Origin: Deltaproteobacteria bacterium
GTDB lineage: Bacteria > Desulfobacterota > GWC2-55-46
Assembly: GCA_019912665.1 (NCBI GenBank)
Contig: JAIOIE010000021.1
Span: forward strand, 135,679-199,678
Reading direction: 5' to 3'
Length of the DNA: 64,000 nt
Part shown: piece after piece, positions 1 to 64,000 of the stretch
Layout of the letters: each line of letters opens with the position of its first letter
Numbering within the stretch: the first letter of the stretch is position 1
Notes under the pieces: model-generated
Told to the model about the DNA's origin: nothing
What the model saw: only the letters and a program-made list of their open reading frames with translations
The model's database searches: none
Translations under genes and position numbers: made by a program

Positions 1-652
1 GAGTCTCTGCCGTGTACGGGCTCATGGACTCGTCCACGAGCCTGAACTCGAGGACCGCGGTCTTCCCGATGAGCTGTATGGCCCTTTCAGGGTCCTTTAA
101 GCCCGGGAGCTGCACCACGACCTCGTTCACGCCCTGCTTCTGGATTATGGGCTCGGCCACCCCGAACTTGTCTATCCTGTTCCTTATGGTCTCAAGGGCC
201 TGGGAAAGCGACCACTCCCGTATGCGCTCGCTCTCGCCATTATCCAGGGTGAAAAGGAGCCTGCCGTTCTGGTCGGAAGGAGAGCCGAATACGCCCAGCT
301 CGTCCTTTACGGCCTTTGATATCTCCCCCTTTGATTTCTCGTCGGGGTATGCGACGGAGACGGAATCGAGCCCCTCCCGCGTGACGCTATAGAAGGCCAC
401 TCCCTTTCTCTTGAGCGCGTCCTCTACGGAGCCCGCAAGCCTCTGGGTATGGTTCTCCACGGCCTTGTCCTGGTCAACGTCAAGCACCAGGTGCATGCCG
501 CCCTGGAGGTCGAGGCCGAGGTTTATCTTGGGGATATTGTCAGCCCAGAACGAGGGAAGCCTCTTTGAGACCGGGGTAGAGGGCAGGAAAAGGACAAACG
601 CCAACGCCGTAAACCCGGCGACAAGGATGGTACGCCAAAAGATACTTCTCAT
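1..652 (-). CDS. secD: Protein translocase subunit SecD, N-terminal part (gene continues beyond the left edge)
   Basis: This ORF is absent from the ORF track because it runs off the edge. My minus-strand translation from the ATG at 652..650 gives MRSIFWRTILVAGFTALAFVLFLPS...NLGLDLQGGMHLVLDVD...ETIRNRIDKFGVAEPIIQKQG, a typical SecD N-terminus. It lies directly downstream of yajC. Confidence 0.85.
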   Translation of the reverse strand, partial: MRSIFWRTILVAGFTALAFVLFLPSTPVSKRLPSFWADNIPKINLGLDLQGGMHLVLDVDQDKAVENHTQRLAGSVEDALKRKGVAFYSVTREGLDSVSVAYPDEKSKGEISKAVKDELGVFGSPSDQNGRLLFTLDNGESERIREWSLSQALETIRNRIDKFGVAEPIIQKQGVNEVVVQLPGLKDPERAIQLIGKTAVLEFRLVDESMSPYTAET

Positions 653-737
653 TACATCTCCGAATGAAGCCGCTTCAAGCGGCCCGGAATAGCCGCCGCA
701 CGCCCTTTTGGGGCCATTTGCAGCGGACTCTCTTCAA

Positions 738-777
738 GAAAAACCGCCGCGCATCTCTTAGGGCCGGGGCGGCGGTC
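738..777 (-). terminator. Terminator-like hairpin between yajC and secD
   Basis: Read on the minus strand, ACCGCCGC ... GCGGCGGT forms an 8-bp GC stem with a large loop, followed by TTTTCTT. Confidence 0.35.
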
Positions 778-800
778 TCCGTTATTTTCTTTAAAATCCT

Positions 801-884
801 GGCAGTCTCTAAAAATTAGAGATACTTCACGCTTTTCCGTAACTACCCGGAGTCCGGGGAAAAGATCGATTTTTGGAGGTTGCC
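801..884. repeat. MITE-like palindromic repeat, short (internally deleted) copy 1
   Basis: It shares both ends with the copies at 12267-12404 and 44131-44272 (GGCAGTCTCTAAAAATTAGAGAT ... CCGTAACTAC..GAGTCCGGGGAAAAGATCGATTTTTGGAGGTTGCC). It ends 2 nt from the yajC stop codon. Confidence 0.7.
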
Positions 885-886
885 TA

Positions 887-1207
887 CTATGACTGGGGCT
901 TCCTGACAGTGACTGCCTCCTTCGAAACCTTTATTCTTACGCCCTCGGAGACCTCTACGGTCACGGTGTCCTCGTTCACGGCGGTTATCCTGCCGTGTAT
1001 GCCGCCGGAGGTGATTACGCTATCGCCCTTCTGGAGGGCCGATATCATCTGCTTGTGCTCCTTGGCCCTCTTCTGCTGCGGCCTTATGAGGAGGAAGTAG
1101 AAAATGACGAACAGGATTATGAGCGGGGCTATGCTCATGATGCCGGAAAGCGGCGAAGCCGCCGGCGCGTCCTGGGCATAAGCGGTTGCAACGGGGAAAA
1201 ACAGCAC
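887..1207 (-). CDS. yajC: Preprotein translocase subunit YajC
   Basis: The 106-aa ORF has one TM segment followed by LLIRPQQKRAKEHKQMISALQKGDSVITSGGIHGRI, the YajC signature. It sits in yajC-secD synteny. Confidence 0.9.
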   Translation of the reverse strand: MLFFPVATAYAQDAPAASPLSGIMSIAPLIILFVIFYFLLIRPQQKRAKEHKQMISALQKGDSVITSGGIHGRITAVNEDTVTVEVSEGVRIKVSKEAVTVRKPQS

Positions 1208-1278
1208 TATAATATCCTCCTTTTTTTGGCCGCCTCCGGAATCCGGAGCAACAGCCTTTTAATGCTTCTTACATGCGG

Positions 1279-2424
<1,146 letters not shown>

Positions 2425-2487
2425 TCAGATGCTCACAATTCGTATATAGAACCAGAAAACCGATGCGGAATATTATAGCAGACTTTT

Positions 2488-3513
2488 CTAACTGAGAAAC
2501 ATGGCGTCGCCGTAGCTGAAGAACCTGTACTCGTTACGCACGGCCTCCGTGTACGACCTGAGTATTAATTCCTTCCCCGCGAAAGCCGACACCAGCATTA
2601 TCAATGTCGAGCCCGGCAGATGAAAATTCGTAAGGAGCGCGTCCACCACCCTGAACTCGTACCCGGGGTATATGAAAAGCCCGGTAGAGCCGGAAAGATC
2701 CGGGCTTTCCAGCCCGTTCCTTGCGCTCGACTCAAGCGCCCTCGTGGTGGTCGTGCCGACGGCGACGACTCTCCGGCCCTCCTTCTTAGCGCTTACGACC
2801 TCGTCGAAGACCTCCCCTTTGATAAAATACCGCTCCTTCATCATCCTGTGCTCTTCTATCCTCTCCGAGCGTACCGGCATGAAAGTCCCGGGGCCGGTAT
2901 GGAGCGTTATGCTCCTTACGAGCACACCCTTTTTTCGTATCTCGTCCAGAAGTCCTGTCGTAAAGTGGAGCCCGGCGGTCGGGGCGGCTATGGCACCGTC
3001 CTCTCCGGCGAATACGGTCTGGTACCTCGTCCTGTCAGATTCGTCGGCCTCCCTCCTTATATACGGGGGGAGCGGGACATTTCCAACCCTCTCAAGGTCG
3101 ACAGGACTATTGAACCTCACTTTAAAGAGCCCTTCCTCATCCCTGCCGGTTATCTCGCCCTCGGTCCCGTCAAGGATAACGGTAGAACCCGGCCTCAACC
3201 CCTTGCCGGGTCTCGCCATGCACATCCATTCCTCGCTTCCGGAAGAGGATATCCTTTCGACCAATAGCAGCTCAAGCTTCCCGCCCCCTGCCCTCTTTCC
3301 AAAGACCCTTGTGGGGATGACCCTTGTATCGTTAAGGATAAGAAGGTCGCCGGACCTGAGATACCCGGGGAAGTCCCTGAAAGACCTGTGCTCCATGCTC
3401 CCGGTCTTTCTCGAGACGGCCATGAGCCTTGAGGCGTCGCGATCGGGAAGCGGGCGCTGGGCGATGAGATGCTCGGGCAGATCGAACAGGAAATCCTTAA
3501 GCTCCATACACAA
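2488..3513 (-). CDS. queA: S-adenosylmethionine:tRNA ribosyltransferase-isomerase
   Basis: The 341-aa ORF contains LPEHLIAQRPLPDRDASRLM...APTAGLHFT...VGTTTTRALES, a QueA pattern. It is adjacent to tgt. Confidence 0.95.
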   Translation of the reverse strand: MCMELKDFLFDLPEHLIAQRPLPDRDASRLMAVSRKTGSMEHRSFRDFPGYLRSGDLLILNDTRVIPTRVFGKRAGGGKLELLLVERISSSGSEEWMCMARPGKGLRPGSTVILDGTEGEITGRDEEGLFKVRFNSPVDLERVGNVPLPPYIRREADESDRTRYQTVFAGEDGAIAAPTAGLHFTTGLLDEIRKKGVLVRSITLHTGPGTFMPVRSERIEEHRMMKERYFIKGEVFDEVVSAKKEGRRVVAVGTTTTRALESSARNGLESPDLSGSTGLFIYPGYEFRVVDALLTNFHLPGSTLIMLVSAFAGKELILRSYTEAVRNEYRFFSYGDAMFLS

Positions 3514-3568
3514 GCCGTCCCTTATATTCTAAACAAAAGGAGAGTAGGATAAAATCTTTATTTTACGG

Positions 3569-4720
3569 CTAGTTACGAAAAGAGAGGCCCCGTTGGAGAT
3601 CGGTGCCCGGATAGAAGTGCCGGAGTATGTCCCGGTAGGAATACCCGTTCTCGGCCATGCCCTTTGCCCCCCATTGCGAAAGGCCTACCCCATGGCCAGA
3701 CCCCCTCCCCCTGAATATGAAAACATCGCCTTCCTTCGCCACCTCGAAAATCGCTGACCTCAAGCTCGAATAGCCCAGGACCTTCCTCAATTCCTCCCCT
3801 GAAAGCCAGGCGTCCCTGCCTTCGCGGTCGCGGACGCTCAATGTCCGTATCCTCGCGGCAGAGGTGGTCTCGATGATCGTAAGCTCTTGGGGCGTGCCTA
3901 TCTGATGGCCTGCCCTGGAGAGCGCCTCGCCAAGCGACTCGGCCGGGACCGCGAATTCCCAGAGATACTTCGGGGCCGCCTCGTCGAAGGGGCTTTCAAC
4001 CGGCACGAGATACGGATAGCCCTTGAGCCAGACCTCGCTCGCCGCTTCGGTCATTCCTCCGGCGTTTGAATGGTATACCGTAAGGGCCGGCTCGCCGTCG
4101 AAGACGAGTATCTCTCCCCTGGTATCCATGACCGCCCGTATCGAGGCGCTGTCCTCGCTCGATGCCCCGCCGTAGACCTGCCCCATGACCGAGCTTTCGA
4201 CGTGGTACGGGAGGTTCGACCTCTTCCTCATATTGTATACGGCATAGGTCCGGGCAATGATCGCCTGGGCTTTAAGCACCTCTTCAGGCCACCTGGAGGA
4301 TATCTCGTTATTGATTATCCCGGCCACATAGGCTTCAAGTCCTATTTCGTTTATTACAAGCGCCTGCCCGTTACTGGCCGCGACATCGAGAACGCCTCTG
4401 TAAGGCTTCCCGTTTACGGAGATGAACCTGCCTTTGGGAAAAATCCTTACCGGGAGCGTAGCCCTGGAACCGTTTAAGAGTATTGTGCCGTTGTTACCGG
4501 CCCGCACAAGCAAGTCGCCCCTGTCCGTGCCCTTCAGCTCGATCTGGCCGCCTGATTTGAGTATAAGGACCCTTACCTTCTCATCGCCGCCCGCCTGCCC
4601 TGGCGCCGCATGGAGGCAGCCTCCGATAAAAAGCGCAAGGACCCATATGAGCCTGAGCGGGCTTATCTTGAGGAATTCAGTCATTTTCCGGGATTTGTAC
4701 CAGGGACGGCGATACGGCAA
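3569..4720 (-). CDS. SpoIID/LytB domain protein (secreted, amidase-enhancer-like)
   Basis: The 383-aa ORF has a signal-like N-terminus and the motifs EAYVAGIINNE, LKAQAIIARTYA, TVYHSNAGGMTE and GHGVGLSQWGA. The start may be the internal MTEFLK. Confidence 0.8.
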   Translation of the reverse strand: MPYRRPWYKSRKMTEFLKISPLRLIWVLALFIGGCLHAAPGQAGGDEKVRVLILKSGGQIELKGTDRGDLLVRAGNNGTILLNGSRATLPVRIFPKGRFISVNGKPYRGVLDVAASNGQALVINEIGLEAYVAGIINNEISSRWPEEVLKAQAIIARTYAVYNMRKRSNLPYHVESSVMGQVYGGASSEDSASIRAVMDTRGEILVFDGEPALTVYHSNAGGMTEAASEVWLKGYPYLVPVESPFDEAAPKYLWEFAVPAESLGEALSRAGHQIGTPQELTIIETTSAARIRTLSVRDREGRDAWLSGEELRKVLGYSSLRSAIFEVAKEGDVFIFRGRGSGHGVGLSQWGAKGMAENGYSYRDILRHFYPGTDLQRGLSFRN

Positions 4721-4758
4721 AAGGTCTCACGGTATTCCGCATACTTACATCCGTGCGC

Positions 4759-4968
4759 TCAACGCCAGATGTCCTTGATGGCGAAAAGAAGGGTTATGCC
4801 TACCGCCATTATGATGAAGCCGAAGAGCCTCATCCTCTTCTCGGGGAGCCTGTGAAGGAACCCCGCCCATTCCTTTACCGCCCCGGGGAAACCGAAATAC
4901 GGGATGCCCTCTATTACGAGGACCGCCCCGAGTATCATGAGGATGAAGCCGAATTTTTCAGAAACCAT
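4759..4968 (-). CDS. DUF2065/YjeT-family small membrane protein
   Basis: The 69-aa ORF has two TM segments. Its VIEGIPYF..P...KEW...LP....RLFG pattern resembles E. coli YjeT. Confidence 0.7.
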   Translation of the reverse strand: MVSEKFGFILMILGAVLVIEGIPYFGFPGAVKEWAGFLHRLPEKRMRLFGFIIMAVGITLLFAIKDIWR

Positions 4969-5025
4969 TTCCAGTCTCTTTGGTTCAAGGCAGCTATTGG
5001 AGCCGCCTAAGCTTACTTGAAGGGT

Positions 5026-5379
5026 TTACCTTGCCTTGCAGTTGCAGAGCTTCCTGAGATAGTCCTTTAATTCGAGTATCTCGTTCTTTGAAAACGTTTT
5101 TCCGTACGGCGGCATGAGACTAGACTTGCTTGTCGCCTGCCCGCCGTCTGTTATGGCGTTTACTATGTCCTCGTCCGTAAGCTTCCCCATCTCGAGCGCG
5201 CTCGTGTGGTCTCTCGGGCTTACGGGCATCTCCCTCGTTGCGTTTATGCCGTTCCCTTTTCCCTCAAGGCCGTGGCACTGGGCGCAGTGGAACCTGTAGT
5301 TCTCCTCCGCGGTGGCGGCGTAAGATAAAGAGGCGGCCCCGAATGCAAGGAAAAGAGGCAAAGCGTAGAATTTCTTCAT
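5026..5379 (-). CDS. Monoheme c-type cytochrome
   Basis: The 117-aa ORF has a signal peptide and a single CAQCH heme-binding motif. Confidence 0.8.
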   Translation of the reverse strand: MKKFYALPLFLAFGAASLSYAATAEENYRFHCAQCHGLEGKGNGINATREMPVSPRDHTSALEMGKLTDEDIVNAITDGGQATSKSSLMPPYGKTFSKNEILELKDYLRKLCNCKAR

Positions 5380-6041
5380 CTAAGGCTCCCAACGTAAGAG
5401 GCAAGCCCCTTCATCTCCGCGTCGTTGATTATCCCGGCATAGACCGGCATCATCTTGACTGGCTTGAATACGGCGGGCTTTGAAAGATACGCATATATCC
5501 AGTCGGGGTTGAGCCTCTCGGAGGCCAGAGCGAGCGAAGGCCCCGAGAACCCGCCGACGATATTCCCCCTCGTCCTCACCTGGTGGCAGCCGTAGCAGGA
5601 ATATCTCCTTACGAAGGCGACCCTGCCTTTGGGGTTATCCACGGCGCGAATGCCGAGGGGCTTCGCATCGGCTGACTTGAGGCTCATGAGATAGGCCGCA
5701 ACGTCCGTTGCTTCCCGCCCGGAAAGCCGCGGGTGGTCGCCCCTGTTCCTCTCGGTAATGGAGTTATATGCCATGGGCCTTATGGGCTTCGGGTCAGCCA
5801 GCCACCTTTCGAGAAAACCGGCATTGAACTTGCTTCCTGAATACCACAATTCAGGGCCTTTTTTTGCGAGCTGGTCCTTTATTGTCTTTTCAGCGGCCGG
5901 GCCCGAGACCTGGTGGCATGTGGCGCATTTTCTGGCCTCGAACGCCTTTTTACCCTCAGGCACCCCGGCATGGGCGCCGGTCGATATGAACAGGGCTGCG
6001 GCAAGGACTGGAATGGCGGCTAAGTGAACGGCTCTACGCAT
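5376..6041 (-). CDS. Diheme c-type cytochrome
   Basis: The 221-aa ORF has a signal peptide and two CxxCH motifs (CATCH, CYGCH). It overlaps the downstream cytochrome gene by 4 nt. Confidence 0.8.
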   Translation of the reverse strand: MRRAVHLAAIPVLAAALFISTGAHAGVPEGKKAFEARKCATCHQVSGPAAEKTIKDQLAKKGPELWYSGSKFNAGFLERWLADPKPIRPMAYNSITERNRGDHPRLSGREATDVAAYLMSLKSADAKPLGIRAVDNPKGRVAFVRRYSCYGCHQVRTRGNIVGGFSGPSLALASERLNPDWIYAYLSKPAVFKPVKMMPVYAGIINDAEMKGLASYVGSLR

Positions 6042-6070
6042 CTTTACTCCGGATAATGATGTGCAGACTC

Positions 6071-6099
6071 ATGGTAACGGGCCGGGGTTCTTTTGTCAA
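6071..6099 (-). promoter_or_regulatory. Sigma70-like promoter for the cytochrome c pair
   Basis: On the minus strand, TTGACA (6099..6094) is followed by a 17-nt spacer and TACCAT (6076..6071). This is about 30 nt upstream of the ATG at 6041. Confidence 0.4.
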
Positions 6100-6147
6100 G
6101 GGTTTTGAGGCTGAAAAGCCCTTTCAAAACACGGGCTTCTGGATAGG

Positions 6148-7620
6148 TCAGATGATTTCGTACCTCTCCTGGTGAAACCTCTCGACCGGCTTTATCAGGA
6201 CCTTTTTCCCGAACTTACGCTCAAGGTCCTGCATGGGGGCAGGGTCCTCCTTTAGGCGCTCGGATATGGACGGGCTCACGTAGATGGTCGCCTTTTTCTT
6301 CCTCAAGGGAAGCTCCCTTGCAAGCTCCCTGTAAATGTCCATTATTATGGTGTCCTTGGCCTTTATCTGGGCGTTACCGTCGCAATACGGACAGGGCTCA
6401 CAGAGCGACTGCGAGAGGCTCTCCCTCACCCTTTTCCTCGTCATCTCGACTATACCAAGCTCGGAGATCTTCAATATGTTGGTGCGGGCCTTGTCGGCCT
6501 TCAAGGCCTCCTTCAAGGTGTTATATACCTTCTCCCTGTCGGATTGCCTTGCCATGTCTATGAAGTCTATTACAATAATGCCGCCTATGTTACGGAGCCG
6601 GAGCTGGTAGACTATCTCCTTTACGGCCTCGAGGTTCGTCTTGACGATAGTGTCCTCGGAGCTCCTTTTTCCGACGTACTTTCCTGTATTGACGTCAACG
6701 GCCGTAAGGGCCTCCATCTGGTCTATCACGATGTGCCCGCCCGAGCGGAGCCATACCTTCCTTTCGAGCGCGTCCGTAAGCTCTATCTCCACGCCGCGGG
6801 CGTCGAAGATGTCCTCCTTGCCCTCGTAGAGCTCCAGCCTTCCGGCGAGGTGCGGCATGAACTCCTCGAGGAACTTCTTCGCCCTCTCGTACTCGTCCCT
6901 GGAGTCTATGACGAGCCTTTCTATGTCCTCGGAAAAGAGGTCCCTGATGGTCCTTAAGGCAAGGTCGAGCTCGGCCCAGACCAGTCCCGGGGTCCTCACC
7001 TCTTCCTTCTTCTTCAAGATGGCCTTCCAGAGCTTTATGAGGAACTCCATGTCGGCCTGCACGTCTTCCTTCTTCATGCCCTCGCAGACGGTCCGTATGA
7101 TGAAGCCGTAGCCGGGCGGCCGTATGGAAGAGACTATCTCGCGGAGCCTCTTTCTCTCCTTCTCGCTCGATATCCTCCTGGAAATGGCGATCTTGTCGTA
7201 GGTGGGCATGAGGACAAGGTAGCGGCCCGGGAGAGAGGCATAGGAGGTCACGCGGGCGCCCTTTGTGCCGATGGGCTCCTTAGCGGCCTGCACCATTATC
7301 TCCTGGCCTTCCTTCACTATGTCCTGGATGCGGACGTTAGCGTGGCGCTTGTGCTCCTCCTCGTCCTCCTCGAAGCCCTCGGGCGGCTCCTTTATGTCCG
7401 AGACGTGGAGGAACGAGGTCCTCTGGATGCCTATCTCCACAAAGGCGGACTGCATGCCCGGAAGGACCCTGACAATACGGCCCTTGTAGATGTTCCCGGT
7501 TATGCCCCTGTCCTTGGCGCGCTCCACGTAAAACTCGGAGAGCCTGCCCTGTTCGATAAGCGCCACCCTCGTCTCAAAGGGGTTCGAGCTTATCACAAGT
7601 TCTGTTTTGGTTGTTTTCAT
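6148..7620 (-). CDS. rng: Rne/Rng-family ribonuclease (RNase G)
   Basis: The 490-aa ORF has an N-terminal S1 domain (GNIYKGRIVRVLPGMQSAFVEIG), the catalytic region VIDQMEALTAVDVNTG and a CPxC pair near the C-terminus. Confidence 0.9.
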   Translation of the reverse strand: MKTTKTELVISSNPFETRVALIEQGRLSEFYVERAKDRGITGNIYKGRIVRVLPGMQSAFVEIGIQRTSFLHVSDIKEPPEGFEEDEEEHKRHANVRIQDIVKEGQEIMVQAAKEPIGTKGARVTSYASLPGRYLVLMPTYDKIAISRRISSEKERKRLREIVSSIRPPGYGFIIRTVCEGMKKEDVQADMEFLIKLWKAILKKKEEVRTPGLVWAELDLALRTIRDLFSEDIERLVIDSRDEYERAKKFLEEFMPHLAGRLELYEGKEDIFDARGVEIELTDALERKVWLRSGGHIVIDQMEALTAVDVNTGKYVGKRSSEDTIVKTNLEAVKEIVYQLRLRNIGGIIVIDFIDMARQSDREKVYNTLKEALKADKARTNILKISELGIVEMTRKRVRESLSQSLCEPCPYCDGNAQIKAKDTIIMDIYRELARELPLRKKKATIYVSPSISERLKEDPAPMQDLERKFGKKVLIKPVERFHQERYEII

Positions 7621-7659
7621 ACCCGCGATGGACGCTCTCCTAAGCGGGAAAGAGCGCCC

Positions 7660-10224
7660 TTACTGGACGGACCTGGTCTTCAAGATGGGGATTAAGGAGG
7701 CGGATTCCCTTGGCAGGCCGAGAAGGCACGCGAGCACGTCGTGAGGCCGGACAGACGCGCCCGAGGCCTTTTTGAGCGTAAGCCGGAGCGTCAGGCCGTC
7801 GATGCGGGAAAGCCCGTCAACGAGCGGCCTCAAGTCTATGTCCCTTGTCCTGCCTTCCTTTTCGATACTTACCGGAATGGAGTCCCTGCTAAGAAAATCC
7901 CTTAAAAACCCATCAATTCTTTCGGAATCTATATCCAAGCCCAAAGGGCCGTCCTTCAAAGTTATAATATACTCAGTCATGATACCAGAGGGGAGCGGAA
8001 GTTTCAAGGGCAAGGAAGAAGCTGAGAGGAATCTTATCCCCTCGGGCATCTCCCGGTTCAGACTCTCGACGAGCCCGGCCGGGTCGGTCTTTCCGGATAG
8101 CTCCATATCCATGTACTCGTCCATGGACTCGATTCCGACCGGCAGGGGCTGCCCGAACGAGAGCTTGGGCATGGGGTGGAAACCCTGCGAGTACCTTATG
8201 GGGAGGCCCGCCCTCCTTATGCCCCTTATGACCGCGGCCATGAGCTCAAGGTGGCCCAAGAGCCGGGCCCCGTCCGTTTTCGAATACCTGAGCCTCACAC
8301 GGAAGGCCTCTTCCGGCGGCAGAGGCCTCCGCTCATCAGCGCCATATTCCGCCCCGCCGGAGATAGACCTGGGCCTTATGGCCTTCCAGTCGCATAGGCC
8401 GCAGTCCGAGCATTTCCCTACCTTACAGTCCGGGGTCCCCGCAAGCTCAAGGGCCCTCTCGTACTCCTTTATAAGGAACTTCTTCGTTGCGCCCGTTTCC
8501 AGGTGCTCCCAGGGGAAGACCTCGTCAAAGGGCCTTCTCCTCCGGGTGTAGAACCCGGGGTCCAGGCCTGCCTCGGCAAGGGCCTCCTTCCATTTCGCGA
8601 AGTCGAAGAGCTCGCTCCAGCCGTCGAACCTGCAGCCTTTCCTGAAGGCGAGGAGGACCGCCTTAGAAAGCCTCCTGTCGCCCCTGGAGAATACCCCCTC
8701 CATGATGCTCATGTCCGCGTCGTGCCATTTGAAGCCGAGCTTTAGCTTCGTAAGCTCCCGGCGAAGGACCGCCTGCTTCTGAACCCCCTCCTCCATCGTG
8801 ATCTGCGGCTCCCACTGGAACGGAGTATGGGGCTTCGGGATGAATGAGGACGCGCTCACGTTTATCTGAGGCCATCTGCCGGACGCCTCCTTGCCGATAT
8901 TCTTGACGCACCCGGCAAGCCGGACTATCTGGAGGATGTCCTCTTCGGTCTCGGTCGGGAGGCCTATCATGAAATAGAGCTTTACCGAGCTCCAGCCGAG
9001 GGTGAATATGTCGCGGGCCGCGGCATGGAGGTCCTCCTCGGTTATGCCCTTGTTTATGAGCCGGCGCAGTCTTTCGCTTCCGGCCTCGGGCGCGAGCGTA
9101 AATCCTGTCTTCCTGACCTTTCTTATCTCTGAGGCTAGGGCCGAGCTCAAGGTGCCGACCCTGAGGGAAGGGAGCGATACCGCGATCTTCTCCTCGGAAA
9201 ACCTCCTCATGAGCCCTGAAAGGAGCGTTTCTATGTCCGTATAGTCGCCGGTACTGAGGGAAAGAAGCGAGACCTCGTCGTAGCCGGTATTGCTCAGGGT
9301 CTCGTCGATTATCCTCTTTATTAGCGCGGGCTCCCTTTCCCTTACCGGCCTGTATATCATCCCGGCCTGGCAGAACCTGCAGCCCCTTGTGCAGCCGCGC
9401 GCGATCTCGACGCTCACCCTGTCGTGGACGGTCTCCATGAAGGGCACTACGGGCCTCGTCGGGAGCGGAAGAGCGTTTATGTCCGGGACCGTCCTTTTAA
9501 TTACTCTCTCGTACCCTTCAAGGAGCGGGACTATCCTTCTTACCGTGCCGTCATCATGATATTCCGGCTCGAAGAAGGACGGCACATAGACGCCCGGTAT
9601 GCTGGCAAGCCTTTCAAGCGCCTCTTCCCTTCCCCCTCCCTTCTCCTTCCACTCGATTATCGCGTCCGCTATCTCGATTGCGGCCTCTTCGCCGTCTCCG
9701 AGAAGGAAAGCGTCGAAAAACTCGGCCACGGGCTCGGGGTTGAAGGCGACCGGCCCTCCCCCTATGACAAAGGGGTCTTCCTTCCCCCTCTCTTTCGCGA
9801 AGAGGGGGATGCGGCCCAGCTCCAGCATATTAAGTACGTTGGTATACGAGAGCTCGTACTGTAGCGAAAGGCCCAGTATGTCTAGTTCTTTCAATGGAAT
9901 GCCTGATTCAAGGGTGGATAGCGGCATGCCCCGCTCCCGGAGGAGCCTTTCCATATCGGCCCAGGGAGCGAACACCCTTTCGCACGAGATATCATCGCGG
10001 CCATTGAGGATCTGATATAGTATCTGTATCCCCAGATGGCTCATGCCTATCTCGTAGGCGTCCGGGAAGCCCAGGCCAAAGGCGAGCTTCACCTTCGAAA
10101 GGTCTTTCTTTACGGAATTGACCTCGCCGCCCATGTACCTTGACGGCCTTCTTACTAGTGGGAGGAGTTTTTTAATGTCAGTTGCCATTTCAAATATAAA
10201 TGCGTTTTTTATTCTGACGTGCAA
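7660..10224 (-). CDS. Radical SAM protein (TIGR03960-like) fused to a DUF2344/TIGR03936-like C-terminal domain
   Basis: The 854-aa ORF has the radical SAM motif ARGCTRGCRFCQAG. The C-terminal ~230 aa (FRVRLRYSKTDGARLLGHLELM...) resemble the radical-SAM-linked DUF2344 family. The start may be the internal MATDIKK at about 10188. Confidence 0.8.
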   Translation of the reverse strand: MHVRIKNAFIFEMATDIKKLLPLVRRPSRYMGGEVNSVKKDLSKVKLAFGLGFPDAYEIGMSHLGIQILYQILNGRDDISCERVFAPWADMERLLRERGMPLSTLESGIPLKELDILGLSLQYELSYTNVLNMLELGRIPLFAKERGKEDPFVIGGGPVAFNPEPVAEFFDAFLLGDGEEAAIEIADAIIEWKEKGGGREEALERLASIPGVYVPSFFEPEYHDDGTVRRIVPLLEGYERVIKRTVPDINALPLPTRPVVPFMETVHDRVSVEIARGCTRGCRFCQAGMIYRPVREREPALIKRIIDETLSNTGYDEVSLLSLSTGDYTDIETLLSGLMRRFSEEKIAVSLPSLRVGTLSSALASEIRKVRKTGFTLAPEAGSERLRRLINKGITEEDLHAAARDIFTLGWSSVKLYFMIGLPTETEEDILQIVRLAGCVKNIGKEASGRWPQINVSASSFIPKPHTPFQWEPQITMEEGVQKQAVLRRELTKLKLGFKWHDADMSIMEGVFSRGDRRLSKAVLLAFRKGCRFDGWSELFDFAKWKEALAEAGLDPGFYTRRRRPFDEVFPWEHLETGATKKFLIKEYERALELAGTPDCKVGKCSDCGLCDWKAIRPRSISGGAEYGADERRPLPPEEAFRVRLRYSKTDGARLLGHLELMAAVIRGIRRAGLPIRYSQGFHPMPKLSFGQPLPVGIESMDEYMDMELSGKTDPAGLVESLNREMPEGIRFLSASSLPLKLPLPSGIMTEYIITLKDGPLGLDIDSERIDGFLRDFLSRDSIPVSIEKEGRTRDIDLRPLVDGLSRIDGLTLRLTLKKASGASVRPHDVLACLLGLPRESASLIPILKTRSVQ

Positions 10225-10231
10225 ACAAAAA

Positions 10232-10318
10232 CCATTTTGTGCGTTGCCGCGCGCTTTGGTGTTGCAGGGCTCCGTTCGCTTTCACCCTCCAGCCCTATGC
10301 TCGCTCCGCCCTGCACCC
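10232..10318. repeat. REP-like palindromic element (possible family 2, copy A)
   Basis: The inverted repeat TGCAGGGC (10263-10270) / GCCCTGCA (10308-10315) encloses GAGCGAGCATAGGG and GAAAGCGAACGGAGC motifs (read on the minus strand). The tail resembles 37010-37050. Confidence 0.3.
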
Positions 10319-10376
10319 GTGTATCTGGAAAACAAATAGATACGGATTCTCAGCTTAAGTTGTTTTTGATGCGGAA

Positions 10377-11999
10377 TCAACACACCCCGCACCGCGTGCA
10401 CTTTCCCACGATACACGGCGGAGTCGTCTTTCCGGCAAGCCCCTTCTGATACTCCTTCCAGAAATAGTCCTTATTGACCCCGTGGTCTATTATGTCCCAG
10501 GGTAATACTTCGTCCCTGCTTCTTGCATGGTATACCGACTCCATGATAAACCCCTCTTTCCCTTTTATCGCCCTCTTCCAGCCCTTTTGAGAAGCCGCCT
10601 CGATTATTTCTCCGGCCCTCCTGTCCGCCCTTGAAAGATAGGCCTGCACGAATGCCTCTTTTGCCGGCATGTCCCTCACGGTTATCCCAGCCTTCCCCAG
10701 GGCCTTATTCAAAGTCCGCTGTCTCCCCTCGATGACCTCAAGGGGGGCGAACGGGTGCCACTGGAAAGGGGTGCACGGCTTCGGGACAAAAGGATTGACG
10801 CTAAGGTTGACCTCCCCGCCCTTAAGCGCCTTTCTTATATTAATCGAAAGGTCGATTATGCCCTGGACGTCCTCGTCTGTCTCTCCGGGGAGGCCGAGCA
10901 TGAAATAGAGCCTTACCCTCCTGAACCCGGCCTCGCTTATGAGACGGACCGCCTCCATTATGTCCGCGTCCGTGATGCCTTTATTTATTATGTCCCTCAT
11001 CCGCTCGGTCCCGGCCTCGGGCGCAAGTGTCATGGTCCTGTAGCCGGCTTCCCTGAGTAGCGCAAGGAACTCTTCGTCAAGCTCATCCAGCCTGAGCGAT
11101 GAAAGTGTGACGGTCGTTTCCTTCCCAATGCCCTTTTTAAGGAGTTCCTTTATCTCCGGGTACTCGGAAACCGCCGCGCCGACAAGCCCCACCTTCCCGG
11201 CCCTTTCAATGCCTTCGTCCATAGCCTTTGCCACGGCCCCGCTTTCGCGCATCCGGGGCGGGAGGTACAGGAACCCTGCGGCGCAGAACCTGCACCCCTT
11301 GCCGCAGCCGCGCTCGACCTCCAGGCAATATGTCTCCTTGAACTCGGTATCGGGCGCATAGACGAAGCTACGCGGGACAGGGAGCCCGTTAACATCAACC
11401 GCCTTGGCCGCCTTTACAACGGGCTTTGCGCCCGGCCTGGGGCTTATCCCTGCTACGGCCGCCCCGTCATAGGTGAAATCATAAAAGGAGGGCACGTAGA
11501 CCCAGTCGAACGAGTCGAGTGCATCGAGCGTTTCTTCCCTGCCCCGGCCCAACTCAATTCCGTGCTTGAGCATACGAAGGACCGGCCCTAACACGCCCTC
11601 GGCCTCGCCTATCAGAAAGAAATCCACGAAGTCGGCAATCGGCTCAGGGTTTAGCGAAACCGCCACACCGCCCGCGGCTATAAGCGGCCCCTGCCCCTGC
11701 CTTTCAGCGGCCCTGGGGTTTATGCCGGCGAGCCTCAATATTCTTATGAAATTGGCGTAATCCTCTTCAAAGGGGATTGCGAAGGCTATTACGTCGAAAT
11801 CCGCTAACTGTTTCTGCGACTCGTAGGAGAGTAGCGTTGTAGCGGTCCTCTCATGTTCGAGGAGGGCGTCTTTATCGGGCAGGAAGGCCCTCTCGCATAC
11901 GCAGTCGTCTACATCGTTAGCTAGCATGTAGACCGACTGGAAGCCCAGGTTAGCCATGCCGACGCTGTACGTGTTCGGATAGACGAGGGCAAGCCTCAG
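10377..11999 (-). CDS. Radical SAM protein, paralog of the TIGR03960-like enzyme (no DUF2344 domain); start codon uncertain
   Basis: The ORF track gives 10377..11957 (526 aa) with the motif ERGCGKGCRFCAAG. The conserved N-terminal block LRLALVYPNTYSVG lies upstream of that ATG, in a frame with no ATG/GTG/TTG. Candidate starts are CTG at 11999, or ATT/ATA further upstream (to about 12035). Confidence 0.7.
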   Translation of the reverse strand: MRLALVYPNTYSVGMANLGFQSVYMLANDVDDCVCERAFLPDKDALLEHERTATTLLSYESQKQLADFDVIAFAIPFEEDYANFIRILRLAGINPRAAERQGQGPLIAAGGVAVSLNPEPIADFVDFFLIGEAEGVLGPVLRMLKHGIELGRGREETLDALDSFDWVYVPSFYDFTYDGAAVAGISPRPGAKPVVKAAKAVDVNGLPVPRSFVYAPDTEFKETYCLEVERGCGKGCRFCAAGFLYLPPRMRESGAVAKAMDEGIERAGKVGLVGAAVSEYPEIKELLKKGIGKETTVTLSSLRLDELDEEFLALLREAGYRTMTLAPEAGTERMRDIINKGITDADIMEAVRLISEAGFRRVRLYFMLGLPGETDEDVQGIIDLSINIRKALKGGEVNLSVNPFVPKPCTPFQWHPFAPLEVIEGRQRTLNKALGKAGITVRDMPAKEAFVQAYLSRADRRAGEIIEAASQKGWKRAIKGKEGFIMESVYHARSRDEVLPWDIIDHGVNKDYFWKEYQKGLAGKTTPPCIVGKCTRCGVC

Positions 12000-12266
12000 C
12001 TTTCCTCCGTGCTCCTTGTAGGCGGTCCCGCGCTCGATTGAGAGCGCCTCCCTTATCTTTTTTTTAATGGACCAGGATATTGTGCTGCCTCCGGGCGATA
12101 ATACAAAGCATCCTTGAAATTATCCCATAGCGGTGGCGGGTTTACAAGGCGGGAAGGAGGGCAGGCCGCGCCCTCTGGGAAAAGCAGGCGAGGGCGCGGC
12201 GAAAGAACCCGGAATCGATTCTGTCCTTTTCTTATTACGGCCACAGCCTCTTCCGGCGGGCAAACA

Positions 12267-12404
12267 GCAACTCTGAAAATTAGAGATTTTTCCCGCAATC
12301 AAGGAAGGCCGGGAATAAAAAGCGGAGCATATATTAATAATATATGAGCATTTTTATTCCCGTAACTACGCAGAGTCCGGGAAAAAGATCAATTTTTAAG
12401 GTCA
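12267..12404. repeat. MITE-like nested palindromic repeat, full copy 2
   Basis: A 59-nt stretch (AAAATTAGAGATTTTTCCCGCAATCAAGGAAGGCCGGGAATAAAAAGCGGAGCATATAT) is identical to copy 3 by my reading. The right end overlaps the ftsZ stop codon (12402-12404). Confidence 0.75.
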
Positions 12405-13565
12405 GTCCGCCTGCTTCCGGAGGAACGTCGGCGTATCGTAAAGGTCCTCGTCGTCCACGTTGAAGCCGCCGAGCTTGCCGAGCCTCCTTATCTCCGTGCT
12501 CTTCAGCTCATAGCCGCCCCTGTCAAGGCCTTTCCTCAATACCGTCGGCACGTCGAGGTTGTCGTCGAGGACCATGGCAGGGGCGATCACCTCTTTTTGG
12601 CGGCCTTCCCTGCCGAAGCCGGTGGCGATAACCGTGACCCTGACCTCCTCGCCCATCGACTCGTCGATGACCGCGCCGAAAATGATGTTCGCGTCCTCGT
12701 GCGCCTCCTCGTGTATGAGGCTCGACGCCTCGTCAACGTCATGGATGGTCATGTCCGAGGAGCCGGTGATGTTTATGAGTATGCCCTTGGCGCCGCTGAT
12801 GGAGATGTCCTCGAGGAGAGGCGAGGAGATGGCCTTTCTTGCGGCCTCGGCGGCCCTGTTCTCGCCCCTTGCGGAGCCGCTTCCCATGAGGGCCTGCCCC
12901 ATCTCGGACATGATGGTGCGGACGTCGGCGAAATCCACGTTCACGAGCCCCGGGATGGTGATGACGTCGGATATTCCGCGTACGGCCTGCAGGAGCACCT
13001 CGTCGGCCCTCCTGAACGCGTCCTTGAGGGAGGTGTTCTTGTTCGCGACGGAAAGGAGCCTCTGGTTCGGGATGGTGATTACGGTATCGACGACTTCGCG
13101 GAGCCTTTTCAAGCCTTCCTCGGCCTGCCTCATCTTCTTCTGGCCCTCGAAGGCGAAGGGCTTGGTGACGACCGCGACCACTAGCGCGCCCGCTTCCCTC
13201 GCGGCCTCGGCGACTATGGGGCCCGCGCCGGTCCCTGTGCCCCCGCCCATTCCGGCGGTGACGAATACCATGTCCGCTCCCCGCACGGCCTCCATGAGAT
13301 GGTCCTTGCTCTCAAGGGCCGCGTTCCTGCCGACCTCGGGGTTTGCGCCCGCGCCGAGGCCCTTTGTGAGGCTTCCGCCGAGCTGCACCCTTATGCTTGC
13401 GAGTGATTTTTCGAGAGCCTGGCTGTCGGTATTGGCCGTCATAAACTCGACCCCGTCAAGACCGCTCTCTATCATGGTGTTCACGGCGTTCCCGCCGCAG
13501 CCCCCGACCCCGATGACCTTGAGTTTCGCGCCGCTGTTGAAGTTCTCGTCCATTTCAATCACCAT
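12402..13565 (-). CDS. ftsZ: Cell division GTPase FtsZ
   Basis: Motifs seen are [23 protein letters not shown] and NVDFADV. The ATG at 13565 is preceded by GGAGG at 6-nt spacing, whereas the ORF track starts one codon earlier at a TTG. Confidence 0.97.
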
Positions 13566-13638
13566 CAACCACCTCCTTGAATATCCGCCGCCGAGAGTAT
13601 TTTATAAACCGTTCCGATCCGTCCGCGCCCTTAAGGAT

Positions 13639-13700
13639 TACTGAAAAGCCTGTTGGGGGAAACTTTTTACAAAAAGGTTCCCTCAAGAGTCTTTTCAGTA
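13639..13700 (-). other. Nested inverted repeat in the ftsA-ftsZ spacer
   Basis: A perfect 10-bp inverted repeat, TACTGAAAAG (13639-13648) / CTTTTCAGTA (13691-13700), encloses GGGAAACTTTTT / AAAAAGGTTCCC (1 mismatch). Confidence 0.4.
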
Positions 13701-13707
13701 AATCTCT

Positions 13708-14946
13708 TTAGAAGAACTCCTTCATCCAGCCTTTCATCCTCGTTGAGAGCTTGTTGAAGAGGGTGCTGTCGGAGCCCCTCATGAACTGGGTGCCGTTAAG
13801 GTGCCTGCCTCCGTAGAGGACGAGACCCACGCCCGTCGAGTACATGGGGCCCTTCACCACGTCCACGAGCCCGGTTATCCCGATGGGGAGCCCCCGCCTC
13901 ACCGGGAGGTTGAAGACCTGCTCCGCGAGCTCGGTTATGCCTTCCATCGCGGCCGTACCGCCCGTGAGGACGACCCCCGAGGAGACCAGGTTCTCGTACC
14001 CGGACTTCATTATCTCGCGCTTTACGAGCTGGAATATCTCCTCTATCCTCGGCTCGATTATCTCGCAAAGCATGTACCTGGAGACGGTCTTCGAGGTGTT
14101 CCCGCCGACGCTCTGGACCTCCATGACGTCGTCCCTCGATACCATGGCGGTCATGGCGCACCCGTGCTCGCGCTTGAGCTTCTCCGCCTCGTTCGCGGTA
14201 GTGCGCAATCCAACGGAGATGTCGCCCGTGACCTGATTTCCGCCGAGTGAAATTACCGTAGTATACTTTATTGTGCCGCCGTGGTAAAGGGCAATGTCGG
14301 TCGTTCCGCCGCCTATGTCGACCAGCACGACGCCTATCTCCCTCTCATCGGGATTGAGGACCGCCTCGCTCGACGCTATCTGCTGGAGCGCGATGTCCGC
14401 GACGTCGAGCCCGGCCTTGTTCGCGCATTTTACGATGTTCTGCGCGGAGGTGACCGCGGCCGTGACTATGTGCACCTTCACCTCGAGCCGTATCCCTATC
14501 ATGCCCAGCGGCTCCTGTATGCCCTCCTGGTCGTCCACTATGTATTCCTGGGGGATGACGTGTATCACCTCCCTGTCAGGGGGTATGACGACCGCCTGGG
14601 CCGCCTCTATCACGCGGTCTATGTCGGCCTGGTTTATCTCCCTGTTCTTTATCGCGATGACGCCGTGGCTGTTGAAGGCGCGTATGTGGCCGCCGGCTAT
14701 GCCGCAGTAGACCCTGTTTATCTCGCACCCGGCCATGAGCTCTGCCTCTTCAACCGCCTTCCGGATGGACTCGACCGTGCTCTCGATATTCACGACCACG
14801 CCCTTACGGAGCCCCTTGGAGGGGTGGGTGCCTATCCCGATTATCTCGACCCCCTCCCGGGTCTTCTCGCCCACTATGGCGCAGATCTTGGTCGTGCCTA
14901 TGTCGAGCCCGACGATTATGTTATCCCTTTTCGCCATTCGCCTCAC
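13708..14946 (-). CDS. ftsA: Cell division protein FtsA
   Basis: The 412-aa ORF has actin-like ATPase motifs (VGLDIGTTKICAIVGE, VDIGGGTTDIA). Confidence 0.95.
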   Translation of the reverse strand: MRRMAKRDNIIVGLDIGTTKICAIVGEKTREGVEIIGIGTHPSKGLRKGVVVNIESTVESIRKAVEEAELMAGCEINRVYCGIAGGHIRAFNSHGVIAIKNREINQADIDRVIEAAQAVVIPPDREVIHVIPQEYIVDDQEGIQEPLGMIGIRLEVKVHIVTAAVTSAQNIVKCANKAGLDVADIALQQIASSEAVLNPDEREIGVVLVDIGGGTTDIALYHGGTIKYTTVISLGGNQVTGDISVGLRTTANEAEKLKREHGCAMTAMVSRDDVMEVQSVGGNTSKTVSRYMLCEIIEPRIEEIFQLVKREIMKSGYENLVSSGVVLTGGTAAMEGITELAEQVFNLPVRRGLPIGITGLVDVVKGPMYSTGVGLVLYGGRHLNGTQFMRGSDSTLFNKLSTRMKGWMKEFF

Positions 14947-15760
14947 CGCCTCTCTTTACAACGTCGGTTGCGAACCTCACCACCACCTCGCGGTGGTTGT
15001 TGAGGTCGAAAGCCTCTATGCCCCGGAGCACCCCGTCTCTTGTCCCGAGTATCCTCTCGAAGGAGAGGAGCTTCTCCTCGAACCCGTCCAGGCCTACATC
15101 GAGCCTCACACCTTCGTCGAGCGTGAATATCGAAAGCCCGTGCGCCGGGTCGACGCTTATCTCCGATACGCCTGTTATATTGAAACCGCTCCGGTTATTC
15201 AACAAAGATATGAGCTCAAGGAGACTGCCTTCTATCTCGTCTTCTTTCTCTCCAAGCCTCTCGGGAAGGAAGCCGGTCACGACCGGGAGATCAAGCCCCT
15301 CGTCCTCCGCCGAGTACCTCTTGAATATTATCCCGCGCGCGTCCATAAGGTACAAACCGTCCGTCTTTACGAATACCGCGGGCCGCCTCTCGGTTATCTC
15401 TATAACGACCTTGTCCGGGAGCTTTCTGTCGATACTCGCGGACTCTATCCAGGCGTTGGCCTTCAGGCTCGATATGACCTGGTCCTTGGAGAAAGAGAAG
15501 AGGTTCTGCCCCTCCTTGAGGCCTGAAAGCCCTATTACCTCCTCTTCCGTGACCCTCTCCGCTCCTGTTACGCTTATGCCGCTTATGCTGAAATAGCCGG
15601 AGGTCATAAGCTTCCCATGCGCCCACCATGAGCCGAAGGCGAGAAGCGGGAGGGGGAGCGCGAAGGCAAGGACCCTCAAGGTCTTCCTTACAGCGCGGTC
15701 GGCCCGAAGCCTGAAGGGCTCCTTAAGCCTTCTGTTCCTTTTTTTGATTACCCTCTTCAT
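14921..15760 (-). CDS. ftsQ: Cell division protein FtsQ (POTRA domain)
   Basis: The 279-aa ORF has a single TM segment and then a POTRA-like region (ISGISVTGAERVTEEEV). It sits between ddl and ftsA. Confidence 0.85.
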   Translation of the reverse strand: MKRVIKKRNRRLKEPFRLRADRAVRKTLRVLAFALPLPLLAFGSWWAHGKLMTSGYFSISGISVTGAERVTEEEVIGLSGLKEGQNLFSFSKDQVISSLKANAWIESASIDRKLPDKVVIEITERRPAVFVKTDGLYLMDARGIIFKRYSAEDEGLDLPVVTGFLPERLGEKEDEIEGSLLELISLLNNRSGFNITGVSEISVDPAHGLSIFTLDEGVRLDVGLDGFEEKLLSFERILGTRDGVLRGIEAFDLNNHREVVVRFATDVVKRGGEANGEKG

Positions 15761-16677
15761 CAGTACTTATCCAGCCCCGCGCCCTTCAATATCTCCTCGA
15801 CCAGAGCGGGGTAATCCATGCCGGCCGCCTCGGCAGCCCTCGGAAGGAGGCTCAACTCGGTCATACCCGGGACCGTGTTAACCTCCAGCACATAAGGGGT
15901 ACCGTTTCCGCCGAGCATCAAATCCACCCTGGCAGCGCCCGAGCACCCGAGCGCCCGGTATGCGGCAAGCGCCTCTTTGGCCGCCCTTTTATCTACCGCC
16001 TTCGCAATCGGCGCAGGGACCAGGAAATCGGTCATACCCTTCGTGTACTTGGCCTTGTAATCGTAAAAGCCGCCCTTTCTGGGCCTTATCTCTATGGTCG
16101 GAAGGGCCGTGCCGTCCAGTATGCCTATCGTAAGCTCTCTTCCTTCTATGTACTTCTCGACGAGCACGCCGCCGCGGAAGCTTTCTGCAAGCTCCAGGGC
16201 CTTTTTAAGCCCGGACCTTCCCTTTACGATGCTTACGCCTATTGCCGAGCCCTGGCACGCGGGCTTTACGACGAGCGGAGGCCTTAGCGTAACCGCGCCC
16301 TTGCCGCTATAGACGAGAGACTTCGGGGTAGACACGCCGTGGCTCTCCATCACCTTCTTGGCGACTACCTTGTCCATCGCCATGGCAGAGGCCCTTACGC
16401 CCGAGCCGGTGTATGGTATGCCCATTACCTCGAGGAGGCCCTGCACGCAGCCGTCCTCCCCGTGGCGGCCGTGAAGCGCTATGAATGCCACATCTATCTT
16501 CCCGGCCCTGAGCTTCGCCGGGAGGTCTTTGCCCGCGTCGATTGCAACGGCCCTGTAACCCTTTTCAAGGAGCGCGCCCAGGACGGCACTGCCTGTTTTG
16601 AGGGAAATCTCCCTCTCCTCGGAGGTCCCGCCCATGAGGACGCCTATCTTCTTCTTTTTCAGTATCCCGGGCCTCAA
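15760..16677 (-). CDS. ddl: D-alanine--D-alanine ligase
   Basis: The 305-aa ORF contains IGVLMGGTSEEREISL, HGRHGEDGCVQGLLE and an ATP-grasp C-terminal region ending in LEVNTVPGMT. Confidence 0.95.
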   Translation of the reverse strand: MRPGILKKKKIGVLMGGTSEEREISLKTGSAVLGALLEKGYRAVAIDAGKDLPAKLRAGKIDVAFIALHGRHGEDGCVQGLLEVMGIPYTGSGVRASAMAMDKVVAKKVMESHGVSTPKSLVYSGKGAVTLRPPLVVKPACQGSAIGVSIVKGRSGLKKALELAESFRGGVLVEKYIEGRELTIGILDGTALPTIEIRPRKGGFYDYKAKYTKGMTDFLVPAPIAKAVDKRAAKEALAAYRALGCSGAARVDLMLGGNGTPYVLEVNTVPGMTELSLLPRAAEAAGMDYPALVEEILKGAGLDKY

Positions 16678-16680
16678 GGC

Positions 16681-17622
16681 CTAATCCTCCCCTATTACCT
16701 TTATCTCGGGCTCGAGCACGATGCCCTTCGAGCTAAAGACCCTGTCCCTTATGAGCGCCATGAGCGTGAGCACGTCCTTTGCCTTTGCCCCGCCGGTATT
16801 CACTATGTAGTTTGCGTGCGCCTCGGAGACCATGGCCCCGCCCGAGCGCTCGCCCTTCAAGCCCGCCTCCTCTATGAGCTTCCCGGCTATCTTGCCCTCG
16901 GGGTTCTTGAATATGGAGCCCGCGTTCGGGGAATGGATCGCGCTCGAGGCCTTTCTCCTCTCCCTGAACTCCGCCATCCTCCCCTTTATCTCCTCGGGGT
17001 CGCTCTTCCGGAAACGCATATGGGCCCTTGTGACTATCGCCCCCTTCGGGAGCTCGGCCCTCCTGTATGAAAAATTGAGCTCGCTTTTTGGAATGAAGCC
17101 CTTCTGCCCCTTCCTGCCTATCACCTCTATGCCTTCGACCACATCGGCCATCTCGCCGCCGTATGCGCCGGCGTTCATCATTACCGCGCCGCCCACTGTC
17201 CCGGGGATGTTGACCGCGAATTCGAGCCCGGAAAAGCCCCTGTCCCTGGCCTGCGTAACGAGCTCCGGAAGCTTCACCCCGGCTCCGACGATGGCCTTGC
17301 CGTCGTCGAGCCAGCTCGTGTCCTTGAAGCCCTCGCACATATTTACTACTATGCCCCGCACGCCGCCGTCCCTCACGAGGAGGTTCGTGCCCGCGCCAAG
17401 TACGTGGAACTGGAAGCCCTTGGACTCGGCAAAGGCAACGAGGTCCTTAAGGTCTCCCTCGTCCTGCGGGAAGGCCATGACGTCAGCCGGGCCGCCTATC
17501 CTGAACGAAGTGTGCTCGCTCATGGGCACGTTGAAAAGCACCTTGCCCTTGAAGCGCTGTATGAAGAATAACGAATACTGCATGGAATTCCTGTCTTCCC
17601 CCTTGCTCCTTCCGGCCTGCAC
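16681..17622 (-). CDS. murB: UDP-N-acetylenolpyruvoylglucosamine reductase
   Basis: The 313-aa ORF contains FRIGGPAD, GAGTNLLVRDGG and SIFKNP motifs. Confidence 0.93.
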   Translation of the reverse strand: MQAGRSKGEDRNSMQYSLFFIQRFKGKVLFNVPMSEHTSFRIGGPADVMAFPQDEGDLKDLVAFAESKGFQFHVLGAGTNLLVRDGGVRGIVVNMCEGFKDTSWLDDGKAIVGAGVKLPELVTQARDRGFSGLEFAVNIPGTVGGAVMMNAGAYGGEMADVVEGIEVIGRKGQKGFIPKSELNFSYRRAELPKGAIVTRAHMRFRKSDPEEIKGRMAEFRERRKASSAIHSPNAGSIFKNPEGKIAGKLIEEAGLKGERSGGAMVSEAHANYIVNTGGAKAKDVLTLMALIRDRVFSSKGIVLEPEIKVIGED

Positions 17623-17624
17623 GG

Positions 17625-19010
17625 CTACGCGCCCGCCCTGCTCTTAAGCGTATTTACGAATGCCACCCCGGCCTTCCAGACGTCGCCGGCCCCGAGCGTT
17701 ATGACCATGTCTCCGGGCTCGACTACGCCGGATAGATGCTCCGGGAGCTTCGCTATATCGGGGACGTATGATACGTCCTTGTGGCCGTAGGCCTTTACGC
17801 CCTTATAGAGCGCTTCGCCCGATGCGCCCTCGATCCTTTCCTCGCCAGCTGGATAGACCTCGGTGATAATTAGCTTCTCCGCGTCGTTGAAGGCGGAGAG
17901 GAACTCGTCAAAGAGGTCCCTGGTCCTCGTGAACCTGTGCGGCTGGAATACGGCCACGACCCTCCTCGTCCAGCCACTTCTCGCGGCCTTGAGGACCGCC
18001 TTAATCTCCTCGGGGTGGTGCCCGTAGTCGTCGACCACGGTTATACCGGCGGCCTCTCCCCTCAAGTGGAAACGCCTTTCAACGCCGGTAAATCCTTCGA
18101 GCCCGGCCTTTATCCTCTCGAAAGGTATCTCGAGCTCCCTTGCCACGGCGACCGCCGCAAGCGAGTTGTAGACGTTGTGCTCGCCCGGCATATTGAGAGT
18201 TATCTCTCCCAGGCGCGTGCCGCCGTTCCAGACCTCGAAAGAGGTCCTCATGCCGTCCGGCGTTATCTTCTTCGCGTGGAAGTCGGCCTGGGCCGTGAGC
18301 CCGTAGGACCTGAACCTCCTCGTTATCTTCGGTATGAGCCCCTGTATGACCGGATGGTCCAGGCATATGACCGCGCACCCGTAGAAGGGGACCTTGTTCA
18401 TGAAATTGAGGAACGCGCCCCTGACCTCCTCCATGTCGCGGTAGTGGTCCATGTGCTCCCTGTCGATGTTCGTGACGACGGCTATGGTGGGCGAAAGCTT
18501 AAGGAAGCTCCCGTCGCTCTCGTCAGCCTCGGCCACGAGGAAGTCCCCGCCCCCGAGCTTCGCGTTCGCGCCGAGACTATTGAGCTTCCCGCCCGTGACA
18601 ATGGTCGGGTCCATGTTCGCCGCCGCGAGTATCATCGATACCATCGAGGTCGTCGTGGTCTTCCCATGCGTGCCGGCTATGGCTATCCCATACTTCATCC
18701 GCATGAGCTCGGCGAGCATTTCGGCCCTGGGGATTATGGGTATCTGGCGGGATTCGGCCTCCCTTATCTCCGGGTTCTCCTTTTTCACGGCAGAGGAATA
18801 GACGACGCAGTCGGAGCCGACGACGTTTTCTTCCCTGTGGCCTATAAAAATGGTCACGCCCAGGCTTTTTAGCCTCCTCGTGGTCTCGCTCTCGGCGAGG
18901 TCCGAGCCGGTCACCTTGTACCCCATATTAACGAGGACCTCGGCGATGCCGTTCATGCCGCTCCCGCCGACCCCTATGAAATGTATCTTCTTTATCCTGC
19001 CCCTGTACAC
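17625..19010 (-). CDS. murC: UDP-N-acetylmuramate--L-alanine ligase
   Basis: The 461-aa ORF contains [18 protein letters not shown] and [11 protein letters not shown] motifs. Confidence 0.95.
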
Positions 19011-19033
19011 CGCTTCACCTCTGCTTGGCGCCT

Positions 19034-20152
19034 TTAAGCCGCCCCTTGTGGTAGTAGTCTCAAGAAGTTTTCCGCTATTTCCTGCGCGGCCCTGGGCCTG
19101 CCCATTGCCTTCGACCTTTCCCGCATGAGCCTCAATGCCTGGCGGTCGTAGTAGAGCCTTTTTATGGCCTCGGCGAGTGTGGCGCCCGTAAGCTTGTCCT
19201 GCCTTATCATCACCGCGGCCCCGGCCTTCTCAAGGCACCCGGCGTTAACGGCCTGATGGTCGTCCGACGCGAAGGGATATGGTATCAGTATGGCCGCGAG
19301 CCCCGATGCAGTTATCTCCGCAAGCGACGTCGCGCCGGCCCTGCATACCACGAGGTCAGCGGAGCTGTAGGCGGCCCCCATGTCCTCTATGAATACCGAG
19401 ACCTCGGCCTTGAGGTTCTTTCTCCTGTAAGCGGCGACTACCGCATCGTAGCCTTCCTTCCCGGTCTGGTGCGCTATCCTGAGGCCGCTCCATATGTCGG
19501 CCAGGAACTCTATGGCGTCCAGGAAGGCTGCGTTGATGGCCGTAGCGCCCTGGCTCCCGCCGAAAACGAGTATCGAGAACTTGTCCGCTACCCTCCTGTC
19601 CTCGAGCTTCCTTACGATATCCCTTCGCACCGGGTTGCCGCTCAATATCGTGCGCCCGCCCGGGAAGTACCTCCTCGATTCCTCGAATGAGATGTAGACC
19701 CTGTCAACGAACCTGCCGAGGACCCTGTTCGTGAGCCCAGGGAGCGCGTTCTGCTCCAATATGGCCGTCCTTATCCCCAAGAGCCTCGCCGCGGTCACGA
19801 CCGGCGCCGACGAATAGCTCCCGCTCCCTATCACCCCGTCCGGCCTCATTGAGCGGAAGTGCCGGAGCGCCTCCATCGTGGACCTCGCGGCCTTTACGAC
19901 CGCCCTTATCCGCCCGAACCCCTTCCTCCTCTTCAAGCCCTCGACGTTGAAGACCTTTAGCGGGTAGCCGTATTTCGGGACGACCTTCTCCTCCAGCCCG
20001 CCCCTGCCGCCCATAAAGGTTATGTCTATGCCGGGGTCCCTGCGCCTGAACTCCTCGGCGAGTGCGATGGCTGGAAAAAGGTGGCCGCCGGTCCCGCCGC
20101 CCGCGAAGACAAGCCTTAATCCCTTTTTTTCCCTTCCTTCCCGGCGCTCCAT
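19034..20152 (-). CDS. murG: Undecaprenyldiphospho-muramoylpentapeptide beta-N-acetylglucosaminyltransferase
   Basis: The 372-aa ORF contains [13 protein letters not shown] and a C-terminal GT28 region. Confidence 0.95.
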
Positions 20153-20157
20153 CCCCC

Positions 20158-21258
20158 TCAGGCCTCGTTTTCCCTGATGTAGATATTGAGCAATATCCCG
20201 ACGGCTATGAGGTTCACCATGAGCGCCGTTCCGCCGTAGCTTATAAACGGGAGCGGCAGCCCCTTCGGGGGCAGAAGCCCCATGACGACCCCCATGTTCA
20301 TGGCGGCCTGGAAGACTATCATGAAAGTGAGGCCCAGGGCCAGGTACTGGCCATGGAGGTCCTTTGCCTTTAGCGCAACCTTTATCCCGCAGACGAGTAT
20401 CACGACAAAAAAGGCCGCGACGCCGGCAACGCCTATGAGGCCCAGCTCTTCCCCTATGACCGAGAGTATGAAATCCGTATGCGCCTCGGGCAGGAAAAAG
20501 AGCTTCTGCCTGCCTTCGCCGAGACCCACGCCGTACAGCCCGCCGGAGCCGAAGGCGAGGAACGACTGTATCATCTGGAAGCCCTTGCCCTCAGGGTCTT
20601 TCCAGGGGTCGACGAAGATCATTATCCGGTCCATCATGTACTTGAAATTGTGCACCACGAACCAGAGGCCGAGGCCCAGGAGAGCGAGAGAGCCGAGTAT
20701 GTACCTGAGCCTTACGCCCGCCGCGAATATCATAAGAAATACAATGGAAGCGAGCGCGAGCGAGGTGCCGAGGTCCGTCTCGAACATGATGAGCCCGATT
20801 ATCACGCCGGGTATGAGCACGTTCGGGAGGAAACCCGGGGAAAAGGTCTTTATGAGGTCCTTCTTGGCCGCGAGCGAATACGCGAGGAAGAATATGACCG
20901 CAAGCTTCGCCGGCTCCGAAGGCTGGAAGGCGAGAGGGCCGAGCCTTACCCACCTCCGGGCTCCTCCGGCAGAGAAGCCTATGCCCGGTATGTAAATGAA
21001 TACCAGGAATATGGCGGCCAGTATGAGTATGGGGTAGGCCATCTTTTTATAGACGACATAGGGCACCCTGGAGGCGGCTATCATCATGACGACCCCGGCC
21101 AGGGCGTACGTCAGATGCTTCTTCACGAAGAAGTACTCGTCGCCGAACCTCTTCATCGCCACCACGTAGCTCGTGGAATAGACCATCACCACCCCGAAGA
21201 CCACGAGGAGAAGGGTCGAGATTATGAGGACCCTGTCTATGTCCTTTATCTTTATCAG
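20158..21258 (-). CDS. ftsW: Cell division/peptidoglycan polymerase FtsW (SEDS family); non-canonical start inferred
   Basis: The ORF track starts at GTG 21204, which falls inside predicted TM1 (..LLLVVFGVVMVYSTS). The upstream in-frame sequence (L)[17 protein letters not shown] has no ATG/GTG/TTG. Candidate starts are CTG at 21258 or ATA at 21255, the latter with GGAGG 7 nt upstream. Confidence 0.85.
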   Translation of the reverse strand: MIKIKDIDRVLIISTLLLVVFGVVMVYSTSYVVAMKRFGDEYFFVKKHLTYALAGVVMMIAASRVPYVVYKKMAYPILILAAIFLVFIYIPGIGFSAGGARRWVRLGPLAFQPSEPAKLAVIFFLAYSLAAKKDLIKTFSPGFLPNVLIPGVIIGLIMFETDLGTSLALASIVFLMIFAAGVRLRYILGSLALLGLGLWFVVHNFKYMMDRIMIFVDPWKDPEGKGFQMIQSFLAFGSGGLYGVGLGEGRQKLFFLPEAHTDFILSVIGEELGLIGVAGVAAFFVVILVCGIKVALKAKDLHGQYLALGLTFMIVFQAAMNMGVVMGLLPPKGLPLPFISYGGTALMVNLIAVGILLNIYIRENEA

Positions 21259-22649
21259 AGGGCCTCCACGAGCGACCTGAACCGCTCGCCCCTTTCCTTG
21301 TAGTCCCTGAACATGTCGAAGCTCGAGCAGGCAGGGGAAAGGAGTATCGTATCGCCGGGAAGGGCGTTTTTATGCGCCGTCGCAACCGCCTCCTCGAAAG
21401 ACTCCGCGAGGACCGTCCGGCTGAATCCACCGAGGGCCTTCTCTATCTTGGGCCTGGCCTCTCCGATGAGGACCATGAGCTTCACCTTTTCCTTTATGAG
21501 ATCCGCGAGTACGCCGTAGTCTCCGCCCTTGTCAACACCGCCGGCTATTAGCACCACCGGGCCCTTTAACCCCTTAAGCGCCATCATGAGCGCGCCGACG
21601 TTAGTGCCCTTGGAGTCGTCTATGTAGGTGATCCCGCCGAGTTCCCTCACGACCTCCATCCTGTGGTGGAGGCCCGTAAACGAGGAGAGCGCGGCCAGAA
21701 CAGCCTCCCTATTGGCGCCGGAAAGCCGCGCAGACGCTATGACCGCCATGACGTTCTCGATGTTATGGAGCCCTTTGAGCCTGATGCCGCTTATCGGGTA
21801 CTCCTCCCTTGAGCCGTCATGCCGGAAGACTATATAGCCGCCGTCCAGAAAGAGCCCTTCATCCAAACTGCCTTCTATGGTGAACGGCACGGCCCTTCCG
21901 CACCCGAGGAGGCCCGCCCTTCCGGTTATTGCCGGGTCGTTCGCGTTATAGACCGCGAAGTCTCCCGCGGCCTGGTTCTCGAATAGCCTGAACTTGGTCT
22001 CCGCGTAATGGCCGAAGTCCCTGTACCTGTCGAGGTGGTCGTCGGTAATATTCAACAGCGCCCCCACGCGGGGCCTGAAATGCCTCGTCGTCTCGAGCTG
22101 GAAACTGGAGACCTCAAGCACGATAAAGTCCGCGCCTCCGCCGTTCTCGACGTACTCAATCGCGGGGGTCCCTATATTTCCGCCGACGAAAGCAGAGAAG
22201 CCCGCCTTTTTCATTACTTCCCCGAGGAGGGCGGTAGCGGTCGTCTTCCCGTTGGTCCCGGCTATGGCGAGGACAGGGGCGTCCATGAACCTCCACGCGA
22301 GCTCTATCTCGCTTATGACCTCGGCCCCGTTCTCTCTTGCCCGCTCAAGGAGCGGCAGGTCCGAAGGCACCCCCGGGCTTACGACCACGAGGTCTACCCC
22401 GTCGAGGCCTACACCGTCGTGGCCCCCTGCCCTTACATTGACCCCCATTGAAAGGAGGCTATTAACCCCCTCTATCTTTCCAGCCTCTTTCGAGTCGGTC
22501 GCGATCACGCTGGCGCCGGAGCTACGGAGAAACCTGGATACCGAAATGCCGGTTCTGCCGAGCCCGACCACGACCGCGCTTTTCCCTTCGAGGAACGCCT
22601 TCGCGGCGGCAATAGAGTCTCCTTTCATAACGGCGCTCCGTATCATCAT
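21255..22649 (-). CDS. murD: UDP-N-acetylmuramoylalanine--D-glutamate ligase
   Basis: Motifs seen are [10 protein letters not shown] and GTNGKTT. The likely start is the ATG at 22649, which forms an ATGA overlap with the mraY stop. The ORF-track start at 22733 lies inside mraY. Confidence 0.93.
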
Positions 22650-23716
22650 CTTATCTTCAGGGTGCTTATCGCCACGAGGGCGAGTATTATGGAAATAATC
22701 CAGAACCGCACTATTATCTTGGGCTCGGCCCAACCTTTGAGCTCGAAGTGGTGGTGGATCGGCGCCATCGCGAATACCCTTTTTCCGGTGAGCTTGAAGG
22801 AAGCTACCTGGAAGATGACCGAGAGGGCCTCGACAACGAAGATGCCGCCGACGATCAAAAGCAGGAACTCGTTCTTGGTGATTATGGCTATGGTGCCGAG
22901 CGCGCCGCCGAGCGAAAGCGAGCCCACGTCCCCCATGAAGACCTGCGCCGGGTAAGAGTTGTACCAGAGGAACCCGAGCGAAGCGCCGACCATCGCCCCG
23001 GCAAAGACCGTAAGCTCTCCGGCCTTGGGCACGTACAAGACATGGAGGTAGTTTGCTATTTTCACGTGTCCCACGAGGTACGCGAAGAGCATGAAGGTGG
23101 CCGCTGATATTATCATGGGCCCTATGGCCAGGCCGTCGAGGCCGTCCGTCAGGTTCACCGCGTTCGAGGTGCCCACGATGACGAAGACCACGAACGGGAT
23201 ATAGAAGGCCTTCAGGTCAAAGGAGGCGTCCTTGAAAAAGGGTATGGACACGACCGTGTCAGCGCCGTTGTAATAGAGGAATAGCGCGGCGGCGAGCGCC
23301 ACTACGACCTGCAATGCGAACTTGGACCTCGCCCTGAGCCCGCCTTTCTTCCTCACGACCTTGTCATAGTCGTCCACGAACCCTATGGTCCCCATGCCTA
23401 GCGTTACGAAAAGGAGCAGCCATACGTATTCGTTCATCATGTTGCCCCAGAGGAGCACGGATATTATGACGACGAGCAGTATGAGGGCGCCGCCCATGGT
23501 CGGGGTGCCGGCCTTGCTCTGGTGGTTCGAGGGCCCGCAGTCCCGTATGACCTCGCCGACCTTCAGGGACTTAAGCTTCCTTATGACGTACGGGCCTATG
23601 ATGAAGCTCAGGACGAGCGCGGTTATGGCCGCGTAGATGGTCCTGAAGGTGATGTACTGGAATACGTTGAATATCGTATGGTACTTGGCCAGCGGGTATA
23701 GGAAATAATAGAGCAT
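22646..23716 (-). CDS. mraY: Phospho-N-acetylmuramoyl-pentapeptide transferase
   Basis: The 356-aa polytopic ORF contains the motifs [27 protein letters not shown] and HHHFE. Confidence 0.96.
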
Positions 23717-23745
23717 CTCTTCCTGTTTCTCTTTCTTTTATGATA

Positions 23746-23775
23746 CTGAAAAAGTCCCTCCTTGGACTTTTTCAG
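23746..23775 (-). other. Perfect 12-bp stem / 6-nt loop hairpin in the murF-mraY spacer
   Basis: On the plus strand it reads CTGAAAAAGTCC-CTCCTT-GGACTTTTTCAG. On the mRNA strand the loop reads AAGGAG. Confidence 0.5.
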
Positions 23776-23827
23776 CCACGACTTGCCCGAAGTGAATTCG
23801 CGCAAGCCTTTCGAAACCTGCAGGTCT

Positions 23828-25222
23828 TCAGCCGCAGGCCCTTCTGGTATCCATGCGCTTCAGGAATTCGACCACTTCCTCGAGCGCAACACCCCTTGAG
23901 CCCTTTACGAGGACCGTGTCGCCGTCCGATACGACGGCCCGGAGGGCTTTTAAGGCCTCTTCCTTTGAGGCGAACCCGAATGAGTTCTCGATCCCGGCTG
24001 CTCGCGCCGCCTCCGCCGTGCTCCTTGAGAACTCCCCTATGGCCACAAGTGAATCCACTCCTAGCCCGGCAGCGAGCGCGCCTATTGACGCGTGCTCTCT
24101 CTCGCTCGCGTTCCCGAGCTCGAGCATATCGCCGAGCACGGCGACTTTCCTGCCCCGCGCATCCGCGAGGGTCTTCAATGCCGCTGCCATCGATTCGGGG
24201 TTGGCATTGTAGGTGTCATCAAGCACGATTACATCTCCGGCCCTCACTACCACCATCCTCCCTTTTACGGCAAGGGGGGCCGAGAGCCCGGCTGCCATGT
24301 CTTCGAAAGGCGCCCCGAGCGCAAGAGCCGCGGCAACGGCGGCAGCGCCGTTCATGACGTTCGTAAAGCCGGGTGAGGCGAACCTGGCTTCCAACTTTTT
24401 CCCGCGGACTTCATAGACGGCAGAGGGCCCGGAGAACGGGCCTTCGGAATCCCAGCTTTCGACCTTTACGTCGGCCTTGCCCGACATTGAATAGGTGACG
24501 GTCTCGCCGGGGCCTTTTGAGGCCTTGACAACCCTCGGGTCGTCGATGTTCACAATTTTCACACCGTGCTGCGGAAGGAGCTCGAAAAGCCGTCCCTTCT
24601 CCCTTGCAACGCCTTCGATCGAGCCGAGGCTCTGGAGATGGCTCCTTCCGATATTCGTTATGAGCGCGACGTCGGGCCTGCAAATATTCGCGAGGCGCTC
24701 CATCTCGCCCTCTTCGCTTATGCCAAGCTCGAGGACAGCCGCCTCATGCGAGGGGTCGAGCCCCAGGAGCGTAAGCGGAAGGCCGATGAGGTTATTCCTG
24801 TTCCCCTCGGTCTTCAGTACCTTCCTCGATACCGAAAGTATCGATGCTATCATCTCCTTGGTAGTCGTCTTCCCGGCGCTCCCGGTGACTGCCACGACCG
24901 GGATGCGGTAGATGCTCCTCAAGTGGGCCGCAAGGGAACCTAGCGCCTTTAGCGTGTCGTCTGTTTTTATAACCGCGGCCTCAGCGGGAAGCTCCCTGAG
25001 CCCGTCGTCTTTTTCGACCACTGCAATGGACGCGCCTTTGGCAAAGATCTCCTTAAGGAAGGCGTGCCCGTCGAACCTCGGCCCCTTCAGCGCGAAGAAG
25101 GCCTCGCCCGGCCTGATATTTCGCGAATCGGTCGATACTCCGCCTGCAAGTGTTTCAAGGCTTCCCTTTATGACAGCCCCTTTGATAACAGAGGCCAGCT
25201 CCTTTGCCCTTAAAGGCCTCAT
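23828..25222 (-). CDS. murF: UDP-N-acetylmuramoyl-tripeptide--D-alanyl-D-alanine ligase
   Basis: The 464-aa ORF has the Mur ligase P-loop GSAGKTTTKE. It sits between murE and mraY. Confidence 0.93.
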   Translation of the reverse strand: MRPLRAKELASVIKGAVIKGSLETLAGGVSTDSRNIRPGEAFFALKGPRFDGHAFLKEIFAKGASIAVVEKDDGLRELPAEAAVIKTDDTLKALGSLAAHLRSIYRIPVVAVTGSAGKTTTKEMIASILSVSRKVLKTEGNRNNLIGLPLTLLGLDPSHEAAVLELGISEEGEMERLANICRPDVALITNIGRSHLQSLGSIEGVAREKGRLFELLPQHGVKIVNIDDPRVVKASKGPGETVTYSMSGKADVKVESWDSEGPFSGPSAVYEVRGKKLEARFASPGFTNVMNGAAAVAAALALGAPFEDMAAGLSAPLAVKGRMVVVRAGDVIVLDDTYNANPESMAAALKTLADARGRKVAVLGDMLELGNASEREHASIGALAAGLGVDSLVAIGEFSRSTAEAARAAGIENSFGFASKEEALKALRAVVSDGDTVLVKGSRGVALEEVVEFLKRMDTRRACG

Positions 25223-26748
25223 AGGGCCTGCCTCGCAGCCATGCCGCCGGGGTGGATAAGGGAGCGAAGCTCCTCGTAGTCGTCAAAATGGTGCTTTACG
25301 CCCTTTATTATCTGGTAGTCCTCGTGCCCCTTGCCCGCGGCGAGTATGGTATCGCCCTTGCCCGCGATGCTCACCGCCTTCCGGAGCGCCTCCCTCCTCT
25401 CGGGGATCACCATATAGCCCTTTCCGGAGGGCCTCTCCCCTGGGGCGAACTTCCTTGTGCCCCTCATGCCCGCTTCTATCTCGCTGATTATCTCCAGCGG
25501 GTCCTCGTCCCTCGGGTTGTCGGACGTGACTATGACTATGTCCGAATGCCTGGCCGCGGCTTCGCCCATCCTGGACCTCTTTTTTCTATCGCGGTTTCCG
25601 CCGCAGCCGAATACGGTTATGAGCCTGCCGCTCGTTACGGGCCTCAATGCAAGAAGCGCCCGCTCGAGCGCGTCCTCGGTATGCGCGTAATCGACGTAGG
25701 CCCTGAATGCGTCCTCGCCGCCTGATACGAGCTTCTCAAGCCGTCCGGGCACGCGTTCGAGCCTGCCTATGCCCCTGGCCGCGATCCTAGGCTCTATGCC
25801 CATCGATACGGCAACCGCCATTGCGGAGAGTATGTTCTGCAGGTTGTATTCACCGACCAGGTGCGCATCTATCGCGGCCTCGCCCGCGGGGGTCGATATG
25901 ACCGCCTCGGTCCGACCTTCGAGGAGGGAGTAGCTCTTTGGGTGGACCGATGCGCCACCGTCCCTCAGGCTAAAGGTGATTGCGCCCGGGTTGGCCTCCT
26001 TGAGTCTTCTCCCCCAGGGGTCGTCGATGTTTATGACTTGTATTCCGCCGGATGAGCGGAGCATGTCGAAGAGGATGGACTTGCACCTGAAGTACTCGTC
26101 CATCGTCTTGTGGTAGTCAAGGTGGTCGTGCGTGAGATTTGTGAAGGCCCCGGCCCTGAACCTCAGGTGCGCGGCCCGCTTCTGCTCGAGCGCGTGGGAA
26201 GAGACCTCCATGACGCAGTGCGTAACATTCGCGTCCGCCATCTCCCGGAGCATCCTATGGAGGTCCGGGGCCTGCGGGGTGGTGTGGGGGGCGCTGAAGA
26301 CCTCCCCGTTATAGCGGTAGTTTACGGTGCCTATGACGCCGGGTCTCATCCCGGCCTCAAGGAGTATCGATTCGATCAGATAAGTGGTGGTCGTCTTCCC
26401 GTTCGTGCCAGTAACCCCTATTACGGCTACTTCCCTTGACGGCTCGCCGTAGAAGATGTCAGAGGCCCTTGAGATGGCCTCCCTTACGTCCGGCACTATG
26501 AGCTGGGTCGCGGATATGGAAGGGGTCTCCCTCTCGGCAAGGACGGCGAGAGCGCCGGATGAAACGGCCTGGGGTATGAAGGAGTGGCCGTCAACGTGCT
26601 CGCCGGGAATGGCGGCGAAGAGGACCCCTTCGCCCGGACGGCTGCTTCTTACGATATTTCGCGAATCAGAGGAGATGCCGGTAATCTCTATATCGACCCT
26701 TCCAAGGACCTTGCAGCCCAGGGACGGCGTTATCTGGCCAAGTTTCAT
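25219..26748 (-). CDS. murE: UDP-N-acetylmuramoyl-L-alanyl-D-glutamate--2,6-diaminopimelate ligase
   Basis: The 509-aa ORF contains GVTGTNGKTTTTY and a DNPR motif (SDNPRDEDP). It overlaps murF by 4 nt. Confidence 0.93.
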   Translation of the reverse strand: MKLGQITPSLGCKVLGRVDIEITGISSDSRNIVRSSRPGEGVLFAAIPGEHVDGHSFIPQAVSSGALAVLAERETPSISATQLIVPDVREAISRASDIFYGEPSREVAVIGVTGTNGKTTTTYLIESILLEAGMRPGVIGTVNYRYNGEVFSAPHTTPQAPDLHRMLREMADANVTHCVMEVSSHALEQKRAAHLRFRAGAFTNLTHDHLDYHKTMDEYFRCKSILFDMLRSSGGIQVINIDDPWGRRLKEANPGAITFSLRDGGASVHPKSYSLLEGRTEAVISTPAGEAAIDAHLVGEYNLQNILSAMAVAVSMGIEPRIAARGIGRLERVPGRLEKLVSGGEDAFRAYVDYAHTEDALERALLALRPVTSGRLITVFGCGGNRDRKKRSRMGEAAARHSDIVIVTSDNPRDEDPLEIISEIEAGMRGTRKFAPGERPSGKGYMVIPERREALRKAVSIAGKGDTILAAGKGHEDYQIIKGVKHHFDDYEELRSLIHPGGMAARQAL

Positions 26749-26865
26749 GCTGCCTCTTAAAGCTTAAGGAAACCGGCGACTTACGTTCCCGAAAGCCGGG
26801 ACCCGGGCGCCTGCTTCAACTCGGTATTGTCTCACAAGAGGGGCTTTCTTTTCAAACCCTTCTTT

Positions 26866-28830
26866 TTACCTGAAATCCACTATCACCGGCCCTTTGGACG
26901 GTATGGACGAGCCGGGCGGAGGCATCTGGCTTACGGCCCTGCCGCTACCCCTGACCTCGACATCAAAGGACCTCTCCCTTGACATCCTCATCACCATTCT
27001 CACGGACTTCCCCTTGAAGTCCGGGACGGCCATGGGCCGTATCTCGGAAGGCTCCTCGGCGGTTTCGTCAACTGGCGCCGCGTCCTCATGCATGAGGGCC
27101 CTTTCGACCCTCATCGCGCCAGGCTCTTCCCTGAAAACCCCAAGGTACGCCAATGACTCCTCGGCTATTTCCCTGAATACAGGGCCGGCCACCAGCCCGC
27201 CGTAATACTCGCCCTGAGGCTCGTCTACGGTCACAAGTATCGCAAGCCTCGGATCGTCCGCCGGCACAAAGCCCATGAAAGAGGCTATGTATGCCCCTCT
27301 CGCATAACCGCCCTTTTTGAAGTCGGGCTTCTGCGCTGTCCCGGTCTTCCCGGCAACATCAAAATCCGGAAGCGCCGCAAGCGCTCCCGTGCTTTTTTCC
27401 TTGGTGGCCTCCACCATCATCTTCGTAAGCTTTCTGGCCGTATCCTCCGAGATGATCCTTTTTACGACAACCGGATGGGTCTCGGCGACCGGCCTGCCGC
27501 CGGGCTCCTTGACGGATTTCACCACGTAAGGCTGCATGAGGAAGCCGCCGTTCGCTATGGAAGAAAGCGCCGTGATCATCTGTAGCCCCGTTACCGACAC
27601 CCCCTGGCCGAAGGATATGGTATGGAGAGAGACCTTCGACCAGTTCTTCGGGTGCCTGAGGACCCCTGCGGCCTCGCCCGGCAGGTCTATGCCGTTCCTT
27701 GAGCCGAAGCCGAACGCCTTAAGATACCTGTAAATCTGCTCCCTGCCGAGCTCCTCTCCTATCTTGGCCGTCCCTATGTTGCTCGAAAACTTGAGTATCT
27801 CGGTGACGGTAAGCCAGCCGTGCTCTTTAGTATCGTGGAAGACCCTGTCTGCCACCTTGTACTTGCCGTTCTCGCAGTAGAAACGGCTTTCCGGCTTTAC
27901 AATGTTCTCCTCAAGGGCGGCGGCAATGAGAAAGAGCTTGAATGTGGAACCCGGCTCGAAAGCGTCGGCTATGGCCCTGTTCCTCCAGCTTCCCGAGCCG
28001 TAGCGCCGTATGTCGTTCGGGTCAAAGGAGGGCTGGGTAGCCATCGCGAGTATCTCGCCCGTCATGGGGTCCATGACCACGGCCGTCCCGCCCTTTGCGT
28101 TATACGAGTCAACGGCCTTCTTGAGCGACTTCTCGGCTATGTACTGGATCGACTTGTCGATCGTAAGCTCGACTTCCATGCCCTGGAGCGGCACGGTCTT
28201 GTCGAGGTCCTCGTAAAGGAGGCCCCTGCCCATCGCGTCCCTCTCCCCGGTGAGCCTTGCCGAGGAGCCTTTGAGCATCGCGTCATAGTACTTCTCGACG
28301 CCTTCAAGGCCGCTTGCGTCCAGGCCGGTGAAGCCTATGAGGTTGGAGGCGAGCTGCCTGTTCGGGTAAAACCTCCTGCCCTCCTTTATAATCCCTATGC
28401 CTTCGAGGCCGCGTATCATGTCGCGGTCCTTGCCCTTCAAGTCAACCTGGCGCTTGAGCCACACGAACCTCCCCTCCCCCGAGAGCTTTTTTTCGAGCTC
28501 GAAGGAGGATACCCCGATTACCGGAGCGAGCGCCCTGGCCGTCGCCCTGGGGGATTCTATCTTGTCGGGCTGGGCGAATATCGAGTCCACCTCTATGCTC
28601 ACGGCCAGCTCTTTAAGGTTCCTGTCGTATATGTCCCCCCTCTTGGACTGGAGGTTCAGGGTCTTCCTGTGCTGCCTGTCGGCCATCTTCTTAAGCTCCG
28701 GCCCCTTCACGATCTGGAGCTGGACGGCCCTGAAGATTATCATGCCGAAGGCCGCGAGGAAGAGGCCCAGGATGACAGTCAGCCTGAGCTTGAGATACGC
28801 ATCTGCTTTGGCCTGCTTCTTCCTCCTCAT
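26866..28830 (-). CDS. ftsI: Peptidoglycan D,D-transpeptidase FtsI (class B PBP)
   Basis: The 654-aa ORF has an N-terminal TM segment, transpeptidase motifs STFK, SSN and KTGT, and a C-terminal PASTA-like tail. Confidence 0.92.
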   Translation of the reverse strand: MRRKKQAKADAYLKLRLTVILGLFLAAFGMIIFRAVQLQIVKGPELKKMADRQHRKTLNLQSKRGDIYDRNLKELAVSIEVDSIFAQPDKIESPRATARALAPVIGVSSFELEKKLSGEGRFVWLKRQVDLKGKDRDMIRGLEGIGIIKEGRRFYPNRQLASNLIGFTGLDASGLEGVEKYYDAMLKGSSARLTGERDAMGRGLLYEDLDKTVPLQGMEVELTIDKSIQYIAEKSLKKAVDSYNAKGGTAVVMDPMTGEILAMATQPSFDPNDIRRYGSGSWRNRAIADAFEPGSTFKLFLIAAALEENIVKPESRFYCENGKYKVADRVFHDTKEHGWLTVTEILKFSSNIGTAKIGEELGREQIYRYLKAFGFGSRNGIDLPGEAAGVLRHPKNWSKVSLHTISFGQGVSVTGLQMITALSSIANGGFLMQPYVVKSVKEPGGRPVAETHPVVVKRIISEDTARKLTKMMVEATKEKSTGALAALPDFDVAGKTGTAQKPDFKKGGYARGAYIASFMGFVPADDPRLAILVTVDEPQGEYYGGLVAGPVFREIAEESLAYLGVFREEPGAMRVERALMHEDAAPVDETAEEPSEIRPMAVPDFKGKSVRMVMRMSRERSFDVEVRGSGRAVSQMPPPGSSIPSKGPVIVDFR

Positions 28831-29171
28831 CTGAGGACGATTATCTGCCCGCTCTTGGGATTTTCGAAGCCCATCTCCGCCGCGATGCCCTCTATCCTCT
28901 CCGGAGACTTAAGGCGCACGTATTCGAGCTTGAGCCTCTTATTCTGCTCTATGAGGGCCGCCCTGGTGCTGTTTGCCTTCGATATCCCGTAGCCGGCGTT
29001 CACCACCATGAGCCTGCTCCAGACGAAGCCGAATATGATAAGCATGGCGGCGAGCGAGGCGGCCACGGCGAAGTATATGAAGTTCAAATCCCTCGGGTCC
29101 CTTTTGGCCTTTACGTCCTGCCCGAGGAGCACCCCGGGGAACTCGAGCTTTTTGCTTACCACCTCAGCCAT
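28827..29171 (-). CDS. ftsL: Cell division protein FtsL
   Basis: The 114-aa ORF has a single TM segment followed by a coiled-coil region. It sits between rsmH and ftsI and overlaps ftsI by 4 nt. Confidence 0.8.
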   Translation of the reverse strand: MAEVVSKKLEFPGVLLGQDVKAKRDPRDLNFIYFAVAASLAAMLIIFGFVWSRLMVVNAGYGISKANSTRAALIEQNKRLKLEYVRLKSPERIEGIAAEMGFENPKSGQIIVLR

Positions 29172-29249
29172 GATTGCCTCCTTCTGCCTTTTGCGCCTTG
29201 TATCCTGTCATCATCCGGCCCCCGGCCGGAGGTCGGATTAAAAACAATA

Positions 29250-30185
29250 TCAGAGCTTCTCGATTGCACGGAGCTTTGCGCTCCTTGCCCTCGGGTTCCT
29301 CCCGACCTCTTCCTCCGAGGGCGCGACCGCCTTTTTCGATACGAGCCTTGCCTGCGGCGTCTTTTTACATACGCAGACCGGGAACTTCGGGGGACATATG
29401 CAGCCGGTCGCGGCCTTTCTGAACGCGTCCTTAACGATCCTGTCCTCGAGCGAGTGGAAGGATATGACGACCATCCTGCCGCCGGGCTTAAGCGACTCTA
29501 TACCGGCCGCGAGGCCCTCGCCTAAACTTCCGAGCTCGTCGTTCACTGCTATCCTCAGGGCCTGGAAAACGCGCGTGGCCGGGTGTATTCTCCCGCCCCT
29601 CAACTTCGCCGGGACCGCCTCGACGACTATGCGCTGGAGCTCGCCGGTCGTCTCTATCGGCCTCGCGGCCCTCGCCTTCACGATGGCCCTGGCTATCCTC
29701 CTTGAGTGCGCCTCTTCGCCATATTCCCTGAAGATGCGGAAAAGCTCGCTTTCGTCGAGCGTATTGACAAGGTCGCGGGCCGTAAGCCCGGAGGACCTGT
29801 CCATCCTCATATCGAGCCTCGAGTCGAAGCGGAAGCTAAAGCCCCGCTCCGGACTTTCGAGCTGGTATGACGAGACCCCCAAGTCCAGGAGCATGCCGTC
29901 AACCGGACCCTCGTCGAGACGGTCGAGGACCGCGCTTACGTTCCTGAAGTTTTCCTTTACGAGGACGAACCTTCCGGCAAAGGGCGCGAGCGCCTTCCGG
30001 GCCGCTGCCAGCGCATCCGAATCCCTGTCCAGGCCTATCAGCCTGTTCTCCGGGTTCGCCCTGAGTATCTCGGAGGCGTGCCCGCCGCCGCCAACCGTAC
30101 CGTCCACATAGGCCCCCGCCCGGACGCAGCCGAGAAAATCCACGACCTCGGCCGGCATCACTGGAAGGTGCGCGAACTCCGCCAT
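29250..30185 (-). CDS. rsmH: 16S rRNA (cytosine1402-N4)-methyltransferase
   Basis: The 311-aa ORF contains HLPVMPAEV, DGTVGGGGHA and DLGVSSYQL motifs. Confidence 0.95.
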   Translation of the reverse strand: MAEFAHLPVMPAEVVDFLGCVRAGAYVDGTVGGGGHASEILRANPENRLIGLDRDSDALAAARKALAPFAGRFVLVKENFRNVSAVLDRLDEGPVDGMLLDLGVSSYQLESPERGFSFRFDSRLDMRMDRSSGLTARDLVNTLDESELFRIFREYGEEAHSRRIARAIVKARAARPIETTGELQRIVVEAVPAKLRGGRIHPATRVFQALRIAVNDELGSLGEGLAAGIESLKPGGRMVVISFHSLEDRIVKDAFRKAATGCICPPKFPVCVCKKTPQARLVSKKAVAPSEEEVGRNPRARSAKLRAIEKL

Positions 30186-30188
30186 TTC

Positions 30189-30623
30189 CTAGAGCCCCAG
30201 CCGCTCGAGGGTGTTCACAATCTCATCATCCGAAGCGGCTGCCGCAGCCTGCTCCCACAGGGGCTTGCTCCATATCTCCATATGCCTGAACGCGCCGATA
30301 AGGACGACCTCTTTTTCGAGCTTCGCATAGTCCCTGAGCGTCTGCGGGATGAGGATCCTCCCGAGCTTGTCTATCGCGCAGTCAGCCGCGCTGGAATAGA
30401 AAAAACGGAGGAACGCCTTCGTGTCCTTCTTGAACTCCGGAAGGGCGGATATCTTCTCTTCGAGTTTCTGCCATTCGGCAAGGGGGTAGGCTATGAGGCA
30501 GCCGTCGTAATTGGTCACGACGAGGCGGGAATCGTATCTCTCGTTCAGCGTCTCCCTGAACCTCGAGGGTATGCTGATCCTGCCCTTGGAATCGATTAGG
30601 TGCTCGTACCTGCCCTTGAACAT
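30189..30623 (-). CDS. mraZ: Transcriptional regulator MraZ
   Basis: The 144-aa ORF begins MFKGRYEHLIDSKGRISIPSRFRE and has a second SpoVT/AbrB-like repeat (DKLGRILIPQTLR). Confidence 0.95.
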   Translation of the reverse strand: MFKGRYEHLIDSKGRISIPSRFRETLNERYDSRLVVTNYDGCLIAYPLAEWQKLEEKISALPEFKKDTKAFLRFFYSSAADCAIDKLGRILIPQTLRDYAKLEKEVVLIGAFRHMEIWSKPLWEQAAAAASDDEIVNTLERLGL

Positions 30624-30674
30624 CGCTTATCTTCCCCGGTCTGCATGGAATCAGCAGGTTTAGGAATGCATTTC

Positions 30675-30721
30675 ATTCCACTTGGGGGCCTCTTATACCA
30701 CTTAATACCACTTTATACCAC
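30675..30721 (-). promoter_or_regulatory. Putative MraZ operator: direct GTGGTAT/GTGGAAT repeats with 10-bp phasing
   Basis: On the minus strand, GTGGTAT occurs at 30721, 30711 and 30701 (exact 10-bp spacing), plus GTGGAAT at 30681 (20 bp further). The boxes lie immediately downstream of the predicted -10 element. Confidence 0.6.
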
Positions 30722-30731
30722 ACGCTGGTCA

Positions 30732-30760
30732 ACTATATTCCTGATGAAATTCTTTGTCAA
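30732..30760 (-). promoter_or_regulatory. Sigma70-like promoter of the dcw cluster (Pmra)
   Basis: On the minus strand, TTGACA (30760..30755) is followed by a 17-nt spacer and TATAGT (30737..30732). This is about 110 nt upstream of the mraZ ATG. Confidence 0.6.
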
Positions 30761-31089
30761 GGGAAATCTAAGAAGGTAAGGCTTCAGAAATTCTCGGGAA
30801 ATCAGCCGCATTCAACTTATAGTAGAAGGGATCTCAAGGGATACTATTAGTGGGGTCTCAACTCGGGTGAGCGGCAAAAATCCTTCGAAAATTCAATCCA
30901 AAGGAGGTGTTGAGGCCGTAAGTGGGATTACCGTGCGGTTTCTATTATTTTCGAGTTTGTTCAGGGGGAGCGCAATCAGGAACTGACAGGCGCATTGTTT
31001 TTGAAAAGTCTCTATTTTTAGCTCATCTCTTTTCGAGATGCATTCTGCCGAGCGCCCGAAATAGGGAAGGCGAACCGGCTCATATCGGC

Positions 31090-31935
31090 TTAGCCCTCGC
31101 GCTGGTTCCCCCGTATTCTCTCGAACCTCTCAAGTATGACCTCGGCCCTGTACTTGTAATCGGCGGCCACCCTGTTCGAGGGATCGAGCTCCAGGACCGT
31201 ATCCCATTCCTTTATGGCGAGCTCCATCTCCTCGCTCTGGAAATACGCGATGCCGTTTCTCAAGTGCTTTTCAACCGCCTTGTCCCGCTCGGAGGCGGCC
31301 TTCTCAAGGAGCTCCTTCGCGTTCATGTATGAGGGGATTATCCTCAAAGCGGCCGTAAACTCCTCGATGGCCCTGTGGTATGCGCTCGACTCGAGATAGA
31401 CCTTGCCCTTAAGGTAATGGAGGTTGGCCAGGTCCTCGGGCGCGTCGTCCTTGGCGATGATCTTTTTCACCGCCGTGGCCGGGGCCGCGGCGGCTTTTTT
31501 CCCGGCCTGGAAAGCGGCGCCGGAGGATACCGCCGTCCTGGGCGGCGCCTGACCGGACCTCATCGCCTCGGTTACGAGATCGAGCTTGCGCCTGGCGAGC
31601 AGGTTATCGGGGTTGTACCGGAGAGAGTCCCTGTACTCAGCCGCTGCCTTCGACAGTATCCCGGCCCTTTCGTAATCCTCGGCCATATCCATGTGCCTCC
31701 TCGAGAGCTGCATGGATATGGAGTTTATGTCCTGGAGGAGTTTCCTCGAGGCCCTGTAGTTCGGGTCGCTTCTGGGTATCCTGCTCGCCTTCTCCCGGGC
31801 CTCGGACAGCCTGCCGTTCTCGTACAGCAGGACGGCCCTGTCGTATTCGGTGCCCTGCGCGTACCGCGTGGACATCTGCACGCATCCGGCCATGAGGGCG
31901 AAGAGCGCTATCGTCATAGACAGCCTAAATAACAA
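31090..31935 (-). CDS. TPR-repeat lipoprotein
   Basis: The 281-aa ORF has a lipobox (LMAGC) and several TPR-like repeats (e.g. YLKGKVYLESSAYHRAIEEFTAALRIIPSY). Confidence 0.7.
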   Translation of the reverse strand: MLFRLSMTIALFALMAGCVQMSTRYAQGTEYDRAVLLYENGRLSEAREKASRIPRSDPNYRASRKLLQDINSISMQLSRRHMDMAEDYERAGILSKAAAEYRDSLRYNPDNLLARRKLDLVTEAMRSGQAPPRTAVSSGAAFQAGKKAAAAPATAVKKIIAKDDAPEDLANLHYLKGKVYLESSAYHRAIEEFTAALRIIPSYMNAKELLEKAASERDKAVEKHLRNGIAYFQSEEMELAIKEWDTVLELDPSNRVAADYKYRAEVILERFERIRGNQREG

Positions 31936-33367
31936 AGCCTTCCTCCCTGAGCTCCCTGCACGCGAGGCTTACGACCCCTTCCACCTCGCCTGCCCAGCGC
32001 GGCCCGAGCTCCTTTATGTTATAGAGCGTAACGGGTTTATCGAAGCCCTTCAAGTATACGCCCCGCATCTCCTCGGCGACCACGTCCGCGGCCACCCTGC
32101 TGTAGATGAACTCGCTTACGAGTATCTCCCCGCCCCTCGCCAGGTCGGTGAGCCTCGAGGCCGTGTTGACCGGGTCTCCCACCGCGGTATACTCCATCCT
32201 GACGCTTGAGCCCATGTTCCCGACGATGACCTCGCCCGCGTCGAGACCGATGCCCATCTCAAGGGCCGTCTCTCCGCGCTCCGCCCTGAGCGAGTTCATC
32301 CTCTCGACCGCGAGCTTCACGGCCATTGCCGCCTTCACGCCCTGTTCGAGGTGCGAAAGGCTCCTTATGGGCGAGCCGAAAACGCTCATGACCGCGTCGC
32401 CTATGAACTTGTCTATCGTGCCCTCGAACCTGAAAACCATGTCGGTTACGACCGTGAAATACCTGTTGAGGAGTTCGACTATCTCCTCCGGCTCCATCTT
32501 CCTCGACATGGAGGTGAAGCCCCGGATATCCGCGAAAAAGACCGTTACCTCCCTCCTGTGGCCCCCGAGCCTTACTCGCTCCGGGTCCCTGAATATCTCG
32601 TCGGCCACGTGCCGGCTGACATAGCGGTTAAGGACCCCCCTCAGTATCTCCTTTTTCTTCAGGTCCGAGGCCATCCTGTTGAACGAGGCCACCAGGTCGC
32701 CTATCTCGTCCTTTCTCACCTCCGGGATGCGGTAGTCGAAGTTCCCCAGGGCTATTTCCCTGGTGCCCTGGAAGAGCCTGAGGACCGGCCTCAAGAGCCC
32801 CGAGGCGAGCGGGATTGAAAAAAGCGTGACTGCCCCGGCCACCATGAAACCGATTATGGTCACCCTCGTTACCGCGCGCCTTACCTGCTCCCTGATAAAG
32901 CCCTTAGAGAAGGACACTACCGTGTAGCCGACGGTCGTATCCCTGAATACTATGGGGGAGGCGAATGTAATTGACTTCTCGTCACCGTGGTCTATGGTCC
33001 ACGGTGCCTCCTCGCCGTGCCGGGCCATTATGAGACCGGTGTCGAATAACGCGAAATCGCCGCCAGCCTCGAGCACGTCCTTGTGCGCCTCGACCTCGAA
33101 CCTGTGGTTAAGGATGTAGGCGTCCAGTATTCCGGGATACTTGAGTATGTTCTGGACGGCGAGCGTCATGCCCAGCGTGTCCTTTTGCATGAATGGCATC
33201 TTGGAGCCGTTCGCGAACTCGTGGGTTATGGTCCCGGCCATTGAGCGGAGCTGCTCCTCGAGGTCGGACTTGTGCTGCAATATGAGGATCGCGCCTATGG
33301 AAACGGTGGCCGCGAAAAGGAGGGTCGAGAGTATGACCGCCAGCTTTATCTTGATGCCTATCTTCAA
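31925..33367 (-). CDS. Membrane HAMP-domain class III adenylate/guanylate cyclase
   Basis: The 480-aa ORF has two TM segments flanking a periplasmic domain, a HAMP domain (DEIGDLVASFNRMASDL) and a cyclase domain (VTVFFADIRGFTSMS, GDAVMSVFG). Confidence 0.85.
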   Translation of the reverse strand: MKIGIKIKLAVILSTLLFAATVSIGAILILQHKSDLEEQLRSMAGTITHEFANGSKMPFMQKDTLGMTLAVQNILKYPGILDAYILNHRFEVEAHKDVLEAGGDFALFDTGLIMARHGEEAPWTIDHGDEKSITFASPIVFRDTTVGYTVVSFSKGFIREQVRRAVTRVTIIGFMVAGAVTLFSIPLASGLLRPVLRLFQGTREIALGNFDYRIPEVRKDEIGDLVASFNRMASDLKKKEILRGVLNRYVSRHVADEIFRDPERVRLGGHRREVTVFFADIRGFTSMSRKMEPEEIVELLNRYFTVVTDMVFRFEGTIDKFIGDAVMSVFGSPIRSLSHLEQGVKAAMAVKLAVERMNSLRAERGETALEMGIGLDAGEVIVGNMGSSVRMEYTAVGDPVNTASRLTDLARGGEILVSEFIYSRVAADVVAEEMRGVYLKGFDKPVTLYNIKELGPRWAGEVEGVVSLACRELREEGFVI

Positions 33368-33661
33368 GTCCGACCGTCACCGATGGAAGGAAAAGCGCCA
33401 TTATGCCGGCGAGCCGCATAGCTAGACTCACCCCCGGCGCGCTAAAAAAACACAAATCGCATGTAATGCCCGTGACCGCGGTCACGGAAAAGCATTTAGG
33501 GGAAATGGGAGACTCTCGGAGAGATTAAGGCCGGTTTATTAAACCACGGGGGCGCGGCGGATTAAATCCCTTTAAGAACGGGGAAAAAGGAACTGCCGAA
33601 CGGAGCTGACGCGTGCCGTACCTCTCCAGTGCGATTACATTCCGAACACCTGATTAAAAAA

Positions 33662-34035
33662 AGCCGGAGGCTGCCGTAAGCCGGATTCTGTTCCCGGTAA
33701 AAACCGGGCGGCGGCCATTCGTCTAGGCCTGCCGTTGCCGGCAGGCTCGAGCGGCCAACCCGTTCCGCCCTCCCGAAGGAAAAGGACGGGCAGTCCTTGA
33801 TGCGGAACCTATTTGGCCTTGCACCGGGAGGGGGTTGCCAAGCCCTGCCGGTCACCCGGCAGGCTGGTGGGCTCTTACCCCGCCTTTTCACCCTTACCGC
33901 CCTTTCGGGCGGCGGTATCTTTTCTGTGGCCCTGTCCCTGGGGTCGCCCCCGGTCGCCGTTAGCGACCTCCCTGCCCTGTGGTGTCCGGACTTTCCTCCG
34001 GCCCGAAGGCCGGTGGCCGCCCGGCAGCCTCCGGC
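33662..34035 (-). ncRNA. rnpB: RNase P RNA, bacterial type A
   Basis: The minus strand carries GGAGGAAAGTCCGGAC (P4 5' strand), GGTAAGGGTGAAAAGG, GCAAGGCCAAATAGG and ACAGAATCCGGCTTAC (P4 3' strand). The ends form a P1 pairing, CCGGAGGCTGCCG/CGGCAGCCTCCGG, followed by a T-run. Confidence 0.93.
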
Positions 34036-34104
34036 GTGTATAATATTACACTATTCGGATGAAAACTTAAAGCCCATACCAGAGCTGCTGCGAAGTACTC
34101 CGGG

Positions 34105-34683
34105 TCACTGCCCCCGCCGCTCTATAGCCTCGTTGGCCAGCTTGTCAGCGAGGCTGTTCTCTTCCCTGTAGACGTGGACTATCTTGGAGGTCCTGAAGCC
34201 CTTCATGAGCCGCGCCGCCTCCTCGAAAAGGGGCTTAAGCTCCTCGCTCTTGACCCTGTATGCTCCAGTCATCTGCTTTACGACAAGTTCGGAGTCGGCG
34301 AATACCTCTATGTCCCTTATGCCCATTGACCTGGCTTCTGCAAGGGCCATTACGAGGGCCTTGTACTCCGCCATGTTATTGGTAGTTACGCCGAGATACT
34401 TCCTGAGCTCCCTTACGACCTTCCCCTGCGGGTCCTTTATGACGGCGCCGGCGCCGGCCTCGCCGGGGTTGCCGCGCGACGCGCCGTCCACACGCAACTC
34501 GTAAGGCCCGGAAAGCGGGGGCGCAAAAAGGGGCTCCTGGACCGGCTCTCCGGCGAGGCCCTTCAATATGGCCCTCGCCTCGTCCTCGGTAATTCCGAGC
34601 CTTTTGATCGCGGCCCGGACGTCAAGTGTGCTGGAAAGTTCTTTAAGGAATCTCGTTACGAGGCCGCTGTCCCTTCGGGACAT
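34105..34683 (-). CDS. RNase HI-family protein with N-terminal extension
   Basis: The 192-aa ORF has an RNase H fold signature: VDGASRGNPGEAGAGAVI, NNMAEYKALVMAL and ADSELVVKQ. Confidence 0.8.
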   Translation of the reverse strand: MSRRDSGLVTRFLKELSSTLDVRAAIKRLGITEDEARAILKGLAGEPVQEPLFAPPLSGPYELRVDGASRGNPGEAGAGAVIKDPQGKVVRELRKYLGVTTNNMAEYKALVMALAEARSMGIRDIEVFADSELVVKQMTGAYRVKSEELKPLFEEAARLMKGFRTSKIVHVYREENSLADKLANEAIERRGQ

Positions 34684-35415
34684 CTATACGGCCTCTAATT
34701 CGGCCTGGGGCAGCTCGGCGTACAGGAGCCGGTGGCAGTGGGGGCAGGAATGGATCTCTTCGGTGCCTTTCTTAAGCATTATGAAGATCTGCGGGGGGAT
34801 GTGAGTGAAGCAGCCCTGGCATATCTCTTCCTTTACAAGCACAAGCCCAAGGCCGCCCCTCCGGGACCGAATCATCTCGTATTTCCTCATTATATCCGGC
34901 CTGATGGGCGCCTTCTTCTCGTCTCTTGACTTAAGCTTTTCTTCCTGGGCCGACCTCCAGCCGTCCTTTTTGGCCTCGAGCTCGCCTGAGAGCCTGTCGA
35001 ATTCTTCCTGCCGGACCCGGAGCTCCTCTTTTTTAGCGGCAAGCGCCGCCTCTTTATCCTGGACCTTTGTCATAAGGGCGGCCTTCTCCTGCTCGCCCTG
35101 CTTTCTGGACTTGTTGGCGCCGTTTATCTCTTTTGTAAGCGCGTTGAGCTCCCTGTCGTTCTTGACGGAGTTGAGCCTGCCTTCGTCCTTCGATATCCTC
35201 TCGGCGCTCTCCCGTATCCTGTCCTCGATGCCCTTGAGCTGCTCCTTGAGGCCGGCTAGCTCCTCTTCGAGGACGGCTGCCGATTTTCCGATCCCTTCGA
35301 GCTCGGCCCCGAGCCCCTCCATCCTGCCCAGGTATTCCTTTTCCTCTTCATCCAGGGACTTTATCTCAAGGTCTATCCGCTGTATCTCTTCGAGGACTCT
35401 CAACGTCTCTATCAA
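34684..35415 (-). CDS. COG1579/DUF164-type coiled-coil zinc-ribbon protein
   Basis: It has a long coiled coil and a C-terminal CQGC...CPHC zinc ribbon. The ORF-track start at 35454 overlaps the tRNA. The TTG at 35415 with GGAGG 7 nt upstream is the likelier start. Confidence 0.75.
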   Translation of the reverse strand: MIETLRVLEEIQRIDLEIKSLDEEEKEYLGRMEGLGAELEGIGKSAAVLEEELAGLKEQLKGIEDRIRESAERISKDEGRLNSVKNDRELNALTKEINGANKSRKQGEQEKAALMTKVQDKEAALAAKKEELRVRQEEFDRLSGELEAKKDGWRSAQEEKLKSRDEKKAPIRPDIMRKYEMIRSRRGGLGLVLVKEEICQGCFTHIPPQIFIMLKKGTEEIHSCPHCHRLLYAELPQAELEAV

Positions 35416-35442
35416 TAAAATGCCTCCAAGGCTGGAATTTTT

Positions 35443-35518
35443 TGGTGGGCCCACCTGGACTCGAACCAGGGACCGACCGGTTATGAGCCGGTGGCTCTTC
35501 CAACTGAGCTATGGGCCC
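35443..35518 (-). tRNA. tRNA with CAT anticodon (Met, or Ile2/lysidine type)
   Basis: The minus strand reads GGGCCCATAGCTCAGTTGGAAGAGCCACCGGCTCATAACCGGTCGGTCCCTGGTTCGAGTCCAGGTGGGCCCACCA. It is 76 nt with encoded CCA and a cloverleaf that folds by eye. The C4-G69/C5-G68 acceptor pairs resemble tRNA-Ile2. Confidence 0.9.
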
Positions 35519-35605
35519 TTATGGGTTAAACTTGCGGCAAAGCAGGGGGCCCCGGAACGGAACGGATGCGGGCTGGTGAATCGCACCCCCGTGAGTCAAT
35601 ATGTT

Positions 35606-35635
35606 ATTTTAAGAAATAAAAGCTTTCCTTGTCAA
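35606..35635 (-). promoter_or_regulatory. Candidate promoter for the tRNA(CAT)
   Basis: On the minus strand, TTGACA (35635..35630) is followed by an 18-nt spacer and TAAAAT (35611..35606). Confidence 0.4.
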
Positions 35636-35840
35636 GGCGTTTCTTGGGAATTTAAGCTCCGAAAGGCGTTTTCAGCGCCTTGACAGCGAGGATTAAAAGA
35701 TTAAGGTTTAATTAGGGACCAATAAAAGGGCCCAAGTCCCGGCAAAAGGGAACCCCGCACGCGCCCTTCCTTCGCCAGCCTTCCTCAAGCTCAAACCGCT
35801 AAACGCGAAAGCCGGGGCCTTCCCAATCGAGGCAAAATCT

Positions 35841-36611
35841 ATGGATGACGGGCAGGAGAGAAAGAAAATCCTTTTTGTGGACGATGACGAGAAGCTCCGG
35901 AGTTTCTGCTCCGAGGTCCTCATGGGGGCCGGCTACAATGTGGAGGTCGCATCCAGCGGCACGGAGGCGTACGGGAAGCTCAGGGAATCGAAATTCGACC
36001 TTGTCATAACGGGCATGAGGATACCAGGGCTCGACGGCATGGGCCTTTACCTGAGCACCCTCAAGGTCTATTCAAATATGAAAGAGCGGTTCCTTTTCAT
36101 GACCGAGGACACCTGCGCCGATTTCGAAAGCCAGGAGGTCATAACAAGACAGAACGAGAAATACATAATCAAACCGTTCGACATAAAGGAGCTCCTTAAG
36201 AAGGTCGAAAGCCTGACCGGGGCCAACCTCTCGGCCTTTTTCGCGAAATACAGGGACATGAGCGAGAACAGGCGCGAGGAGAGACGGCTTTGCTGGGCCG
36301 AGGACTGCAAAGTCTTCGAAGACGGCTCGTCAACTCCCAGGCCCTTTACCCAGACGACCGACATATCGAGGCACGGAATGAGAATAAGGTACATGGGGAG
36401 CCCAGTAAAGACGGACTCGACCGTGCGTGTGATCCTCAAGCATCTCGACGTGAGGAGCACCGGCCGAATAGTCTGGTCAAACGCGATTAACGGCATTGAG
36501 GCCGCGTCAGGCCTCTCGCTTTTCGAGCCCATACCGGCAACCGCCCTCTCCATAGTCCTCCGGGGCCGGAAGACCTTCATACCGCCGCTCGTGTCGAGGG
36601 AGACGGAATAA
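35841..36611 (+). CDS. Response regulator receiver domain fused to a PilZ-like domain
   Basis: The 256-aa ORF has an N-terminal CheY-like REC domain (ILFVDDDEKLR...DLVITGMRIPGLDG...IIKPF). The C-terminal part (RRLCWAEDCKVF...DISRHGMRIRY...GRIVW) looks like a PilZ domain. Confidence 0.7.
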   Translation: MDDGQERKKILFVDDDEKLRSFCSEVLMGAGYNVEVASSGTEAYGKLRESKFDLVITGMRIPGLDGMGLYLSTLKVYSNMKERFLFMTEDTCADFESQEVITRQNEKYIIKPFDIKELLKKVESLTGANLSAFFAKYRDMSENRREERRLCWAEDCKVFEDGSSTPRPFTQTTDISRHGMRIRYMGSPVKTDSTVRVILKHLDVRSTGRIVWSNAINGIEAASGLSLFEPIPATALSIVLRGRKTFIPPLVSRETE

Positions 36612-36642
36612 GCACCATGACAACGGAATAAGCACCATGACA
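36603..36642 (+). repeat. Perfect 2 x 20-bp tandem duplication spanning the stop codon of the REC-PilZ gene
   Basis: The unit ACGGAATAAGCACCATGACA occurs at 36603-36622 and again at 36623-36642. Confidence 0.95.
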
Positions 36643-36899
36643 GAAGTCCAGTGTGGTCATTCCTTCTTGCAAAAAGCCGATTAACGCGCTGCCGCGCGGT
36701 TTTCGAGGGGCTCGCGCTAGCCCCTCCCATCCTGTAAACGGGCCCCTGGTCGCGGAGTTTACCCTGAGTGAAGCGAAGGGCCTCGTTCTCTTCCCCGGCC
36801 CGTTCATGCTCTTCCGCCGAGCTCGACTTACCCTCATGTGTGTGTTTCAAGACACAAGTAATCTCTCATCACTTTGTTTTTGCATTTCAAACTACCAGA

Positions 36900-37050
36900 G
36901 GGCATAAGGTGAAGCGAACATAAAGATGGAGGAAGGGCGGGCGAGGCGAGGCAGCAGGAGCGAGGCCAAGGCCGAGCGACATAAGGCCGAGCCCGGAGGA
37001 TGGAGGCGGAACGAGAGCGGAGCCTTATGCCCAAAAAGAGCGCGGCAGCG
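36900..37050. repeat. Long inverted repeat / REP-like element (possible family 2, copy B)
   Basis: GGGCATAAGG (36900-36909) and CCTTATGCCC (37023-37032) enclose GAAGCGAACATAAAG and GAGCGACATAAGG motifs. The tail AAAAAGAGCGCGGCAGCGCGCAAAAGG resembles the minus-strand tail of 10232-10262. Confidence 0.35.
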
Positions 37051-37207
37051 CGCAAAAGGCCTTTTCAGAAACCGGACTTCATAAATGTCGTTTGCTTTTT
37101 CTAAAAAAAAGAAGGACTCCCACCTCTTTTTCTGACTCGTTAAAATAGGTTGAAAATAACCGTGGCTTTGGTAAATTTGTCTGCAACTCCTATTGAACAG
37201 AGGGAAA

Positions 37208-39394
37208 ATGGCGAAAGACCTGCTTTTCGAGTTAGGAACAGAAGAACTCCCGGCCGGGGTGGCGCCCAGGGCGCTTTCCGCGCTCGAAGGCTTTCTGAGG
37301 AAGGGGCTCGAATCAAGCAAGCTCAAGTTCGGCGCTATTCGGGCGCTCGGCACCCCGAGGCGGTTGACCCTCATGGTCGAGGGGCTCGACGAAAGGCAGC
37401 CCGATTCGCTCCTTGAGATCAAGGGCCCGAACACGAAGGCGGCTTATGACGCGGAAGGGAAGCCCACAGGCGCGCTCCTGGGCTTTGCGCGGTCCCAAGG
37501 CGTCCATGTATCTGAGCTAAAGAGCGTAAAGACGGACAAGGGCGAATACGTAATGGCGATAAAGGAGGTCAAGGGCGAGGCCACCTCAAGGATACTCCCT
37601 GACGTCGTCGCCGACATGCTCTCAAGGGACTTCCTCCCCAAGTCCATGAGGTGGGGTTCCCACGATATCTCGTTCTCCCGCCCCATCCACTGGATTCTCC
37701 TCCTCTTCGGGGGGGAACCGGTCGATTTCAGCCACGGACACATAAAGAGCTCCAGGGTCACATACGGCCACAGATTTCTTTCGGAGCGCGAGGATTCGAA
37801 GCTCAGGCCCGTAAAGGTCGCCTCCATTGAGTCGTACCTCGAAGGGCTCAAAAAAAGCTTTGTGATAGCAGACCAGGCCGAGAGGAAACGCATCATATCC
37901 GAAGGCATCGAAAAGGCCGCCAGGGAAGCGGGCGGGAGCGTAATGCCAGACGAGGCGCTCCTTGAGGAGGTTTCGTGGCTTGTAGAATACCCTGTCGTCG
38001 TTCGGGGCTCATTTGACCGCGAGTTCCTGGACCTCCCCAGGGACATAGTCGTTAACGCCATGAGGGAGCATCAGAGGTACTTCTCCATCCTTAATGATAA
38101 AGGCGGGCTCCTCCCCTATTTCATAACGGTCGCCAACACGCTTGCCAAGGACATGGATATCGTAAGGAAAGGCAACGAGCGGGTCTTGAGGGCCAGGCTC
38201 AACGACGCCAAATTCTACTACGAGCAGGACGTAAGAAAGCCACTTGCGGAAATGGCCGAAAAGCTCAAGGGCGTCGTATTCCAGGCCAAGCTCGGCACAT
38301 CTTACGAGAAGGCCGAAAGGTTTACGGCCCTCGCCCTTGCGATAGGCGGAAAGGCCGGCTTTTCAAGGCCGATGGACGAGGGCGAGAAGCCCTCCGATTA
38401 CCTGACGGAGAGCTTCAACCCCGCGCGGTTCGACCGTAGCGCGATTGACCCAGGCCTCTTTCAGAAGCTCGTCATAGGCAGGGCCGCCATGCTATCGAAA
38501 GCCGACCTCACATCCGGGGTAGTCGGGGAGTTTCCCAAGCTCCAGGGCGTAATGGGCTCGGTCTACGCAGGGAAGGGACGCGAGGCGCCGGAGGTGTGCG
38601 CGGCCATTTACGAACATTACATGCCGGTCTCGTCGGGTGGAGAGCTCCCCGCCTCGATTGCGGGCTCAATCGTAAGCATAGCGGACAAGACCGACACCAT
38701 AGCGGGCTGCTTCGGGGTAGGCCTCATCCCGACCGGCGCTCAGGACCCTTATGCGCTACGGAGACAAGCCCTCGGCATAATAGCCATCATCCTTGAGAAG
38801 GACCTCCGCCTCCCCATTGACGGGCTCGTGGATGAGGCGCTCAAGCTCCTCGCGCCGAAGCTCAAGAGGCCCGCCAATGAAGTCCGCTCCGAGGTGCTCG
38901 ATTTCTTCAAGGAGCGGCTCCGTAACCAGCTCCTCTCCCAGGGGCTTTCGCACGACTCGATAGATGCCGTGCTCTCCGCCCCCTGGCTCGACCTCCCGGA
39001 CGCGGTAAGGAGGATAAAAGCGCTTGAGGGATTCAAGACGCACCCGGACGCGGGAAGGCTCGTGACTGCGTTCAAGAGGGTCTCGAACATACTTAAGAGT
39101 GTCGAGCCGGGCGAGGGCGGACCTGATCCGGCGCTACTGACCGAGCCGGCAGAAGCCGCCTTGGAAAAGGCCAGGGCGGAGATAGCCCCGGTAATGGAGG
39201 AGCGCCGGAAACTTGGCGAATACGCAGGAGCCTTCGAGGCGCTGGCCTCGATAAAGGACAGGATAGACTCCTTCTTTGACGAGGTCATGGTCATGGTCGA
39301 GGACGAGAAAATAAAGAGGAACCGCCTTAAGCTCCTCGCCTCGGTAAGGGATCTCTATTCCGGCATTGCCGATCTTTCTAAATTGACGGTATAG
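37208..39394 (+). CDS. glyS: Glycine--tRNA ligase beta subunit
   Basis: MAKDLLFELGTEELPA... is a typical GlyS N-terminus. The ORF track starts 5 codons earlier at 37193. No glyQ is present in the window. Confidence 0.93.
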   Translation: MAKDLLFELGTEELPAGVAPRALSALEGFLRKGLESSKLKFGAIRALGTPRRLTLMVEGLDERQPDSLLEIKGPNTKAAYDAEGKPTGALLGFARSQGVHVSELKSVKTDKGEYVMAIKEVKGEATSRILPDVVADMLSRDFLPKSMRWGSHDISFSRPIHWILLLFGGEPVDFSHGHIKSSRVTYGHRFLSEREDSKLRPVKVASIESYLEGLKKSFVIADQAERKRIISEGIEKAAREAGGSVMPDEALLEEVSWLVEYPVVVRGSFDREFLDLPRDIVVNAMREHQRYFSILNDKGGLLPYFITVANTLAKDMDIVRKGNERVLRARLNDAKFYYEQDVRKPLAEMAEKLKGVVFQAKLGTSYEKAERFTALALAIGGKAGFSRPMDEGEKPSDYLTESFNPARFDRSAIDPGLFQKLVIGRAAMLSKADLTSGVVGEFPKLQGVMGSVYAGKGREAPEVCAAIYEHYMPVSSGGELPASIAGSIVSIADKTDTIAGCFGVGLIPTGAQDPYALRRQALGIIAIILEKDLRLPIDGLVDEALKLLAPKLKRPANEVRSEVLDFFKERLRNQLLSQGLSHDSIDAVLSAPWLDLPDAVRRIKALEGFKTHPDAGRLVTAFKRVSNILKSVEPGEGGPDPALLTEPAEAALEKARAEIAPVMEERRKLGEYAGAFEALASIKDRIDSFFDEVMVMVEDEKIKRNRLKLLASVRDLYSGIADLSKLTV

Positions 39395-39498
39395 CGATCC
39401 TCCAGGCGGCTTGAGGCTTCACGGACGGATTTCCTGACATATGTCTTAAACATCCATTCCAGTTCATGGTATCTTAAAAGTACCCTGCAGGAGGGAAG

Positions 39499-40056
39499 AT
39501 GGATTTCAAGCTGGTTGCCGCAGCATTCATATTGGCCGCAACACCGGCTTTCGCCGAAACAGGTCAAATGGAAGAGGCCTCCAATGCCGCGGCCGAAATA
39601 ATAGATATGCGCTCAAGCCTTGCAAAGGCCTTCATAGAGCCTGGCATGGAAATAACGCCGGAAACTTTCAAGAACATTTGCGGCAGGGTGGGGGCCCGCG
39701 TAAAGGAACTCTCCGAAACCGGGGGGATGAAGATACGCCACGCTACTGAAAAGTACAGAAACCCGGCTAACAAGGCGGCCTCTGAAGAGGCCGCGCTTAT
39801 AAAAAGGTTCGCGGACGAGAAAGACCTGAACGAGGTCCGGGACGAGCTGATAATCGACGGAAAATCCTACTTCCGCGCAACCAGGCCCATATTCGTCGAG
39901 GAGGCTTGCCTCGCCTGCCACGGCGACAGGGACGCGAGGCCCGCTTTCATAAAGGAGAAATATCCGGACGACAAGGCATTCGGATACAGGCCCGGCGACC
40001 TACGCGGCGTCATCTCCGTAATGGCGCCTGAAAACCCCGAAGGAGAAAAGAGATGA
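39499..40056 (+). CDS. DUF3365 (Tll0287-like) heme-binding protein
   Basis: The 185-aa ORF has a signal peptide and the motif CLACHGD followed by YPDDKAFGYRPGDLRGVISV. Confidence 0.7.
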   Translation: MDFKLVAAAFILAATPAFAETGQMEEASNAAAEIIDMRSSLAKAFIEPGMEITPETFKNICGRVGARVKELSETGGMKIRHATEKYRNPANKAASEEAALIKRFADEKDLNEVRDELIIDGKSYFRATRPIFVEEACLACHGDRDARPAFIKEKYPDDKAFGYRPGDLRGVISVMAPENPEGEKR

Positions 40057-40526
40057 AAAGAGCTTTAGCGTTCATATTGTCCGCCGGCCTTCTGGCGGCT
40101 GCAGGAACATCCTATGCCGCCGACCACAATGCCATCCACGAGAAGATGATGAAGATGGGCGGGCCCAAACCCGATGACAGGGTGGAGCTTAAGCTCCCTG
40201 AGCCCATGAAGGCGATGCAGAAGAGGATGATGCGCCAGCACCTCGACACTGTGAGCGAGATAGCAGCCGCGCTCGGCGCAAACGATATGAATAAGGCCGC
40301 CTCAATTGCGCGTGGGCTCGGCTGGACGCCTGAAGAGGAGGAGCGGTGTGAAGCAGTAGGTGAAATGACCGGCGAGACAGACTTCCTTTCGCTCGGAAAG
40401 GCGGTGCACGTTACCGCAGACGAGCTCGCGGAAGCAGCTCAGGCTGGCAACAGGGACAAGGCCCTCATGGACCTTTCAAGGCTCATAAAAAACTGCAATT
40501 CGTGCCACGAGAAGTTCAGGCACTGA
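40053..40526 (+). CDS. Class II (cytochrome c'-like) four-helix-bundle c-type cytochrome
   Basis: The 157-aa ORF has a signal peptide, helical sequence throughout, and a single C-terminal CNSCH heme motif. It overlaps the upstream gene by 4 nt. Confidence 0.6.
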   Translation: MKRALAFILSAGLLAAAGTSYAADHNAIHEKMMKMGGPKPDDRVELKLPEPMKAMQKRMMRQHLDTVSEIAAALGANDMNKAASIARGLGWTPEEEERCEAVGEMTGETDFLSLGKAVHVTADELAEAAQAGNRDKALMDLSRLIKNCNSCHEKFRH

Positions 40527-40543
40527 GAACCATGATCAAAGCC

Positions 40544-40583
40544 AAAATAATGAAGGGGCGGGAGACCGCCCCTTCATTATTTT
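40544..40583. terminator. Bidirectional terminator hairpin between convergent genes
   Basis: A perfect 18-bp stem, AAAATAATGAAGGGGCGG-GAGA-CCGCCCCTTCATTATTTT, carries A/T runs on both sides. Confidence 0.75.
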
Positions 40584-41467
40584 GATTCCTTGATAAACTT
40601 CAGCGCCTCGTTCAACGCCGGTATTCCGGCCCTGCCGCCGAGCTCCCTGCACTTCATGGCAGCAACGGCAGAGGCGAACTCAACGGTCTTCTTGATGTCC
40701 CAGCCCTGAATAACCCCGTACGCGTAAGCGCCGTGGAAGACGTCGCCAGCCCCGGTAGTATCCACTGCCTTCACCTTGAAAGCCTTCTGGAGGTATACCT
40801 TGCCATCGGAGAAGGTGAAGCTCCCCTTGTCGCCCACGGTTACGGTTATCGCCCTGGTCCTGCCGGTCCTGAGCTTCTTGAAGGCCTCCTTTATGCTGAG
40901 CTTCAGGTCCGAGACGAACCGGTCCGAAGAGACCACGTAATCGCACATGGACGCGAGCCTGAGCATTCCCGGCCTCATGCTCCCGGCATCGAGCATGACG
41001 GGGATGCGGAGCCGGATTGCGTGCTCCGCTGCCTTGTAGGAGGCCTCGGTCATGAGGCCGTCGAGGAGGAGAAAGCCAGCGCCCTTAAAGAAAGCAGGGT
41101 CGACCTCGCGCTCCGAAAGGGGCTCAACCGTGGGCCTCTGCCAGCAGATGGTCCTTGAGCCTGTCTTTTTGTTCACCATTACGACGGCCTGCTGCGACCT
41201 GCCGCCGGGCTTGGCAAGAAGGCCCTTTACGTCCACCCCATCGGCCTTGAGCCCCCGTCTTATCTCGTCTCCCGCAGGGTCGTCCGATACCCTGCCTATT
41301 ATAGCGGTCTTTACTCCGAGGCGGCTCAGGGTCACGAGGGCCGTGGCTACCGGCCCGCCTCCCTGGACAGTGAAGTCGAGGACCTCTTTTTTCTCATCCT
41401 CCGGCGGAAAACCGTCGAGTAGCGTTATGTAGTCGAGTGAGCACTGCCCGAGGCCTACTACCTTCAT
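40577..41467 (-). CDS. PfkB/ribokinase-family carbohydrate kinase
   Basis: The 296-aa ORF contains the DTTGAGDVFHGAY motif and an N-terminal GG dipeptide region. Confidence 0.8.
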   Translation of the reverse strand: MKVVGLGQCSLDYITLLDGFPPEDEKKEVLDFTVQGGGPVATALVTLSRLGVKTAIIGRVSDDPAGDEIRRGLKADGVDVKGLLAKPGGRSQQAVVMVNKKTGSRTICWQRPTVEPLSEREVDPAFFKGAGFLLLDGLMTEASYKAAEHAIRLRIPVMLDAGSMRPGMLRLASMCDYVVSSDRFVSDLKLSIKEAFKKLRTGRTRAITVTVGDKGSFTFSDGKVYLQKAFKVKAVDTTGAGDVFHGAYAYGVIQGWDIKKTVEFASAVAAMKCRELGGRAGIPALNEALKFIKESK

Positions 41468-41883
41468 CTCTCTCCCACCGCCTGCACGGCCACCCTGCGT
41501 TTCCTCGGCCTGTTGTCAAAATCTATGAGCACTACCTGCTGCCAGGTCCCGAGGGCCATTGAGCCTCCGATGACCGGTATGGTTATTCCCGGCTTAAGAA
41601 GTGACGCGCGCACGTGGGCGAAACCGTTGCCGTCGCCCCATTGGCTGTCGTGCTTGTAAGGGATGCCCCTAGGCGCCATGCGCTCTATGGCGTCCTTCAA
41701 GTCCTCGATTACGCCTTTCTCGTATTCTATCGTTGTGATGGAAGCAGTCGAGCCGACGACGAAGACGGAGATAAGCCCATCCCTCATGCCAGACTCATTA
41801 AGCGCCGCCTCGACTTTTGAAGTGATGTCGATTATGTCGGAAAAGCCCTTTGAGCTTATGTCGATATAAGAGGAGAAGGTCAT
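41464..41883 (-). CDS. YjbQ/UPF0047 family (secondary thiamine-phosphate synthase) protein
   Basis: The 139-aa ORF contains DITSKV..., GLISVFVVGSTASITT and GNGFAHVRASLL, typical of YjbQ. Confidence 0.8.
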   Translation of the reverse strand: MTFSSYIDISSKGFSDIIDITSKVEAALNESGMRDGLISVFVVGSTASITTIEYEKGVIEDLKDAIERMAPRGIPYKHDSQWGDGNGFAHVRASLLKPGITIPVIGGSMALGTWQQVVLIDFDNRPRKRRVAVQAVGER

Positions 41884-41930
41884 TGGGGAAAGATAGCACC
41901 TTAAGACAGTGCTGTCAAACCGGGGCTACT

Positions 41931-42296
41931 ATGCCGATTTCAAACCGCCGCAAAGGGCTTTTGCTGGTTTTGCAAATTCCCTATTGCACTTTATTATTGT
42001 ATAATCTATGTCATAGGGCATTGCAGGCGCTTAAGGAAACGGCAGCCGGGCTTAAGAAGCGAATCAAGCTTTATAGGCTCGTTATCGGCCATCCCCGGAC
42101 CCCTCTGGCTCCGAAGCTCCTCCTCTGGCTTGCGGTCGGATATACTCTCCTCCCATTCGACCTGATCCCGGACTTTATCCCGGTCCTGGGCCAGCTTGAC
42201 GACCTTATAATCGTGCCGCTCCTTGCAATAGCGGCGCTCAGGCTTATCCCGCGGGAAATAATCGAAGAATGCGAAAGGCCGGTCCGAGAAGGGTAA
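41931..42296 (+). CDS. DUF1232 (YkvA-like) membrane protein
   Basis: It contains LLPFDLIPDFIPVLGQLDDLIIV, the DUF1232 signature. The internal ATG at 41931 avoids overlap with the convergent yjbQ-like gene, whereas the ORF-track start is 41850. Confidence 0.7.
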   Translation: MPISNRRKGLLLVLQIPYCTLLLYNLCHRALQALKETAAGLKKRIKLYRLVIGHPRTPLAPKLLLWLAVGYTLLPFDLIPDFIPVLGQLDDLIIVPLLAIAALRLIPREIIEECERPVREG

Positions 42297-42743
42297 TCAA
42301 AAGACCTTCCTGCTGTCGAGCATTAGCGTGACCGGTCCGTCGTTTATCGATTCCACCTCCATGTGCGCCTGGAACTCGCCAGTCTCCACCCTGACCGACT
42401 CGCCGAGCCTCTTGACGAGCGCCTCGTAAATTTTCCTTGCACTTTGGGGCTCCTCGGCCCTGTCAAAGGAGGGCCTCCTGCCCTTGCGGCAGTCCCCGAG
42501 TAGCGTAAACTGCGAGATGACGAGAAGCGACCCGCCCGCCTCTTTTACGTCCAGGTTCATCTTGCCCTGGCGGTCCTCGAATACCCTCAGGCCGGTTATC
42601 TTGGAAGCCATGTAATCCAGATCCTCCGGGCCGTCCCCCTTCTCGACACCCACGAATACGAGGAGCCCTTTTTCTATAACCCCTGTCATCCGGCCGGAAA
42701 CGGAAACCGAGGCGGACGCAACCCTCTGGACCACGGCCCTCAT
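42297..42743 (-). CDS. dtd: D-aminoacyl-tRNA deacylase
   Basis: The 148-aa ORF contains MRAVVQRV...SVS, ISQFTL and GRRPSF motifs. Confidence 0.92.
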   Translation of the reverse strand: MRAVVQRVASASVSVSGRMTGVIEKGLLVFVGVEKGDGPEDLDYMASKITGLRVFEDRQGKMNLDVKEAGGSLLVISQFTLLGDCRKGRRPSFDRAEEPQSARKIYEALVKRLGESVRVETGEFQAHMEVESINDGPVTLMLDSRKVF

Positions 42744-43532
42744 CTACTTCACAGCCCTCACCGCTACAGTATCGCCCACGCGGGCCCCAAGGGCCTCTGC
42801 GGCGTTTCCGCGATTGACCGCGACCTCGAGATACCCGGTGCTTCCGATGAGGGCCGTGGCGGCGCCCTTCTCGACCATGGCGTATGTCTTTTTGAGGCCG
42901 GTGAGCGCGGCATTCTTGACGGTCACCTCTACCGCCGTCCCATCCAGGGCTGAGAGGTCCTCGCGCCGGATGTTCGTTATGAGGTTTCCGAAAGAATCTA
43001 TATAGACGACCTCGCCTCTCAGGCCGCCCTTTTCGGGAACTGTCTTCGGGAGGTCAAGCGCCAGTATCTTATCGAGCGCCTGCCCCGTCTCCTCGGGCTT
43101 TGCGCCGAGGCTTAAGTGAGCCGCGACCGGGCCGAAAATATCCCTTCCATGGAAGGTGCTCATGACCTCGTCCCTGAAGAGCTCCCTATTTGTAAGCTCG
43201 ACTGCCCTTAAAATGCCGTCTTCGCGGACCGAGGGACTTAATAGACCGTTATCCGGGCCGATATAGAAAAACCTTCTGGTCTCGACCAGTATCGGTTTCC
43301 TGTCCCCCCCGACACCGGGGTCCACGACCGCCACATGGATCGTCTTTTCAGGGAAATAGCGGGAAGCGCCCAGGAGCACGAACGCTCCTTCGAGTATGTT
43401 TCCGGGCTGGACAAGGTGGGTTATGTCAACGATCCGGACCCCCGGGTTGATCGACAAGATGGCGCCTTTCATGGCGCCCTGGTAGGGGTCCTTCAGCCCG
43501 AAATCGGTCGTCAACGTGATTATCCGTTCCAT
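42744..43532 (-). CDS. SAM hydroxide adenosyltransferase / DUF62 (chlorinase-fluorinase family)
   Basis: The 262-aa ORF begins ITLTTDFGLKDPYQGAMKG and contains VVDPGVG and the N-terminal-domain motif FHGRDIF. Confidence 0.8.
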   Translation of the reverse strand: MERIITLTTDFGLKDPYQGAMKGAILSINPGVRIVDITHLVQPGNILEGAFVLLGASRYFPEKTIHVAVVDPGVGGDRKPILVETRRFFYIGPDNGLLSPSVREDGILRAVELTNRELFRDEVMSTFHGRDIFGPVAAHLSLGAKPEETGQALDKILALDLPKTVPEKGGLRGEVVYIDSFGNLITNIRREDLSALDGTAVEVTVKNAALTGLKKTYAMVEKGAATALIGSTGYLEVAVNRGNAAEALGARVGDTVAVRAVK

Positions 43533-43703
43533 TGCGGGAATAGTCTATTACACAGGGGCCGGTTTTTCAATCCCGCAGACGCGGGCTTCGCCATCCAATA
43601 TCCGGGTTAGAAAAGCATGAAAGGAGAGTGAACGTGACAGAAGGGCCGGGCAAGCAGCGGCTGAAGGGCAGGGTTACCCTCCAGCCCTTAAGTCTGTGCC
43701 GGC

Positions 43704-43994
43704 TCAGCCTCTGGGCGAGAATGTCTTGCAGTCCGCGTGCTCGCTGTGGTGGGAGACGTTTATGCCGGGGGCGGTACACTCGTAGGACTTGTTATAATTG
43801 CATTCGTAGGCCCTGCATGCCCCTACGCCGCCGACGATGTCCGCCCCGCCCTTTGTCGGGGCCCTGTAGAAGGTATCGCATGTGGCATGCCCGCCGTCGC
43901 CGACCGTGATAGCCATCGTGTGGCATTCGCTGTTTGTGTTGTACGCGCATTCAAGCACCGTACAGCTCATTATCTTCGGCATTGTAATGGCCAT
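43704..43994 (-). CDS. DUF1540 Cys-rich protein (two repeats)
   Basis: The motif C.V.EC.YN....C.A..I appears twice. The ATG at 43994 is preceded by AAAAGGGGGG. The ORF-track start at 44078 overlaps the predicted promoter. Confidence 0.7.
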   Translation of the reverse strand: MAITMPKIMSCTVLECAYNTNSECHTMAITVGDGGHATCDTFYRAPTKGGADIVGGVGACRAYECNYNKSYECTAPGINVSHHSEHADCKTFSPRG

Positions 43995-44050
43995 TTGTAC
44001 CCCCCTTTTTAATTCTTGGAATCCGGGCCGCCCTATCCCCTGTAAATCTG

Positions 44051-44079
44051 AGTATAACCCCGTTCCGGGCCGTGTCAAT
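44051..44079 (-). promoter_or_regulatory. Sigma70-like promoter of the DUF1540 gene
   Basis: On the minus strand, TTGACA (44079..44074) is followed by a 17-nt spacer and TATACT (44056..44051). Confidence 0.55.
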
Positions 44080-44130
44080 CCGCATTAAACCCTAAAGATT
44101 TCCTGCCCGTTTCCGATAAATCTGAGTGGA

Positions 44131-44272
44131 GGCAACCTCTAAAAATTAGAGATTTTTCCCGCAATCAAGGAAGGCCGGGAATAAAAAGCGGAGCATATAT
44201 GACAATATGTGAGCATTTTTATTACCGGCCTGACGCAGAGTCCGGGGAAAAGATCAATTTCTGGAGGTTGTC
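44131..44272. repeat. MITE-like nested palindromic repeat, full copy 3
   Basis: The terminal inverted repeats are GGCAACCTCTAAAAATT / AATTTCTGGAGGTTGTC (14 of 17 complementary). Inner inverted repeats are GATTTTTCCCG/CCGGGGAAAAGATC and CCGGGAATAAAAA/TTTTTATTACCGG. TGGA is found on both flanks. Confidence 0.75.
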
Positions 44273-44305
44273 TGGATAAAATCGCCCTCCGGACGGCTTA
44301 AATAT

Positions 44306-45553
44306 ATGATGAAAAAAATAAGACTTTCTGAGCTGGAAAAAGGCATGTATGTCTGCGGCGTCGAGAAGCGCGGCATGAGCCCGGTTTTCCTCGTGAATGA
44401 CATCCTCGTGCGCTCGGATGACGACCTGACGAGGATGTCCGCCAGGGGATACGCCCATGTATACATTTCACTGAATGAAAAGGAAGCGGCCCAGCACGCG
44501 GCAAATGACGGGGACGGGGCCGCAGGAGCGCCTTTTTACCCCGGAACAGAAACGCTCACGGCTGCAGATGAAGGGGCCCAAGGGGCAGAAAGCGGCAAAG
44601 ACAACCCGTCCGACCCGTATCGCGAGTTCAAGAAAGAGCTTGCGGAAGCCGAGGACATCCGGCATGACGCCGAGCAGGTGGTTAGGGACTTCCTCCAGAA
44701 CGCCAGGTCCGGGCAGAGTATAGACTCGGACAGGGTCCTCGAAACCGTCGGCCGCATGGTCGACTCGGTAATAAGGAACCAGGACGCGCTCACTAGCCTT
44801 GCAAGGCTCAAGAGCTTCGACGATTACACCTTCGCTCATTCCGTGAACGTGTGCATACTCTCGCTCGCGGTCGGCAGGCACCTCGGGCTCGAGAAAGACG
44901 ACCTCGACCAGCTCGGCCTGGGGGCCATACTCCACGACATAGGGAAGATGCTCGTGCCAGGAGACCTCCTTAACAAGCCCGGCCGCCTTAGCGAAGGCGA
45001 GTTCACGGTCATGAAAAAGCACACGGAGCTCGGCAAGGACGTGCTCGCAGGTATGAAATGCGTGAAGGAGCCCGCTTTGAGGGTGGTGCTCGAGCACCAC
45101 GAGCGCTTCGACGGGAGCGGCTACCACATGCGGCTTTCAGGAAGCGGCATACACCTCTACGCGCGCATAACTGGAATAGCCGACGTGTACGATGCGATGA
45201 CCAGCAACAGGGTCTACCAGAAAGGCATGCGCCCGGAGGACGCGCTCAAGAGGCTATACCATTCAAGAGGCTCCCTCTTCGACCCGGAACTTGTAGAGAG
45301 GCTCATAAAATGCCTGGGGGTCTACCCCATCGGGACCTGCGTAGAGCTCAATACAGGCGAGGCGGCCATCGTCAATATGATAAACCACTCGCACCCGCTT
45401 AAGCCCCGCGTGCTCCTTATAGCGGACAGGGAGGGCCTGCCTTTCCCCGTGCCCCTGGAAACCGACCTCAAGGAGGACGCCGGGAGGTGGATCGTCGGGT
45501 CTAAAAAGCCCGAGGAATTCGCCTTCCATATCCCTGCCCTCTGCGCCAACTGA
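44306..45553 (+). CDS. HD-GYP-family phosphodiesterase with N-terminal DUF3391-like domain
   Basis: The 415-aa ORF contains HDIGK and HHERFDGSGYH, so the GYP position reads GYH. Confidence 0.8.
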   Translation: MMKKIRLSELEKGMYVCGVEKRGMSPVFLVNDILVRSDDDLTRMSARGYAHVYISLNEKEAAQHAANDGDGAAGAPFYPGTETLTAADEGAQGAESGKDNPSDPYREFKKELAEAEDIRHDAEQVVRDFLQNARSGQSIDSDRVLETVGRMVDSVIRNQDALTSLARLKSFDDYTFAHSVNVCILSLAVGRHLGLEKDDLDQLGLGAILHDIGKMLVPGDLLNKPGRLSEGEFTVMKKHTELGKDVLAGMKCVKEPALRVVLEHHERFDGSGYHMRLSGSGIHLYARITGIADVYDAMTSNRVYQKGMRPEDALKRLYHSRGSLFDPELVERLIKCLGVYPIGTCVELNTGEAAIVNMINHSHPLKPRVLLIADREGLPFPVPLETDLKEDAGRWIVGSKKPEEFAFHIPALCAN

Positions 45554-45600
45554 CCGGGTGTGTGCTGAAAAACCGCCAGTTTTCAATCCATTCTTTAAAC

Positions 45601-45639
45601 GGAGGCAAAAGCGCTCGCGACCAAGCGCCTTTTGCCTCC
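45601..45639 (+). terminator. Hairpin downstream of the HD-GYP gene
   Basis: GGAGGCAAAAGCGCT-CGCGACCA-AGCGCCTTTTGCCTCC forms a stem of about 15 bp with one bulge. No clear T-tract follows. Confidence 0.45.
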
Positions 45640-45710
45640 TCTGCATGCCTGCCCGTCCGCCATTTATCAGTGACCGCTCCGCCGAAATATTGTATATTGT
45701 AGGCTAAGAA

Positions 45711-46199
45711 ATGGAGGAAGCCATGAATGAGCTGGTGAGGCTTGACCTGAGGGGCGCGCCGGTGCACGAGCGCCACCCGATGGTATTCGACGGATGGGAA
45801 GGGCTTGCGGCCGGCAAGGTCCTGCAGATAGTAAACGACTACGACCCGAGGGCGATCCGGTACATGCTCGAATCCGAATACGCCGGAAAGTTCGAATGGG
45901 AGTGCGTGTCCAGCGGCCCCGAATGGGTGGTGAACATAACGAAGACCAGGCTTCCCGAGGCGAGCGGCGAGGAACTCAGGAAAAAGGTCATCGCCGGGCT
46001 CGATAATGTGCGGCCGCATCTCCAGGCAGACGGCGGCGACGTCGAGCTTGTGGATATAGACGAGGCCGAAAAGGTCGTCAAGGTGCGCCTTACCGGGGCG
46101 TGCGGGGGCTGCCCCTCGGCGGCCATGACCCTCAAGTCAGGGGTCGAGGTGCAGGTGAGGAAGTTCGCCCCGGAGATACTGAGGGTCGAGCCGGTTTAA
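45711..46199 (+). CDS. DUF2249 domain fused to a NifU C-terminal-like domain
   Basis: The N-terminal part reads LDLRGAPVHERHPMVFDGWEGLAAGKVLQIVNDYDP (DUF2249-like). The C-terminal part reads VRPHLQADGGDVELVDI...GACGGCPSAAMTLK (NifU-like CxxC). The start may be the ATG at 45723. Confidence 0.7.
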   Translation: MEEAMNELVRLDLRGAPVHERHPMVFDGWEGLAAGKVLQIVNDYDPRAIRYMLESEYAGKFEWECVSSGPEWVVNITKTRLPEASGEELRKKVIAGLDNVRPHLQADGGDVELVDIDEAEKVVKVRLTGACGGCPSAAMTLKSGVEVQVRKFAPEILRVEPV

Positions 46200-46217
46200 C
46201 CGGCTGGCCTATGCTGT

Positions 46218-46240
46218 AAAAAAACGCGATTTCCTCGCGT
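46218..46240 (-). terminator. Rho-independent terminator of the radical SAM/mini-protein/YHS operon
   Basis: On the minus strand, ACGCGA-GGAAA-TCGCGT is followed by TTTTTTT, just after the YHS stop codon. Confidence 0.55.
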
Positions 46241-46245
46241 CTGAC

Positions 46246-46398
46246 TCACGCCGTCTTTTTTACGAAACGCTCGGGAGCGTGCTCGAACGCCTCCTTGCAG
46301 GCCTCGCTGCAGAAGTAGTACGTCTTCCCCTTGTACTCTGTCGTGGCCTCGGCGTTTTCTTCGCTAAGCTCCATCTTGCATACGGGGTCGGCAGGCAT
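46246..46398 (-). CDS. YHS/TRASH-type metal-binding mini-protein
   Basis: The sequence is MPADPVCKMELSEENAEATTEYKGKTYYFCSEACKEAFEHAPERF. The ATG at 46398 is preceded by AAGGAGG. The longer ORF-track N-terminus is unsupported. Confidence 0.75.
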   Translation of the reverse strand: MPADPVCKMELSEENAEATTEYKGKTYYFCSEACKEAFEHAPERFVKKTA

Positions 46399-46460
46399 GG
46401 CGCACCTCCTTATATGGTCACCCGTTGAGCCATTCGAAACGGCCGCGCTCAGTGGGCCGG

Positions 46461-46652
46461 TTATTCTGAATTCTTTGGAAGGCAGTCTTCCTTCCAGCAG
46501 CATTGAAGCTGGTCGCATAAATCCACGGCAGTCCCGAAGCACGGGAAGTTACCCTCCGTGACTTGTATCTCCCTTATGAGGTCCCTTTTCCCTTTCCTCG
46601 ATGTCTTAAGCCCGAGCTTCTTCGCCTTTTCCCTTACCTTTTCCATCTGCAT
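46461..46652 (-). CDS. 63-aa mini-protein: HeH (Rho_N/SAP-like) N-terminus plus C-terminal Cys cluster
   Basis: The sequence is MQMEKVREKAKKLGLKTSRKGKRDLIREIQVTEGNFPCFGTAVDLCDQLQCCWKEDCLPKNSE. AAGGAGGA lies upstream of the start. The 5' end overlaps the last 47 nt of the radical SAM gene. Confidence 0.7.
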   Translation of the reverse strand: MQMEKVREKAKKLGLKTSRKGKRDLIREIQVTEGNFPCFGTAVDLCDQLQCCWKEDCLPKNSE

Positions 46653-47874
46653 CCGCGGCTTTCCTCCTTCCGTCTTCTTCCCCTGAGAATCCCCTGTGTA
46701 TGTGCTTCAAGACCCATTCAAGCCCCCTCGAATAGGTGTTGTAGTAATGATAGACCTGGTAATTGCATGTCGAGAGGCACTTGGGGTTGCACTCCTTTTT
46801 CGTCTCGCGGAGCGCGGCCGGGTCGAATGCCGGCTCCCAGACCCTGCCCCAGTCTTTCTCCGTCGAGTAGAGCTCGAAGCAGGGGGCGAGCGTGCCGTCG
46901 AGCCTTATTACAAGCGAATTAAGCCCGGCCCTGCAGTCCCAGGGCCCGCCCTTGCCCCTCACGAACGACTTCATGGCCCGGAGGTGCTCGGCCGAGTTGA
47001 CCATTGGCCAGCCTTCGAGGTTCTTCTCAACGAGCCAGTCAATGAGCTCGTCGGTTTTCCTGAAGTGCTCCTCTGAAATCCAGAAGCCCTGTTCGAGATG
47101 CTTGTAGTGCTTCTGCTCGATGACGGGGTGCTCGTTCATGTGATAGTCGGTGCCGATGTCGTGCTCCCGGGCTATCCGGGTAAGCTCCTTTACGTCCTCG
47201 ATATTTTCCGAGGTGATATTTATGTTGAAGAAAATGATGTAGCCGTACTTCTCCCTGAGCCTCACGAGGTGCTTGAAATTAGTCTTTACCCTATCGAAGC
47301 TCTTCGGAAGCCCCGGCGCTTCCTTAATCTTATCTACCGCGAGGTTTACGGCCGCCACACCCGCATCCCCTGCCCTCTCGATAAAATCCCTGTCCATGAG
47401 GATGCCGTTCGTGGGGAGGTACATGAAGAAGTCCCGGTCGCTCCCGTATTTAATGACATCGAGTATGAACTTCTTCCGTAAGAGCGGCTCCCCTCCCATC
47501 AAGGCCACCACCCTGCAGCCCACGGTCCGGAGCCAGTCGATGGACTTTCTCGCGGTCTCCGGGGGCATGCCCTTCACCTTGTTATTCCAGGTGAAGCAGT
47601 ACCAGCAGTTTACGTTGCATTTCCAGTCTGTGAAGAGATAGGAAAGGAGCGGCCTGAACCTGTCCGAGTAATATCTCGACTTCAGATACGGTATGTACCA
47701 GCAGCGGAGACCCCTTACGAGGTTCTTAGCCGTGTTACGCGTCTTTTTTGAGAGAAGCCTCCCCGTTTTCCCGTCCTCAAGGCCAATTTCCGCACCCGCT
47801 CTGCCCGGCTTTGAAAGCATAGCTCCCTCCTCCGGAAAAAACGTGCTCTTCCCCGTTGCGGGGCCGCTCACCAT
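46606..47874 (-). CDS. Radical SAM enzyme with SPASM/twitch-like C-terminal Cys motifs
   Basis: It has the CX3CX2C motif CNVNCWYC. C-terminal motifs are CRAGLNSLVIRLDGTLAPC (CX12GX4C) and CNPKCLSTC. The likelier start is the ATG at 47820 (MLSKPG...), which follows GGAGGAGGGAG. Confidence 0.8.
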   Translation of the reverse strand: MVSGPATGKSTFFPEEGAMLSKPGRAGAEIGLEDGKTGRLLSKKTRNTAKNLVRGLRCWYIPYLKSRYYSDRFRPLLSYLFTDWKCNVNCWYCFTWNNKVKGMPPETARKSIDWLRTVGCRVVALMGGEPLLRKKFILDVIKYGSDRDFFMYLPTNGILMDRDFIERAGDAGVAAVNLAVDKIKEAPGLPKSFDRVKTNFKHLVRLREKYGYIIFFNINITSENIEDVKELTRIAREHDIGTDYHMNEHPVIEQKHYKHLEQGFWISEEHFRKTDELIDWLVEKNLEGWPMVNSAEHLRAMKSFVRGKGGPWDCRAGLNSLVIRLDGTLAPCFELYSTEKDWGRVWEPAFDPAALRETKKECNPKCLSTCNYQVYHYYNTYSRGLEWVLKHIHRGFSGEEDGRRKAADADGKGKGKGEEARA

Positions 47875-48019
47875 TATAAATTAGGACAGCTTTTGTCGTT
47901 TCAGTCAACTACCCGGTGGCCGAACCCGGAAAGGCACGTTATTGCTCTGCTTTTCTCGACCCGCTTCCAAAAACCCTCATTTAAATGGTATGCTGTTGCC
48001 CTCTACTGGAGGGTAAAAG

Positions 48020-49402
48020 ATGAAGCTTACTTTCGTCGGCGGAGCGAGCACCGTAACAGGCTCCTGCTACCATATCGAGGTCGGAAAATTCAAATTCCTC
48101 GTCGAGTGCGGCCTTCACCAGGGCATAGGCTCCGATGAACTAAACAGGCACCCCTTCCCCTTCGACCCGGCATCGCTCGATTTCATATTCGTAACGCACG
48201 CCCACATAGACCATTCCGGGATGCTCCCGAGGGCAGTGAGGGACGGCTTTAAAGGGACGATAATCTCGACGGCGGCGACAAGGGACCTCCTTGAGCCCAT
48301 GCTCTATGACGCGGCGAGCATTCAGGAGAGCGACAGCGAATGGGCGACGAGAAAGGCGCTCCGCTCAGGCAAGCCCCCGCAAGAGCCCCTTTACACGAGC
48401 GAGGACGTCGAGCGGGTACTCCCCCTTTTCGAGATAAAGGAATACGACAAGGTCTATCACCTCGGCCCGGGCGTGAAATACCGTTTCCTGGACGCCGGGC
48501 ACATATTGGGCTCGGCCTCGCTTGAGATATGGTATCAGGACAGCGCCGAAGAGAAAAAGATAGTCTTCTCAGGCGACATCGGCAAGAAGGGCAACCCCAT
48601 AATAAAAGACCCATCGGCGCCTGACCTCGCGAATTACGTGGTGATGGAGTCCACTTACGGCAACAGGTCGCACAAGCCCCTCAATGAATCCATAAACGAG
48701 CTCGTTAGCGCCATCAAGACGACATTCAGGAAGGGCGGGAACGTCTATATTCCCTCCTTCGCGGTCGGCAGGGCCCAGGACTTACTCTATATTCTCAATA
48801 ACCTGGTGCGTGAGGGCCGTCTTTACAGGATAGACGTCTACCTCGACAGTCCCCTTGCCGAGGCTGTTACCAAGATCTATGTAGCCCATCCCGAATGCTT
48901 TGACGAGGAGGCGCGCCATCTCTTCACCACCAAGCAGTCTGATTCGTCGATAAGGCTCCATTTCGTCCGGACGGCCGAGGAGTCGATGAAGCTAAACAGG
49001 CTCCGCTCCGGGAACATCATCATAGCCGGAAGCGGCATGTGCGAGGGCGGCAGGATAAAGCACCATCTCAAGCACAACCTCTGGCGCTCGGAGTGCAGCG
49101 TCATCTTCGTCGGCTACCAGGCAAAGGGCACTCTCGGAAGGAAGATCGTGGACGGCGCGAAGTCCGTGACCGTTTTGGGAGAGGAAGTGCTCGTCCGCGC
49201 CTCCATCCACACCATAAACGGCTTTTCCGCCCACGCGGGCAGGGAGGGCCTGCTTGATTGGCTCTCGGACTTCGACGACTCGCCGGAGATATTCATCGTG
49301 CACGGCGAGGACGAGGCCGGGGAATCGTTCGCGGGGCTTATAAAGGAGAAGTACGGGTTTGCTACCAGGAGACCGCAGAACGGGGAGACGGTGGAGATAT
49401 AG
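48020..49402 (+). CDS. MBL-fold beta-CASP family metallo-nuclease
   Basis: The 460-aa ORF contains the HAHIDHSG motif, DAGHILGSA, ESTYG and a C-terminal FSAHAG, as seen in CPSF73/RNase J-like enzymes. Confidence 0.8.
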   Translation: MKLTFVGGASTVTGSCYHIEVGKFKFLVECGLHQGIGSDELNRHPFPFDPASLDFIFVTHAHIDHSGMLPRAVRDGFKGTIISTAATRDLLEPMLYDAASIQESDSEWATRKALRSGKPPQEPLYTSEDVERVLPLFEIKEYDKVYHLGPGVKYRFLDAGHILGSASLEIWYQDSAEEKKIVFSGDIGKKGNPIIKDPSAPDLANYVVMESTYGNRSHKPLNESINELVSAIKTTFRKGGNVYIPSFAVGRAQDLLYILNNLVREGRLYRIDVYLDSPLAEAVTKIYVAHPECFDEEARHLFTTKQSDSSIRLHFVRTAEESMKLNRLRSGNIIIAGSGMCEGGRIKHHLKHNLWRSECSVIFVGYQAKGTLGRKIVDGAKSVTVLGEEVLVRASIHTINGFSAHAGREGLLDWLSDFDDSPEIFIVHGEDEAGESFAGLIKEKYGFATRRPQNGETVEI

Positions 49403-49409
49403 TTTTTTT

Positions 49410-49480
49410 GTAGGTGGGTTGAGCGAAGGGAAAACCCGACGATGTTCTTTGTAGGTTGGGTTAGCGCAGCGTAACCCAAC
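49410..49480 (+). repeat. Two REP hairpins upstream of the RAYT gene
   Basis: The first is GTAGGTGGGTTGAGCGAAGGGAAAACCCGAC (49410-49440). The second is GTAGGTTGGGTTAGCGCAGCGTAACCCAAC (49451-49480). Confidence 0.8.
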
Positions 49481-49491
49481 AAGAATACAAG

Positions 49492-50034
49492 ATGCAATAT
49501 CGGAGAACACAAACAAAAAGCGGCTCGTTCTTTTTTACCGTCGTGACTCATGAGAGGCAGCGGATATTATGCCTTGATGAAAACATCCTTCTTTTAAAGG
49601 ATGCATTCAGCCATGTCATGGCAAAGCACCCGTTCACCATCGACGCATTCGTTTGCCTTCCGGACCACATCCATTGCGTCTGGACCATGCCGGAAAACGA
49701 CGGGGATTTTTTCTACTCGCTGGCGTCTTATCAAGAGCCACTTCAGCGCACTGGTAGCGGGCAGACAATGAAGCAACCCGGACGGCTTCCCGCATAAAAA
49801 AGGCGAGCAGGGCATTTGGCAGCGGCGTTTCTGGGAACACAGCATACGGGACCAGAGTGATTTTAACCGGCATATCGAATATATCCATTACAATCCTGTC
49901 AGGCACGGGATTGTAAAGTCGCCCAGGGATTGGCCGTATACAAGCTTTCACGAATATGTAAATGACGGGACCTTAACCATCATTGGGGAGCAGGCGAAAA
50001 TATAGAATTCGACGACTATGTCGGGAATGAATGA
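49492..50034 (+). pseudogene. REP-associated tyrosine transposase (RAYT, IS200/IS605 Y1-like), disrupted
   Basis: Frame 1 gives ...PDHIHCVWTMPENDGDF. After a T-run at about 49711-49716 the homology continues in another frame (STRWRLIKSHFS...RQ*SN...KGEQGIWQRRFWEHSIRD...IHYNPVRHGIVKSPRDWPYTSFHEYV) with an in-frame TGA. The tail (HHWGAGENIEFDDYVGNE) is in a third frame. Confidence 0.8.
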
Positions 50035-50040
50035 TTGTTT

Positions 50041-50069
50041 TGGGTTACGCTTCGCTAACCCAACCTACG
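50041..50069 (-). repeat. REP hairpin in inverted orientation downstream of the RAYT
   Basis: TGGGTTACGCTTCGCTAACCCAACCTACG is the reverse complement of the upstream REP consensus. Confidence 0.8.
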
Positions 50070-50241
50070 AGACCATCATAAATCACAAAATATCCCCTGT
50101 AATTTAAAAAAGCTTGCGAAACTCAATAATTACACTCGACACACACCAGAGATGTATTGTTTTTAATTCGTTTAAATTAACGTTTGACAAAAAAAGTTTA
50201 AAATTATAGATTAAAACTTAATTAAATACTGGAGGGGCTAT

Positions 50242-51126
50242 GTGAAAAGATATTTCTTAATTGTTTGTGGGGTCTTTTTCTTGAATTGCAAAAATACAGC
50301 ATACGCTAATAATGCCCCTGAGCAAGCGACTTCTCCGACTGAAAGGACTCATCTTGAAGAAGTATTCACGCCATGCAAGAAAAAAAATGGTTCCGTTAAA
50401 GAAAATTGCAAAAAAACAGAAAAGCCTTATTATATTGATTTGATGATGGGGGTAGATTATGCATTAGAGGCTAAAGACGAGAATGGAAACAATACTCAAA
50501 ATAATTTTTCAGACGGTAAATTCAATATAGGGCTTACTGCGCATCAAAAATTTAATGCTTATGAAAGTGCAGATCTTTCCCTCTCATCATACCGTGGCTT
50601 TTTGACAGTGAAATTGGCTAGCGCTTCTGTTGAAATCCCAGAAAATGGAGATTCCCAGGTTTTGACTGAGCAAAGATCCTTAGGTATACAAGGAGGATTA
50701 TTTTGGGGATGTCGTTTAAATAAAGATAACCAGAGTTTAAATTTTCAAAGCTATGAAATAGGACCCATAATAAAATTCGGAGGACAAACTTCCGAAATTA
50801 AGGATCAATTAATTACAAGCGGATCTTTGCAGGTTAGGATTTTGCAGACAGGTAAATGGGTAAATGGGGCATATCTCGATGTAGGCTACGGTTTTAATGG
50901 AGCACTCGAGAACGAAGGCAGATGGAAACTAGATGCATTTTTGCCAATTGAAGGGTTACAGCTGAATGGTTCCTATCTAAATTTATTTTTAGCAACCAGC
51001 GTAGAAAGTGATTTGGGAAATAAAAAAGATTTAGTTACATTTAGCGTCGGAACGTTTATAGATTTTATAAGTCTGGGAAAAGCTCTAGGCAATATTTTCA
51101 GTGCAGCTGGAATAAATTTAAATTGA
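50242..51126 (+). CDS. Orphan secreted protein/lipoprotein in an AT-rich island, possibly an outer-membrane beta-barrel
   Basis: The 294-aa ORF has a GTG start after GGAGGGG and a signal peptide, MKRYFLIVCGVFFLNCKNTAYA. Alternating hydrophobic/polar strands are visible (YLDVGYGF, LVTFSVGTFIDF). Codon usage is AT-rich, unlike every other gene here. I recognise no family. Confidence 0.6.
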   Translation: MKRYFLIVCGVFFLNCKNTAYANNAPEQATSPTERTHLEEVFTPCKKKNGSVKENCKKTEKPYYIDLMMGVDYALEAKDENGNNTQNNFSDGKFNIGLTAHQKFNAYESADLSLSSYRGFLTVKLASASVEIPENGDSQVLTEQRSLGIQGGLFWGCRLNKDNQSLNFQSYEIGPIIKFGGQTSEIKDQLITSGSLQVRILQTGKWVNGAYLDVGYGFNGALENEGRWKLDAFLPIEGLQLNGSYLNLFLATSVESDLGNKKDLVTFSVGTFIDFISLGKALGNIFSAAGINLN

Positions 51127-51367
51127 GTTGTTGAAAATTAAGAGTAACGATATGTAATCATGCTGCGAGTGCTGCGCGACACTGTTCTCATTTAAGCCGC
51201 TTTCTTGCTCTCCCTCACCTCCCTCTTTTTGAGTTTAGTCTTGCGCTGTGCGCGCCATTCCCAATGTACAGCCGATTAAACCTCTTGACTCCCCTCTCCA
51301 CCCCCTTACACTCTAAGTAAAGCCCCTTGTATCCGAAAATTGATTTAATCCGGCTTTTTCTCGAATC

Positions 51368-52312
51368 ATGCAAAAGATAAAGCTCGGCATAAGCTCGTGC
51401 CTTCTGGGAGAAAAGGTGCGCTATGACGGCACGCACCAGAGGGACAGGTACATAACCGACACCCTCGGGAAATACTTCGATTGGCTGCCGGTCTGCCCGG
51501 AGGTGGAGTACGGCCTTCCGGTGCCGAGGGAGGCCATGCGCCTGAAGGCAGGCCCCGAGGGCCAGCGCCTCGTGACCCGAAAGAGCGGCATGGACCACAC
51601 TGAGGGCATGCGCGCATGGGTGAAGGAAAGGCTCGACGAGCTTGAGAAGGAGAATCTGTCGGGCTTCATCTTCAAGGCCAAATCTCCAAGCTCCGGCCTT
51701 TACGGAGTGAAGCTCTATGGCCCTTCGGGGCCGCCTTCGAAAAAGGGGGTTGGGCTTTTCGGAGGCGCGTTCGCCGAGCGCTTCCCCCTTGTGCCTGCCG
51801 AGGACGACGGCAGGCTCCACGACCCGGCCCTCCGCGAAAACTTCATAGAGCGCGTCTTCGTGTACCGGAGGTGGCAGGAGCTGATGCGAAAGCCGGGTGC
51901 AGCCCGCCTCGTGGACTTCCATACCCGGCACAAGCTCCTCATCCTCGCGCACAGCCCGAAGCATTATGCGCTCCTTGGAAAGATCACAGCCAGGGCCGGA
52001 AAATCCAGGGCAGAAAAGCTATACTATGAATACGCCGGAAGCCTCATGGAAGGGCTCCGCATAGTCGCCACGACCAGGAAAAACACCAACGTCCTTTACC
52101 ATATCATGGGGTATTTCAAGGAAAGGCTCTCAGCCCCTGAAAAGAAGGAGTTGCTTGAGGTCATTGGCAACTACCACAACGGGCTTATTCCCCTTATCGT
52201 GCCGATAGTGCTCGTTAACCACTATGTCCTCCTGTTCAAAGAGCCGTACCTCGGGAGGCAATATTACCTTAACCCGCACCCGATAGAGATGATGCTAAGA
52301 AACCACGTGTAG
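51368..52312 (+). CDS. ybgA: DUF523 + DUF1722 protein (YbgA-like)
   Basis: The 314-aa ORF starts LGISSCLLGEKVRYDG (DUF523). The C-terminal half matches the YbgA/DUF1722 pattern (HTRHKLLILAHS). It is upstream of a photolyase gene, as in E. coli ybgA-phr. Confidence 0.75.
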   Translation: MQKIKLGISSCLLGEKVRYDGTHQRDRYITDTLGKYFDWLPVCPEVEYGLPVPREAMRLKAGPEGQRLVTRKSGMDHTEGMRAWVKERLDELEKENLSGFIFKAKSPSSGLYGVKLYGPSGPPSKKGVGLFGGAFAERFPLVPAEDDGRLHDPALRENFIERVFVYRRWQELMRKPGAARLVDFHTRHKLLILAHSPKHYALLGKITARAGKSRAEKLYYEYAGSLMEGLRIVATTRKNTNVLYHIMGYFKERLSAPEKKELLEVIGNYHNGLIPLIVPIVLVNHYVLLFKEPYLGRQYYLNPHPIEMMLRNHV

Positions 52313-52318
52313 GAGCGC

Positions 52319-53659
52319 ATGTTCGAAGGAAGGTACGAGACCCTGAGGGAGGGAACTTCGCGGAAAGGCCCGGTCGCCTACTGGATGAGCCGCGACCAGA
52401 GAGCGCGTGACAACTGGGCGCTCCTCTTTGCCCAAGCGCTCGCAATCGAACGGAAGGCCCCGCTTATCGTGCTCTTCTCTCTAGCCCCGGCCTTTCTGGG
52501 GGCCGCGCTCAGGCAGTACGGGTTCATGCTCCGGGGGCTGAAGGAAGTCGAGGAAAGCCTTGCCGAGAAGTCCATCCCGTTTGTCCTCATAAAGGGCGAA
52601 CCGCCGGAAGCGGTGCCGAGCTTCATCAAGCGATATAAAATATCCGAGCTTGTTACCGACTTCGACCCCTTGAAGATAAAAAGGGGCTGGCAAGACGCCG
52701 TAGCCTCAAGGATAGACATACCCCTTCACATGGTAGACGCGCATAATATCGTGCCTTGCAGGATAGCCTCGTCAAAGCAGGAGTTCGCGGCGCGCACCTT
52801 CAGGCCCAGGATACAGGCAAGGCTCGGAGACTATCTCACCGATTTTCCCCGGTTAAGAAAGCACCAGCACCATATTGGGATCAAGGCCGGTTTCGACCTT
52901 GAAAAGACCATTTCCGGACTCGCCGTCGACAGCACGGTCAAAGAGGTGGACTGGCTGAAACCCGGAGAGACCGAAGCGGCTAAAGCGCTCGAAGACTTTA
53001 TGGAAAAGAAGCTCGACAGGTATGCCGAAGACAGGAACGACCCGACGAAGGACGGGCAATCAAACCTCTCGCCGTATCTCCACTTCGGGTATATAGCGGC
53101 ACAGCGCGTCGCGCTTCAAGTAATGCGAAAGGGCGCGGATGGTGAGGGCAAGAGGGCCTTCCTTGAAGAGCTTATCGTCAGGAAGGAGCTTTCGGACAAC
53201 TTCTGCCTTTATAACCGCGACTACGACAGCATAACGGGTTTTCCAGCCTGGGCAAAGAAGACATTGAATGCGCACGCGGGAGACAGGCGCGAGTTTATCT
53301 TCTCCCTCGACGAGCTTGAGAACGCACGCACCTACGACCCGCTCTGGAACGCCTCCCAGATGCAGATGGTGAAGACCGGGAAGATGCACGGCTACATGCG
53401 CATGTACTGGGCCAAGAAGATACTCGAATGGAGCGAATCGCCGGAGGCCGCGCTCAGGAATGCCATCTACTTGAACGACAAATACGAGCTCGACGGCAGG
53501 GACCCGAACGGGTATGCCGGGATTGCATGGGCCATAGGCGGGGTGCACGACCGCGCGTGGGCTGAAAGGAAAGTAACGGGGAAGATACGGTACATGAGCT
53601 ACAGGGGCAGCAGGTCGAAATTCGATGTTGACGCATATATCCGGAGGTGGGCCGGATGA
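52319..53659 (+). CDS. phr: Deoxyribodipyrimidine photolyase, class II-like
   Basis: The 446-aa ORF contains VAYWMSRDQRARDNWAL and a C-terminal FAD-binding region (HGYMRMYWAKKILEW, DGRDPNGYAGIAW). Confidence 0.85.
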   Translation: MFEGRYETLREGTSRKGPVAYWMSRDQRARDNWALLFAQALAIERKAPLIVLFSLAPAFLGAALRQYGFMLRGLKEVEESLAEKSIPFVLIKGEPPEAVPSFIKRYKISELVTDFDPLKIKRGWQDAVASRIDIPLHMVDAHNIVPCRIASSKQEFAARTFRPRIQARLGDYLTDFPRLRKHQHHIGIKAGFDLEKTISGLAVDSTVKEVDWLKPGETEAAKALEDFMEKKLDRYAEDRNDPTKDGQSNLSPYLHFGYIAAQRVALQVMRKGADGEGKRAFLEELIVRKELSDNFCLYNRDYDSITGFPAWAKKTLNAHAGDRREFIFSLDELENARTYDPLWNASQMQMVKTGKMHGYMRMYWAKKILEWSESPEAALRNAIYLNDKYELDGRDPNGYAGIAWAIGGVHDRAWAERKVTGKIRYMSYRGSRSKFDVDAYIRRWAG

Positions 53660-53745
53660 AGGCCGCCACTTGACTACCACCTCCTTTGCTCTAAACTCTA
53701 AATAAGGCCCCTTCCCGCCCTCCCTCTCCAATTGCGAGGTTTTTC

Positions 53746-54582
53746 ATGGCCCGTCCCATCTGGAAAGGCTCCATAAGCTTCGGCCTGGTAAATATCCCTG
53801 TCGGTCTCTTTACAGCCGAAGGCAAGGAGAAAAAGCTCGACTTCCACCTCCTCGATAAGAACGACCTCTCGCCCGTGGGCTACAAAAAAATAAACAAGCG
53901 GACCGGGAAGGAGGTCGGCACCGGCGAGATGGTGAAAGGCTACGAGTTCGAACGGGGGCAGTATGTCGTCCTCTCCGAAGAAGACTTGAAGCGCGCCAAC
54001 GCCAAGGCCACCCAGACTGTCGAGATAATCGACTTCGTGGACTCGAAAGACATACACCCCATATTCTTCGAGAAGCCCTATTTCCTCGCGCCCGTGGGCA
54101 GGGGCGAGAAGGGTTACGCGCTCCTACGTGAGGCGCTTAAAAAGACCGGAAAGGCCGGGGTAGCAAAAGTCGTCATACACTCGAAGGAATACATCGGGGC
54201 CGTGGTCCCCTACGGAAAGGTGCTCGTCCTTGACCTAATAAGATACGCCGACGAGCTCAAAAAACCGGAAACTGTCGAGGTGCCTGAAGAGGACCTTAAA
54301 AAACTCGGCGTGACGGAAAAAGAGCTTGAGATGGCGGAAAGGCTTGTCGAGTCCATGATATCCGACTGGCAGCCTGACAAATACCACGACACCTACAGGG
54401 ACGAGCTCCTCTCATACATAAAAAACAAGATCGCCGCAGGCGAGACTGCCAGGGTCGAGGAGGCAGCAGCCCCGCCGCCCCCGCCCGCCGCGGAGGTCAT
54501 CGACCTCATGTCGCTCCTTAAGAAAAGCGTCGAGGAGACCGAGGCCGCGAAGGTCAAGGCCCGGAAGGCCTCGGGCGGGTAG
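53746..54582 (+). CDS. ku: Non-homologous end joining protein Ku
   Basis: The 278-aa ORF begins MARPIWKGSISFGLVNIPV, the canonical bacterial Ku N-terminus. The C-terminal tail is basic. Confidence 0.93.
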   Translation: MARPIWKGSISFGLVNIPVGLFTAEGKEKKLDFHLLDKNDLSPVGYKKINKRTGKEVGTGEMVKGYEFERGQYVVLSEEDLKRANAKATQTVEIIDFVDSKDIHPIFFEKPYFLAPVGRGEKGYALLREALKKTGKAGVAKVVIHSKEYIGAVVPYGKVLVLDLIRYADELKKPETVEVPEEDLKKLGVTEKELEMAERLVESMISDWQPDKYHDTYRDELLSYIKNKIAAGETARVEEAAAPPPPPAAEVIDLMSLLKKSVEETEAAKVKARKASGG

Positions 54583-54591
54583 CCCCGGCAG

Positions 54592-57162
54592 ATGGGGAGC
54601 GAAGCGCGAAACGACGGCCTCGGCGAATACCGCCGGAAGCGCGATTTCAGCCGCACCCCCGAGCCCGAAGGCCAAGTCGCCGAAGGCCCGGCGGGCGTAT
54701 TCGTCATCCAGAAGCATTCCGCACGAGCCCTCCATTACGATTTCCGTCTCGAACTCCACGGCACACTTAAAAGCTGGGCTATCCCCAAAGGCCCTTCCCT
54801 CAATCCCGAAGACAAGCGACTTGCGGTGCATGTTGAAGACCACCCGCTTGAGTACGCCGGTTTCGAGGGAGTCATCCCGAGAGGAGAGTACGGCGGCGGG
54901 ACTGTAATCGTTTGGGACAGGGGCTTTTGGCTGCCCGAAGAAGACCCGAACAAGGGACTTCAAAAAGGAGCGATGAAATTCATCCTTTCCGGCAAAAAGC
55001 TCCGGGGCAGGTGGGCGCTCGTGAGGCTTAAACCACGCGCGGACCAGACGGAGGAAAAGGACGAATGGCTCCTTATCAAGGAAGCGGACGGAGAGGCCAA
55101 CGTCACGGGCGATATAACGGCTGAAAGGCCGGAGAGCGCCGTAAGCGGGAGGACTATCGAAGAGGTCGCGGCGCTTCCCGAGGGCATATGGGGCGGCAAG
55201 GAGAATGCAGCCAGGGTTCTACCGTCCGAAGCGCAATACCGGAAAAAGCCCATGCCCGGAATGATGCGGCCCGCGCTCGCCACCCTGGTCGATGCGCCGC
55301 CAGCCGGTGAAGGATGGCTCCACGAGCTCAAATACGACGGCTACAGGATACTCGCGAAGATACGGGAAGGCAGCGTCCGGCTCATCACCCGTAACGGGAA
55401 CGACTGGACGGATAAGTTCCCGTCCATAGCCGGGGCGCTCTCCCGGCTTCCATTTGATGGGGCATGGCTCGACGGCGAGGTCGTATCCATGGGCGAGGAC
55501 GGACGAACGAGCTTCGAAGGCCTCCAGCACGCGCTCGCCATGAAGAGCGACGAGGGACTCACATACATGCTCTTCGACGTACTCTATTACAACGGCTATT
55601 CCCTTGAAGCCGCGCCCCTTTATGAAAGGAAGCTCCTCGTGGAGTCTATACTCAAATCCGAGAGGGCCGACAAGAGGCTCCTCCGTTTCAGCGGCCATGT
55701 GGAGGGCAAGGGCCCTGAGTTCTTCGAGCACGCCTGCGCCTACAGGATAGAGGGAATAATCTCTAAAAAGAGGGACGCGCCCTATGTGGAAGGGCGGTCC
55801 ATGTCGTGGCTCAAGGTGAAGTGCCTCTTAAGGGACGAGTTCATCATAGGCGGATACACGGAGGCCGGAGACGGGAGGAGGACAGGTTTCGGCGCGCTCC
55901 TCATAGGCGCATACGCCCCTGATGGAAAGCTCATCTACTACGGAAGGGTCGGGACGGGCTTCAGCGAACGGTCCATATCCGAGGTCTGGGAGCGCCTTAA
56001 GCCGCTTGAGACGCCGGAGCCTCCGTTCCATCACCCGCCGTCAGGTGCAGAGGCAAAAGGCGTGCACTGGGTAAGGCCGGAACTCGTTGCGGAAGTGGAA
56101 TACAGGCAGCGGACTGCGGAAGGCGTATTGAGGCACGCATCTTTCCAGGGCCTCCGGGAGGACAAGCCCGCAAGCGAGGTGGTCTCCGCGGACCCGCTCC
56201 GGGCAAAAGAGGCCGTGGGGCCGACTGAAGAAACGCTCGCCCCGCCGCCATCCATCGAGCCGGGGCCTGCCAGGATAATAAGGAGCGTCCGCGTAACAAA
56301 CCCCGGCCGGGTCTTTTACCCGGAGGAAGGGTACACGAAAGCCGACCTCATAAACTACTATGAAGCGGCCGCTCCTCTTATGCTCCCGCATCTTGCAGGG
56401 AGGCCCCTTACGCTCGTTCGCTGCCCCGACGGCATCGGAAAGGAATGCTTCTTCCAGAAGCACTCGGTCAATACCATTCCTTCGGAACTGAAGCGGATCG
56501 CCCTTGCCGAGAACGACGGCACGCAAGCCGAGTACCTGATGGTGGATACGCCAGAAGGCCTCGTGGCGCTCGCCCAGATAGGCGTGCTTGAAATTCACAC
56601 ATGGAACAGCCGCCATGTGAAAGTCGAGTACCCGGACAGGCTCGTCTTCGACATAGACCCTGACGAGGGGGTCGGATGGGACCGGCTTGTTGAGGCCGTC
56701 TTCCTCATGCGGGCGCTCCTTGAGGAGCTTGGATTAAAGAGTTTTGTCAGGGCTACCGGGGGCAAGGGGCTCCATGTCGTGGTCCCGGTCCTTCCGGTAA
56801 GGGACTGGGATGAGATAAGGGATTTTACCAGGGCTGTTGCGGAGTTCGTGGCCCGTGGCCTTCCGGACAGATTCACCTCCATGATGACGAAATCCAGAAG
56901 GGCCGGGAGGATATTCATCGACTACATGAGAAACATAAGGGGCGCAACCGCCATAGAGGCCTATTCGACCAGGGCCAAGCCGGGCGCTACAATCGCCGCG
57001 CCCCTCGGCTGGGACGAGCTCATGCTCTACGGGCCGGGCTCCTTTACGCTTGCCAATATGAAAGAGCGCATAAGGGAAGCCGGGAACCCCTGGGAAGGAT
57101 ACATGAACGTTAAGCAGCCTGTGACGATCGAGATGGAAGAGAAGATAGGGCTCCGGCGCTAA
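54592..57162 (+). CDS. ligD: Multidomain ATP-dependent DNA ligase LigD (phosphoesterase-ligase-polymerase)
   Basis: The 856-aa ORF has a PE domain (FVIQKHSARALHYDFRLE), a ligase domain with the KYDGYR adenylation motif, and a C-terminal primase/polymerase domain (LVFDIDP...ATGGKGLHVVVP). Confidence 0.93.
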   Translation: MGSEARNDGLGEYRRKRDFSRTPEPEGQVAEGPAGVFVIQKHSARALHYDFRLELHGTLKSWAIPKGPSLNPEDKRLAVHVEDHPLEYAGFEGVIPRGEYGGGTVIVWDRGFWLPEEDPNKGLQKGAMKFILSGKKLRGRWALVRLKPRADQTEEKDEWLLIKEADGEANVTGDITAERPESAVSGRTIEEVAALPEGIWGGKENAARVLPSEAQYRKKPMPGMMRPALATLVDAPPAGEGWLHELKYDGYRILAKIREGSVRLITRNGNDWTDKFPSIAGALSRLPFDGAWLDGEVVSMGEDGRTSFEGLQHALAMKSDEGLTYMLFDVLYYNGYSLEAAPLYERKLLVESILKSERADKRLLRFSGHVEGKGPEFFEHACAYRIEGIISKKRDAPYVEGRSMSWLKVKCLLRDEFIIGGYTEAGDGRRTGFGALLIGAYAPDGKLIYYGRVGTGFSERSISEVWERLKPLETPEPPFHHPPSGAEAKGVHWVRPELVAEVEYRQRTAEGVLRHASFQGLREDKPASEVVSADPLRAKEAVGPTEETLAPPPSIEPGPARIIRSVRVTNPGRVFYPEEGYTKADLINYYEAAAPLMLPHLAGRPLTLVRCPDGIGKECFFQKHSVNTIPSELKRIALAENDGTQAEYLMVDTPEGLVALAQIGVLEIHTWNSRHVKVEYPDRLVFDIDPDEGVGWDRLVEAVFLMRALLEELGLKSFVRATGGKGLHVVVPVLPVRDWDEIRDFTRAVAEFVARGLPDRFTSMMTKSRRAGRIFIDYMRNIRGATAIEAYSTRAKPGATIAAPLGWDELMLYGPGSFTLANMKERIREAGNPWEGYMNVKQPVTIEMEEKIGLRR

Positions 57163-57174
57163 GCTGAAATGGAA

Positions 57175-57199
57175 AAAGGCCGGAGGTCATCCGGCCTTT
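57175..57199. terminator. Bidirectional terminator between ligD and slyD
   Basis: AAAGGCCGG-AGGTCAT-CCGGCCTTT forms a 9-bp stem with A/T runs on both sides. Confidence 0.6.
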
Positions 57200-57234
57200 C
57201 AAGCCCTGAAGAGTTTTCGAAACCAAAATCAAGG

Positions 57235-57669
57235 TCAGTGGCGGACTATGTCGACCAGCTTGACCTCGAAGTTCAGGTCCTTTCCGGCAAGAGGATGGTT
57301 CGCGTCAAGGTATATTTTCTCGTTCGTGAGCTTCACGACCTTCACGATGGTCGAGCTGCCGTCGTCCTGGGTTATCTGGAGCTGCATGCCCTCCTCAGGG
57401 TCGATATACGGGGGTATCTGGTTCCTGTCGACTTCGAGAATGAGCTCGTCCATGTACGGCCCGTAGGCCTCATGCGACTGTATGTGCAGCTGCTTGGTAT
57501 CTCCGGGGTTCATGCCCACGATGGCCTGCTCGAAAGCGGGTATGAGCATGCCCTCCCCGATCACGAACTGAAGCGGGTCCCTGCCATCGGACGAATCAAA
57601 CCTTGTGCCGTCCTCGAGAGTGCCGGTGTAGTGGACCTTTACGATGTCGCCTTGCTTTGCCTGTGCCAT
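57235..57669 (-). CDS. slyD: FKBP-type peptidyl-prolyl cis-trans isomerase (SlyD-like)
   Basis: MAQAKQGDIVKVHYTGTLEDGTRFDSS... shows an FKBP fold with an insert-in-flap region. The ATG at 57669 is preceded by GGGAGGGG, whereas the ORF track starts at 57729. Confidence 0.85.
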   Translation of the reverse strand: MAQAKQGDIVKVHYTGTLEDGTRFDSSDGRDPLQFVIGEGMLIPAFEQAIVGMNPGDTKQLHIQSHEAYGPYMDELILEVDRNQIPPYIDPEEGMQLQITQDDGSSTIVKVVKLTNEKIYLDANHPLAGKDLNFEVKLVDIVRH

Positions 57670-57923
57670 CTTCCCCTCCCGAAGCTTCTTTTTTATATAC
57701 AAGGAGCGCGCAATAACCCTGCCTGGCACGGCCGTTCAGGCTATAAGCGTATCCTTCCATGCTCCTCGGCCTTTACGCTTCCATACTTGACTCTAACCAC
57801 CGGCCTAAGCACTGTCAAGGGCCTTTGGTCCGGTTTCAGCGTAAATTCAAGGCCATAGGGTCACAAGCCTACCAGATGAAAGACCGTGATTCAACCAAAA
57901 ACAGAAAAAAAACGGCAGCGACT

Positions 57924-59435
57924 CTAAAAGCCCCGGCTTACCCTCGTCCAGAGGACCCCGTTACCGCAGTTATCCTTCTCAAGCCCCGCTCCGATTGAAA
58001 AAATGAGGTCTTCGCCCAAAATCGTCAGGTCCGCCCCGTACCATTCACGCATATTCCGGTCCCCGTGTATATTCAGGCGCTCGAAATCGGCCTCAAGGCC
58101 GACGATGCCGCCTGCCATGTGATAACGCGCCCGGAAGAAAAGGTCTTTCGAGTCCCCTCCCATATGATGGCCTATTACCCTGCCCCGGTAAGTGTAGCCG
58201 CTCGTGTAAACGCCGTGCGAATACCAGAGCGGCCCGTATCTTTCGCTGAGGCCGGTATTCGCGTACTCGGCCCTCAGGTCAAGCCCATCGATACGGAGCG
58301 GCCCGTCAAGAAGGAGCCCGTACATGAGCGCCCGGCCGGACGGGGTCCTGCTTCCCGACGAGTCCTCCGCGCCCAGCTCTCCGTAAAGCCTCACGCCTGA
58401 GAAAGGGATGAACTGGTTACCTTCGTTCACATATACGAAAGACGCGTCGATAGAGACGATCTGGTTTCCGTTTACGGGCGAATCCGAGTGCTCGGCGCTG
58501 TCTTTCGCGGTCAATACGTCCAGCCAGTCCCCGCCTGAAAGGGACTGCCTCCCCTTACCCCCGAACATGAAAACACGGCTTAGGCCTACCTGGAATGATG
58601 AGGAGGGCTTTATATCGAGCCTCATGCCGAGGAACTTCGCGTTTGGATAGTCCCTCTCCTTCTCAAGCCGGGCCAGAAAGAGAGTCGGCCTTAAAAGCCC
58701 GAGCCTCTTGAATTTCCAGGGTAGAAGAAAGGGGTGCGTCGAAGTCGCCTTGACCATGTCAAAGGCCCTTGCGTTGTTCGTCATGAGGAGGCTTCCGTGG
58801 AAGCCCGGGCCCCACCACATGTGGTCGCGCCCCGCGAGCATCTCGACCCCATGAAATCTCAACATCAGATAGCCCTCTTCGAGCTTCGTATCAGAGCTAT
58901 CCCTGCTGTATTCAGGGTTAAGGTGGAGAAGAAGATCTTCCCGGACGGCTGCGCTCGCCCTTATTCCGGCCATCATGTTCAGGCCGCCATTCAAATCCCT
59001 TCCGCTCCCGTTTACTGAAGGAAAAACCGGCTCCTTGTCCGAATAAAGCGCGTGGAAATAGGCCTCTTCCAGAGGCCTTATCTCGGCTCCTGCATGACTG
59101 CCCTGCAAATCGAACCGGAACTCTCTTTCAAGCCGTCTTACTGTCAACAGGGCGCTTCGGCCCAATCCGGGCCGCCTCTTAAGTTCCTCCGTAGCTTCCT
59201 CCAAAAGGCGCGCCGCTTCAAGCCTGCCGAAAGGGCGCGTAGAGAGTAACGCCGACCGGATAAGTCCTTTAACTTCAAGGAGTTCGAAATCCTCGTACAA
59301 CCGGCTCTCGACCGGTATATTGACCGGCGGCGCGGCAATGCACTCAGCCGCTGCAAGGGCCGCGATAGCCGCCATGATCAAAATGACTGTGGGTTTTAAA
59401 CCCCGGTTCCGGGGCTTTGGGAATGCATTTTTCAA
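57924..59435 (-). CDS. Wzi-like capsule assembly outer-membrane protein
   Basis: The 503-aa ORF has a signal peptide and an N-terminal YEDFELLEVKGLI motif typical of the Wzi family. The remainder is rich in beta-strand pattern. Confidence 0.6.
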   Translation of the reverse strand: MKNAFPKPRNRGLKPTVILIMAAIAALAAAECIAAPPVNIPVESRLYEDFELLEVKGLIRSALLSTRPFGRLEAARLLEEATEELKRRPGLGRSALLTVRRLEREFRFDLQGSHAGAEIRPLEEAYFHALYSDKEPVFPSVNGSGRDLNGGLNMMAGIRASAAVREDLLLHLNPEYSRDSSDTKLEEGYLMLRFHGVEMLAGRDHMWWGPGFHGSLLMTNNARAFDMVKATSTHPFLLPWKFKRLGLLRPTLFLARLEKERDYPNAKFLGMRLDIKPSSSFQVGLSRVFMFGGKGRQSLSGGDWLDVLTAKDSAEHSDSPVNGNQIVSIDASFVYVNEGNQFIPFSGVRLYGELGAEDSSGSRTPSGRALMYGLLLDGPLRIDGLDLRAEYANTGLSERYGPLWYSHGVYTSGYTYRGRVIGHHMGGDSKDLFFRARYHMAGGIVGLEADFERLNIHGDRNMREWYGADLTILGEDLIFSIGAGLEKDNCGNGVLWTRVSRGF

Positions 59436-60301
59436 GATTTGTCCGCGGCAGGCTTTCCGGAAGCGCGCTTGGACCTGAATTCGAGTAAGAAAGCGGCGGC
59501 GACCCCGGCCGCAAGGGAGAGCAGGAACCCTGTCTGCACTATCCTCCGCCTGTCTGGCGAGCTCTTCATGTCAGGCACCCTGGGCGGATCCACAACCTTA
59601 AAAGCGAAGCTCTCCTTCATCTCGGACATCATGGCCGTCTCCATCTGCTGGGCGATGAGGTTATATATCTTCTGCCTGATTATGGGGTCCTGGCTATTGC
59701 CGAGCTTCGCTTCAAGGTATGCCTTGTTCGCCAGGGCGACCCTCTTTGCCTCGGCGCTCATGTGGTCGGTCAGGGCTCCGACAAGGTGCTCTGCAATGTC
59801 CGCAGCAATACGCGGGTCGGTGTGCGTAGCAGAGAGGGTGATGGTATTGTCCTTGAGATCGCTCTTCACTTCGAGCATGGAATCGAGCGCCCTCAGCCCG
59901 TCCCAGGTTGTCGGCCCGCCATCGACGCCCTTCCCGCCCCGATCCCCGGTGAAAAGCCTTTGAAGGAGCCCGCGCTCCTCCAGGACGCGGGCGCGAAGGA
60001 GGTTCGACTTCAAGAGGCTCGTTATCTCGGCTGACGAGGCCGAGGCAGGGAGCGTTATGCCGGGTATGGAGCCGAACCGCTGAGTTATGGCGGAAACGCC
60101 AGCGCCCTGCTCGGCGCTCCTGCCGGCCGGCATTATGACGGCCCTCGACTCGTACATGTCGGGGATAGTGAAGGAGTAGACGAGAACCCCTATGGTCATG
60201 CCCGCCGACACCAGCAGGACGGCAAGCCTTCTTTTCCAGACGACCGCCCAATAATCGGCAAGGTCCAGCTCCCTTTCGCGCGCGTATCTCCCGGCCCGCA
60301 T
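59432..60301 (-). CDS. Wzz-like polysaccharide chain-length determinant protein
   Basis: LDLADYWAVVWKRRLAVLLVSAGMTIGVLVYSFTIPDMYES is a Wzz N-terminal pattern, and there is a C-terminal TM segment. The ATG at 60301 lies 1 nt after the upstream stop. Confidence 0.7.
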   Translation of the reverse strand: MRAGRYARERELDLADYWAVVWKRRLAVLLVSAGMTIGVLVYSFTIPDMYESRAVIMPAGRSAEQGAGVSAITQRFGSIPGITLPASASSAEITSLLKSNLLRARVLEERGLLQRLFTGDRGGKGVDGGPTTWDGLRALDSMLEVKSDLKDNTITLSATHTDPRIAADIAEHLVGALTDHMSAEAKRVALANKAYLEAKLGNSQDPIIRQKIYNLIAQQMETAMMSEMKESFAFKVVDPPRVPDMKSSPDRRRIVQTGFLLSLAAGVAAAFLLEFRSKRASGKPAADKS

Positions 60302-60302
60302 C

Positions 60303-62243
60303 CTAAACCACCCTCCCCTGCAATGTAAGCTCCTCAAGGCCCGCATCGGCCGTATGCTCGACATATTTTCTGAGTAGGCCTTTAAGCTCCTTGCCGCGGC
60401 CCGCCCCGCTCAAATGCGGCTCGAACTCCCCAAGTATCAGCTCTATCTCATGGAGGGAGTAGGAACCCGTGTTCCTCGATATGAGTATCTTTCTGTGGGC
60501 GCTCACCTTGAGGACCTCCTCATCCGTGAAGACCTCCTCATAGAGCTTCTCGCCCGCCCTGAGTCCCGTAAATTCTATGCCTATGTCCTTGTACGGCTCG
60601 AACCCGTTTATCCTTATGAGCTCTTCGGCGAGGTCCGCTATCCTTACAGGCTCACCCATGTCCAGAACCAGCACCTCGCCTCCCTTGCCGATGACCGCGG
60701 CCTGGAGGACGAGAGAGACCGCCTCGGATATGGTCATGAAATACCTTTTTATCTCCCTGTGGGTGACTGTAAGAGGGCCGCCGGATTTGAGCTGCTCCAT
60801 GAATATGGGCAGCACGCTACCCCGGCTCCCGAGCACGTTCCCGAACCTCACGGATATGAATGCGGTCCTCCCGGCGCCGAACGCGGCGCATATGTTCTCT
60901 GCCATCCTTTTGGTCGCGCCCATCACGCTTGAGGGCATCACCGCCTTGTCGCTCGATATCATTATGAACTTCCTGACCCCGCTCCTTGCGGCGGAAGCGG
61001 CCAGGACATGGGTGCCGAACATATTTACCCTTACCGCCTCCTCGGGGTTGTGCTCCATCATCGGGACGTGCTTGTAGGCGGCCGCGTGGAAGACTATCTC
61101 GGGCGCATAATTGCTGAAAACGCCCCTGACCCTCTCGGAGTTCCCGATGTCGCCCACGACGAAGACGAACCTGCCGCCCGCGCCGCCCTTCCCGCTAAAG
61201 TGCTGCGGGTAGGCCTTCTTGAGCCTGAGCTCCATCCTGTGTAGCTCGGTTTCGTCTATGTCGAAGAGCACTAGCCTCTCGGGCTGGAACGCGGCAACCT
61301 GCATGACGATTTCGGAGCCTATCGAGCCCCCGGCCCCTGTTACGAGCACTACCTTTTTTTTCAGGAACGCGCCGATGCTGTCGTTATCCACTTCGACCGC
61401 CTGCCTTCCAAGGAGGTCCTCTATTTTTATCTCCTCCAGGCCCTTGAGGCCCGGCCTCTCCTGGCGGAAGTCGTGTATCCGGGGTGCTAGCTTTATGGAC
61501 TCGACGAGGTCCTTGGCCGTCTCGTATATGGTTTTGAGCTCTTTTCCGCTCATGGAGGGGACCGCCACTATCACCTGCTCTATCTTTTTAGCCGTAATGA
61601 CTTCCTCAAGGTCTTCCGGCGCGCCGATGACCCTCACTCCGTGTATGGAGCTCCCGAGCTTGCTCCTGTCCCTGTCGATAAAGCCCACGGGAGCCCACCC
61701 CATTGTTTTCTGCCTGATTATGTCCCGGAGGATCATCTCGCCGGTGTCGCCCGCGCCGACGATAAGGGTCCTTTTTCCGTTTTTTCTGTTCCTTTTCCTC
61801 CGGAGCGCGTCGATGGTTATCCTCTTCGAGACCCTGAGGCATGAAAGGAACAATATGGAAAGCGCGGCGTCGATAGGAAAAACGCCCCTGGGCAAAGCTA
61901 CTTGAAAACCGCTGAAAGCTGGGGTGAAGAAGTGGATAATCCAGAAAAGCAAAGCCTCCGAGAGTACGGCCGCGCCAATAATCCTCATGAAATCCTCTAT
62001 GCCCGCGTACCTCCATGTCATACTGTAAATCCTGAAGAAACCGAGGAGAAGTAACTTCAAAAATATGAAGAGCGGTAGTGTACGCATGAATGCCGCATTG
62101 TGCTCAGGCCCCATCGCAAGATCCATCCGGAGCTGGAAGGCGAGCAGCAGCGCCGCGGAAAGCGCGAGGGCGTCCGTAATTAGAAAAAAAGCCACCCGTT
62201 TGGCCGGGGTCGGCTTGATTAGTTTTTTAATGGTTCTATTCAC
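60303..62243 (-). CDS. Membrane-anchored NDP-sugar 4,6-dehydratase/epimerase (CapD/WbpM/PglF-like)
   Basis: It has N-terminal TM segments and two Rossmann motifs (IVGAGDTGE, VTGAGGSIGSE). The GTG at 62243 forms a GTGA overlap with the upstream stop. The ORF-track start at 62441 lies inside the upstream gene. Confidence 0.85.
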   Translation of the reverse strand: MNRTIKKLIKPTPAKRVAFFLITDALALSAALLLAFQLRMDLAMGPEHNAAFMRTLPLFIFLKLLLLGFFRIYSMTWRYAGIEDFMRIIGAAVLSEALLFWIIHFFTPAFSGFQVALPRGVFPIDAALSILFLSCLRVSKRITIDALRRKRNRKNGKRTLIVGAGDTGEMILRDIIRQKTMGWAPVGFIDRDRSKLGSSIHGVRVIGAPEDLEEVITAKKIEQVIVAVPSMSGKELKTIYETAKDLVESIKLAPRIHDFRQERPGLKGLEEIKIEDLLGRQAVEVDNDSIGAFLKKKVVLVTGAGGSIGSEIVMQVAAFQPERLVLFDIDETELHRMELRLKKAYPQHFSGKGGAGGRFVFVVGDIGNSERVRGVFSNYAPEIVFHAAAYKHVPMMEHNPEEAVRVNMFGTHVLAASAARSGVRKFIMISSDKAVMPSSVMGATKRMAENICAAFGAGRTAFISVRFGNVLGSRGSVLPIFMEQLKSGGPLTVTHREIKRYFMTISEAVSLVLQAAVIGKGGEVLVLDMGEPVRIADLAEELIRINGFEPYKDIGIEFTGLRAGEKLYEEVFTDEEVLKVSAHRKILISRNTGSYSLHEIELILGEFEPHLSGAGRGKELKGLLRKYVEHTADAGLEELTLQGRVV

Positions 62244-63238
62244 ATTCCGCCTTCGGTCTGGCCCAGGACTCCGCCCCTCGGAGCGGCGGATTTTATCAAC
62301 CGGTACGCCGCCGCGAAAATAAATGAAAACACGATGAGCGCGCCCGGGAGGAGAAATCGGCCCGCGCTCATTGTAAAGGCGAGCAGGGCCAGGGCGCCGA
62401 TCAGGAACTGTACTGATGCGTAACCAAAAGAGACCTTCCAATGGGGGATGCCGAGCTCGTTCGCAAGGTACTGATAAAGATGACCCCTGTGCGCCCTGAA
62501 GATGTCCTCGCCCCTGGCCGCCCGCATGGCAACGGTCGTCAAGGCATCCGCGTAGAAGGTTACTAGGAATGCGGCAATACAGATAAAGGCCAGGGGCCCT
62601 GAAGCCATCTTGAGCGCGAGAGAGGCGAAAAGAAACCCCAGAAAGACGCTCCCGACGTCTCCCATGAAGACCCTGGCCCGGGGCGCGTTGAACGGAAGAA
62701 ATCCCATGCAGGCGAGCGCCGCTACAAGGCTAAGCGACAGGAACTCCGGGCTGAACAAAAAGGCGAAGGCCGAGAGGAGGCCGAAGGCGACGAGCCCGGA
62801 AGACCCGGCCATCCCATTTACCCCATCCATGAAGTTGTAGAAGTTGGCGGTGCCCGCTATGAAGACGGTCCACAAAAGGATTATCGAGACGTCTTTCACT
62901 GAACCGGACAAGCCCAGGGTGGACGCAGCCAGAAGGAAGGCGAGCCCAAGCTGCGCTACGAGCCTGAACTTTGCCGGTATTCCGAAGAGGTCTTCGAGGA
63001 ATCCTAAAAGGCCGATGGATACGAGGATCAGCGCAAAGGCGTAATCTCCTGAAAGAAAGGCCATTGCGCTCGCTGCCGCCACTATGCCCAGCCCCCCTCC
63101 CCTCGGAGTCGGCACGGAATGGGAGCTCCGTTCGTTGGGCCTGTCCGTGAGGCCGAGGCCGTTTCCAAACCTCTGTATCGCGATGGGCCCGGCTGCCCCG
63201 GCGATCAGGCCGGTTATCGCCATGAGAATTGTATTCAA
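62240..63238 (-). CDS. Polyprenyl-phosphate N-acetylhexosamine-1-phosphate transferase (MraY/WecA family, WbpL-like)
   Basis: The 332-aa polytopic ORF contains NFYNFMDGVNG and FMGDVGS motifs. Confidence 0.85.
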   Translation of the reverse strand: MNTILMAITGLIAGAAGPIAIQRFGNGLGLTDRPNERSSHSVPTPRGGGLGIVAAASAMAFLSGDYAFALILVSIGLLGFLEDLFGIPAKFRLVAQLGLAFLLAASTLGLSGSVKDVSIILLWTVFIAGTANFYNFMDGVNGMAGSSGLVAFGLLSAFAFLFSPEFLSLSLVAALACMGFLPFNAPRARVFMGDVGSVFLGFLFASLALKMASGPLAFICIAAFLVTFYADALTTVAMRAARGEDIFRAHRGHLYQYLANELGIPHWKVSFGYASVQFLIGALALLAFTMSAGRFLLPGALIVFSFIFAAAYRLIKSAAPRGGVLGQTEGGM

Positions 63239-63242
63239 CCGT

Positions 63243-64000
63243 TTAGGCTCTCCCCGCCCTCTCCCATGTCATTTTTTGCCTGCCTGAGACGGCCTTTACG
63301 AACCCGATAAACAGCGCGAGGTTCAGGTTGCAGAAATAAAATGGCGCGTGGAATAGAAAGGGGAGCTTCCCCTGCCCCCTGCCCAGAAATCCCAGAAGTG
63401 CCGCCGCGTAGAATACGGACTGCGCCGCGAAGGCGAGCCTGTAGACCTCTTTTTCAAGGAGCATCGCGTTAAGAACGAAAACGGCGGGCAATATGAACGG
63501 CGCGCCCCACCTGAAGACCCGGTGCGACCAGAATATAAAGGCGTGGAGCCCCAGGAAAGGGTTAAGAAGGCGCGAGAGATGCCATACCGCGATATAATGG
63601 CCTGCCCCGTCCCTCACATGCCGCCTGAACTCGCCCCGCACGCTCGCTGCCACGTCCTCGTAGACAAGGGCCCTCTCCTCGTAGACGCTTCTTCTACCCC
63701 GGGCCGCCACCATTGTCGGGATTACGAAGTCGTCGTTTACCGTGCCTTCCGGGGGCGTCTCGAATAATTCCTTTCTTATCGCGTAGGCGGCTCCGTTAGC
63801 GCCTGAGACGCACCCTAACCTGCTCTCGAACTTTTTAAGCCACGTCTCATAGCGCCAGTAGAAGCTCTCCCCTTTTCCGCTCACTATGCCTCCGGGATTC
63901 CTGTAGACGAGCCTCCCGGAGACGCACCCGACGCGCCTGTCTCCAAACGCCCCGGCAATGAGCCGGAGCGCGCTTTTTTCACATTCGGTATTCGCGTCCG
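63243..64000 (-). CDS. Family 2 glycosyltransferase, C-terminal part (gene continues beyond the right edge)
   Basis: The reading frame stays open to the window end (..GCVSGRLVYRNPGG..SGKGESFYWRYETWLK..GANGAAYAIRKELF). C-terminal TM segments are present. Confidence 0.75.
   Translation of the reverse strand, partial: DANTECEKSALRLIAGAFGDRRVGCVSGRLVYRNPGGIVSGKGESFYWRYETWLKKFESRLGCVSGANGAAYAIRKELFETPPEGTVNDDFVIPTMVAARGRRSVYEERALVYEDVAASVRGEFRRHVRDGAGHYIAVWHLSRLLNPFLGLHAFIFWSHRVFRWGAPFILPAVFVLNAMLLEKEVYRLAFAAQSVFYAAALLGFLGRGQGKLPFLFHAPFYFCNLNLALFIGFVKAVSGRQKMTWERAGRA

What the first reader, a model, noticed from the sequence alone, without database searches (positions are those of the whole stretch)
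21204..21270. ftsW lacks any ATG/GTG/TTG at the position its conserved N-terminus requires; GGAGG-N7-ATA is present
The longest canonical ORF starts at GTG 21204, giving MVFGVVMVYSTS. That begins inside the first transmembrane helix of a SEDS protein.

The in-frame upstream sequence (L)[23 protein letters not shown] looks like a normal FtsW N-terminus. It contains no ATG, GTG or TTG back to the preceding in-frame TAA. Directly after the murD stop the sequence is GGAGG-CCCTCTG-ATA-AAG. That places an ATA codon 7 nt after a perfect Shine-Dalgarno sequence, with a CTG one codon earlier.

The same GGAGG-N7-ATA arrangement recurs at the second radical SAM gene (about 12026). GGAGG-N7-TTG marks the likely COG1579 start at 35415. 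This implies non-canonical initiation (ATA or CTG) or two independent G-to-A base errors.
Basis: partly seen in the sequence, partly recalled or inferred. Interest (0 to 1): 0.5.

Follow-up and report, generated by a model that had tools for sequence, protein, structure and literature searches.

The report
ftsW starts at a CTG codon
The cell-division gene ftsW here has lost its normal start codon (TTG became CTG) in a whole clade of uncultured bacteria yet still encodes its full N-terminus, so it is a genuine but ordinary rare-start-codon gene, not a sequencing error and probably not an ATA start.

Summary
In the ftsW frame (minus strand) there is no ATG, GTG or TTG between an upstream TAA and GTG 21204. 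GGAGG (21267-21263), N7 and ATA (21255-21253) are present.

The emphasis on ATA is not supported by homology. About 100 of the 120 best FtsW homologs listed are 366 aa, one residue longer than an ATA start would give. In nine close relatives the codon aligned with CTG 21258-21256 is the start: TTG in eight loci and GTG in one, always overlapping the murD stop (NTGA). Two more distant relatives have ATG before the same Ile codon, without the murD overlap. The window carries a T-to-C change at that base, which is synonymous in murD. ATA is the conserved Ile codon 2.

Base error is excluded. A second assembly is 100% identical over 21.6 kb. Two other lineages, each seen in three samples, also carry CTG. 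The CTG sequences form one clade. Codons 2-18 show 0-1 differences, all synonymous, against 13-25% fourfold-site divergence elsewhere in the gene. A GenBank protein of 366 aa already matches a CTG start.

The best reading is near-cognate initiation at CTG, or possibly at the adjacent ATA, probably coupled to murD termination. Separately, the radical SAM gene does appear to start at ATA 12080. This is a known kind of feature and of modest interest.

The parts
21256..21258 (-). CTG, the codon homologous to the ftsW start codon of relatives. It overlaps the murD stop as CTGA.
   Evidence: Aligned with TTG in L081, L161-L167 and L179, GTG in L001, and ATG in L004 and L005. CTG is also present in L168 and L173-L178.
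21253..21255 (-). ATA, codon 2 (conserved Ile) of ftsW. It is a possible alternative near-cognate start and shares its A with the murD TGA.
   Evidence: Codon 2 is ATA in 8 of the 9 TTG-start loci and in L001, and ACA in L161. GGAGG lies 7 nt upstream.
21263..21267 (-). GGAGG Shine-Dalgarno-like motif inside the 3' end of murD (codons Val-Glu-Ala).
   Evidence: GAGG, GGGG or GGAGG is kept at this place in the relatives.
21255..21257 (-). murD stop codon TGA.
20158..21258 (-). ftsW coding sequence: 366 codons plus stop if started at CTG.
   Evidence: TIGR02614 scores 400.5 bits against a cut-off of 337.5, matching residues 8-360. About 100 of the 120 best homologs listed are 366 aa. It equals P0241 / MBZ0220783.1 with M at position 1.
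21202..21204 (-). GTG, the first canonical triplet in frame. It is an internal Val19 within transmembrane helix 1 and not the start.
   Evidence: No SD-like motif lies upstream. Codons 2-18 upstream of it are under coding constraint.
21255..22649 (-). murD coding sequence. Its ATG at 22649 overlaps the mraY stop as ATGA.
   Evidence: Called as 464 aa in L168.
10377..12080 (-). B12-binding-type radical SAM gene whose likely start is ATA 12080-12078. This is a second non-canonical start in the window.
   Evidence: The conserved N-terminal ISWSIKKKIRE lies upstream of the first canonical ATG 11957. The relative L180-L182 has ATT at the same codon, and sequence conservation begins exactly there.
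12088..12092 (-). GGAGG, 7 nt upstream of ATA 12080.
   Evidence: The relative has GGAG 8 nt upstream of its ATT.

Best explanation
FtsW is made as a full-length protein of about 366 residues. Translation starts at the near-cognate codon CTG 21258-21256. An ancestral TTG start, overlapping the murD stop as TTGA, mutated to CTG in the common ancestor of a small clade of uncultured Desulfobacterota-type bacteria. The change is synonymous in murD (CTT to CTC, towards the preferred Leu codon).

Initiator tRNA is inferred to read CUG with a first-position mismatch. It would be helped by the GGAGG 4 nt upstream and by ribosomes terminating murD on the overlapping UGA (termination-reinitiation coupling). 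That would give a low but sufficient supply of a protein needed in small amounts.

Shown here:
- the position of the homologous start codon;
- the reality and clade-wide fixation of CTG;
- continued coding constraint on the N-terminus.

Inferred:
- that CUG rather than the adjacent AUA is the codon used;
- that coupling contributes.
For: 1. About 100 of the 120 best homologs listed are 366 aa and cover 100% of a query that starts at ATA. They are therefore one residue longer. Their N-termini read M/L-I-K/R-x-K/R-D-x-D-R.
2. At the DNA level, TTG sits exactly where the window has CTG in L081, L161-L167 and L179, and GTG in L001, always as NTGA with the murD stop. The more distant L004 and L005 have ATG before the same Ile codon, without the murD overlap.
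3. CTG is reproduced in an independent ENA contig that is 100% identical over 21,581 bases. It is also found in two other lineages, L173-L175 and L176-L178, from six sequencing runs.
4. The CTG sequences are monophyletic and nested among TTG relatives. ftsW nucleotide identity is 92-95% within the clade and 88-90% to the nearest TTG sequences.
5. Within the clade, codons 2-18 differ at 0-1 of 51 nt, always synonymously. Fourfold sites in the rest of the gene differ by 13-25% (P from 7e-3 to 3e-7). The rest of the gene shows 39-71 synonymous against 11-15 non-synonymous codon changes.
6. GTG 21204 has no SD and would delete FtsW model positions 1-11.
7. A 4-nt GGAGG spacing is used by ordinary genes in the window, namely ATG 39499 and GTG 63884.
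8. GenBank protein MBZ0220783.1 (P0241, 366 aa, MIKIKD...) equals the CTG-started translation.
9. [quoted passage not shown] Four-nucleotide stop/start overlaps support termination-reinitiation coupling (PMC6728339; PMC12548453).
Against: - There is no direct evidence of initiation: no proteomics or ribosome profiling, and the organism is uncultured.
- The adjacent ATA is also near-cognate, has the more typical 7-nt SD spacing, and sits in the other classical overlap geometry (UGAUA, like UGAUG). Sequence cannot tell the two apart.
- An SD plus CUG does not guarantee use in vivo. The Caulobacter dnaA upstream CUG gave a toeprint but was not functional (PMC8443254).
- Any mutation of the C would restore a canonical start at no cost to murD. 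Its retention in three lineages is not itself evidence of selection for CTG.
- The lineage comparisons share ancestry, so the P-values are not independent.
Confidence: 0.6

Rival explanations
1. Initiation is non-canonical but uses ATA 21255-21253 (codon 2). This would give a 365-residue FtsW.
For: - GGAGG lies 7 nt upstream, in the middle of the 4-8 nt range used by genes in the window.
- ATA shares its A with the murD UGA, the analogue of the common UGAUG overlap (overlap types in PMC6728339).
- AUA and CUG have similar strength in E. coli.
- A neighbouring gene very probably uses ATA.
Against: - ATA is codon 2 (Ile) in relatives that have a canonical start one codon upstream, so it did not arise as a start.
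- The only change at the junction that coincides with the origin of the CTG clade is TTG to CTG.
Confidence: 0.22
2. Translation starts at a downstream canonical codon (GTG 21204, GTG 21189 or ATG 21186), as Prodigal-type callers assume. This would give an FtsW of 342-348 residues lacking the cytoplasmic N-terminus and half of transmembrane helix 1.
For: - These are the only canonical triplets in frame.
- Public gene calls of 342, 344 and 347 aa exist for this clade.
- Truncated calls also occur in more distant lineages: P0064, P0067, P0076 and P0116.
Against: - No SD-like motif precedes GTG 21204.
- The 51 nt upstream stay under strong coding-type constraint after the start codon changed.
- The FtsW family model starts 11 residues upstream of Val19.
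- The truncated calls arise because those callers allow only ATG, GTG and TTG.
Confidence: 0.1
3. The CTG, or the ATA, is a base-calling or assembly error. The real genome has TTG or ATG.
For: It is a single-base difference from the nearest relatives. Read data could not be inspected.
Against: - The same base occurs in an ENA contig at about 76x coverage (figure taken from the contig name) that is identical over 21.6 kb.
- It also occurs in six further assemblies of two diverged lineages.
- The 342-aa call identical to the window (P0245) is recorded on six contigs.
- The ancestral codon 2 is ATA, so no G-to-A error is needed.
Confidence: 0.01
4. FtsW is made as a MurD-FtsW fusion by a programmed -1 frameshift near the end of murD, so no start codon is needed.
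For: The ftsW frame is the -1 frame of murD. It is open for 38 codons upstream of CTG in the window and in L176.
Against: - There is no X XXY YYZ slippery heptamer in the last 150 nt of murD.
- The upstream open stretch is only 14 codons in clade member L173, and 3 codons in some TTG relatives.
- Relatives clearly use a separate start at this position.
Confidence: 0.02
5. ftsW is decaying in this clade. The start was lost and function was taken over by another SEDS protein.
For: Loss of a canonical start is a common first step in pseudogenisation.
Against: - The reading frame is intact at 366 codons in all three lineages.
- Synonymous changes far outnumber non-synonymous ones (67:12, 71:15, 39:11).
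- The dcw cluster is otherwise intact.
Confidence: 0.02

Closest known systems
Near-cognate bacterial start codons (CTG, ATT, ATC and ATA of genetic code table 11; classic example E. coli infC AUU, cited from own knowledge)
   Same: A single mismatch to the initiator anticodon, an SD upstream, and low expected efficiency (1-2% of AUG in E. coli; 10.1101/063800). The GenBank protein MBZ0220783.1 matches a call from this CTG.
   Different: Here the codon is fixed in a clade, in an essential division gene, and sits in a 4-nt overlap with the upstream stop. No autoregulatory logic like that of infC is evident. Use of the codon is not shown experimentally.
ATGA/GTGA/TTGA stop-start overlaps with termination-reinitiation coupling (Huber et al. 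2019, PMC6728339; review PMC12548453)
   Same: The same geometry (NTGA), the same strand, an SD inside the upstream gene, and an operon of functionally linked genes (murD-ftsW). Other dcw junctions in the window show the same overlap with ATG: mraY/murD, and murE/murF and ftsL/ftsI by coordinates.
   Different: The overlapping start is CTG, which those studies did not test. Coupling itself was not testable here.
TTG-start ftsW of sister lineages (L161, L179, L081, L162-L167)
   Same: Orthologous gene, the same murD-ftsW-murG context, the same 366-residue product, and the same SD region.
   Different: One base: T in those lineages, C in the window clade.
Natural start-codon variants that tune expression (E. 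coli 8178 lactose operon, PMC11445065; Listeria general stress-response/Rsb genes, PMC13068326; seen in title and abstract only)
   Same: A point mutation in a start codon changes expression and is kept in natural populations.
   Different: Those cases have experimental phenotypes. No phenotype or expression data exist here.

Membership tests
Gene with a near-cognate (non-canonical) start codon | No ATG, GTG or TTG in frame at or upstream of the conserved N-terminus | tested here: met
   None lies between TAA (38 codons upstream) and GTG 21204. The same holds in L173 and L176.
Gene with a near-cognate (non-canonical) start codon | The near-cognate codon aligns with the start codon of orthologs | tested here: met
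   CTG 21258 aligns with TTG in 9 loci including L179, GTG in L001, and ATG in L004 and L005. About 100 of the 120 best homologs listed are 366 aa.
Gene with a near-cognate (non-canonical) start codon | Shine-Dalgarno-like motif at workable spacing | tested here: met
   GGAGG lies 4 nt before CTG and 7 nt before ATA. Spacings of 4-8 nt are used by canonical genes in the window.
Gene with a near-cognate (non-canonical) start codon | The segment between the near-cognate codon and the first canonical codon evolves as coding sequence | tested here: met
   0-1 synonymous differences in 51 nt, against 13-25% fourfold-site divergence elsewhere.
Gene with a near-cognate (non-canonical) start codon | The base is real (reproduced independently) | tested here: met
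   L168 is identical over 21.6 kb. CTG is present in six other assemblies.
Gene with a near-cognate (non-canonical) start codon | Initiation at that codon is demonstrated (N-terminal peptide, toeprint or start-site profiling) | not testable with these tools
   No expression data are available and the organism is uncultured.
Translationally coupled overlapping gene pair (termination-reinitiation) | Stop and start codons overlap by 4 nt or 1 nt on the same strand | tested here: met
   CTGA: the start candidate is 21258-21256 and the stop is 21257-21255. ATA shares the A of TGA.
Translationally coupled overlapping gene pair (termination-reinitiation) | Downstream translation depends on upstream translation | not testable with these tools
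   This needs reporter constructs with a premature murD stop.
FtsW (SEDS family lipid II polymerase/flippase of the divisome) | Matches the FtsW equivalog model above its curated cut-off | tested here: met
   TIGR02614 scores 400.5 bits against a cut-off of 337.5, with residues 8-360 on model positions 1-354 of 357.
FtsW (SEDS family lipid II polymerase/flippase of the divisome) | dcw-cluster position between murD and murG | tested here: met
   Gene order runs mraY-murD-ftsW-murG-murC-murB-ddl-ftsQ-ftsA-ftsZ.
Programmed -1 ribosomal frameshift fusion | Slippery heptamer X XXY YYZ in the upstream frame before its stop | tested here: not met
   None occurs in the last 150 nt of murD.
ATA/ATT-start radical SAM gene (second case in the window) | The conserved N-terminus lies upstream of the first canonical codon, and the near-cognate codon sits at the 5' edge of conservation with an SD | tested here: met
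   - ISWSIKKKIRE is conserved across homologs.
- The window has GGAGG-N7-ATA and L180-L182 have GGAG-N8-ATT, with a TAA 6 codons upstream.
- The 60 nt upstream are 23% identical, while downstream the genes are collinear for 567 codons.
- P0158 has M at this position.
- Four Logan assemblies are identical to the window here.

The most novel reading that the evidence does not exclude
This lineage tolerates near-cognate start codons at an unusually high rate. Two of about 55 genes in one 64-kb window use CTG or ATA, a sister lineage uses ATT, and many radical SAM homologs are called only from an internal Met. The cause could be relaxed start-codon discrimination (for example an altered IF3 or initiator tRNA anticodon stem) or heavy reliance on termination-reinitiation. 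If so, gene callers restricted to ATG, GTG and TTG would systematically truncate proteins in these genomes.
Probability: 0.12. Interest if true: 0.6.

Novelty: new member of a known kind. Interest (0 to 1): 0.3.

Why it matters
The main consequence is for annotation. The same FtsW N-terminus is on record as 366, 355, 347, 344 and 342 residues in public databases, depending on the caller. The shorter versions cut into the first transmembrane helix.

It is also a clean natural example of a start codon degraded from TTG to CTG and then kept through species-level divergence in an essential gene. This happened at a site where every possible mutation would restore a canonical start without cost to the overlapping gene. 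That suggests a CTG in a stop-start overlap can supply enough FtsW.

Together with the ATA/ATT-start radical SAM gene, it gives a testable hint that near-cognate initiation may be more common in this lineage than standard callers allow.

Tried and rejected
- **Exact look-up of the 348-aa GTG-started product.** It is not on record. The public calls turned out to be 342, 344, 347, 355 and 366 aa, hidden inside the 90% cluster of P0001.
- **Genome and metagenome scans with FtsW.** Most of the 160 loci were too distant. Only L081 and L001-L005 were useful. The close relatives came from exact-protein look-ups instead.
- **A third candidate, ATA 44276 with GGAGG-N8.** Rejected, because the protein begins MMKKIRLSELEKGMYV at ATG 44306.
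- **NCBIfam screen of 19 stop-to-stop ORFs for further hidden N-termini.** None was convincing. The small upstream overhang for ftsI was judged alignment slack, because its ATG overlaps the ftsL stop.
- **murD start.** Gene callers differ (452-464 aa), but every locus has ATGA with the mraY stop, so nothing is non-canonical there.
- **The window's only tRNA as a possible initiator.** Its anticodon is CAT but it has a G1-C72 pair, so it is not the initiator. The relaxed-initiation idea could not be tested this way.
- **-1 frameshift fusion.** No slippery site was found.
- **Motif enrichment of GGAGG-N7-ATA.** Not above chance.
- **Ancestral start of the radical SAM gene.** The DNA of P0122, whose M aligns with the window's TCG 12098, could not be fetched because the look-ups were exhausted.
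Full report
**1. What is in the sequence**

ftsW lies on the minus strand in a complete dcw cluster running from mraZ to ftsZ. murD ends with TGA at 21257-21255.

In the ftsW frame the codons read ...GGA GGC CCT CTG(21258) ATA(21255) AAG ATA AAG GAC.... The frame is open for 38 codons upstream of CTG, back to a TAA. It contains no ATG, GTG or TTG until GTG 21204, which is Val19.

GGAGG occupies 21267-21263. That is 7 nt before ATA and 4 nt before CTG.

The motif count is not itself significant. GGAGG-N7-ATA occurs 3 times in the window against 2.2 expected. A run of 17 coding codons without a canonical triplet has P of about 0.4.

**2. Where the homologous start is**

A search starting from ATA (365 aa) returned a long list of FtsW proteins. 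About 100 of the 120 best are 366 aa with 100% query coverage, so they are one residue longer than the query. Their N-termini read M/L-I-K/R-x-K/R-D-x-D-R-hydrophobic helix.

I fetched the DNA of the closest relatives and lined up the murD/ftsW junction.
- L081, L161-L167 and L179 have TTG exactly where the window has CTG.
- L001 has GTG at that position.
- In all ten of these loci the start overlaps the murD TGA as NTGA.
- The more distant L004 and L005 have ATG before the same Ile codon, but no murD overlap.

ATA is the second codon (Ile) in nearly all of them. The window therefore differs from its relatives by T to C at the first base of the start codon. In murD that change is a synonymous CTT to CTC, towards the commoner Leu codon (903 against 449 uses).

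The NCBIfam FtsW model starts at residue 8 of the CTG-started protein. A GTG 21204 start would remove conserved positions.

**3. Is the C real?**

The radical SAM protein of the window (P0121) is on record, which opened access to independent assemblies. An ENA contig (L168; 367 kb; about 76x coverage by its name) is 100% identical to the window over 21,581 bases, including the CTG.

The 90% cluster that contains the window's FtsW holds several versions of the same N-terminus:
- 366-aa proteins from TTG/ATG-type starts;
- the GenBank entry MBZ0220783.1, which equals the window's protein started at CTG with Met;
- calls of 355, 347, 344 and 342 aa.

The DNA behind the 342-aa calls came from two further lineages, each seen in three sequencing runs (L173-L175 and L176-L178). 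All carry CTG ATA AAG ATA AAG at the junction.

A neighbour-joining tree of ftsW places the three CTG lineages in one clade. Identity is 92-95% within the clade, and it is nested among TTG sequences at 88-90%. This fits a single substitution that became fixed and then persisted. Base error is excluded.

**4. Is the N-terminus still translated?**

Within the CTG clade, fourfold-degenerate sites in codons 19-366 differ by 13-25%. The 51 nt of codons 2-18 differ at 0-1 positions, and always synonymously (P from 7e-3 to 3e-7 against a neutral expectation; the pairs are not independent).

The rest of the gene shows strong purifying selection. Synonymous to non-synonymous codon changes are 67:12, 71:15 and 39:11.

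GTG 21204 has no SD-like motif. A truncated FtsW or a decaying gene is therefore unlikely.

A -1 frameshift fusion with MurD has no support either. There is no slippery heptamer, and the upstream in-frame stop lies only 14 codons away in L173.

**5. Mechanism**

The best reading is near-cognate initiation by initiator tRNA at CUG. The GGAGG would assist; a 4-nt spacing is also used by ATG 39499 and GTG 63884. Ribosomes terminating murD on the overlapping UGA would also assist.

In E. coli, CUG, AUA, AUC and AUU initiate at about 1-2% of AUG, and 0.02-3% across constructs. [quoted passage not shown] Four-nucleotide overlaps support termination-reinitiation coupling in bacteria (PMC6728339; PMC12548453).

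The family already uses the weak TTG, which fits a protein needed at low copy number.

The adjacent ATA remains a live alternative. It has the better SD spacing and sits in the UGAUA geometry, which mirrors the common UGAUG overlap. Sequence alone cannot decide between them.

One caution applies. An SD plus CUG that toeprints in vitro was not used in vivo in Caulobacter dnaA (PMC8443254).

**6. The recurrence claim**

The second radical SAM gene is called from ATG 11957 (526 aa). Its homologs carry a conserved N-terminus, (I)SW-x-[IL]-KKK-x-RE. In the window this lies in frame upstream of that ATG, with no canonical start back to TAA 12122.

GGAGG-N7-ATA is at 12092-12078, not at about 12026.

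A relative at 86% identity (L180-L182, three samples) has GGAG-N8-ATT at the same codon and an in-frame TAA six codons upstream. The 60 nt upstream are only 23% identical to the window. From the ATA/ATT onward the two genes are collinear for 567 codons.

One distant homolog has Met at this position (P0158). Four Logan assemblies are identical to the window here.

This gene very probably starts at ATA in the window and at ATT in the relative. The TTG at 35415 is an ordinary start.

**7. How general is it?**

A third SD-plus-ATA candidate at 44276 was rejected. A screen of 19 stop-to-stop ORFs against NCBIfam found no further hidden N-termini.

Two near-cognate starts among about 55 genes is more than my recollection of well-annotated genomes would predict. 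I could not reach the rest of the genome, IF3 or the initiator tRNA. The only tRNA in the window has a CAT anticodon and a G1-C72 pair, so it is not the initiator. A lineage-wide relaxation therefore remains a low-probability possibility.

**8. Verdict**

This is a real non-canonical start, fixed in a clade. However, the homologous start codon is CTG, not ATA, and there is no base error.

The feature belongs to a known kind, and a matching 366-aa protein is already in GenBank. Its main value is as a correction to inconsistent annotation, and as a tidy natural case of a start codon degraded from TTG to CTG inside a stop-start overlap. Interest is modest.

Noticed in passing
window 10377-12092 (-): The radical SAM gene is called from ATG 11957, but its conserved N-terminus lies upstream. 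The likely start is ATA 12080 with GGAGG-N7. A relative (L180-L182) has ATT with GGAG-N8 at the same codon. Many homologs are called only from the internal MANLGF Met (525-526 aa), which hints that this family often lacks a canonical start.
   Followed up: partly
window 12271-12395, 44137-44260, partial copy 816-872: An intergenic repeat of about 125 nt (98% and 86% identity between the two halves of the two copies). It folds into one long imperfect hairpin (-41.7 kcal/mol, z = -6.6), so it resembles a small palindromic mobile or REP-like element. There is no credible Rfam match.
   Followed up: partly
whole window; tRNA at 35443-35518 (-): - In a 57% G+C genome, ATA is the commonest Ile codon (653 of 1140) and AGG the commonest Arg codon (809 of 1444).
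- The one tRNA in the window has anticodon CAT and a paired G1-C72 end. It is an elongator Met or a lysidine-type Ile tRNA, not the initiator.
   Followed up: no
public records of the window's FtsW clade (P0241-P0252): The same N-terminus is annotated in five ways:
- 366 aa, from CTG;
- 355 aa, from codon 12, which is ATA in the DNA of L173;
- 347 aa, from GTG at codon 20;
- 344 aa;
- 342 aa.

The result depends on the pipeline.
   Followed up: yes
FtsW homologs P0064, P0067, P0076, P0116 (60-71% identity): These more distant FtsW proteins are called 9-16 residues short and start inside transmembrane helix 1. They may be further independent losses of a canonical start, or simply caller choices. 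Their DNA was not fetched.
   Followed up: no
window 44263-44278 (+): GGAGG-N8-ATA lies 10 codons upstream of the HD-domain regulator gene. It is a chance match, because the protein's N-terminus begins at ATG 44306.
   Followed up: yes
window 33662-34032 (-): Bacterial RNase P RNA class A (303 bits). ORFs listed over this region are spurious.
   Followed up: no
record names of L168 and P0241: The same genome segment is labelled Desulfobacterota UBA5799 in ENA, Candidatus Methylomirabilis sp. in one NCBI record, and Deltaproteobacteria bacterium in nr. The taxonomic labels conflict, and the Methylomirabilis label looks like a binning or naming problem.
   Followed up: no

Follow-up and report, generated by a model that had tools for sequence, protein, structure and literature searches.

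A probable lineage-specific operon of a radical SAM gene, a helix-extended-helix/four-cysteine mini-protein gene and a YHS gene in a Deltaproteobacteria bacterium

Gene arrangement at the locus

The window, i.e. the whole stretch of 64,000 nucleotides that was analyzed, contains three closely packed genes on the minus strand. According to the list of open reading frames, the sequence itself and Pfam, the first of these encodes a radical SAM enzyme (46606–47820, minus strand, with an alternative start at 47874). It is followed by a mini-ORF of 63 amino acids (46461–46652, minus strand; ORF list and sequence) and by a YHS/TRASH gene of 50 amino acids (46246–46398, minus strand; sequence and Pfam YHS). 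An earlier note, made from the sequence alone, had described these genes as a minus-strand trio with its own terminator, and the coordinates were confirmed here. The radical SAM gene and the mini-ORF overlap by exactly 47 nt (46606–46652, minus strand), as had been noticed before, and the ribosome-binding site of the mini-ORF, AAGGAGGA (46662–46669, minus strand), is located about 10 nt upstream of its ATG, inside the radical SAM coding sequence. The YHS gene has an AGGAGG site of its own (46405–46410, minus strand). Downstream of the trio lies an intrinsic terminator (46218–46239, minus strand), composed of a hairpin at about 46225–46239 and a U7 tract at 46218–46224. It was not among the results of a simple pattern scan and was detected by RNA folding, with an energy of −13.8 kcal/mol and a z-score of −3.2 against shuffled sequences. 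In the lineage of the window the radical SAM gene, the mini-ORF and the YHS gene probably form a compact unit, for which we infer co-transcription.

Two genes on the plus strand face the trio. The fusion of DUF2249 and NifU that the earlier note had placed convergently next door is present at 45711–46199 (plus strand, Pfam matches), and a protein with DUF3391 and HD-GYP (HD_5) domains is encoded at 44306–45553 (plus strand, Pfam matches). Both belong to a syntenic block that is found in related genomes. The DUF2249-NifU gene belongs to the conserved core of the block and is retained in the loci L001, L008, L010, L014, L017, L018, L032, L033, L037, L038, L098 and L111. The DUF3391/HD-GYP gene is a conserved core neighbor in the same block.

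The radical SAM enzyme and its family

The open reading frame of the radical SAM gene (46606–47874) comprises 422 amino acids, and 404 when counted from the start at 47820, in line with the 405 to 420 amino acids estimated before. The start at 47820 is more likely than that at 47874; it has a GGAGG upstream and agrees with the NCBI record MBZ0220810.1. The protein matches the Pfam family Radical_SAM (PF04055) with an E-value of 1.5e-16 (61.5 bits, cut-off 29.5). Its sequence CNVNCWYC represents the CX3CX2C motif. Towards the C-terminus, CRAGLNSLVIRLDGTLAPC reads as CX12GX4C, which lies within the CX9-15GX4C spacing of SPASM/twitch enzymes, and CNPKCLSTC forms a CX3CX3C motif (C344, C348, C352). 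An alignment of 30 sequences of the family displays the cysteines C68, C72, C75, C102, C296, C314, C344 and C348 as well as G309 as invariant, and C352 as nearly invariant. The earlier note had recognized a C-terminal cysteine pattern of the SPASM/twitch type, and this pattern is borne out as one of the twitch or partial SPASM type.

The full seven-cysteine SPASM signature (CX2CX5CX3C plus a distal cysteine) is absent from the enzyme, and Pfam searches returned neither a SPASM match nor a PqqD/RRE-like domain at E ≤ 0.1. With CX3CX3C alone and no Pfam SPASM match, the C-terminal part agrees with a twitch-like domain that would bind one auxiliary cluster. Judged by these motifs, the members of the family carry one radical SAM cluster and probably one twitch-like auxiliary cluster. 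Such a pattern had been read as a pointer to a peptide or protein substrate, which does not hold: the chemistry of SPASM/twitch enzymes is not specific for peptides, and known members such as Tes, AhbD, BtrN and MoaA act on lipids, heme, sugars and GTP.

Database models do not assign the enzyme to a described family. Every NCBIfam match is far below its cut-off (the best reaches 61.8 bits against 380), and many of these weak matches are to SPASM families, including peptide-maturase models. The closest relative in the PDB, as obtained by profile search, is CteB (5wgg, E = 2e-14). Profile positions 46–321 align with chain residues 101–389, so that the match extends into the C-terminal domain of CteB. 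After about residue 378 the tail of the window enzyme is of low complexity and not conserved in the family alignment, and the overlap with the mini-ORF falls within this tail.

A total of 2,295 homologs were found in bacteria and archaea. The family is highly conserved, its genes mostly stand alone, and it spans many phyla of both domains. On the evidence of its sequence, the window enzyme is a member of this large family, which lacks a functional assignment. Three of 11 enzyme contexts contain lipid-type neighbors, namely a CarS-like gene (L027), a CDP-alcohol phosphatidyltransferase (L022) and a KASIII/DUF2229 gene (L016). This may serve as a weak lead towards a lipid or another small molecule as substrate. 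Hbs, the H-GDGT bridge synthase, resembles AhbD; it has more than 400 amino acids and a COG4001 domain at its N-terminus (bioRxiv 10.1101/2023.10.20.563219). We considered an identity with this lipid radical SAM enzyme and dropped it, because the window enzyme scores 54 bits on the AhbD model, for which the cut-off is 500. Another enzyme, Mss, is reported to have no homologs in Acidobacteria (PMC13159169). The family of the window enzyme is present in Blastocatellia, which argues weakly that the two are distinct.

The mini-protein, the YHS protein and their neighborhoods

The exact sequence of the mini-protein is found in NCBI as MBZ0220809.1, under the name 'SAP domain-containing protein', and its family counts 782 clusters when grouped at 90% identity, with 1,394 representatives at the 50% level. 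By this database entry and the size of the family, the mini-ORF is a real gene. The protein consists of a basic N-terminus, predicted to be of the helix-extended-helix (HeH) type similar to Rho_N and SAP, and an acidic C-terminal four-cysteine knuckle. The Cys cluster described in the earlier note is present; across 62 sequences of the family, its cysteines C38, C46, C51 and C57 do not vary, and C52 is variable. The HeH part of that description is carried by the family and by the structural model more than by the window sequence itself, for which the Rho_N match is weak and below the Pfam cut-off (E = 0.066, 13.6 bits, cut-off 24.9). Many homologs have a precomputed match to PF07498, and an AlphaFold model (pLDDT 81) predicts a helix at residues 3–12, an extended segment and a second helix at residues 22–32. 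Foldseek comparison of the mini-protein with the PDB yields Rho N-terminal domains as best superpositions (rmsd 1.1 Å over 34 residues), at E-values that are not significant, and a sequence-profile search of the PDB returned nothing but sub-threshold matches to the HeH modules of Rho and SLX4. For the four-cysteine knuckle neither of these two methods gave a significant match to a solved structure.

In the alignment the mini-protein is uniformly conserved from end to end, and the AlphaFold model predicts a folded protein; an architecture of leader and variable core as in peptide precursors is not seen. NCBIfam contains no model that matches the window protein, including SCIFF and all other precursor models. 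Neither Pfam nor NCBIfam provides a model for the family as a whole, its function is undescribed, and a literature search found nothing on it. Two homologs carry the COG4008 name 'predicted metal-binding transcription factor' (JGI).

The third gene of the trio had been described as a YHS/TRASH peptide of 50 amino acids, and Pfam agrees (YHS, PF04945, E = 3.6e-19, 68.9 bits, cut-off 30.3). Its cysteines C7-x22-C30-x3-C34 follow the TRASH-type spacing C-x19-22-C-x3-C. The YHS gene adjoins the mini-ORF in all syntenic relatives except L098.

The earlier note had proposed that the mini-protein is either the substrate of the radical SAM enzyme or a metal/Fe-S partner. If so, the two genes would be expected to travel together, and the distribution of both families speaks against this. 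For the mini-protein family we sampled 80 metagenome loci, corresponding to 73 non-redundant groups, and counted neighbors among stop-to-stop ORFs with HMM and jackhmmer searches; within about 5 kb, a radical SAM gene is present at none of the 80 loci. Conversely, an HMM search found no mini-ORF and no YHS gene at any of 11 independent loci of the enzyme family (enzymes 50–68% identical), and NifU, too, is absent from most loci of this family. Within the syntenic block, relatives differ in the interval between a beta-CASP gene and NifU, where the genes for enzyme, YHS and mini-protein are cleanly present in some and cleanly absent in others. Blocks without radical SAM gene occur in L001–3, L008–9, L032, L033, L037 and L038/40. 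Among these, L001, L008, L032, L033, L037 and L038 retain the mini-ORF and the YHS gene, in the order beta-CASP, mini, YHS, NifU and HD-GYP. The reverse case is seen in L111, where the radical SAM gene adjoins DUF2249-NifU and HD-GYP, and mini-ORF and YHS gene are missing.

The order radical SAM, mini and YHS is shared with L010, L017, L018 and L014. An overlap of the 47-nt type is restricted to the close relatives L010, L017 and L018; in L014, with an enzyme that is 66% identical, a gap of 213 nt separates the radical SAM gene from the mini-ORF. Comparative genomics hence does not support a conserved pair of enzyme and substrate. On the other hand, tight packing, the 47-nt overlap, the single terminator and the gene order in L014 leave room for a lineage-specific functional link between the radical SAM gene and mini/YHS, which may exist.

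Among the neighbors of mini homologs elsewhere, the most common one is HD-GYP, present in 18 of the 80 loci and directly downstream of the mini-ORF in 10–11 of these, and YHS proteins are directly beside the mini-ORF in 9 of 80. About 14 of the 80 loci display the series CusB, CusA, a Met/His-rich secreted (periplasmic) protein, mini-protein and HD-GYP. In L004–7 the mini-ORF has enzymes fused to YHS, a cupredoxin and an HMA P-type ATPase as neighbors. Altogether, metal-related genes are found in 23 of 80 mini loci (about 30%); in others, Usp proteins, response regulators or unrelated genes are nearby. NifU occurs in 5 of 80, all from one clade. The earlier note had seen a metal/Fe-S theme in the window; a metal theme around mini-protein and YHS is supported by other loci.

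Interpretation and comparison with known systems

Based on this dataset, we consider it reasonably probable that the trio represents three genes with separable functions in a lineage-specific operon, rather than a dedicated enzyme-substrate module, with mini-protein and YHS protein acting in metal handling. The independence of enzyme and mini-protein is supported by their separate occurrence, by the arrangement in L111, by the gap in L014 and by the position of the overlap in a tail of the enzyme that is not conserved. The radical SAM enzyme belongs to a very conserved family of wide distribution, whose genes usually stand alone, and it would act on a substrate other than the mini-protein. The basic HeH segment may be the part of the mini-protein that binds nucleic acid or a protein partner, the four cysteines may form a metal site (Cu/Zn or Fe-S), and the protein as a whole is probably a small metal-binding regulator or adaptor. 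Together with the YHS/TRASH protein it would most likely serve the sensing or handling of a metal in the cytoplasm (Cu(I)/Zn, or Fe-S/redox), possibly tied to c-di-GMP signaling by HD-GYP.

A more far-reaching version, which we put forward tentatively and hold to be possible though doubtful, regards the mini family as a widespread class of minimal regulators or adaptors that respond to metal or redox state and link the copper (or Fe-S) status of the cytoplasm to efflux of the Cus/CopA type and to HD-GYP c-di-GMP phosphodiesterases, with YHS as metal donor or buffer in the lineage of the window.

Somewhat less probable, and in our opinion unlikely, is that the adjacency is functionally meaningless. 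In this case the radical SAM gene would have entered, or been kept at, a site between beta-CASP and mini that is prone to recombination, and the mini-protein would be a generic small zinc-stabilized binder of nucleic acids without link to metal homeostasis. The clean differences between relatives in the presence of enzyme, YHS and mini genes between beta-CASP and NifU agree with this, as does the great diversity of mini neighborhoods, about 70% of which are without a metal gene. However, the adjacency of HD-GYP, YHS and Cus/Met-rich genes to the mini-ORF in the numbers given above seems above random, by an estimate made without a control set.

Still more improbable appears a role in Fe-S supply or repair. 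Here the mini-protein would be a small Fe-S carrier or sensor that, with YHS and DUF2249-NifU, provides or restores either the clusters on which the radical SAM enzyme depends or the iron center of the neighboring HD-GYP. HD-GYP enzymes use di- or tri-iron centers. Such a role would agree with DUF2249-NifU and HD-GYP as invariant core of the syntenic block, with HD-GYP as the most common mini neighbor and with the adjacency of the enzyme gene and NifU in L111 even without mini and YHS, and the four invariant cysteines could ligate a [4Fe-4S] or [2Fe-2S] cluster. Yet NifU accompanies the mini-ORF in a single clade, NifU, mini and YHS are all missing from most loci of the enzyme family, and neighbors of the Cus, CopA and YHS type indicate copper, not iron.

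Finally, a modification of the mini-protein by the radical SAM enzyme (RiPP-like or as cross-linking of the Cys cluster, with YHS as accessory metal protein) is rejected as highly improbable: the start of the second gene inside the first, the shared terminator, the recurrence of the gene order in four relatives, the Cys-rich mini-protein, the weak SPASM peptide-maturase matches and the SCIFF thioether maturase CteB as nearest solved relative speak for it, and against it stand the lack of co-occurrence at the 80 mini loci and at the 11 enzyme loci outside the clade, the absence of one gene or the other in syntenic relatives, the missing RRE/PqqD domain, maturase scores far below cut-off, the absence of any SCIFF or other precursor match, and a mini-protein that is conserved throughout and predicted to be folded, unlike precursors composed of leader and core.

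A new pair of radical SAM enzyme and HeH-Cys protein substrate would be notable if true, and comparative genomics does not support it. What remains are two large conserved families without functional assignment, a stand-alone twitch-like radical SAM enzyme and a protein of about 60 amino acids with HeH and four cysteines. For the latter, labelled just 'SAP domain-containing', the placement beside copper efflux, YHS and HD-GYP provides a hypothesis that is cheap to test.

Compared with known SPASM/twitch enzymes (CteB, anSME, AhbD/NirJ, Tes), the window enzyme also has CX3CX2C, a C-terminal CX12GX4C and further conserved cysteines. It differs by its CX3CX3C motif, by only five C-terminal cysteines and by the lack of an RRE domain, and its family is set apart by the conserved N-terminal segment N..RA.R.W..PY.KSR and by genes that mostly stand alone. 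Relative to YHS/TRASH domains, the third protein is a clear member by score and Cys spacing; it is a stand-alone protein of 50 amino acids, whereas in L004–7 and L103 the domain forms the N-terminus of a P-type ATPase or an oxidoreductase. With the Rho N-terminal, SAP and HeH modules the mini-protein shares a predicted helix-extended-helix in its N-terminal 33 residues, but here the module is fused to a four-cysteine knuckle.

Methanogenesis marker 9 is longer and has two Cys-rich repeats; to our knowledge it is restricted to methanogens, and a literature search found no characterized function for it. Its model TIGR03277 does not match the window mini-protein itself, and 6 of 62 relatives score 15–21 bits against a curated cut-off of 96.2. 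Residues 20–59 of several family members align weakly with profile positions 46–86, including the Cys cluster, which may suggest a weak and distant similarity only.

CopY is a small copper-sensing repressor with the Cys cluster CxCx4CxC. The mini-protein shares no sequence or fold relationship with CopY, and the comparison is one of functional analogy only. By this analogy, the mini-protein too would combine a small predicted DNA-binding module with a C-terminal Cys cluster, and in a sizeable minority of loci its genes, too, lie next to genes for copper export.

Organization of the radical SAM, mini-protein and YHS genes

The genes for a radical SAM enzyme, a 63-aa mini-protein with a helix-extended-helix (HeH) N-terminus and a C-terminal Cys cluster, and a 50-aa YHS protein are three consecutive minus-strand ORFs. 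The radical SAM gene maps to 46606–47874 (−); its likelier start is at 47820, where it is preceded by GGAGG and encodes 404 aa, matching NCBI MBZ0220810.1. The mini ORF (46461–46652, −) starts 47 nt within the radical SAM reading frame, with the upstream site AAGGAGGA at 46662–46669 (−), and the YHS ORF (46246–46398, −) carries its own AGGAGG site. A hairpin followed by U7 lies right after the YHS stop codon (−13.8 kcal/mol, z=−3.2 vs shuffles); this terminator was detected by RNA folding and is absent from the pattern-scan listing. A DUF2249-NifU fusion (45711–46199) is convergent with the trio, and past it, as seen from the trio, are the genes for a DUF3391-HD-GYP protein (44306–45553) and a DUF1540 protein. 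The ORF order, the 47-nt overlap, the terminator and the convergent DUF2249-NifU gene had all been described in the earlier note, and every one of its sequence-level claims holds. Its reading of gene 3 as a YHS/TRASH peptide is confirmed by a Pfam YHS match over cut-off (E=3.6e-19) and by the cysteines C7-x22-C30-x3-C34, which have TRASH spacing.

Upstream, the trio is divergent from a beta-CASP metallo-beta-lactamase-fold gene (48020–49402, +), which adjoins the locus in all syntenic relatives; just past it, a cytochrome cd1-type nitrite reductase gene is found in the comparison loci L001 and L014. On the NCBIfam model for type VII CRISPR Cas14, this beta-CASP/RMMBL protein reaches 426 bits (cut-off 800), which makes it no more than a relative of the Cas14 family. 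Between 50001 and 52000, GC content dips sharply to 0.45 (about 0.58 elsewhere), coinciding with a 294-aa ORF (50242–51126, +) with a signal-peptide-like N-terminus and no Pfam match; a short IS200/Y1-transposase-like fragment (49492–49797, E=0.008) is located just upstream of this ORF. The low-GC stretch is possibly acquired DNA. The window also contains a bacterial class A RNase P RNA (33662–34032, −; 303 bits) and one tRNA (35446–35518, −).

Occurrence of the three genes in other genomes

The earlier note proposed that the mini-protein is either the substrate of the radical SAM enzyme (RiPP-like or cross-linked) or its metal/Fe-S partner, and named co-occurrence of the two genes as one test. 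The outcome speaks against this proposal. Scanning metagenomes with the mini-protein profile yielded 80 loci (73 non-redundant groups), and neither the window's radical SAM family nor any other radical SAM core was found by tblastn and jackhmmer in any of these loci, whose median length is 5.5 kb. Conversely, an HMM check of the available flanks of 11 independent enzyme loci (L109, L111, L112 and more distant members) found no mini or YHS protein.

Individual loci, found through mini homologues or through the enzyme, differ in which of the three genes they carry. In L010–L013 (mini-protein 84% identical), enzyme, mini-protein and YHS protein occur together with the same 47-nt overlap, and in L014 a 213-nt gap separates the enzyme gene from those for an 87-aa mini-protein and a YHS protein. 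The enzyme is absent from L001–L003 and L008–L009, which are syntenic with the window (beta-CASP, mini-protein, YHS, NifU, HD-GYP, DUF1540), and from L004–L007, where the mini gene is next to two YHS-fused enzymes, a cupredoxin and an HMA P-type ATPase. In L111 (enzyme 64% identical), the radical SAM gene is directly convergent with DUF2249-NifU and HD-GYP, and both mini and YHS genes are missing; L098 has a mini gene and no YHS gene. The enzyme gene follows an RND pump, P-II and an HMA ATPase in L112 (62%) and a cation ATPase in L109 (64%), and the more distant members (L015, L016, L020–L023, L025, L027) are in unrelated contexts. DUF2249-NifU and HD-GYP thus form the conserved core of the syntenic block, in which each of the three genes is individually present or absent. 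The DUF1540, DUF3391-HD-GYP and DUF2249-NifU segment (43704–46199) is kept in all relatives of the locus, followed there by SAM_HAT and D-Tyr-tRNA deacylase genes; the three genes of the trio vary.

Such a distribution could reflect recent insertion, or an ancestral gene order from which genes were lost repeatedly and independently. Identity of the window to L014 is 66% for the enzyme, similar to the flanking beta-CASP (76%) and NifU (67%) proteins, with 65% for the YHS protein and 58% for the mini-protein; these sequence comparisons therefore suggest ancestry with losses rather than insertion. In either case, neither the enzyme gene nor the mini gene depends on the other. An obligate enzyme-substrate relationship between the two proteins is unlikely; as a system of three genes, the proposed unit is not conserved, and the observations are consistent with separable genes in a lineage-specific operon. 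Public records already list both genes, under generic names. Of interest still are two large families, both uncharacterised, and a hypothesis on the mini-protein that is drawn from gene context and can be tested.

The mini-protein family and its neighbours

The window's mini-protein sequence is present exactly in NCBI (MBZ0220809.1, 'SAP domain-containing protein', from a MAG labelled Ca. Methylomirabilis sp. or Deltaproteobacteria bacterium), and a literature search gave no paper on the family. The window's protein matches no Pfam or NCBIfam model above threshold. A word-indexed profile search returned 782 clusters at 90% identity; in an exhaustive HMMER search, 1,394 representatives (50% identity) passed E<=1e-3 and 443 of them E<=1e-10. 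With few exceptions, members are 58–100 aa long; five homologues of 155–168 aa (P0151, P0155, P0181, P0227, P0254) are extended at the C-terminus by a coiled coil of about 100 aa, and in P0230 the fusion partner is a response-regulator receiver domain. Among 62 diverse members, C38, C46, C51 and C57 are invariant, C52 is variable and the motif EGNFPCFGTA is nearly invariant. By sequence, a strongly basic N-terminal half is followed by an acidic C-terminal half. An AlphaFold model built from the 62-sequence alignment (pLDDT 81) has helices at 3–12 and 22–32; Foldseek gave no significant PDB match, and the top non-significant superpositions were Rho N-terminal domains (rmsd 1.1 Å over 34 residues). 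Six of the 62 relatives weakly match TIGR03277, methanogenesis marker 9 (15–21 bits vs a cut-off of 96), in a region spanning helix 2 and the Cys cluster, and for two homologues the JGI annotation reads 'predicted metal-binding transcription factor (methanogenesis marker protein 9)'.

Neighbours were counted with jackhmmer searches of the stop-to-stop ORFs in all 80 mini loci. HD-GYP-type HD domains are encoded in 18 (immediately downstream in 10–11), RND pumps in 13, CusB-like proteins in 5, a 182-aa secreted Met/His-rich protein in 14, and YHS proteins in 9, directly adjacent every time; a UspA-type gene is immediately upstream in 13, usually together with that of an unannotated 117-aa protein. 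Metal-related genes occur in 23 loci, and the remaining loci are heterogeneous. By our estimate, which takes the copy numbers usual for genes of these kinds as its baseline, the frequencies probably exceed chance. One recurrent order, in L066 (1–6160), is CusB, a CusA-type RND pump, the 182-aa protein (no Pfam match), the mini homologue and HD-GYP (HD_5); similar architectures in L053, L056, L074, L077, L081, L095, L096 and L107 suggest that Cu/Ag efflux and c-di-GMP turnover are linked. Another, in L064 (4313–4954), consists of the 117-aa protein (no Pfam match), the UspA-type universal stress protein and the mini homologue, and recurs in L065, L067, L071, L073, L078, L082, L084, L087, L091, L092 and L099.

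Most plausibly, the mini-protein is a small metal-binding protein. We hypothesize that it would be cytoplasmic and bind metal via its four invariant cysteines, that the basic HeH segment may contact nucleic acid or a partner, and that recurrent neighbours would tie its role to copper/silver handling and HD-GYP c-di-GMP signalling; in the window's clade, the YHS protein and DUF2249-NifU may bring a metal/Fe-S flavour. Taken as a whole, this mechanism is a tentative proposal, less likely than not to be correct.

The radical SAM family and its known relatives

The enzyme belongs to a large and strongly conserved family: at E<=1e-3, 2,295 homologues were retrieved, and a large number of them are 50–57% identical across MAGs labelled Deltaproteobacteria/Thermodesulfobacteriota, Marinimicrobia, Blastocatellia, Bacteroidia, Woesearchaeota and Methanosarcinales. 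Lipid-type neighbours in 3 of 11 family contexts are a lead to a possible lipid connection: in a metagenome contig (L027, 6001–7735), the homologue and a downstream CarS-like gene (CDP-archaeol synthase family) share an overlap of about 25 nt; the homologue in L022 adjoins a CDP-alcohol phosphatidyltransferase; and that in L016 (Blastocatellia) lies amid three further radical SAM genes, along with KASIII and DUF2229. Identity as Hbs was ruled out, because the enzyme lacks AhbD-level similarity and a COG4001 domain.

The earlier note had assigned the enzyme to the SPASM/twitch type. The cysteines bear this out in part: in an alignment of 30 members, C68, C72 and C75 (CX3CX2C), C102, C296 and C314 (CX12GX4C), C344 and C348 are invariant, and the nearly invariant C352 completes CX3CX3C. 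This set of cysteines matches a SPASM signature in part, or a twitch-like one, and is sufficient for one auxiliary cluster. A Pfam SPASM match was not obtained, nor one to a PqqD/RRE domain, the radical SAM core being the sole Pfam match (E=1.5e-16). In the same alignment the final ~26 residues (…GFSGEEDGRRKAADADGKGKGKGEEARA) are unconserved, and the 47-nt overlap with the mini gene falls within this tail.

NCBIfam returned 64 families, each matched far under its curated cut-off (at best 61.8 bits vs 380, among the 25 listed); those 25 are mostly of SPASM type and include the W-cofactor maturase, NirJ, AhbD, the SCIFF maturase, PapB and Tes. In a profile search of the PDB, viperins, Tes and MoaA are matched in the core only, whereas the best relative, CteB (5wgg, E=2e-14), aligns up to chain residue 389, inside its C-terminal domain.

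Follow-up and report, generated by a model that had tools for sequence, protein, structure and literature searches.

An AT-rich single-gene islet in a variable intergenic slot of an uncultured Desulfobacterota genome encodes a predicted outer-membrane beta-barrel

Introduction

Where does a sharply AT-rich gene in an otherwise GC-rich stretch of DNA come from, what does it encode, and was it delivered by the repeat element that lies beside it? These questions are raised by a locus in the window analysed here, a stretch of 64,000 nucleotides of contig JAIOIE010000021.1 (assembly GCA_019912665.1, Deltaproteobacteria bacterium, Desulfobacterota). A previous reading of the letters without database searches (the sequence-only reading) had described an island with one gene for an orphan, secreted, barrel-like protein, and had proposed that it was acquired from a low-GC donor at a hotspot formed by the adjacent REP/RAYT locus (RAYT, REP-associated tyrosine transposase). 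In this study we followed up these proposals by comparing the locus with related genomes, searching for homologs of the protein and modelling its structure.

Results

Composition and borders of the islet

The abrupt change of composition reported earlier was reproduced exactly: recounting gave 9 G/C of 60 at positions 50161-50220, 17 of 60 at 50401-50460 and 43 of 60 at 51481-51540. The region 50070-51160 as a whole contains 377 G/C in 1,091 nucleotides and is an AT-rich islet. In 300-bp windows the GC content falls from 0.55-0.64 in the flanks to 0.31-0.38 for 50000-51200, and in 1-kb windows over the 64 kb the islet is the only strong dip (minimum 0.359), all windows clear of it being at least 0.519. 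The AT-rich codon usage noted by the sequence-only reading is equally pronounced: the 294-amino-acid (aa) open reading frame (ORF) of the islet has a GC content of 0.362 and a GC3 of 0.286, against 0.587 +/- 0.019 and 0.752 +/- 0.052 in a set of 39 further long ORFs from the window, which corresponds to z = -11.6 for GC and z = -9.0 for GC3. The FYMINK/GARP values of the encoded protein (0.32/0.21) are like those of its low-GC homologs, as opposed to 0.24/0.31 in the host proteome.

The islet lies within a longer variable segment (Table 1), whose left end falls just inside the 3' end of a gene encoding a beta-CASP metallo-beta-lactamase (bCASP; stop codon at 49400-49402), and whose right end is situated 4 bp ahead of the -35 hexamer of ybgA. 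On its right side the variable slot is delimited by the promoter-like site of ybgA; the slot is intergenic and extends from the bCASP stop codon to the promoter of a ybgA-phr-ku-ligD gene string. Approximately 7 kb further downstream, the contig also encodes an outer-membrane capsule protein of the Wzi type (PF14052); this protein, together with the Desulfobacterota-type metagenome-assembled genome (MAG), points to a diderm host possessing an outer membrane.

Table 1. Features of the islet and its surroundings (window coordinates).
Feature	Position	Strand	Remarks
Variable segment	49388..51280	.	no homology to the sister species (blastn)
Degenerate extra REP copy	49404..49436	+	76% identical to 49445-49477; tandem pair with the next REP
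Left REP arm, GTAG-tagged (GTAGGTTGGGTTAGCGCAGCGTAACCCAA)	49451..49479	+	inverted pair, 29 nt, 97% complementary
RAYT pseudogene	49492..50005	+	three-frame translation
Right REP arm	50040..50068	-	inverted pair with 49451-49479; AT-rich DNA begins directly after
AT-rich islet	50070..51160	+	GC 0.346
Sigma-70-like promoter candidate	50184..50212	+	TTGACA-17 nt-TAGATT, consensus match only
Shine-Dalgarno-like GGAGGGG	50231..50237	+	4 nt ahead of GTG
294-aa ORF, GTG start, TGA stop	50242..51126	+	predicted secreted 10-stranded outer-membrane beta-barrel, undescribed family
Putative signal peptide, residues 1-22	50242..50307	+	read from sequence; homologs' N-termini comparable
N-terminal linker, residues 23-62	50308..50427	+	Cys45, Cys56; alignment and Pfam scan of homologs
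Predicted barrel domain, residues 63-274	50428..51063	+	ten beta-strands
Predicted C-terminal amphipathic helix, residues 275-288	51064..51105	+	AlphaFold2 secondary structure, domain positions 221-234
Normal-GC spacer, 120 bp	51161..51280	.	GC 0.517; non-homologous to the sister species
ybgA promoter-like site	51285..51312	+	TTGACT-16 nt-TACACT; kept in the sister species

The ORF can be regarded as a real gene, because its open frame of 303 codons exceeds that of all shuffles (maximum of 190 codons in 2,000 islet shuffles) and because it retains all residues that are invariant in the protein family described below. At islet composition, the probability of 294 codons without a stop is approximately 4e-11. 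The single ORF, the promoter-like sequence and the ribosome-binding site with its GTG start, all claimed previously, were each located. The promoter candidate has TTGACA at 50184 and TAGATT at 50207, and no other site in the region resembles a sigma-70 promoter as closely (10 of 12 positions matched).

The neighbouring REP/RAYT element

The sequence-only reading had placed the left border of the islet at an inverted REP at 50041-50069. AT-rich DNA does begin directly after this repeat, which is in fact located one base to the left. The REP core motif occurs in two copies in the window, compared with 0.05 expected. The RAYT gene enclosed by the inverted REP arms is disrupted by a frameshift at a T6 run (49707-49712) and by an in-frame TGA (49769-49771); the HUH (HIH) and YIHYNPV motifs are still legible, and the first 101 aa match Y1_Tnp weakly (E = 0.008, below the cut-off). 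The sequence of this pseudogene is identical across all assemblies. Assemblies of other runs are interrupted at the left REP arm, with contigs that stop at 49480 or begin at 49453; contigs encoding an identical bCASP protein either terminate in the REP or, in the case of L103, pass through it into an aspS-like locus. The REP is consequently a dispersed repeat, since contigs break at it and L103 joins another locus via it.

The slot in related genomes

A sister species with approximately 88% nucleotide identity and the same synteny (aa identity of 96.7% for bCASP, 95% for Ku and 93.7% for rSAM) lacks the islet gene. In blastn comparisons with its contigs (L006 and L097-L099), identity of approximately 90% stops at 49387 and restarts, at approximately 86%, at 51281. 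The corresponding slot of the sister species is occupied by an unrelated AT-rich two-gene cargo (GC 0.30-0.41; 99.9% identical across four assemblies), and contains neither a REP nor a RAYT. Of 84 loci searched by tblastn (80 YbgA-anchored loci and four copies of the window contig), only those four copies carry the gene; the comparison with relatives suggested earlier revealed its absence from both the sister species and the relative L005. Synteny upstream of ybgA differs in L005 and L008, and the L096 contig stops 59 bp upstream of ybgA.

Because no relative with an empty site was found among the loci compared, insertion and replacement are indistinguishable. Identity to the sister species is approximately 77-93% per 300-bp window throughout (windows outside the intergenic gap on the upstream side of bCASP), with no recombination tract or divergence gradient beside the islet. 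No direct repeats of at least 8 bp were found at the islet borders, and no tRNA gene, Rfam family, integrase or IS element was identified near it.

A rare protein family

No family was matched by the 294-aa protein in Pfam or NCBIfam, even at E <= 1 or 10, a profile search of PDB sequences yielded 0 matches at E <= 10, and none of these three resources provided a family of known function. In this sense the protein is indeed an orphan, as had been stated. The term fails when taken strictly: when 1.84 billion representatives were searched exhaustively with HMMER, 13 distant relatives emerged, with identities of 24-38% across the family alignment. The family comprises 14 clusters at 50% identity within these representatives. 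A word-indexed search of 5.8 billion proteins returned the query protein alone, and the family profile found nothing further there. Scans of JGI metagenomes gave zero family members (one degenerate-DNA match, L088, is an unrelated ATPase), and IMG/VR, INPHARED and PLSDB contained no relatives. PADLOC returned no match, which lends no backing to a defence-system reading, and the single PHROG match is a 19-residue stretch in the signal peptide.

The relatives have in common a C-terminal domain of approximately 220 aa without a Pfam match, preceded by varying N-terminal modules (IPT/TIG, FN3 or ComEA-like HhH). In the alignment, the N-terminal linker of the islet protein sits where the homologs bear these modules; the protein appears to be a barrel-only member of the family, because a linker of 40 residues with two cysteines is all that is left of its N-terminal module. 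The homolog loci share no common neighbour gene (blastp), and three of the four informative contexts adjoin patatin, alpha/beta-hydrolase, RHS or caspase-like peptidase genes. Such lipid-hydrolase- and toxin-like neighbours might hint at a role in lipid- or envelope-directed conflict or in a secretion system.

The proposed low-GC donor is consistent with the contexts of these relatives. Four homologs with available DNA, on unclassified metagenomic contigs, are found in low-GC surroundings (gene GC 0.34-0.38, flanks 0.33-0.39). Since two other members of the family are located in high-GC contigs (0.65 and 0.74), the case for such a donor is built on the composition of the gene together with the homologs from low-GC contexts. 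The 1.84 billion representatives contained no close donor homolog, the nearest relatives being those of 24-38% identity. That the gene was acquired horizontally from a low-GC donor is well supported.

The signal peptide and the predicted barrel

The N-terminus has the layout of a Sec-type signal peptide, as predicted by the sequence-only reading: MKR is followed by an 11-residue core (YFLIVCGVFFL) and by NCKNTAYA, with putative cleavage before NN. The homologs possess similar hydrophobic N-terminal segments that end in AXA-like sites and lack a lipobox Cys. Two alternatives had been offered, a lipobox (FLNC) and cleavage after AYA. Cleavage by signal peptidase I at AYA|NN is preferred, because FLNC is non-canonical (Asn at -1, where the lipobox pattern [LVI][ASTVI][GAS]C calls for Gly, Ala or Ser) and the homologs are of the AXA type. 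A lipoprotein was rejected on further grounds as well: the other candidate, LIVC (Cys9), lies within the hydrophobic core, and the homologs have no conserved Cys at the FLNC position.

AlphaFold2 run on the single sequence was uninformative (pLDDT 33). With a shallow family alignment (12 sequences) it predicted a 10-stranded barrel with a pLDDT of 82; the beta-barrel of 10-12 strand segments expected from the letters is supported by this model, according to which the barrel would be closed and antiparallel with an even number of strands. We regard the predicted 10-stranded fold with good confidence. The top structural matches of the model are the outer-membrane barrels OpcA and OmpT, and nearly all Foldseek matches are outer-membrane proteins. 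Strand lengths of 9-20 residues and an overall figure of approximately 22 residues per strand are also those of OpcA and OmpT. A point against the outer-membrane reading is that the loop lengths of the model lack a clear asymmetry of long extracellular and short periplasmic loops.

Analysis of the strand faces across the family showed that all 10 strands alternate. One face is hydrophobic (mean Kyte-Doolittle 1.57), carries 5.8% charged residues and is variable, and the opposite face (mean -0.75, 29% charged) is Gly-rich and bears the family-invariant residues (R199, G204, N208, G215, G217, K229, P235, F249 and G270), every one of which is kept in the window protein. Judging from conservation, the polar face would be turned inwards, towards the lumen, and such a pattern is more in line with a barrel in a membrane than with a soluble barrel. 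The beta-signal consensus is polar-x-G-x-x-hydrophobic-x-aromatic. The last strand, SVGTFIDF (with the invariant G270), fits this consensus in a non-terminal position, being followed by a helical tail of approximately 20 residues, whereas classical outer-membrane proteins have the signal at their very C-terminus. From these features we infer an outer-membrane location of the predicted barrel, and the relatives as a whole would represent a very rare, previously undescribed family of outer-membrane barrels.

Discussion

Our preferred interpretation, to which we assign a probability of roughly 0.7, is that the locus is a horizontally acquired, unameliorated single-gene islet, placed in a hypervariable intergenic slot of a UBA5799-type Desulfobacterota genome and encoding an outer-membrane barrel. 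The pre-protein would be exported by the Sec pathway and then, as its sequence suggests, cleaved by signal peptidase I after AYA22. Residues 63-274 would then enter the outer membrane as a beta-barrel of 10 strands, with a hydrophobic and variable lipid-facing surface and a polar, conserved, Gly-rich lumen (R199, D213, R227, K229, G215, G217, G270), and the beta-signal-like last strand might be recognised by the BAM complex. The barrel could serve as an outer-membrane anchor or as a surface module, with adhesin/receptor, narrow-channel or lipid-related functions as candidate activities. We consider a diderm bacterium of low GC content the most likely donor, and the simplest guess for the entry of the gene is that the spacer was replaced by recombination through the conserved flanks.

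Several other origins of the islet have to be weighed against this interpretation. The abrupt switch of composition adjoins a repeat shown to break assemblies, as would be expected if the DNA of a low-GC organism had been joined artificially into a high-GC contig; eight contigs spanning the islet (L001-L004, L091-L093 and L101), derived from ENA assembly ERZ24842206 and six runs (SRR15661995, SRR15661999, SRR31740698, ERR13669121, ERR13669122 and ERR13669125), are nevertheless 100% identical over both borders, as are the 2-20 kb around the junctions in independent assemblies. Moreover, the right junction lies in unique sequence and the ENA contig has approximately 77x coverage. The suspicion of an assembly chimera raised with the original observation can be dismissed, its probability being negligible. 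Capture or delivery of the islet by the adjacent REP/RAYT system seems highly improbable to us, even though the AT-rich DNA begins 1 bp past the right REP arm, the REP-RAYT-REP unit is included in the stretch not shared with the sister species, and the dispersed REPs recombine readily enough to interrupt or misjoin assemblies. The sister slot holds a different AT-rich cargo without any REP or RAYT, the RAYT of the window is a pseudogene with both a frameshift and a nonsense codon, and the right border of the islet has no REP, nor is the islet flanked by direct repeats. RAYTs are typically single-copy, domesticated and vertically inherited, and their proposed role is the mobilisation of REPs rather than of cargo genes (PMC5581495, PMC3733652), which also speaks against such delivery. 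The causal role attributed to a REP/RAYT hotspot is accordingly unsupported: what constitutes the hotspot is the interval from the bCASP stop codon to the ybgA promoter, and not the REP. The gene might also be an old resident, for example a surface antigen gene, whose low GC content was kept by selection or local mutation bias and which relatives lost or replaced. The AT-richness of the sister site, which might indicate that the slot itself favours low GC, and the failure to find mobility genes and repeats are in keeping with this. Against it stand the absence of detectable DNA or protein similarity between the two cargos, a GC3 (0.29 versus 0.75) that lies beyond what local bias would explain and agrees with the low-GC homologs, the low-GC type of the amino-acid composition, and the extreme sparseness and phylogenetic scatter of the family, and we find long residence very unlikely.

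The remaining alternative concerns the protein itself, which could be a secreted or periplasmic, soluble 10-stranded ligand-binding barrel of the nitrobindin or lipocalin kind. Membrane barrels match the model best (163-170 aligned residues versus 137-143), the strand lengths and the residues per strand are those of OpcA and OmpT, and outer-membrane proteins account for nearly all Foldseek matches. A soluble barrel would be expected to have a conserved hydrophobic core, which is the opposite of the observed pattern of a variable, almost uncharged hydrophobic face and conserved residues on the polar, Gly-rich one. A soluble protein is for these reasons unlikely.

Two wider readings go beyond this. 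The C-terminal barrel of the family would be a modular anchor for periplasmic or surface ComEA-like HhH, IPT/TIG and FN3 modules, and the slot would be a cassette-exchange hotspot, at which unrelated AT-rich cargos with promoters of their own are exchanged between sister species without a recognisable recombinase, repeat or tRNA target. A literature search by lineage name yielded no description of such hotspots in the host lineage. That either holds, be it a new family of modular-anchor barrels with a hint of envelope conflict or an exchange hotspot with no recognisable recombinase, is a speculative suggestion that we are inclined to doubt; as it stands, the locus is a clean and fairly ordinary genomic islet.

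The value of the locus lies in that it offers a well-controlled case of recent gene gain in uncultured Desulfobacterota, with two sister species and two unrelated low-GC cargos in one slot. The protein family, rare, fused to diverse N-terminal modules and predicted to form a 10-stranded barrel, merits consideration as a new Pfam domain, and its small size and tractability recommend it for studies on how new outer-membrane proteins are recruited. If the exchange-hotspot reading were true, the slot would represent a route of insertion or replacement not yet characterised in the phylum. The finding has no bearing on a long-standing open question, and the role of the protein is one that we only infer.

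Strain-specific, low-GC “ORFan” single-gene islets at intergenic hotspots have been described in enterobacterial and other genomes. The present islet resembles them in that a gene of foreign composition, with its own (here candidate) promoter, is placed between core genes, and in that relatives carry alternative content at the site; it differs in the lack of a tRNA gene, integrase, IS element and direct repeats, and in its host, an uncultured member of the Desulfobacterota. The neighbouring element conforms to known REP/RAYT systems, in which inverted GTAG palindromes flank a Y1/HUH transposase-like gene and REPs are dispersed (PMC2817692, PMC3733652, PMC5581495), and the GTAG-tagged REP class has itself been described (PMC3733652). 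In contrast to those systems, the RAYT found here is inactivated, and the element adjoins the islet without demonstrably being its vehicle.

Among known barrels, one of the top structural matches of the model is OpcA, the 10-stranded outer-membrane adhesin of Neisseria meningitidis (2vdf, 1k24), at an identity of 7-9%. The profiles of OpcA, omptins (PF01278) and autotransporters (PF03797) in Pfam gave no significant match. In OpcA the ligand-binding site is built by long extracellular loops, of which the islet protein has no counterpart; the islet protein is also approximately 50 residues shorter than the omptins (OmpT/Pla), 10-stranded outer-membrane proteases (7xw0, 4dcb). The beta-domains of type Va autotransporters (BrkA 3qq2, AIDA-I 4mee and Hbp 3aeh) have 12 strands and a helix running through the pore, whereas the islet protein is predicted to have 10 strands, a helix after the barrel and no passenger domain. 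Specific to the new family, and setting it apart from OpcA, are this C-terminal helix and two sequence motifs, GGQTSE and NGAYLDxGYG.

Composition and integrity of the island

The AT-rich segment at 50070-51160 is well supported as a horizontally acquired, unameliorated single-gene islet. The abrupt change in composition described in the sequence-only reading was borne out by sliding GC analysis and by the GC and GC3 values of individual ORFs: in 300-bp windows the GC content is 0.31-0.38 at about 50000-51200 and 0.55-0.64 in the flanks, and 1-kb windows revealed a single dip in the whole 64 kb (minimum 0.359; windows clear of the dip at least 0.519). The G+C counts reported for three 60-nt stretches (9, 17 and 43) were exact, as was every other checkable detail of that description, and the observation itself is confirmed. 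The ORF (50242..51126; GTG start, 294 aa) has a GC of 0.362 and a GC3 of 0.286, compared with means of 0.587 +/- 0.019 and 0.752 +/- 0.052 for the 39 other long ORFs of the window (z = -11.6 and -9.0, respectively). The proposed promoter-like sequence (TTGACA-17 nt-TAGATT, 50184-50212) is the top sigma-70-like match of the region, and the ribosome-binding site GGAGGGG lies 4 nt upstream of the GTG. The open frame extends over 303 codons (maximum among 2,000 shuffles, 190), and the probability of encountering no stop in 294 codons is ~4e-11 at the island's composition; such a frame is far beyond chance for DNA of this kind.

A chimeric assembly, a possibility raised when the island was first noticed, is excluded, as independent assemblies are 100% identical to the window over both island borders. 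The exact island protein is encoded in Logan runs SRR15661995, SRR15661999, SRR31740698, ERR13669121, ERR13669122 and ERR13669125, and in ENA assembly ERZ24842206, on a 367-kb contig (~77x coverage) named Desulfobacterota_UBA5799. All these copies represent one clone, and there is therefore no population variation to use. A YbgA protein (P0015) identical to that of window 51368-52309 bears the name 'Candidatus Methylomirabilis sp.' in an NCBI MAG, as against Desulfobacterota_UBA5799 on the ENA contig. The discrepancy probably stems from binning or labelling, and is a hint that Methylomirabilis-type enrichment cultures are where the organism lives.

A hypervariable intergenic slot

Features of the island neighbourhood and of the sister-species locus (window positions unless a locus is named)
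Feature	Position	Remarks
Radical-SAM gene (rSAM)		upstream of the island
beta-CASP/RMMBL metallo-beta-lactamase gene (bCASP)	48020-49402	upstream of the island
REP-RAYT-REP unit		after bCASP, before the island
REP inverted pair	49451-49479 and 50040-50068	
RAYT pseudogene	49492-50005	frameshift at T6 run 49707-49712; in-frame TGA 49769-49771
ybgA (2-thiouracil desulfurase/DUF1722), photolyase, Ku, LigD genes		downstream of the island
Sister-species cargo	L006 4224-5911 (= L097/L098 4224-5911, L099 1483-3170)	two ORFs unrelated to the island

Relatives were sought by scanning 185,579 species-representative genomes with YbgA, and the closest are uncultured 'Deltaproteobacteria'/Desulfobacterota MAGs. 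Of the 84 loci compared, only four encode the island protein, and these are the copies of the window's own contig. In a sister species (amino acid identity 96.7% for bCASP, 93.7% for rSAM and 95% for Ku) the flanks show 86-90% nucleotide identity to the window and the gene order is unchanged. Homology ends at 49387, shortly before the bCASP stop codon, and restarts at 51281, 4 bp upstream of the conserved -35 hexamer of ybgA. The sister slot is filled by a different AT-rich sequence of 1.69 kb (GC 0.30-0.41), 99.9% identical among four assemblies. One of its ORFs (219 aa) matches no family and is apparently interrupted in L006, while the product of the other (230 aa) has a transmembrane segment at its N-terminus and a domain that weakly resembles a receiver (Response_reg, E = 2.7e-5, below cut-off; phrog_5982, E = 3e-6). 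In a further relative, L005, an ABC-transporter ATPase gene ends 173 bp upstream of ybgA with no GC dip, and L008 presents yet another context. The spacer between the bCASP stop codon and the ybgA promoter is thus a hypervariable slot, which accommodates the islet in the window and, in the sister species, AT-rich cargo that is unrelated to it.

The REP/RAYT unit had been proposed as the hotspot responsible for this acquisition. Its REP arms start with GTAG, the tag of the RAYT-associated REP super-family (PMC3733652), and the REPs are dispersed in the genome, with several short-read contigs ending at 49480 or beginning at 49453. The HUH and catalytic-Tyr motifs of the RAYT pseudogene are still legible, and its lesions are identical in all assemblies and hence not sequencing errors. 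The cargo of the sister species, however, contains neither REP nor RAYT; the unit is thus one variable occupant of the slot and not the cause of its variability. We found no divergence gradient beside the island (window versus sister species), no direct repeats at its borders, no second copy within the window, no tRNA gene or Rfam element near it, and no phage, plasmid or defence-system link.

Several further observations concern this region. At L103 (1874-2239; run SRR31740696) bCASP and the left REP (window 49450-49482) are joined to the 3' end of an aspS-like (aspartyl-tRNA-synthetase-like) gene in place of RAYT, which reflects either an assembler path through a dispersed REP or a genuine rearrangement that the REP mediated in a different strain; this locus has a second GTAG-tagged palindrome, GTAGGGTGCGCTATGCGCACC. 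The 120 bp between the island and the ybgA promoter (51161-51280) have normal GC (0.517) and no detectable feature. They too are missing in the sister species, and an earlier occupant of the slot may have left them behind. The co-directional, DNA-repair-related string ybgA, photolyase, Ku and LigD (51368-57162) is kept in the sister species and L005/L096, with ybgA and phr, at about 85% aa identity, more diverged than bCASP and Ku (95-97%). A ~130-bp intergenic repeat (12267-12395 and 44132-44260; 91% identity between the copies) contains an AT-rich hairpin, GGGAATAAAAAGCGGAGCATATAT...ATATGAGCATTTTTATTCCC. Its position is conserved in the sister species (L006 2706-2797, L097 2668-2800), it is present in a third relative (L096 5937-5994), and it matches no Rfam family at the gathering threshold (43000-53000 scanned).

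A rare family of predicted outer-membrane barrels

No Pfam or NCBIfam model matched the island protein, even at permissive thresholds, and in a word-indexed search of 5.8 billion proteins its only hit was itself. When 1.84 billion representatives were scanned exhaustively with HMMER, 13 distant relatives nevertheless emerged (E 1e-28 to 1e-4; 24-38% identity in the family alignment), which match its residues from about 57 to 287, and the designation 'orphan' does not hold. The ten relatives looked up are all singleton clusters found on one or two contigs, which makes the family extremely rare. The shared C-terminal domain of about 220 aa carries the motifs GGQTSE, NGAYLDxGYG, KxEGFLP and DxVTFxVG, and R199, G204, N208, G215, G217, K229, P235, F249 and G270 are invariant. 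The N-termini of the relatives vary (IPT/TIG, FN3 or ComEA-like HHH_3 domains, or a coiled coil); at the position of these modules the island protein has just a 40-residue linker, which contains two cysteines.

AF2 modelling from a 12-sequence family alignment was confident (pLDDT 82.1, pTM 0.79; all five models, 80.7-82.1) and gave ten long antiparallel strands with a helix C-terminal to them. To distinguish a membrane from a soluble barrel, both faces of each strand were scored across the alignment. One face is rich in L/V/F/I with 5.8% charged residues; the other, with 29% charged residues, is rich in Gly and bears the invariant residues. A polar, conserved lumen and a hydrophobic, variable exterior form the outer-membrane pattern. 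The earlier suggestion of a secreted beta-barrel holds, the protein being a predicted 10-stranded outer-membrane barrel. Searched with the family profile, PDB sequences gave no relative. In the last strand, SVGTFIDF, there is a resemblance to the BAM beta-signal consensus; the helical tail that follows is atypical for such a signal. The suggested lipobox, FLNC, is non-canonical and the homologs carry AXA-type signal peptides, so that cleavage at AYA|NN appears likelier.

Four homolog loci were usable for functional context. One homolog is flanked by an RHS/YD-shell protein and a patatin-AbfB protein, and caspase-like peptidases are close by; another belongs to a gene string that also includes an SLT/PG-binding protein, two alpha/beta-hydrolases and a patatin; the others are upstream of a 617-aa protein that has the hydrolase motif GHSLG and of a MoxR-type AAA+ ATPase. 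No neighbours are common to these loci by sequence. At the loci of P0007 (JGI 3300056388), L094 and L095, family members adjoin patatin-like phospholipases, alpha/beta-hydrolases, an RHS/YD-shell protein and caspase-like peptidases. That lipid hydrolases recur is no more than suggestive, and the family may be functionally associated with lipid hydrolases or toxins, in a sample too small for statistics; the island gene has no lipid-hydrolase partner.

Origin

DNA was recovered for six family members. Four are in low-GC contexts (genes 0.34-0.38, flanks 0.33-0.39) and two in high-GC contigs (0.65 and 0.74); the protein composition of these two matches their contigs. The island protein has a low-GC amino acid signature (FYMINK 0.32 and GARP 0.21, versus host means of 0.24 and 0.31), which points to recent transfer after a long stay in a low-GC lineage. 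Together with the GC/GC3 values and the absence of the gene from relatives, these data uphold the proposed foreign origin and low-GC donor.

To conclude, the foreign origin, secreted barrel and low-GC donor of the sequence-only reading stand, and its 'orphan', lipobox and causal hotspot do not. As a predicted barrel-only protein, the product of the islet belongs to a family that is very rare and undescribed. The sequence family is new, whereas its structural class and its kind of genome dynamics are already known.
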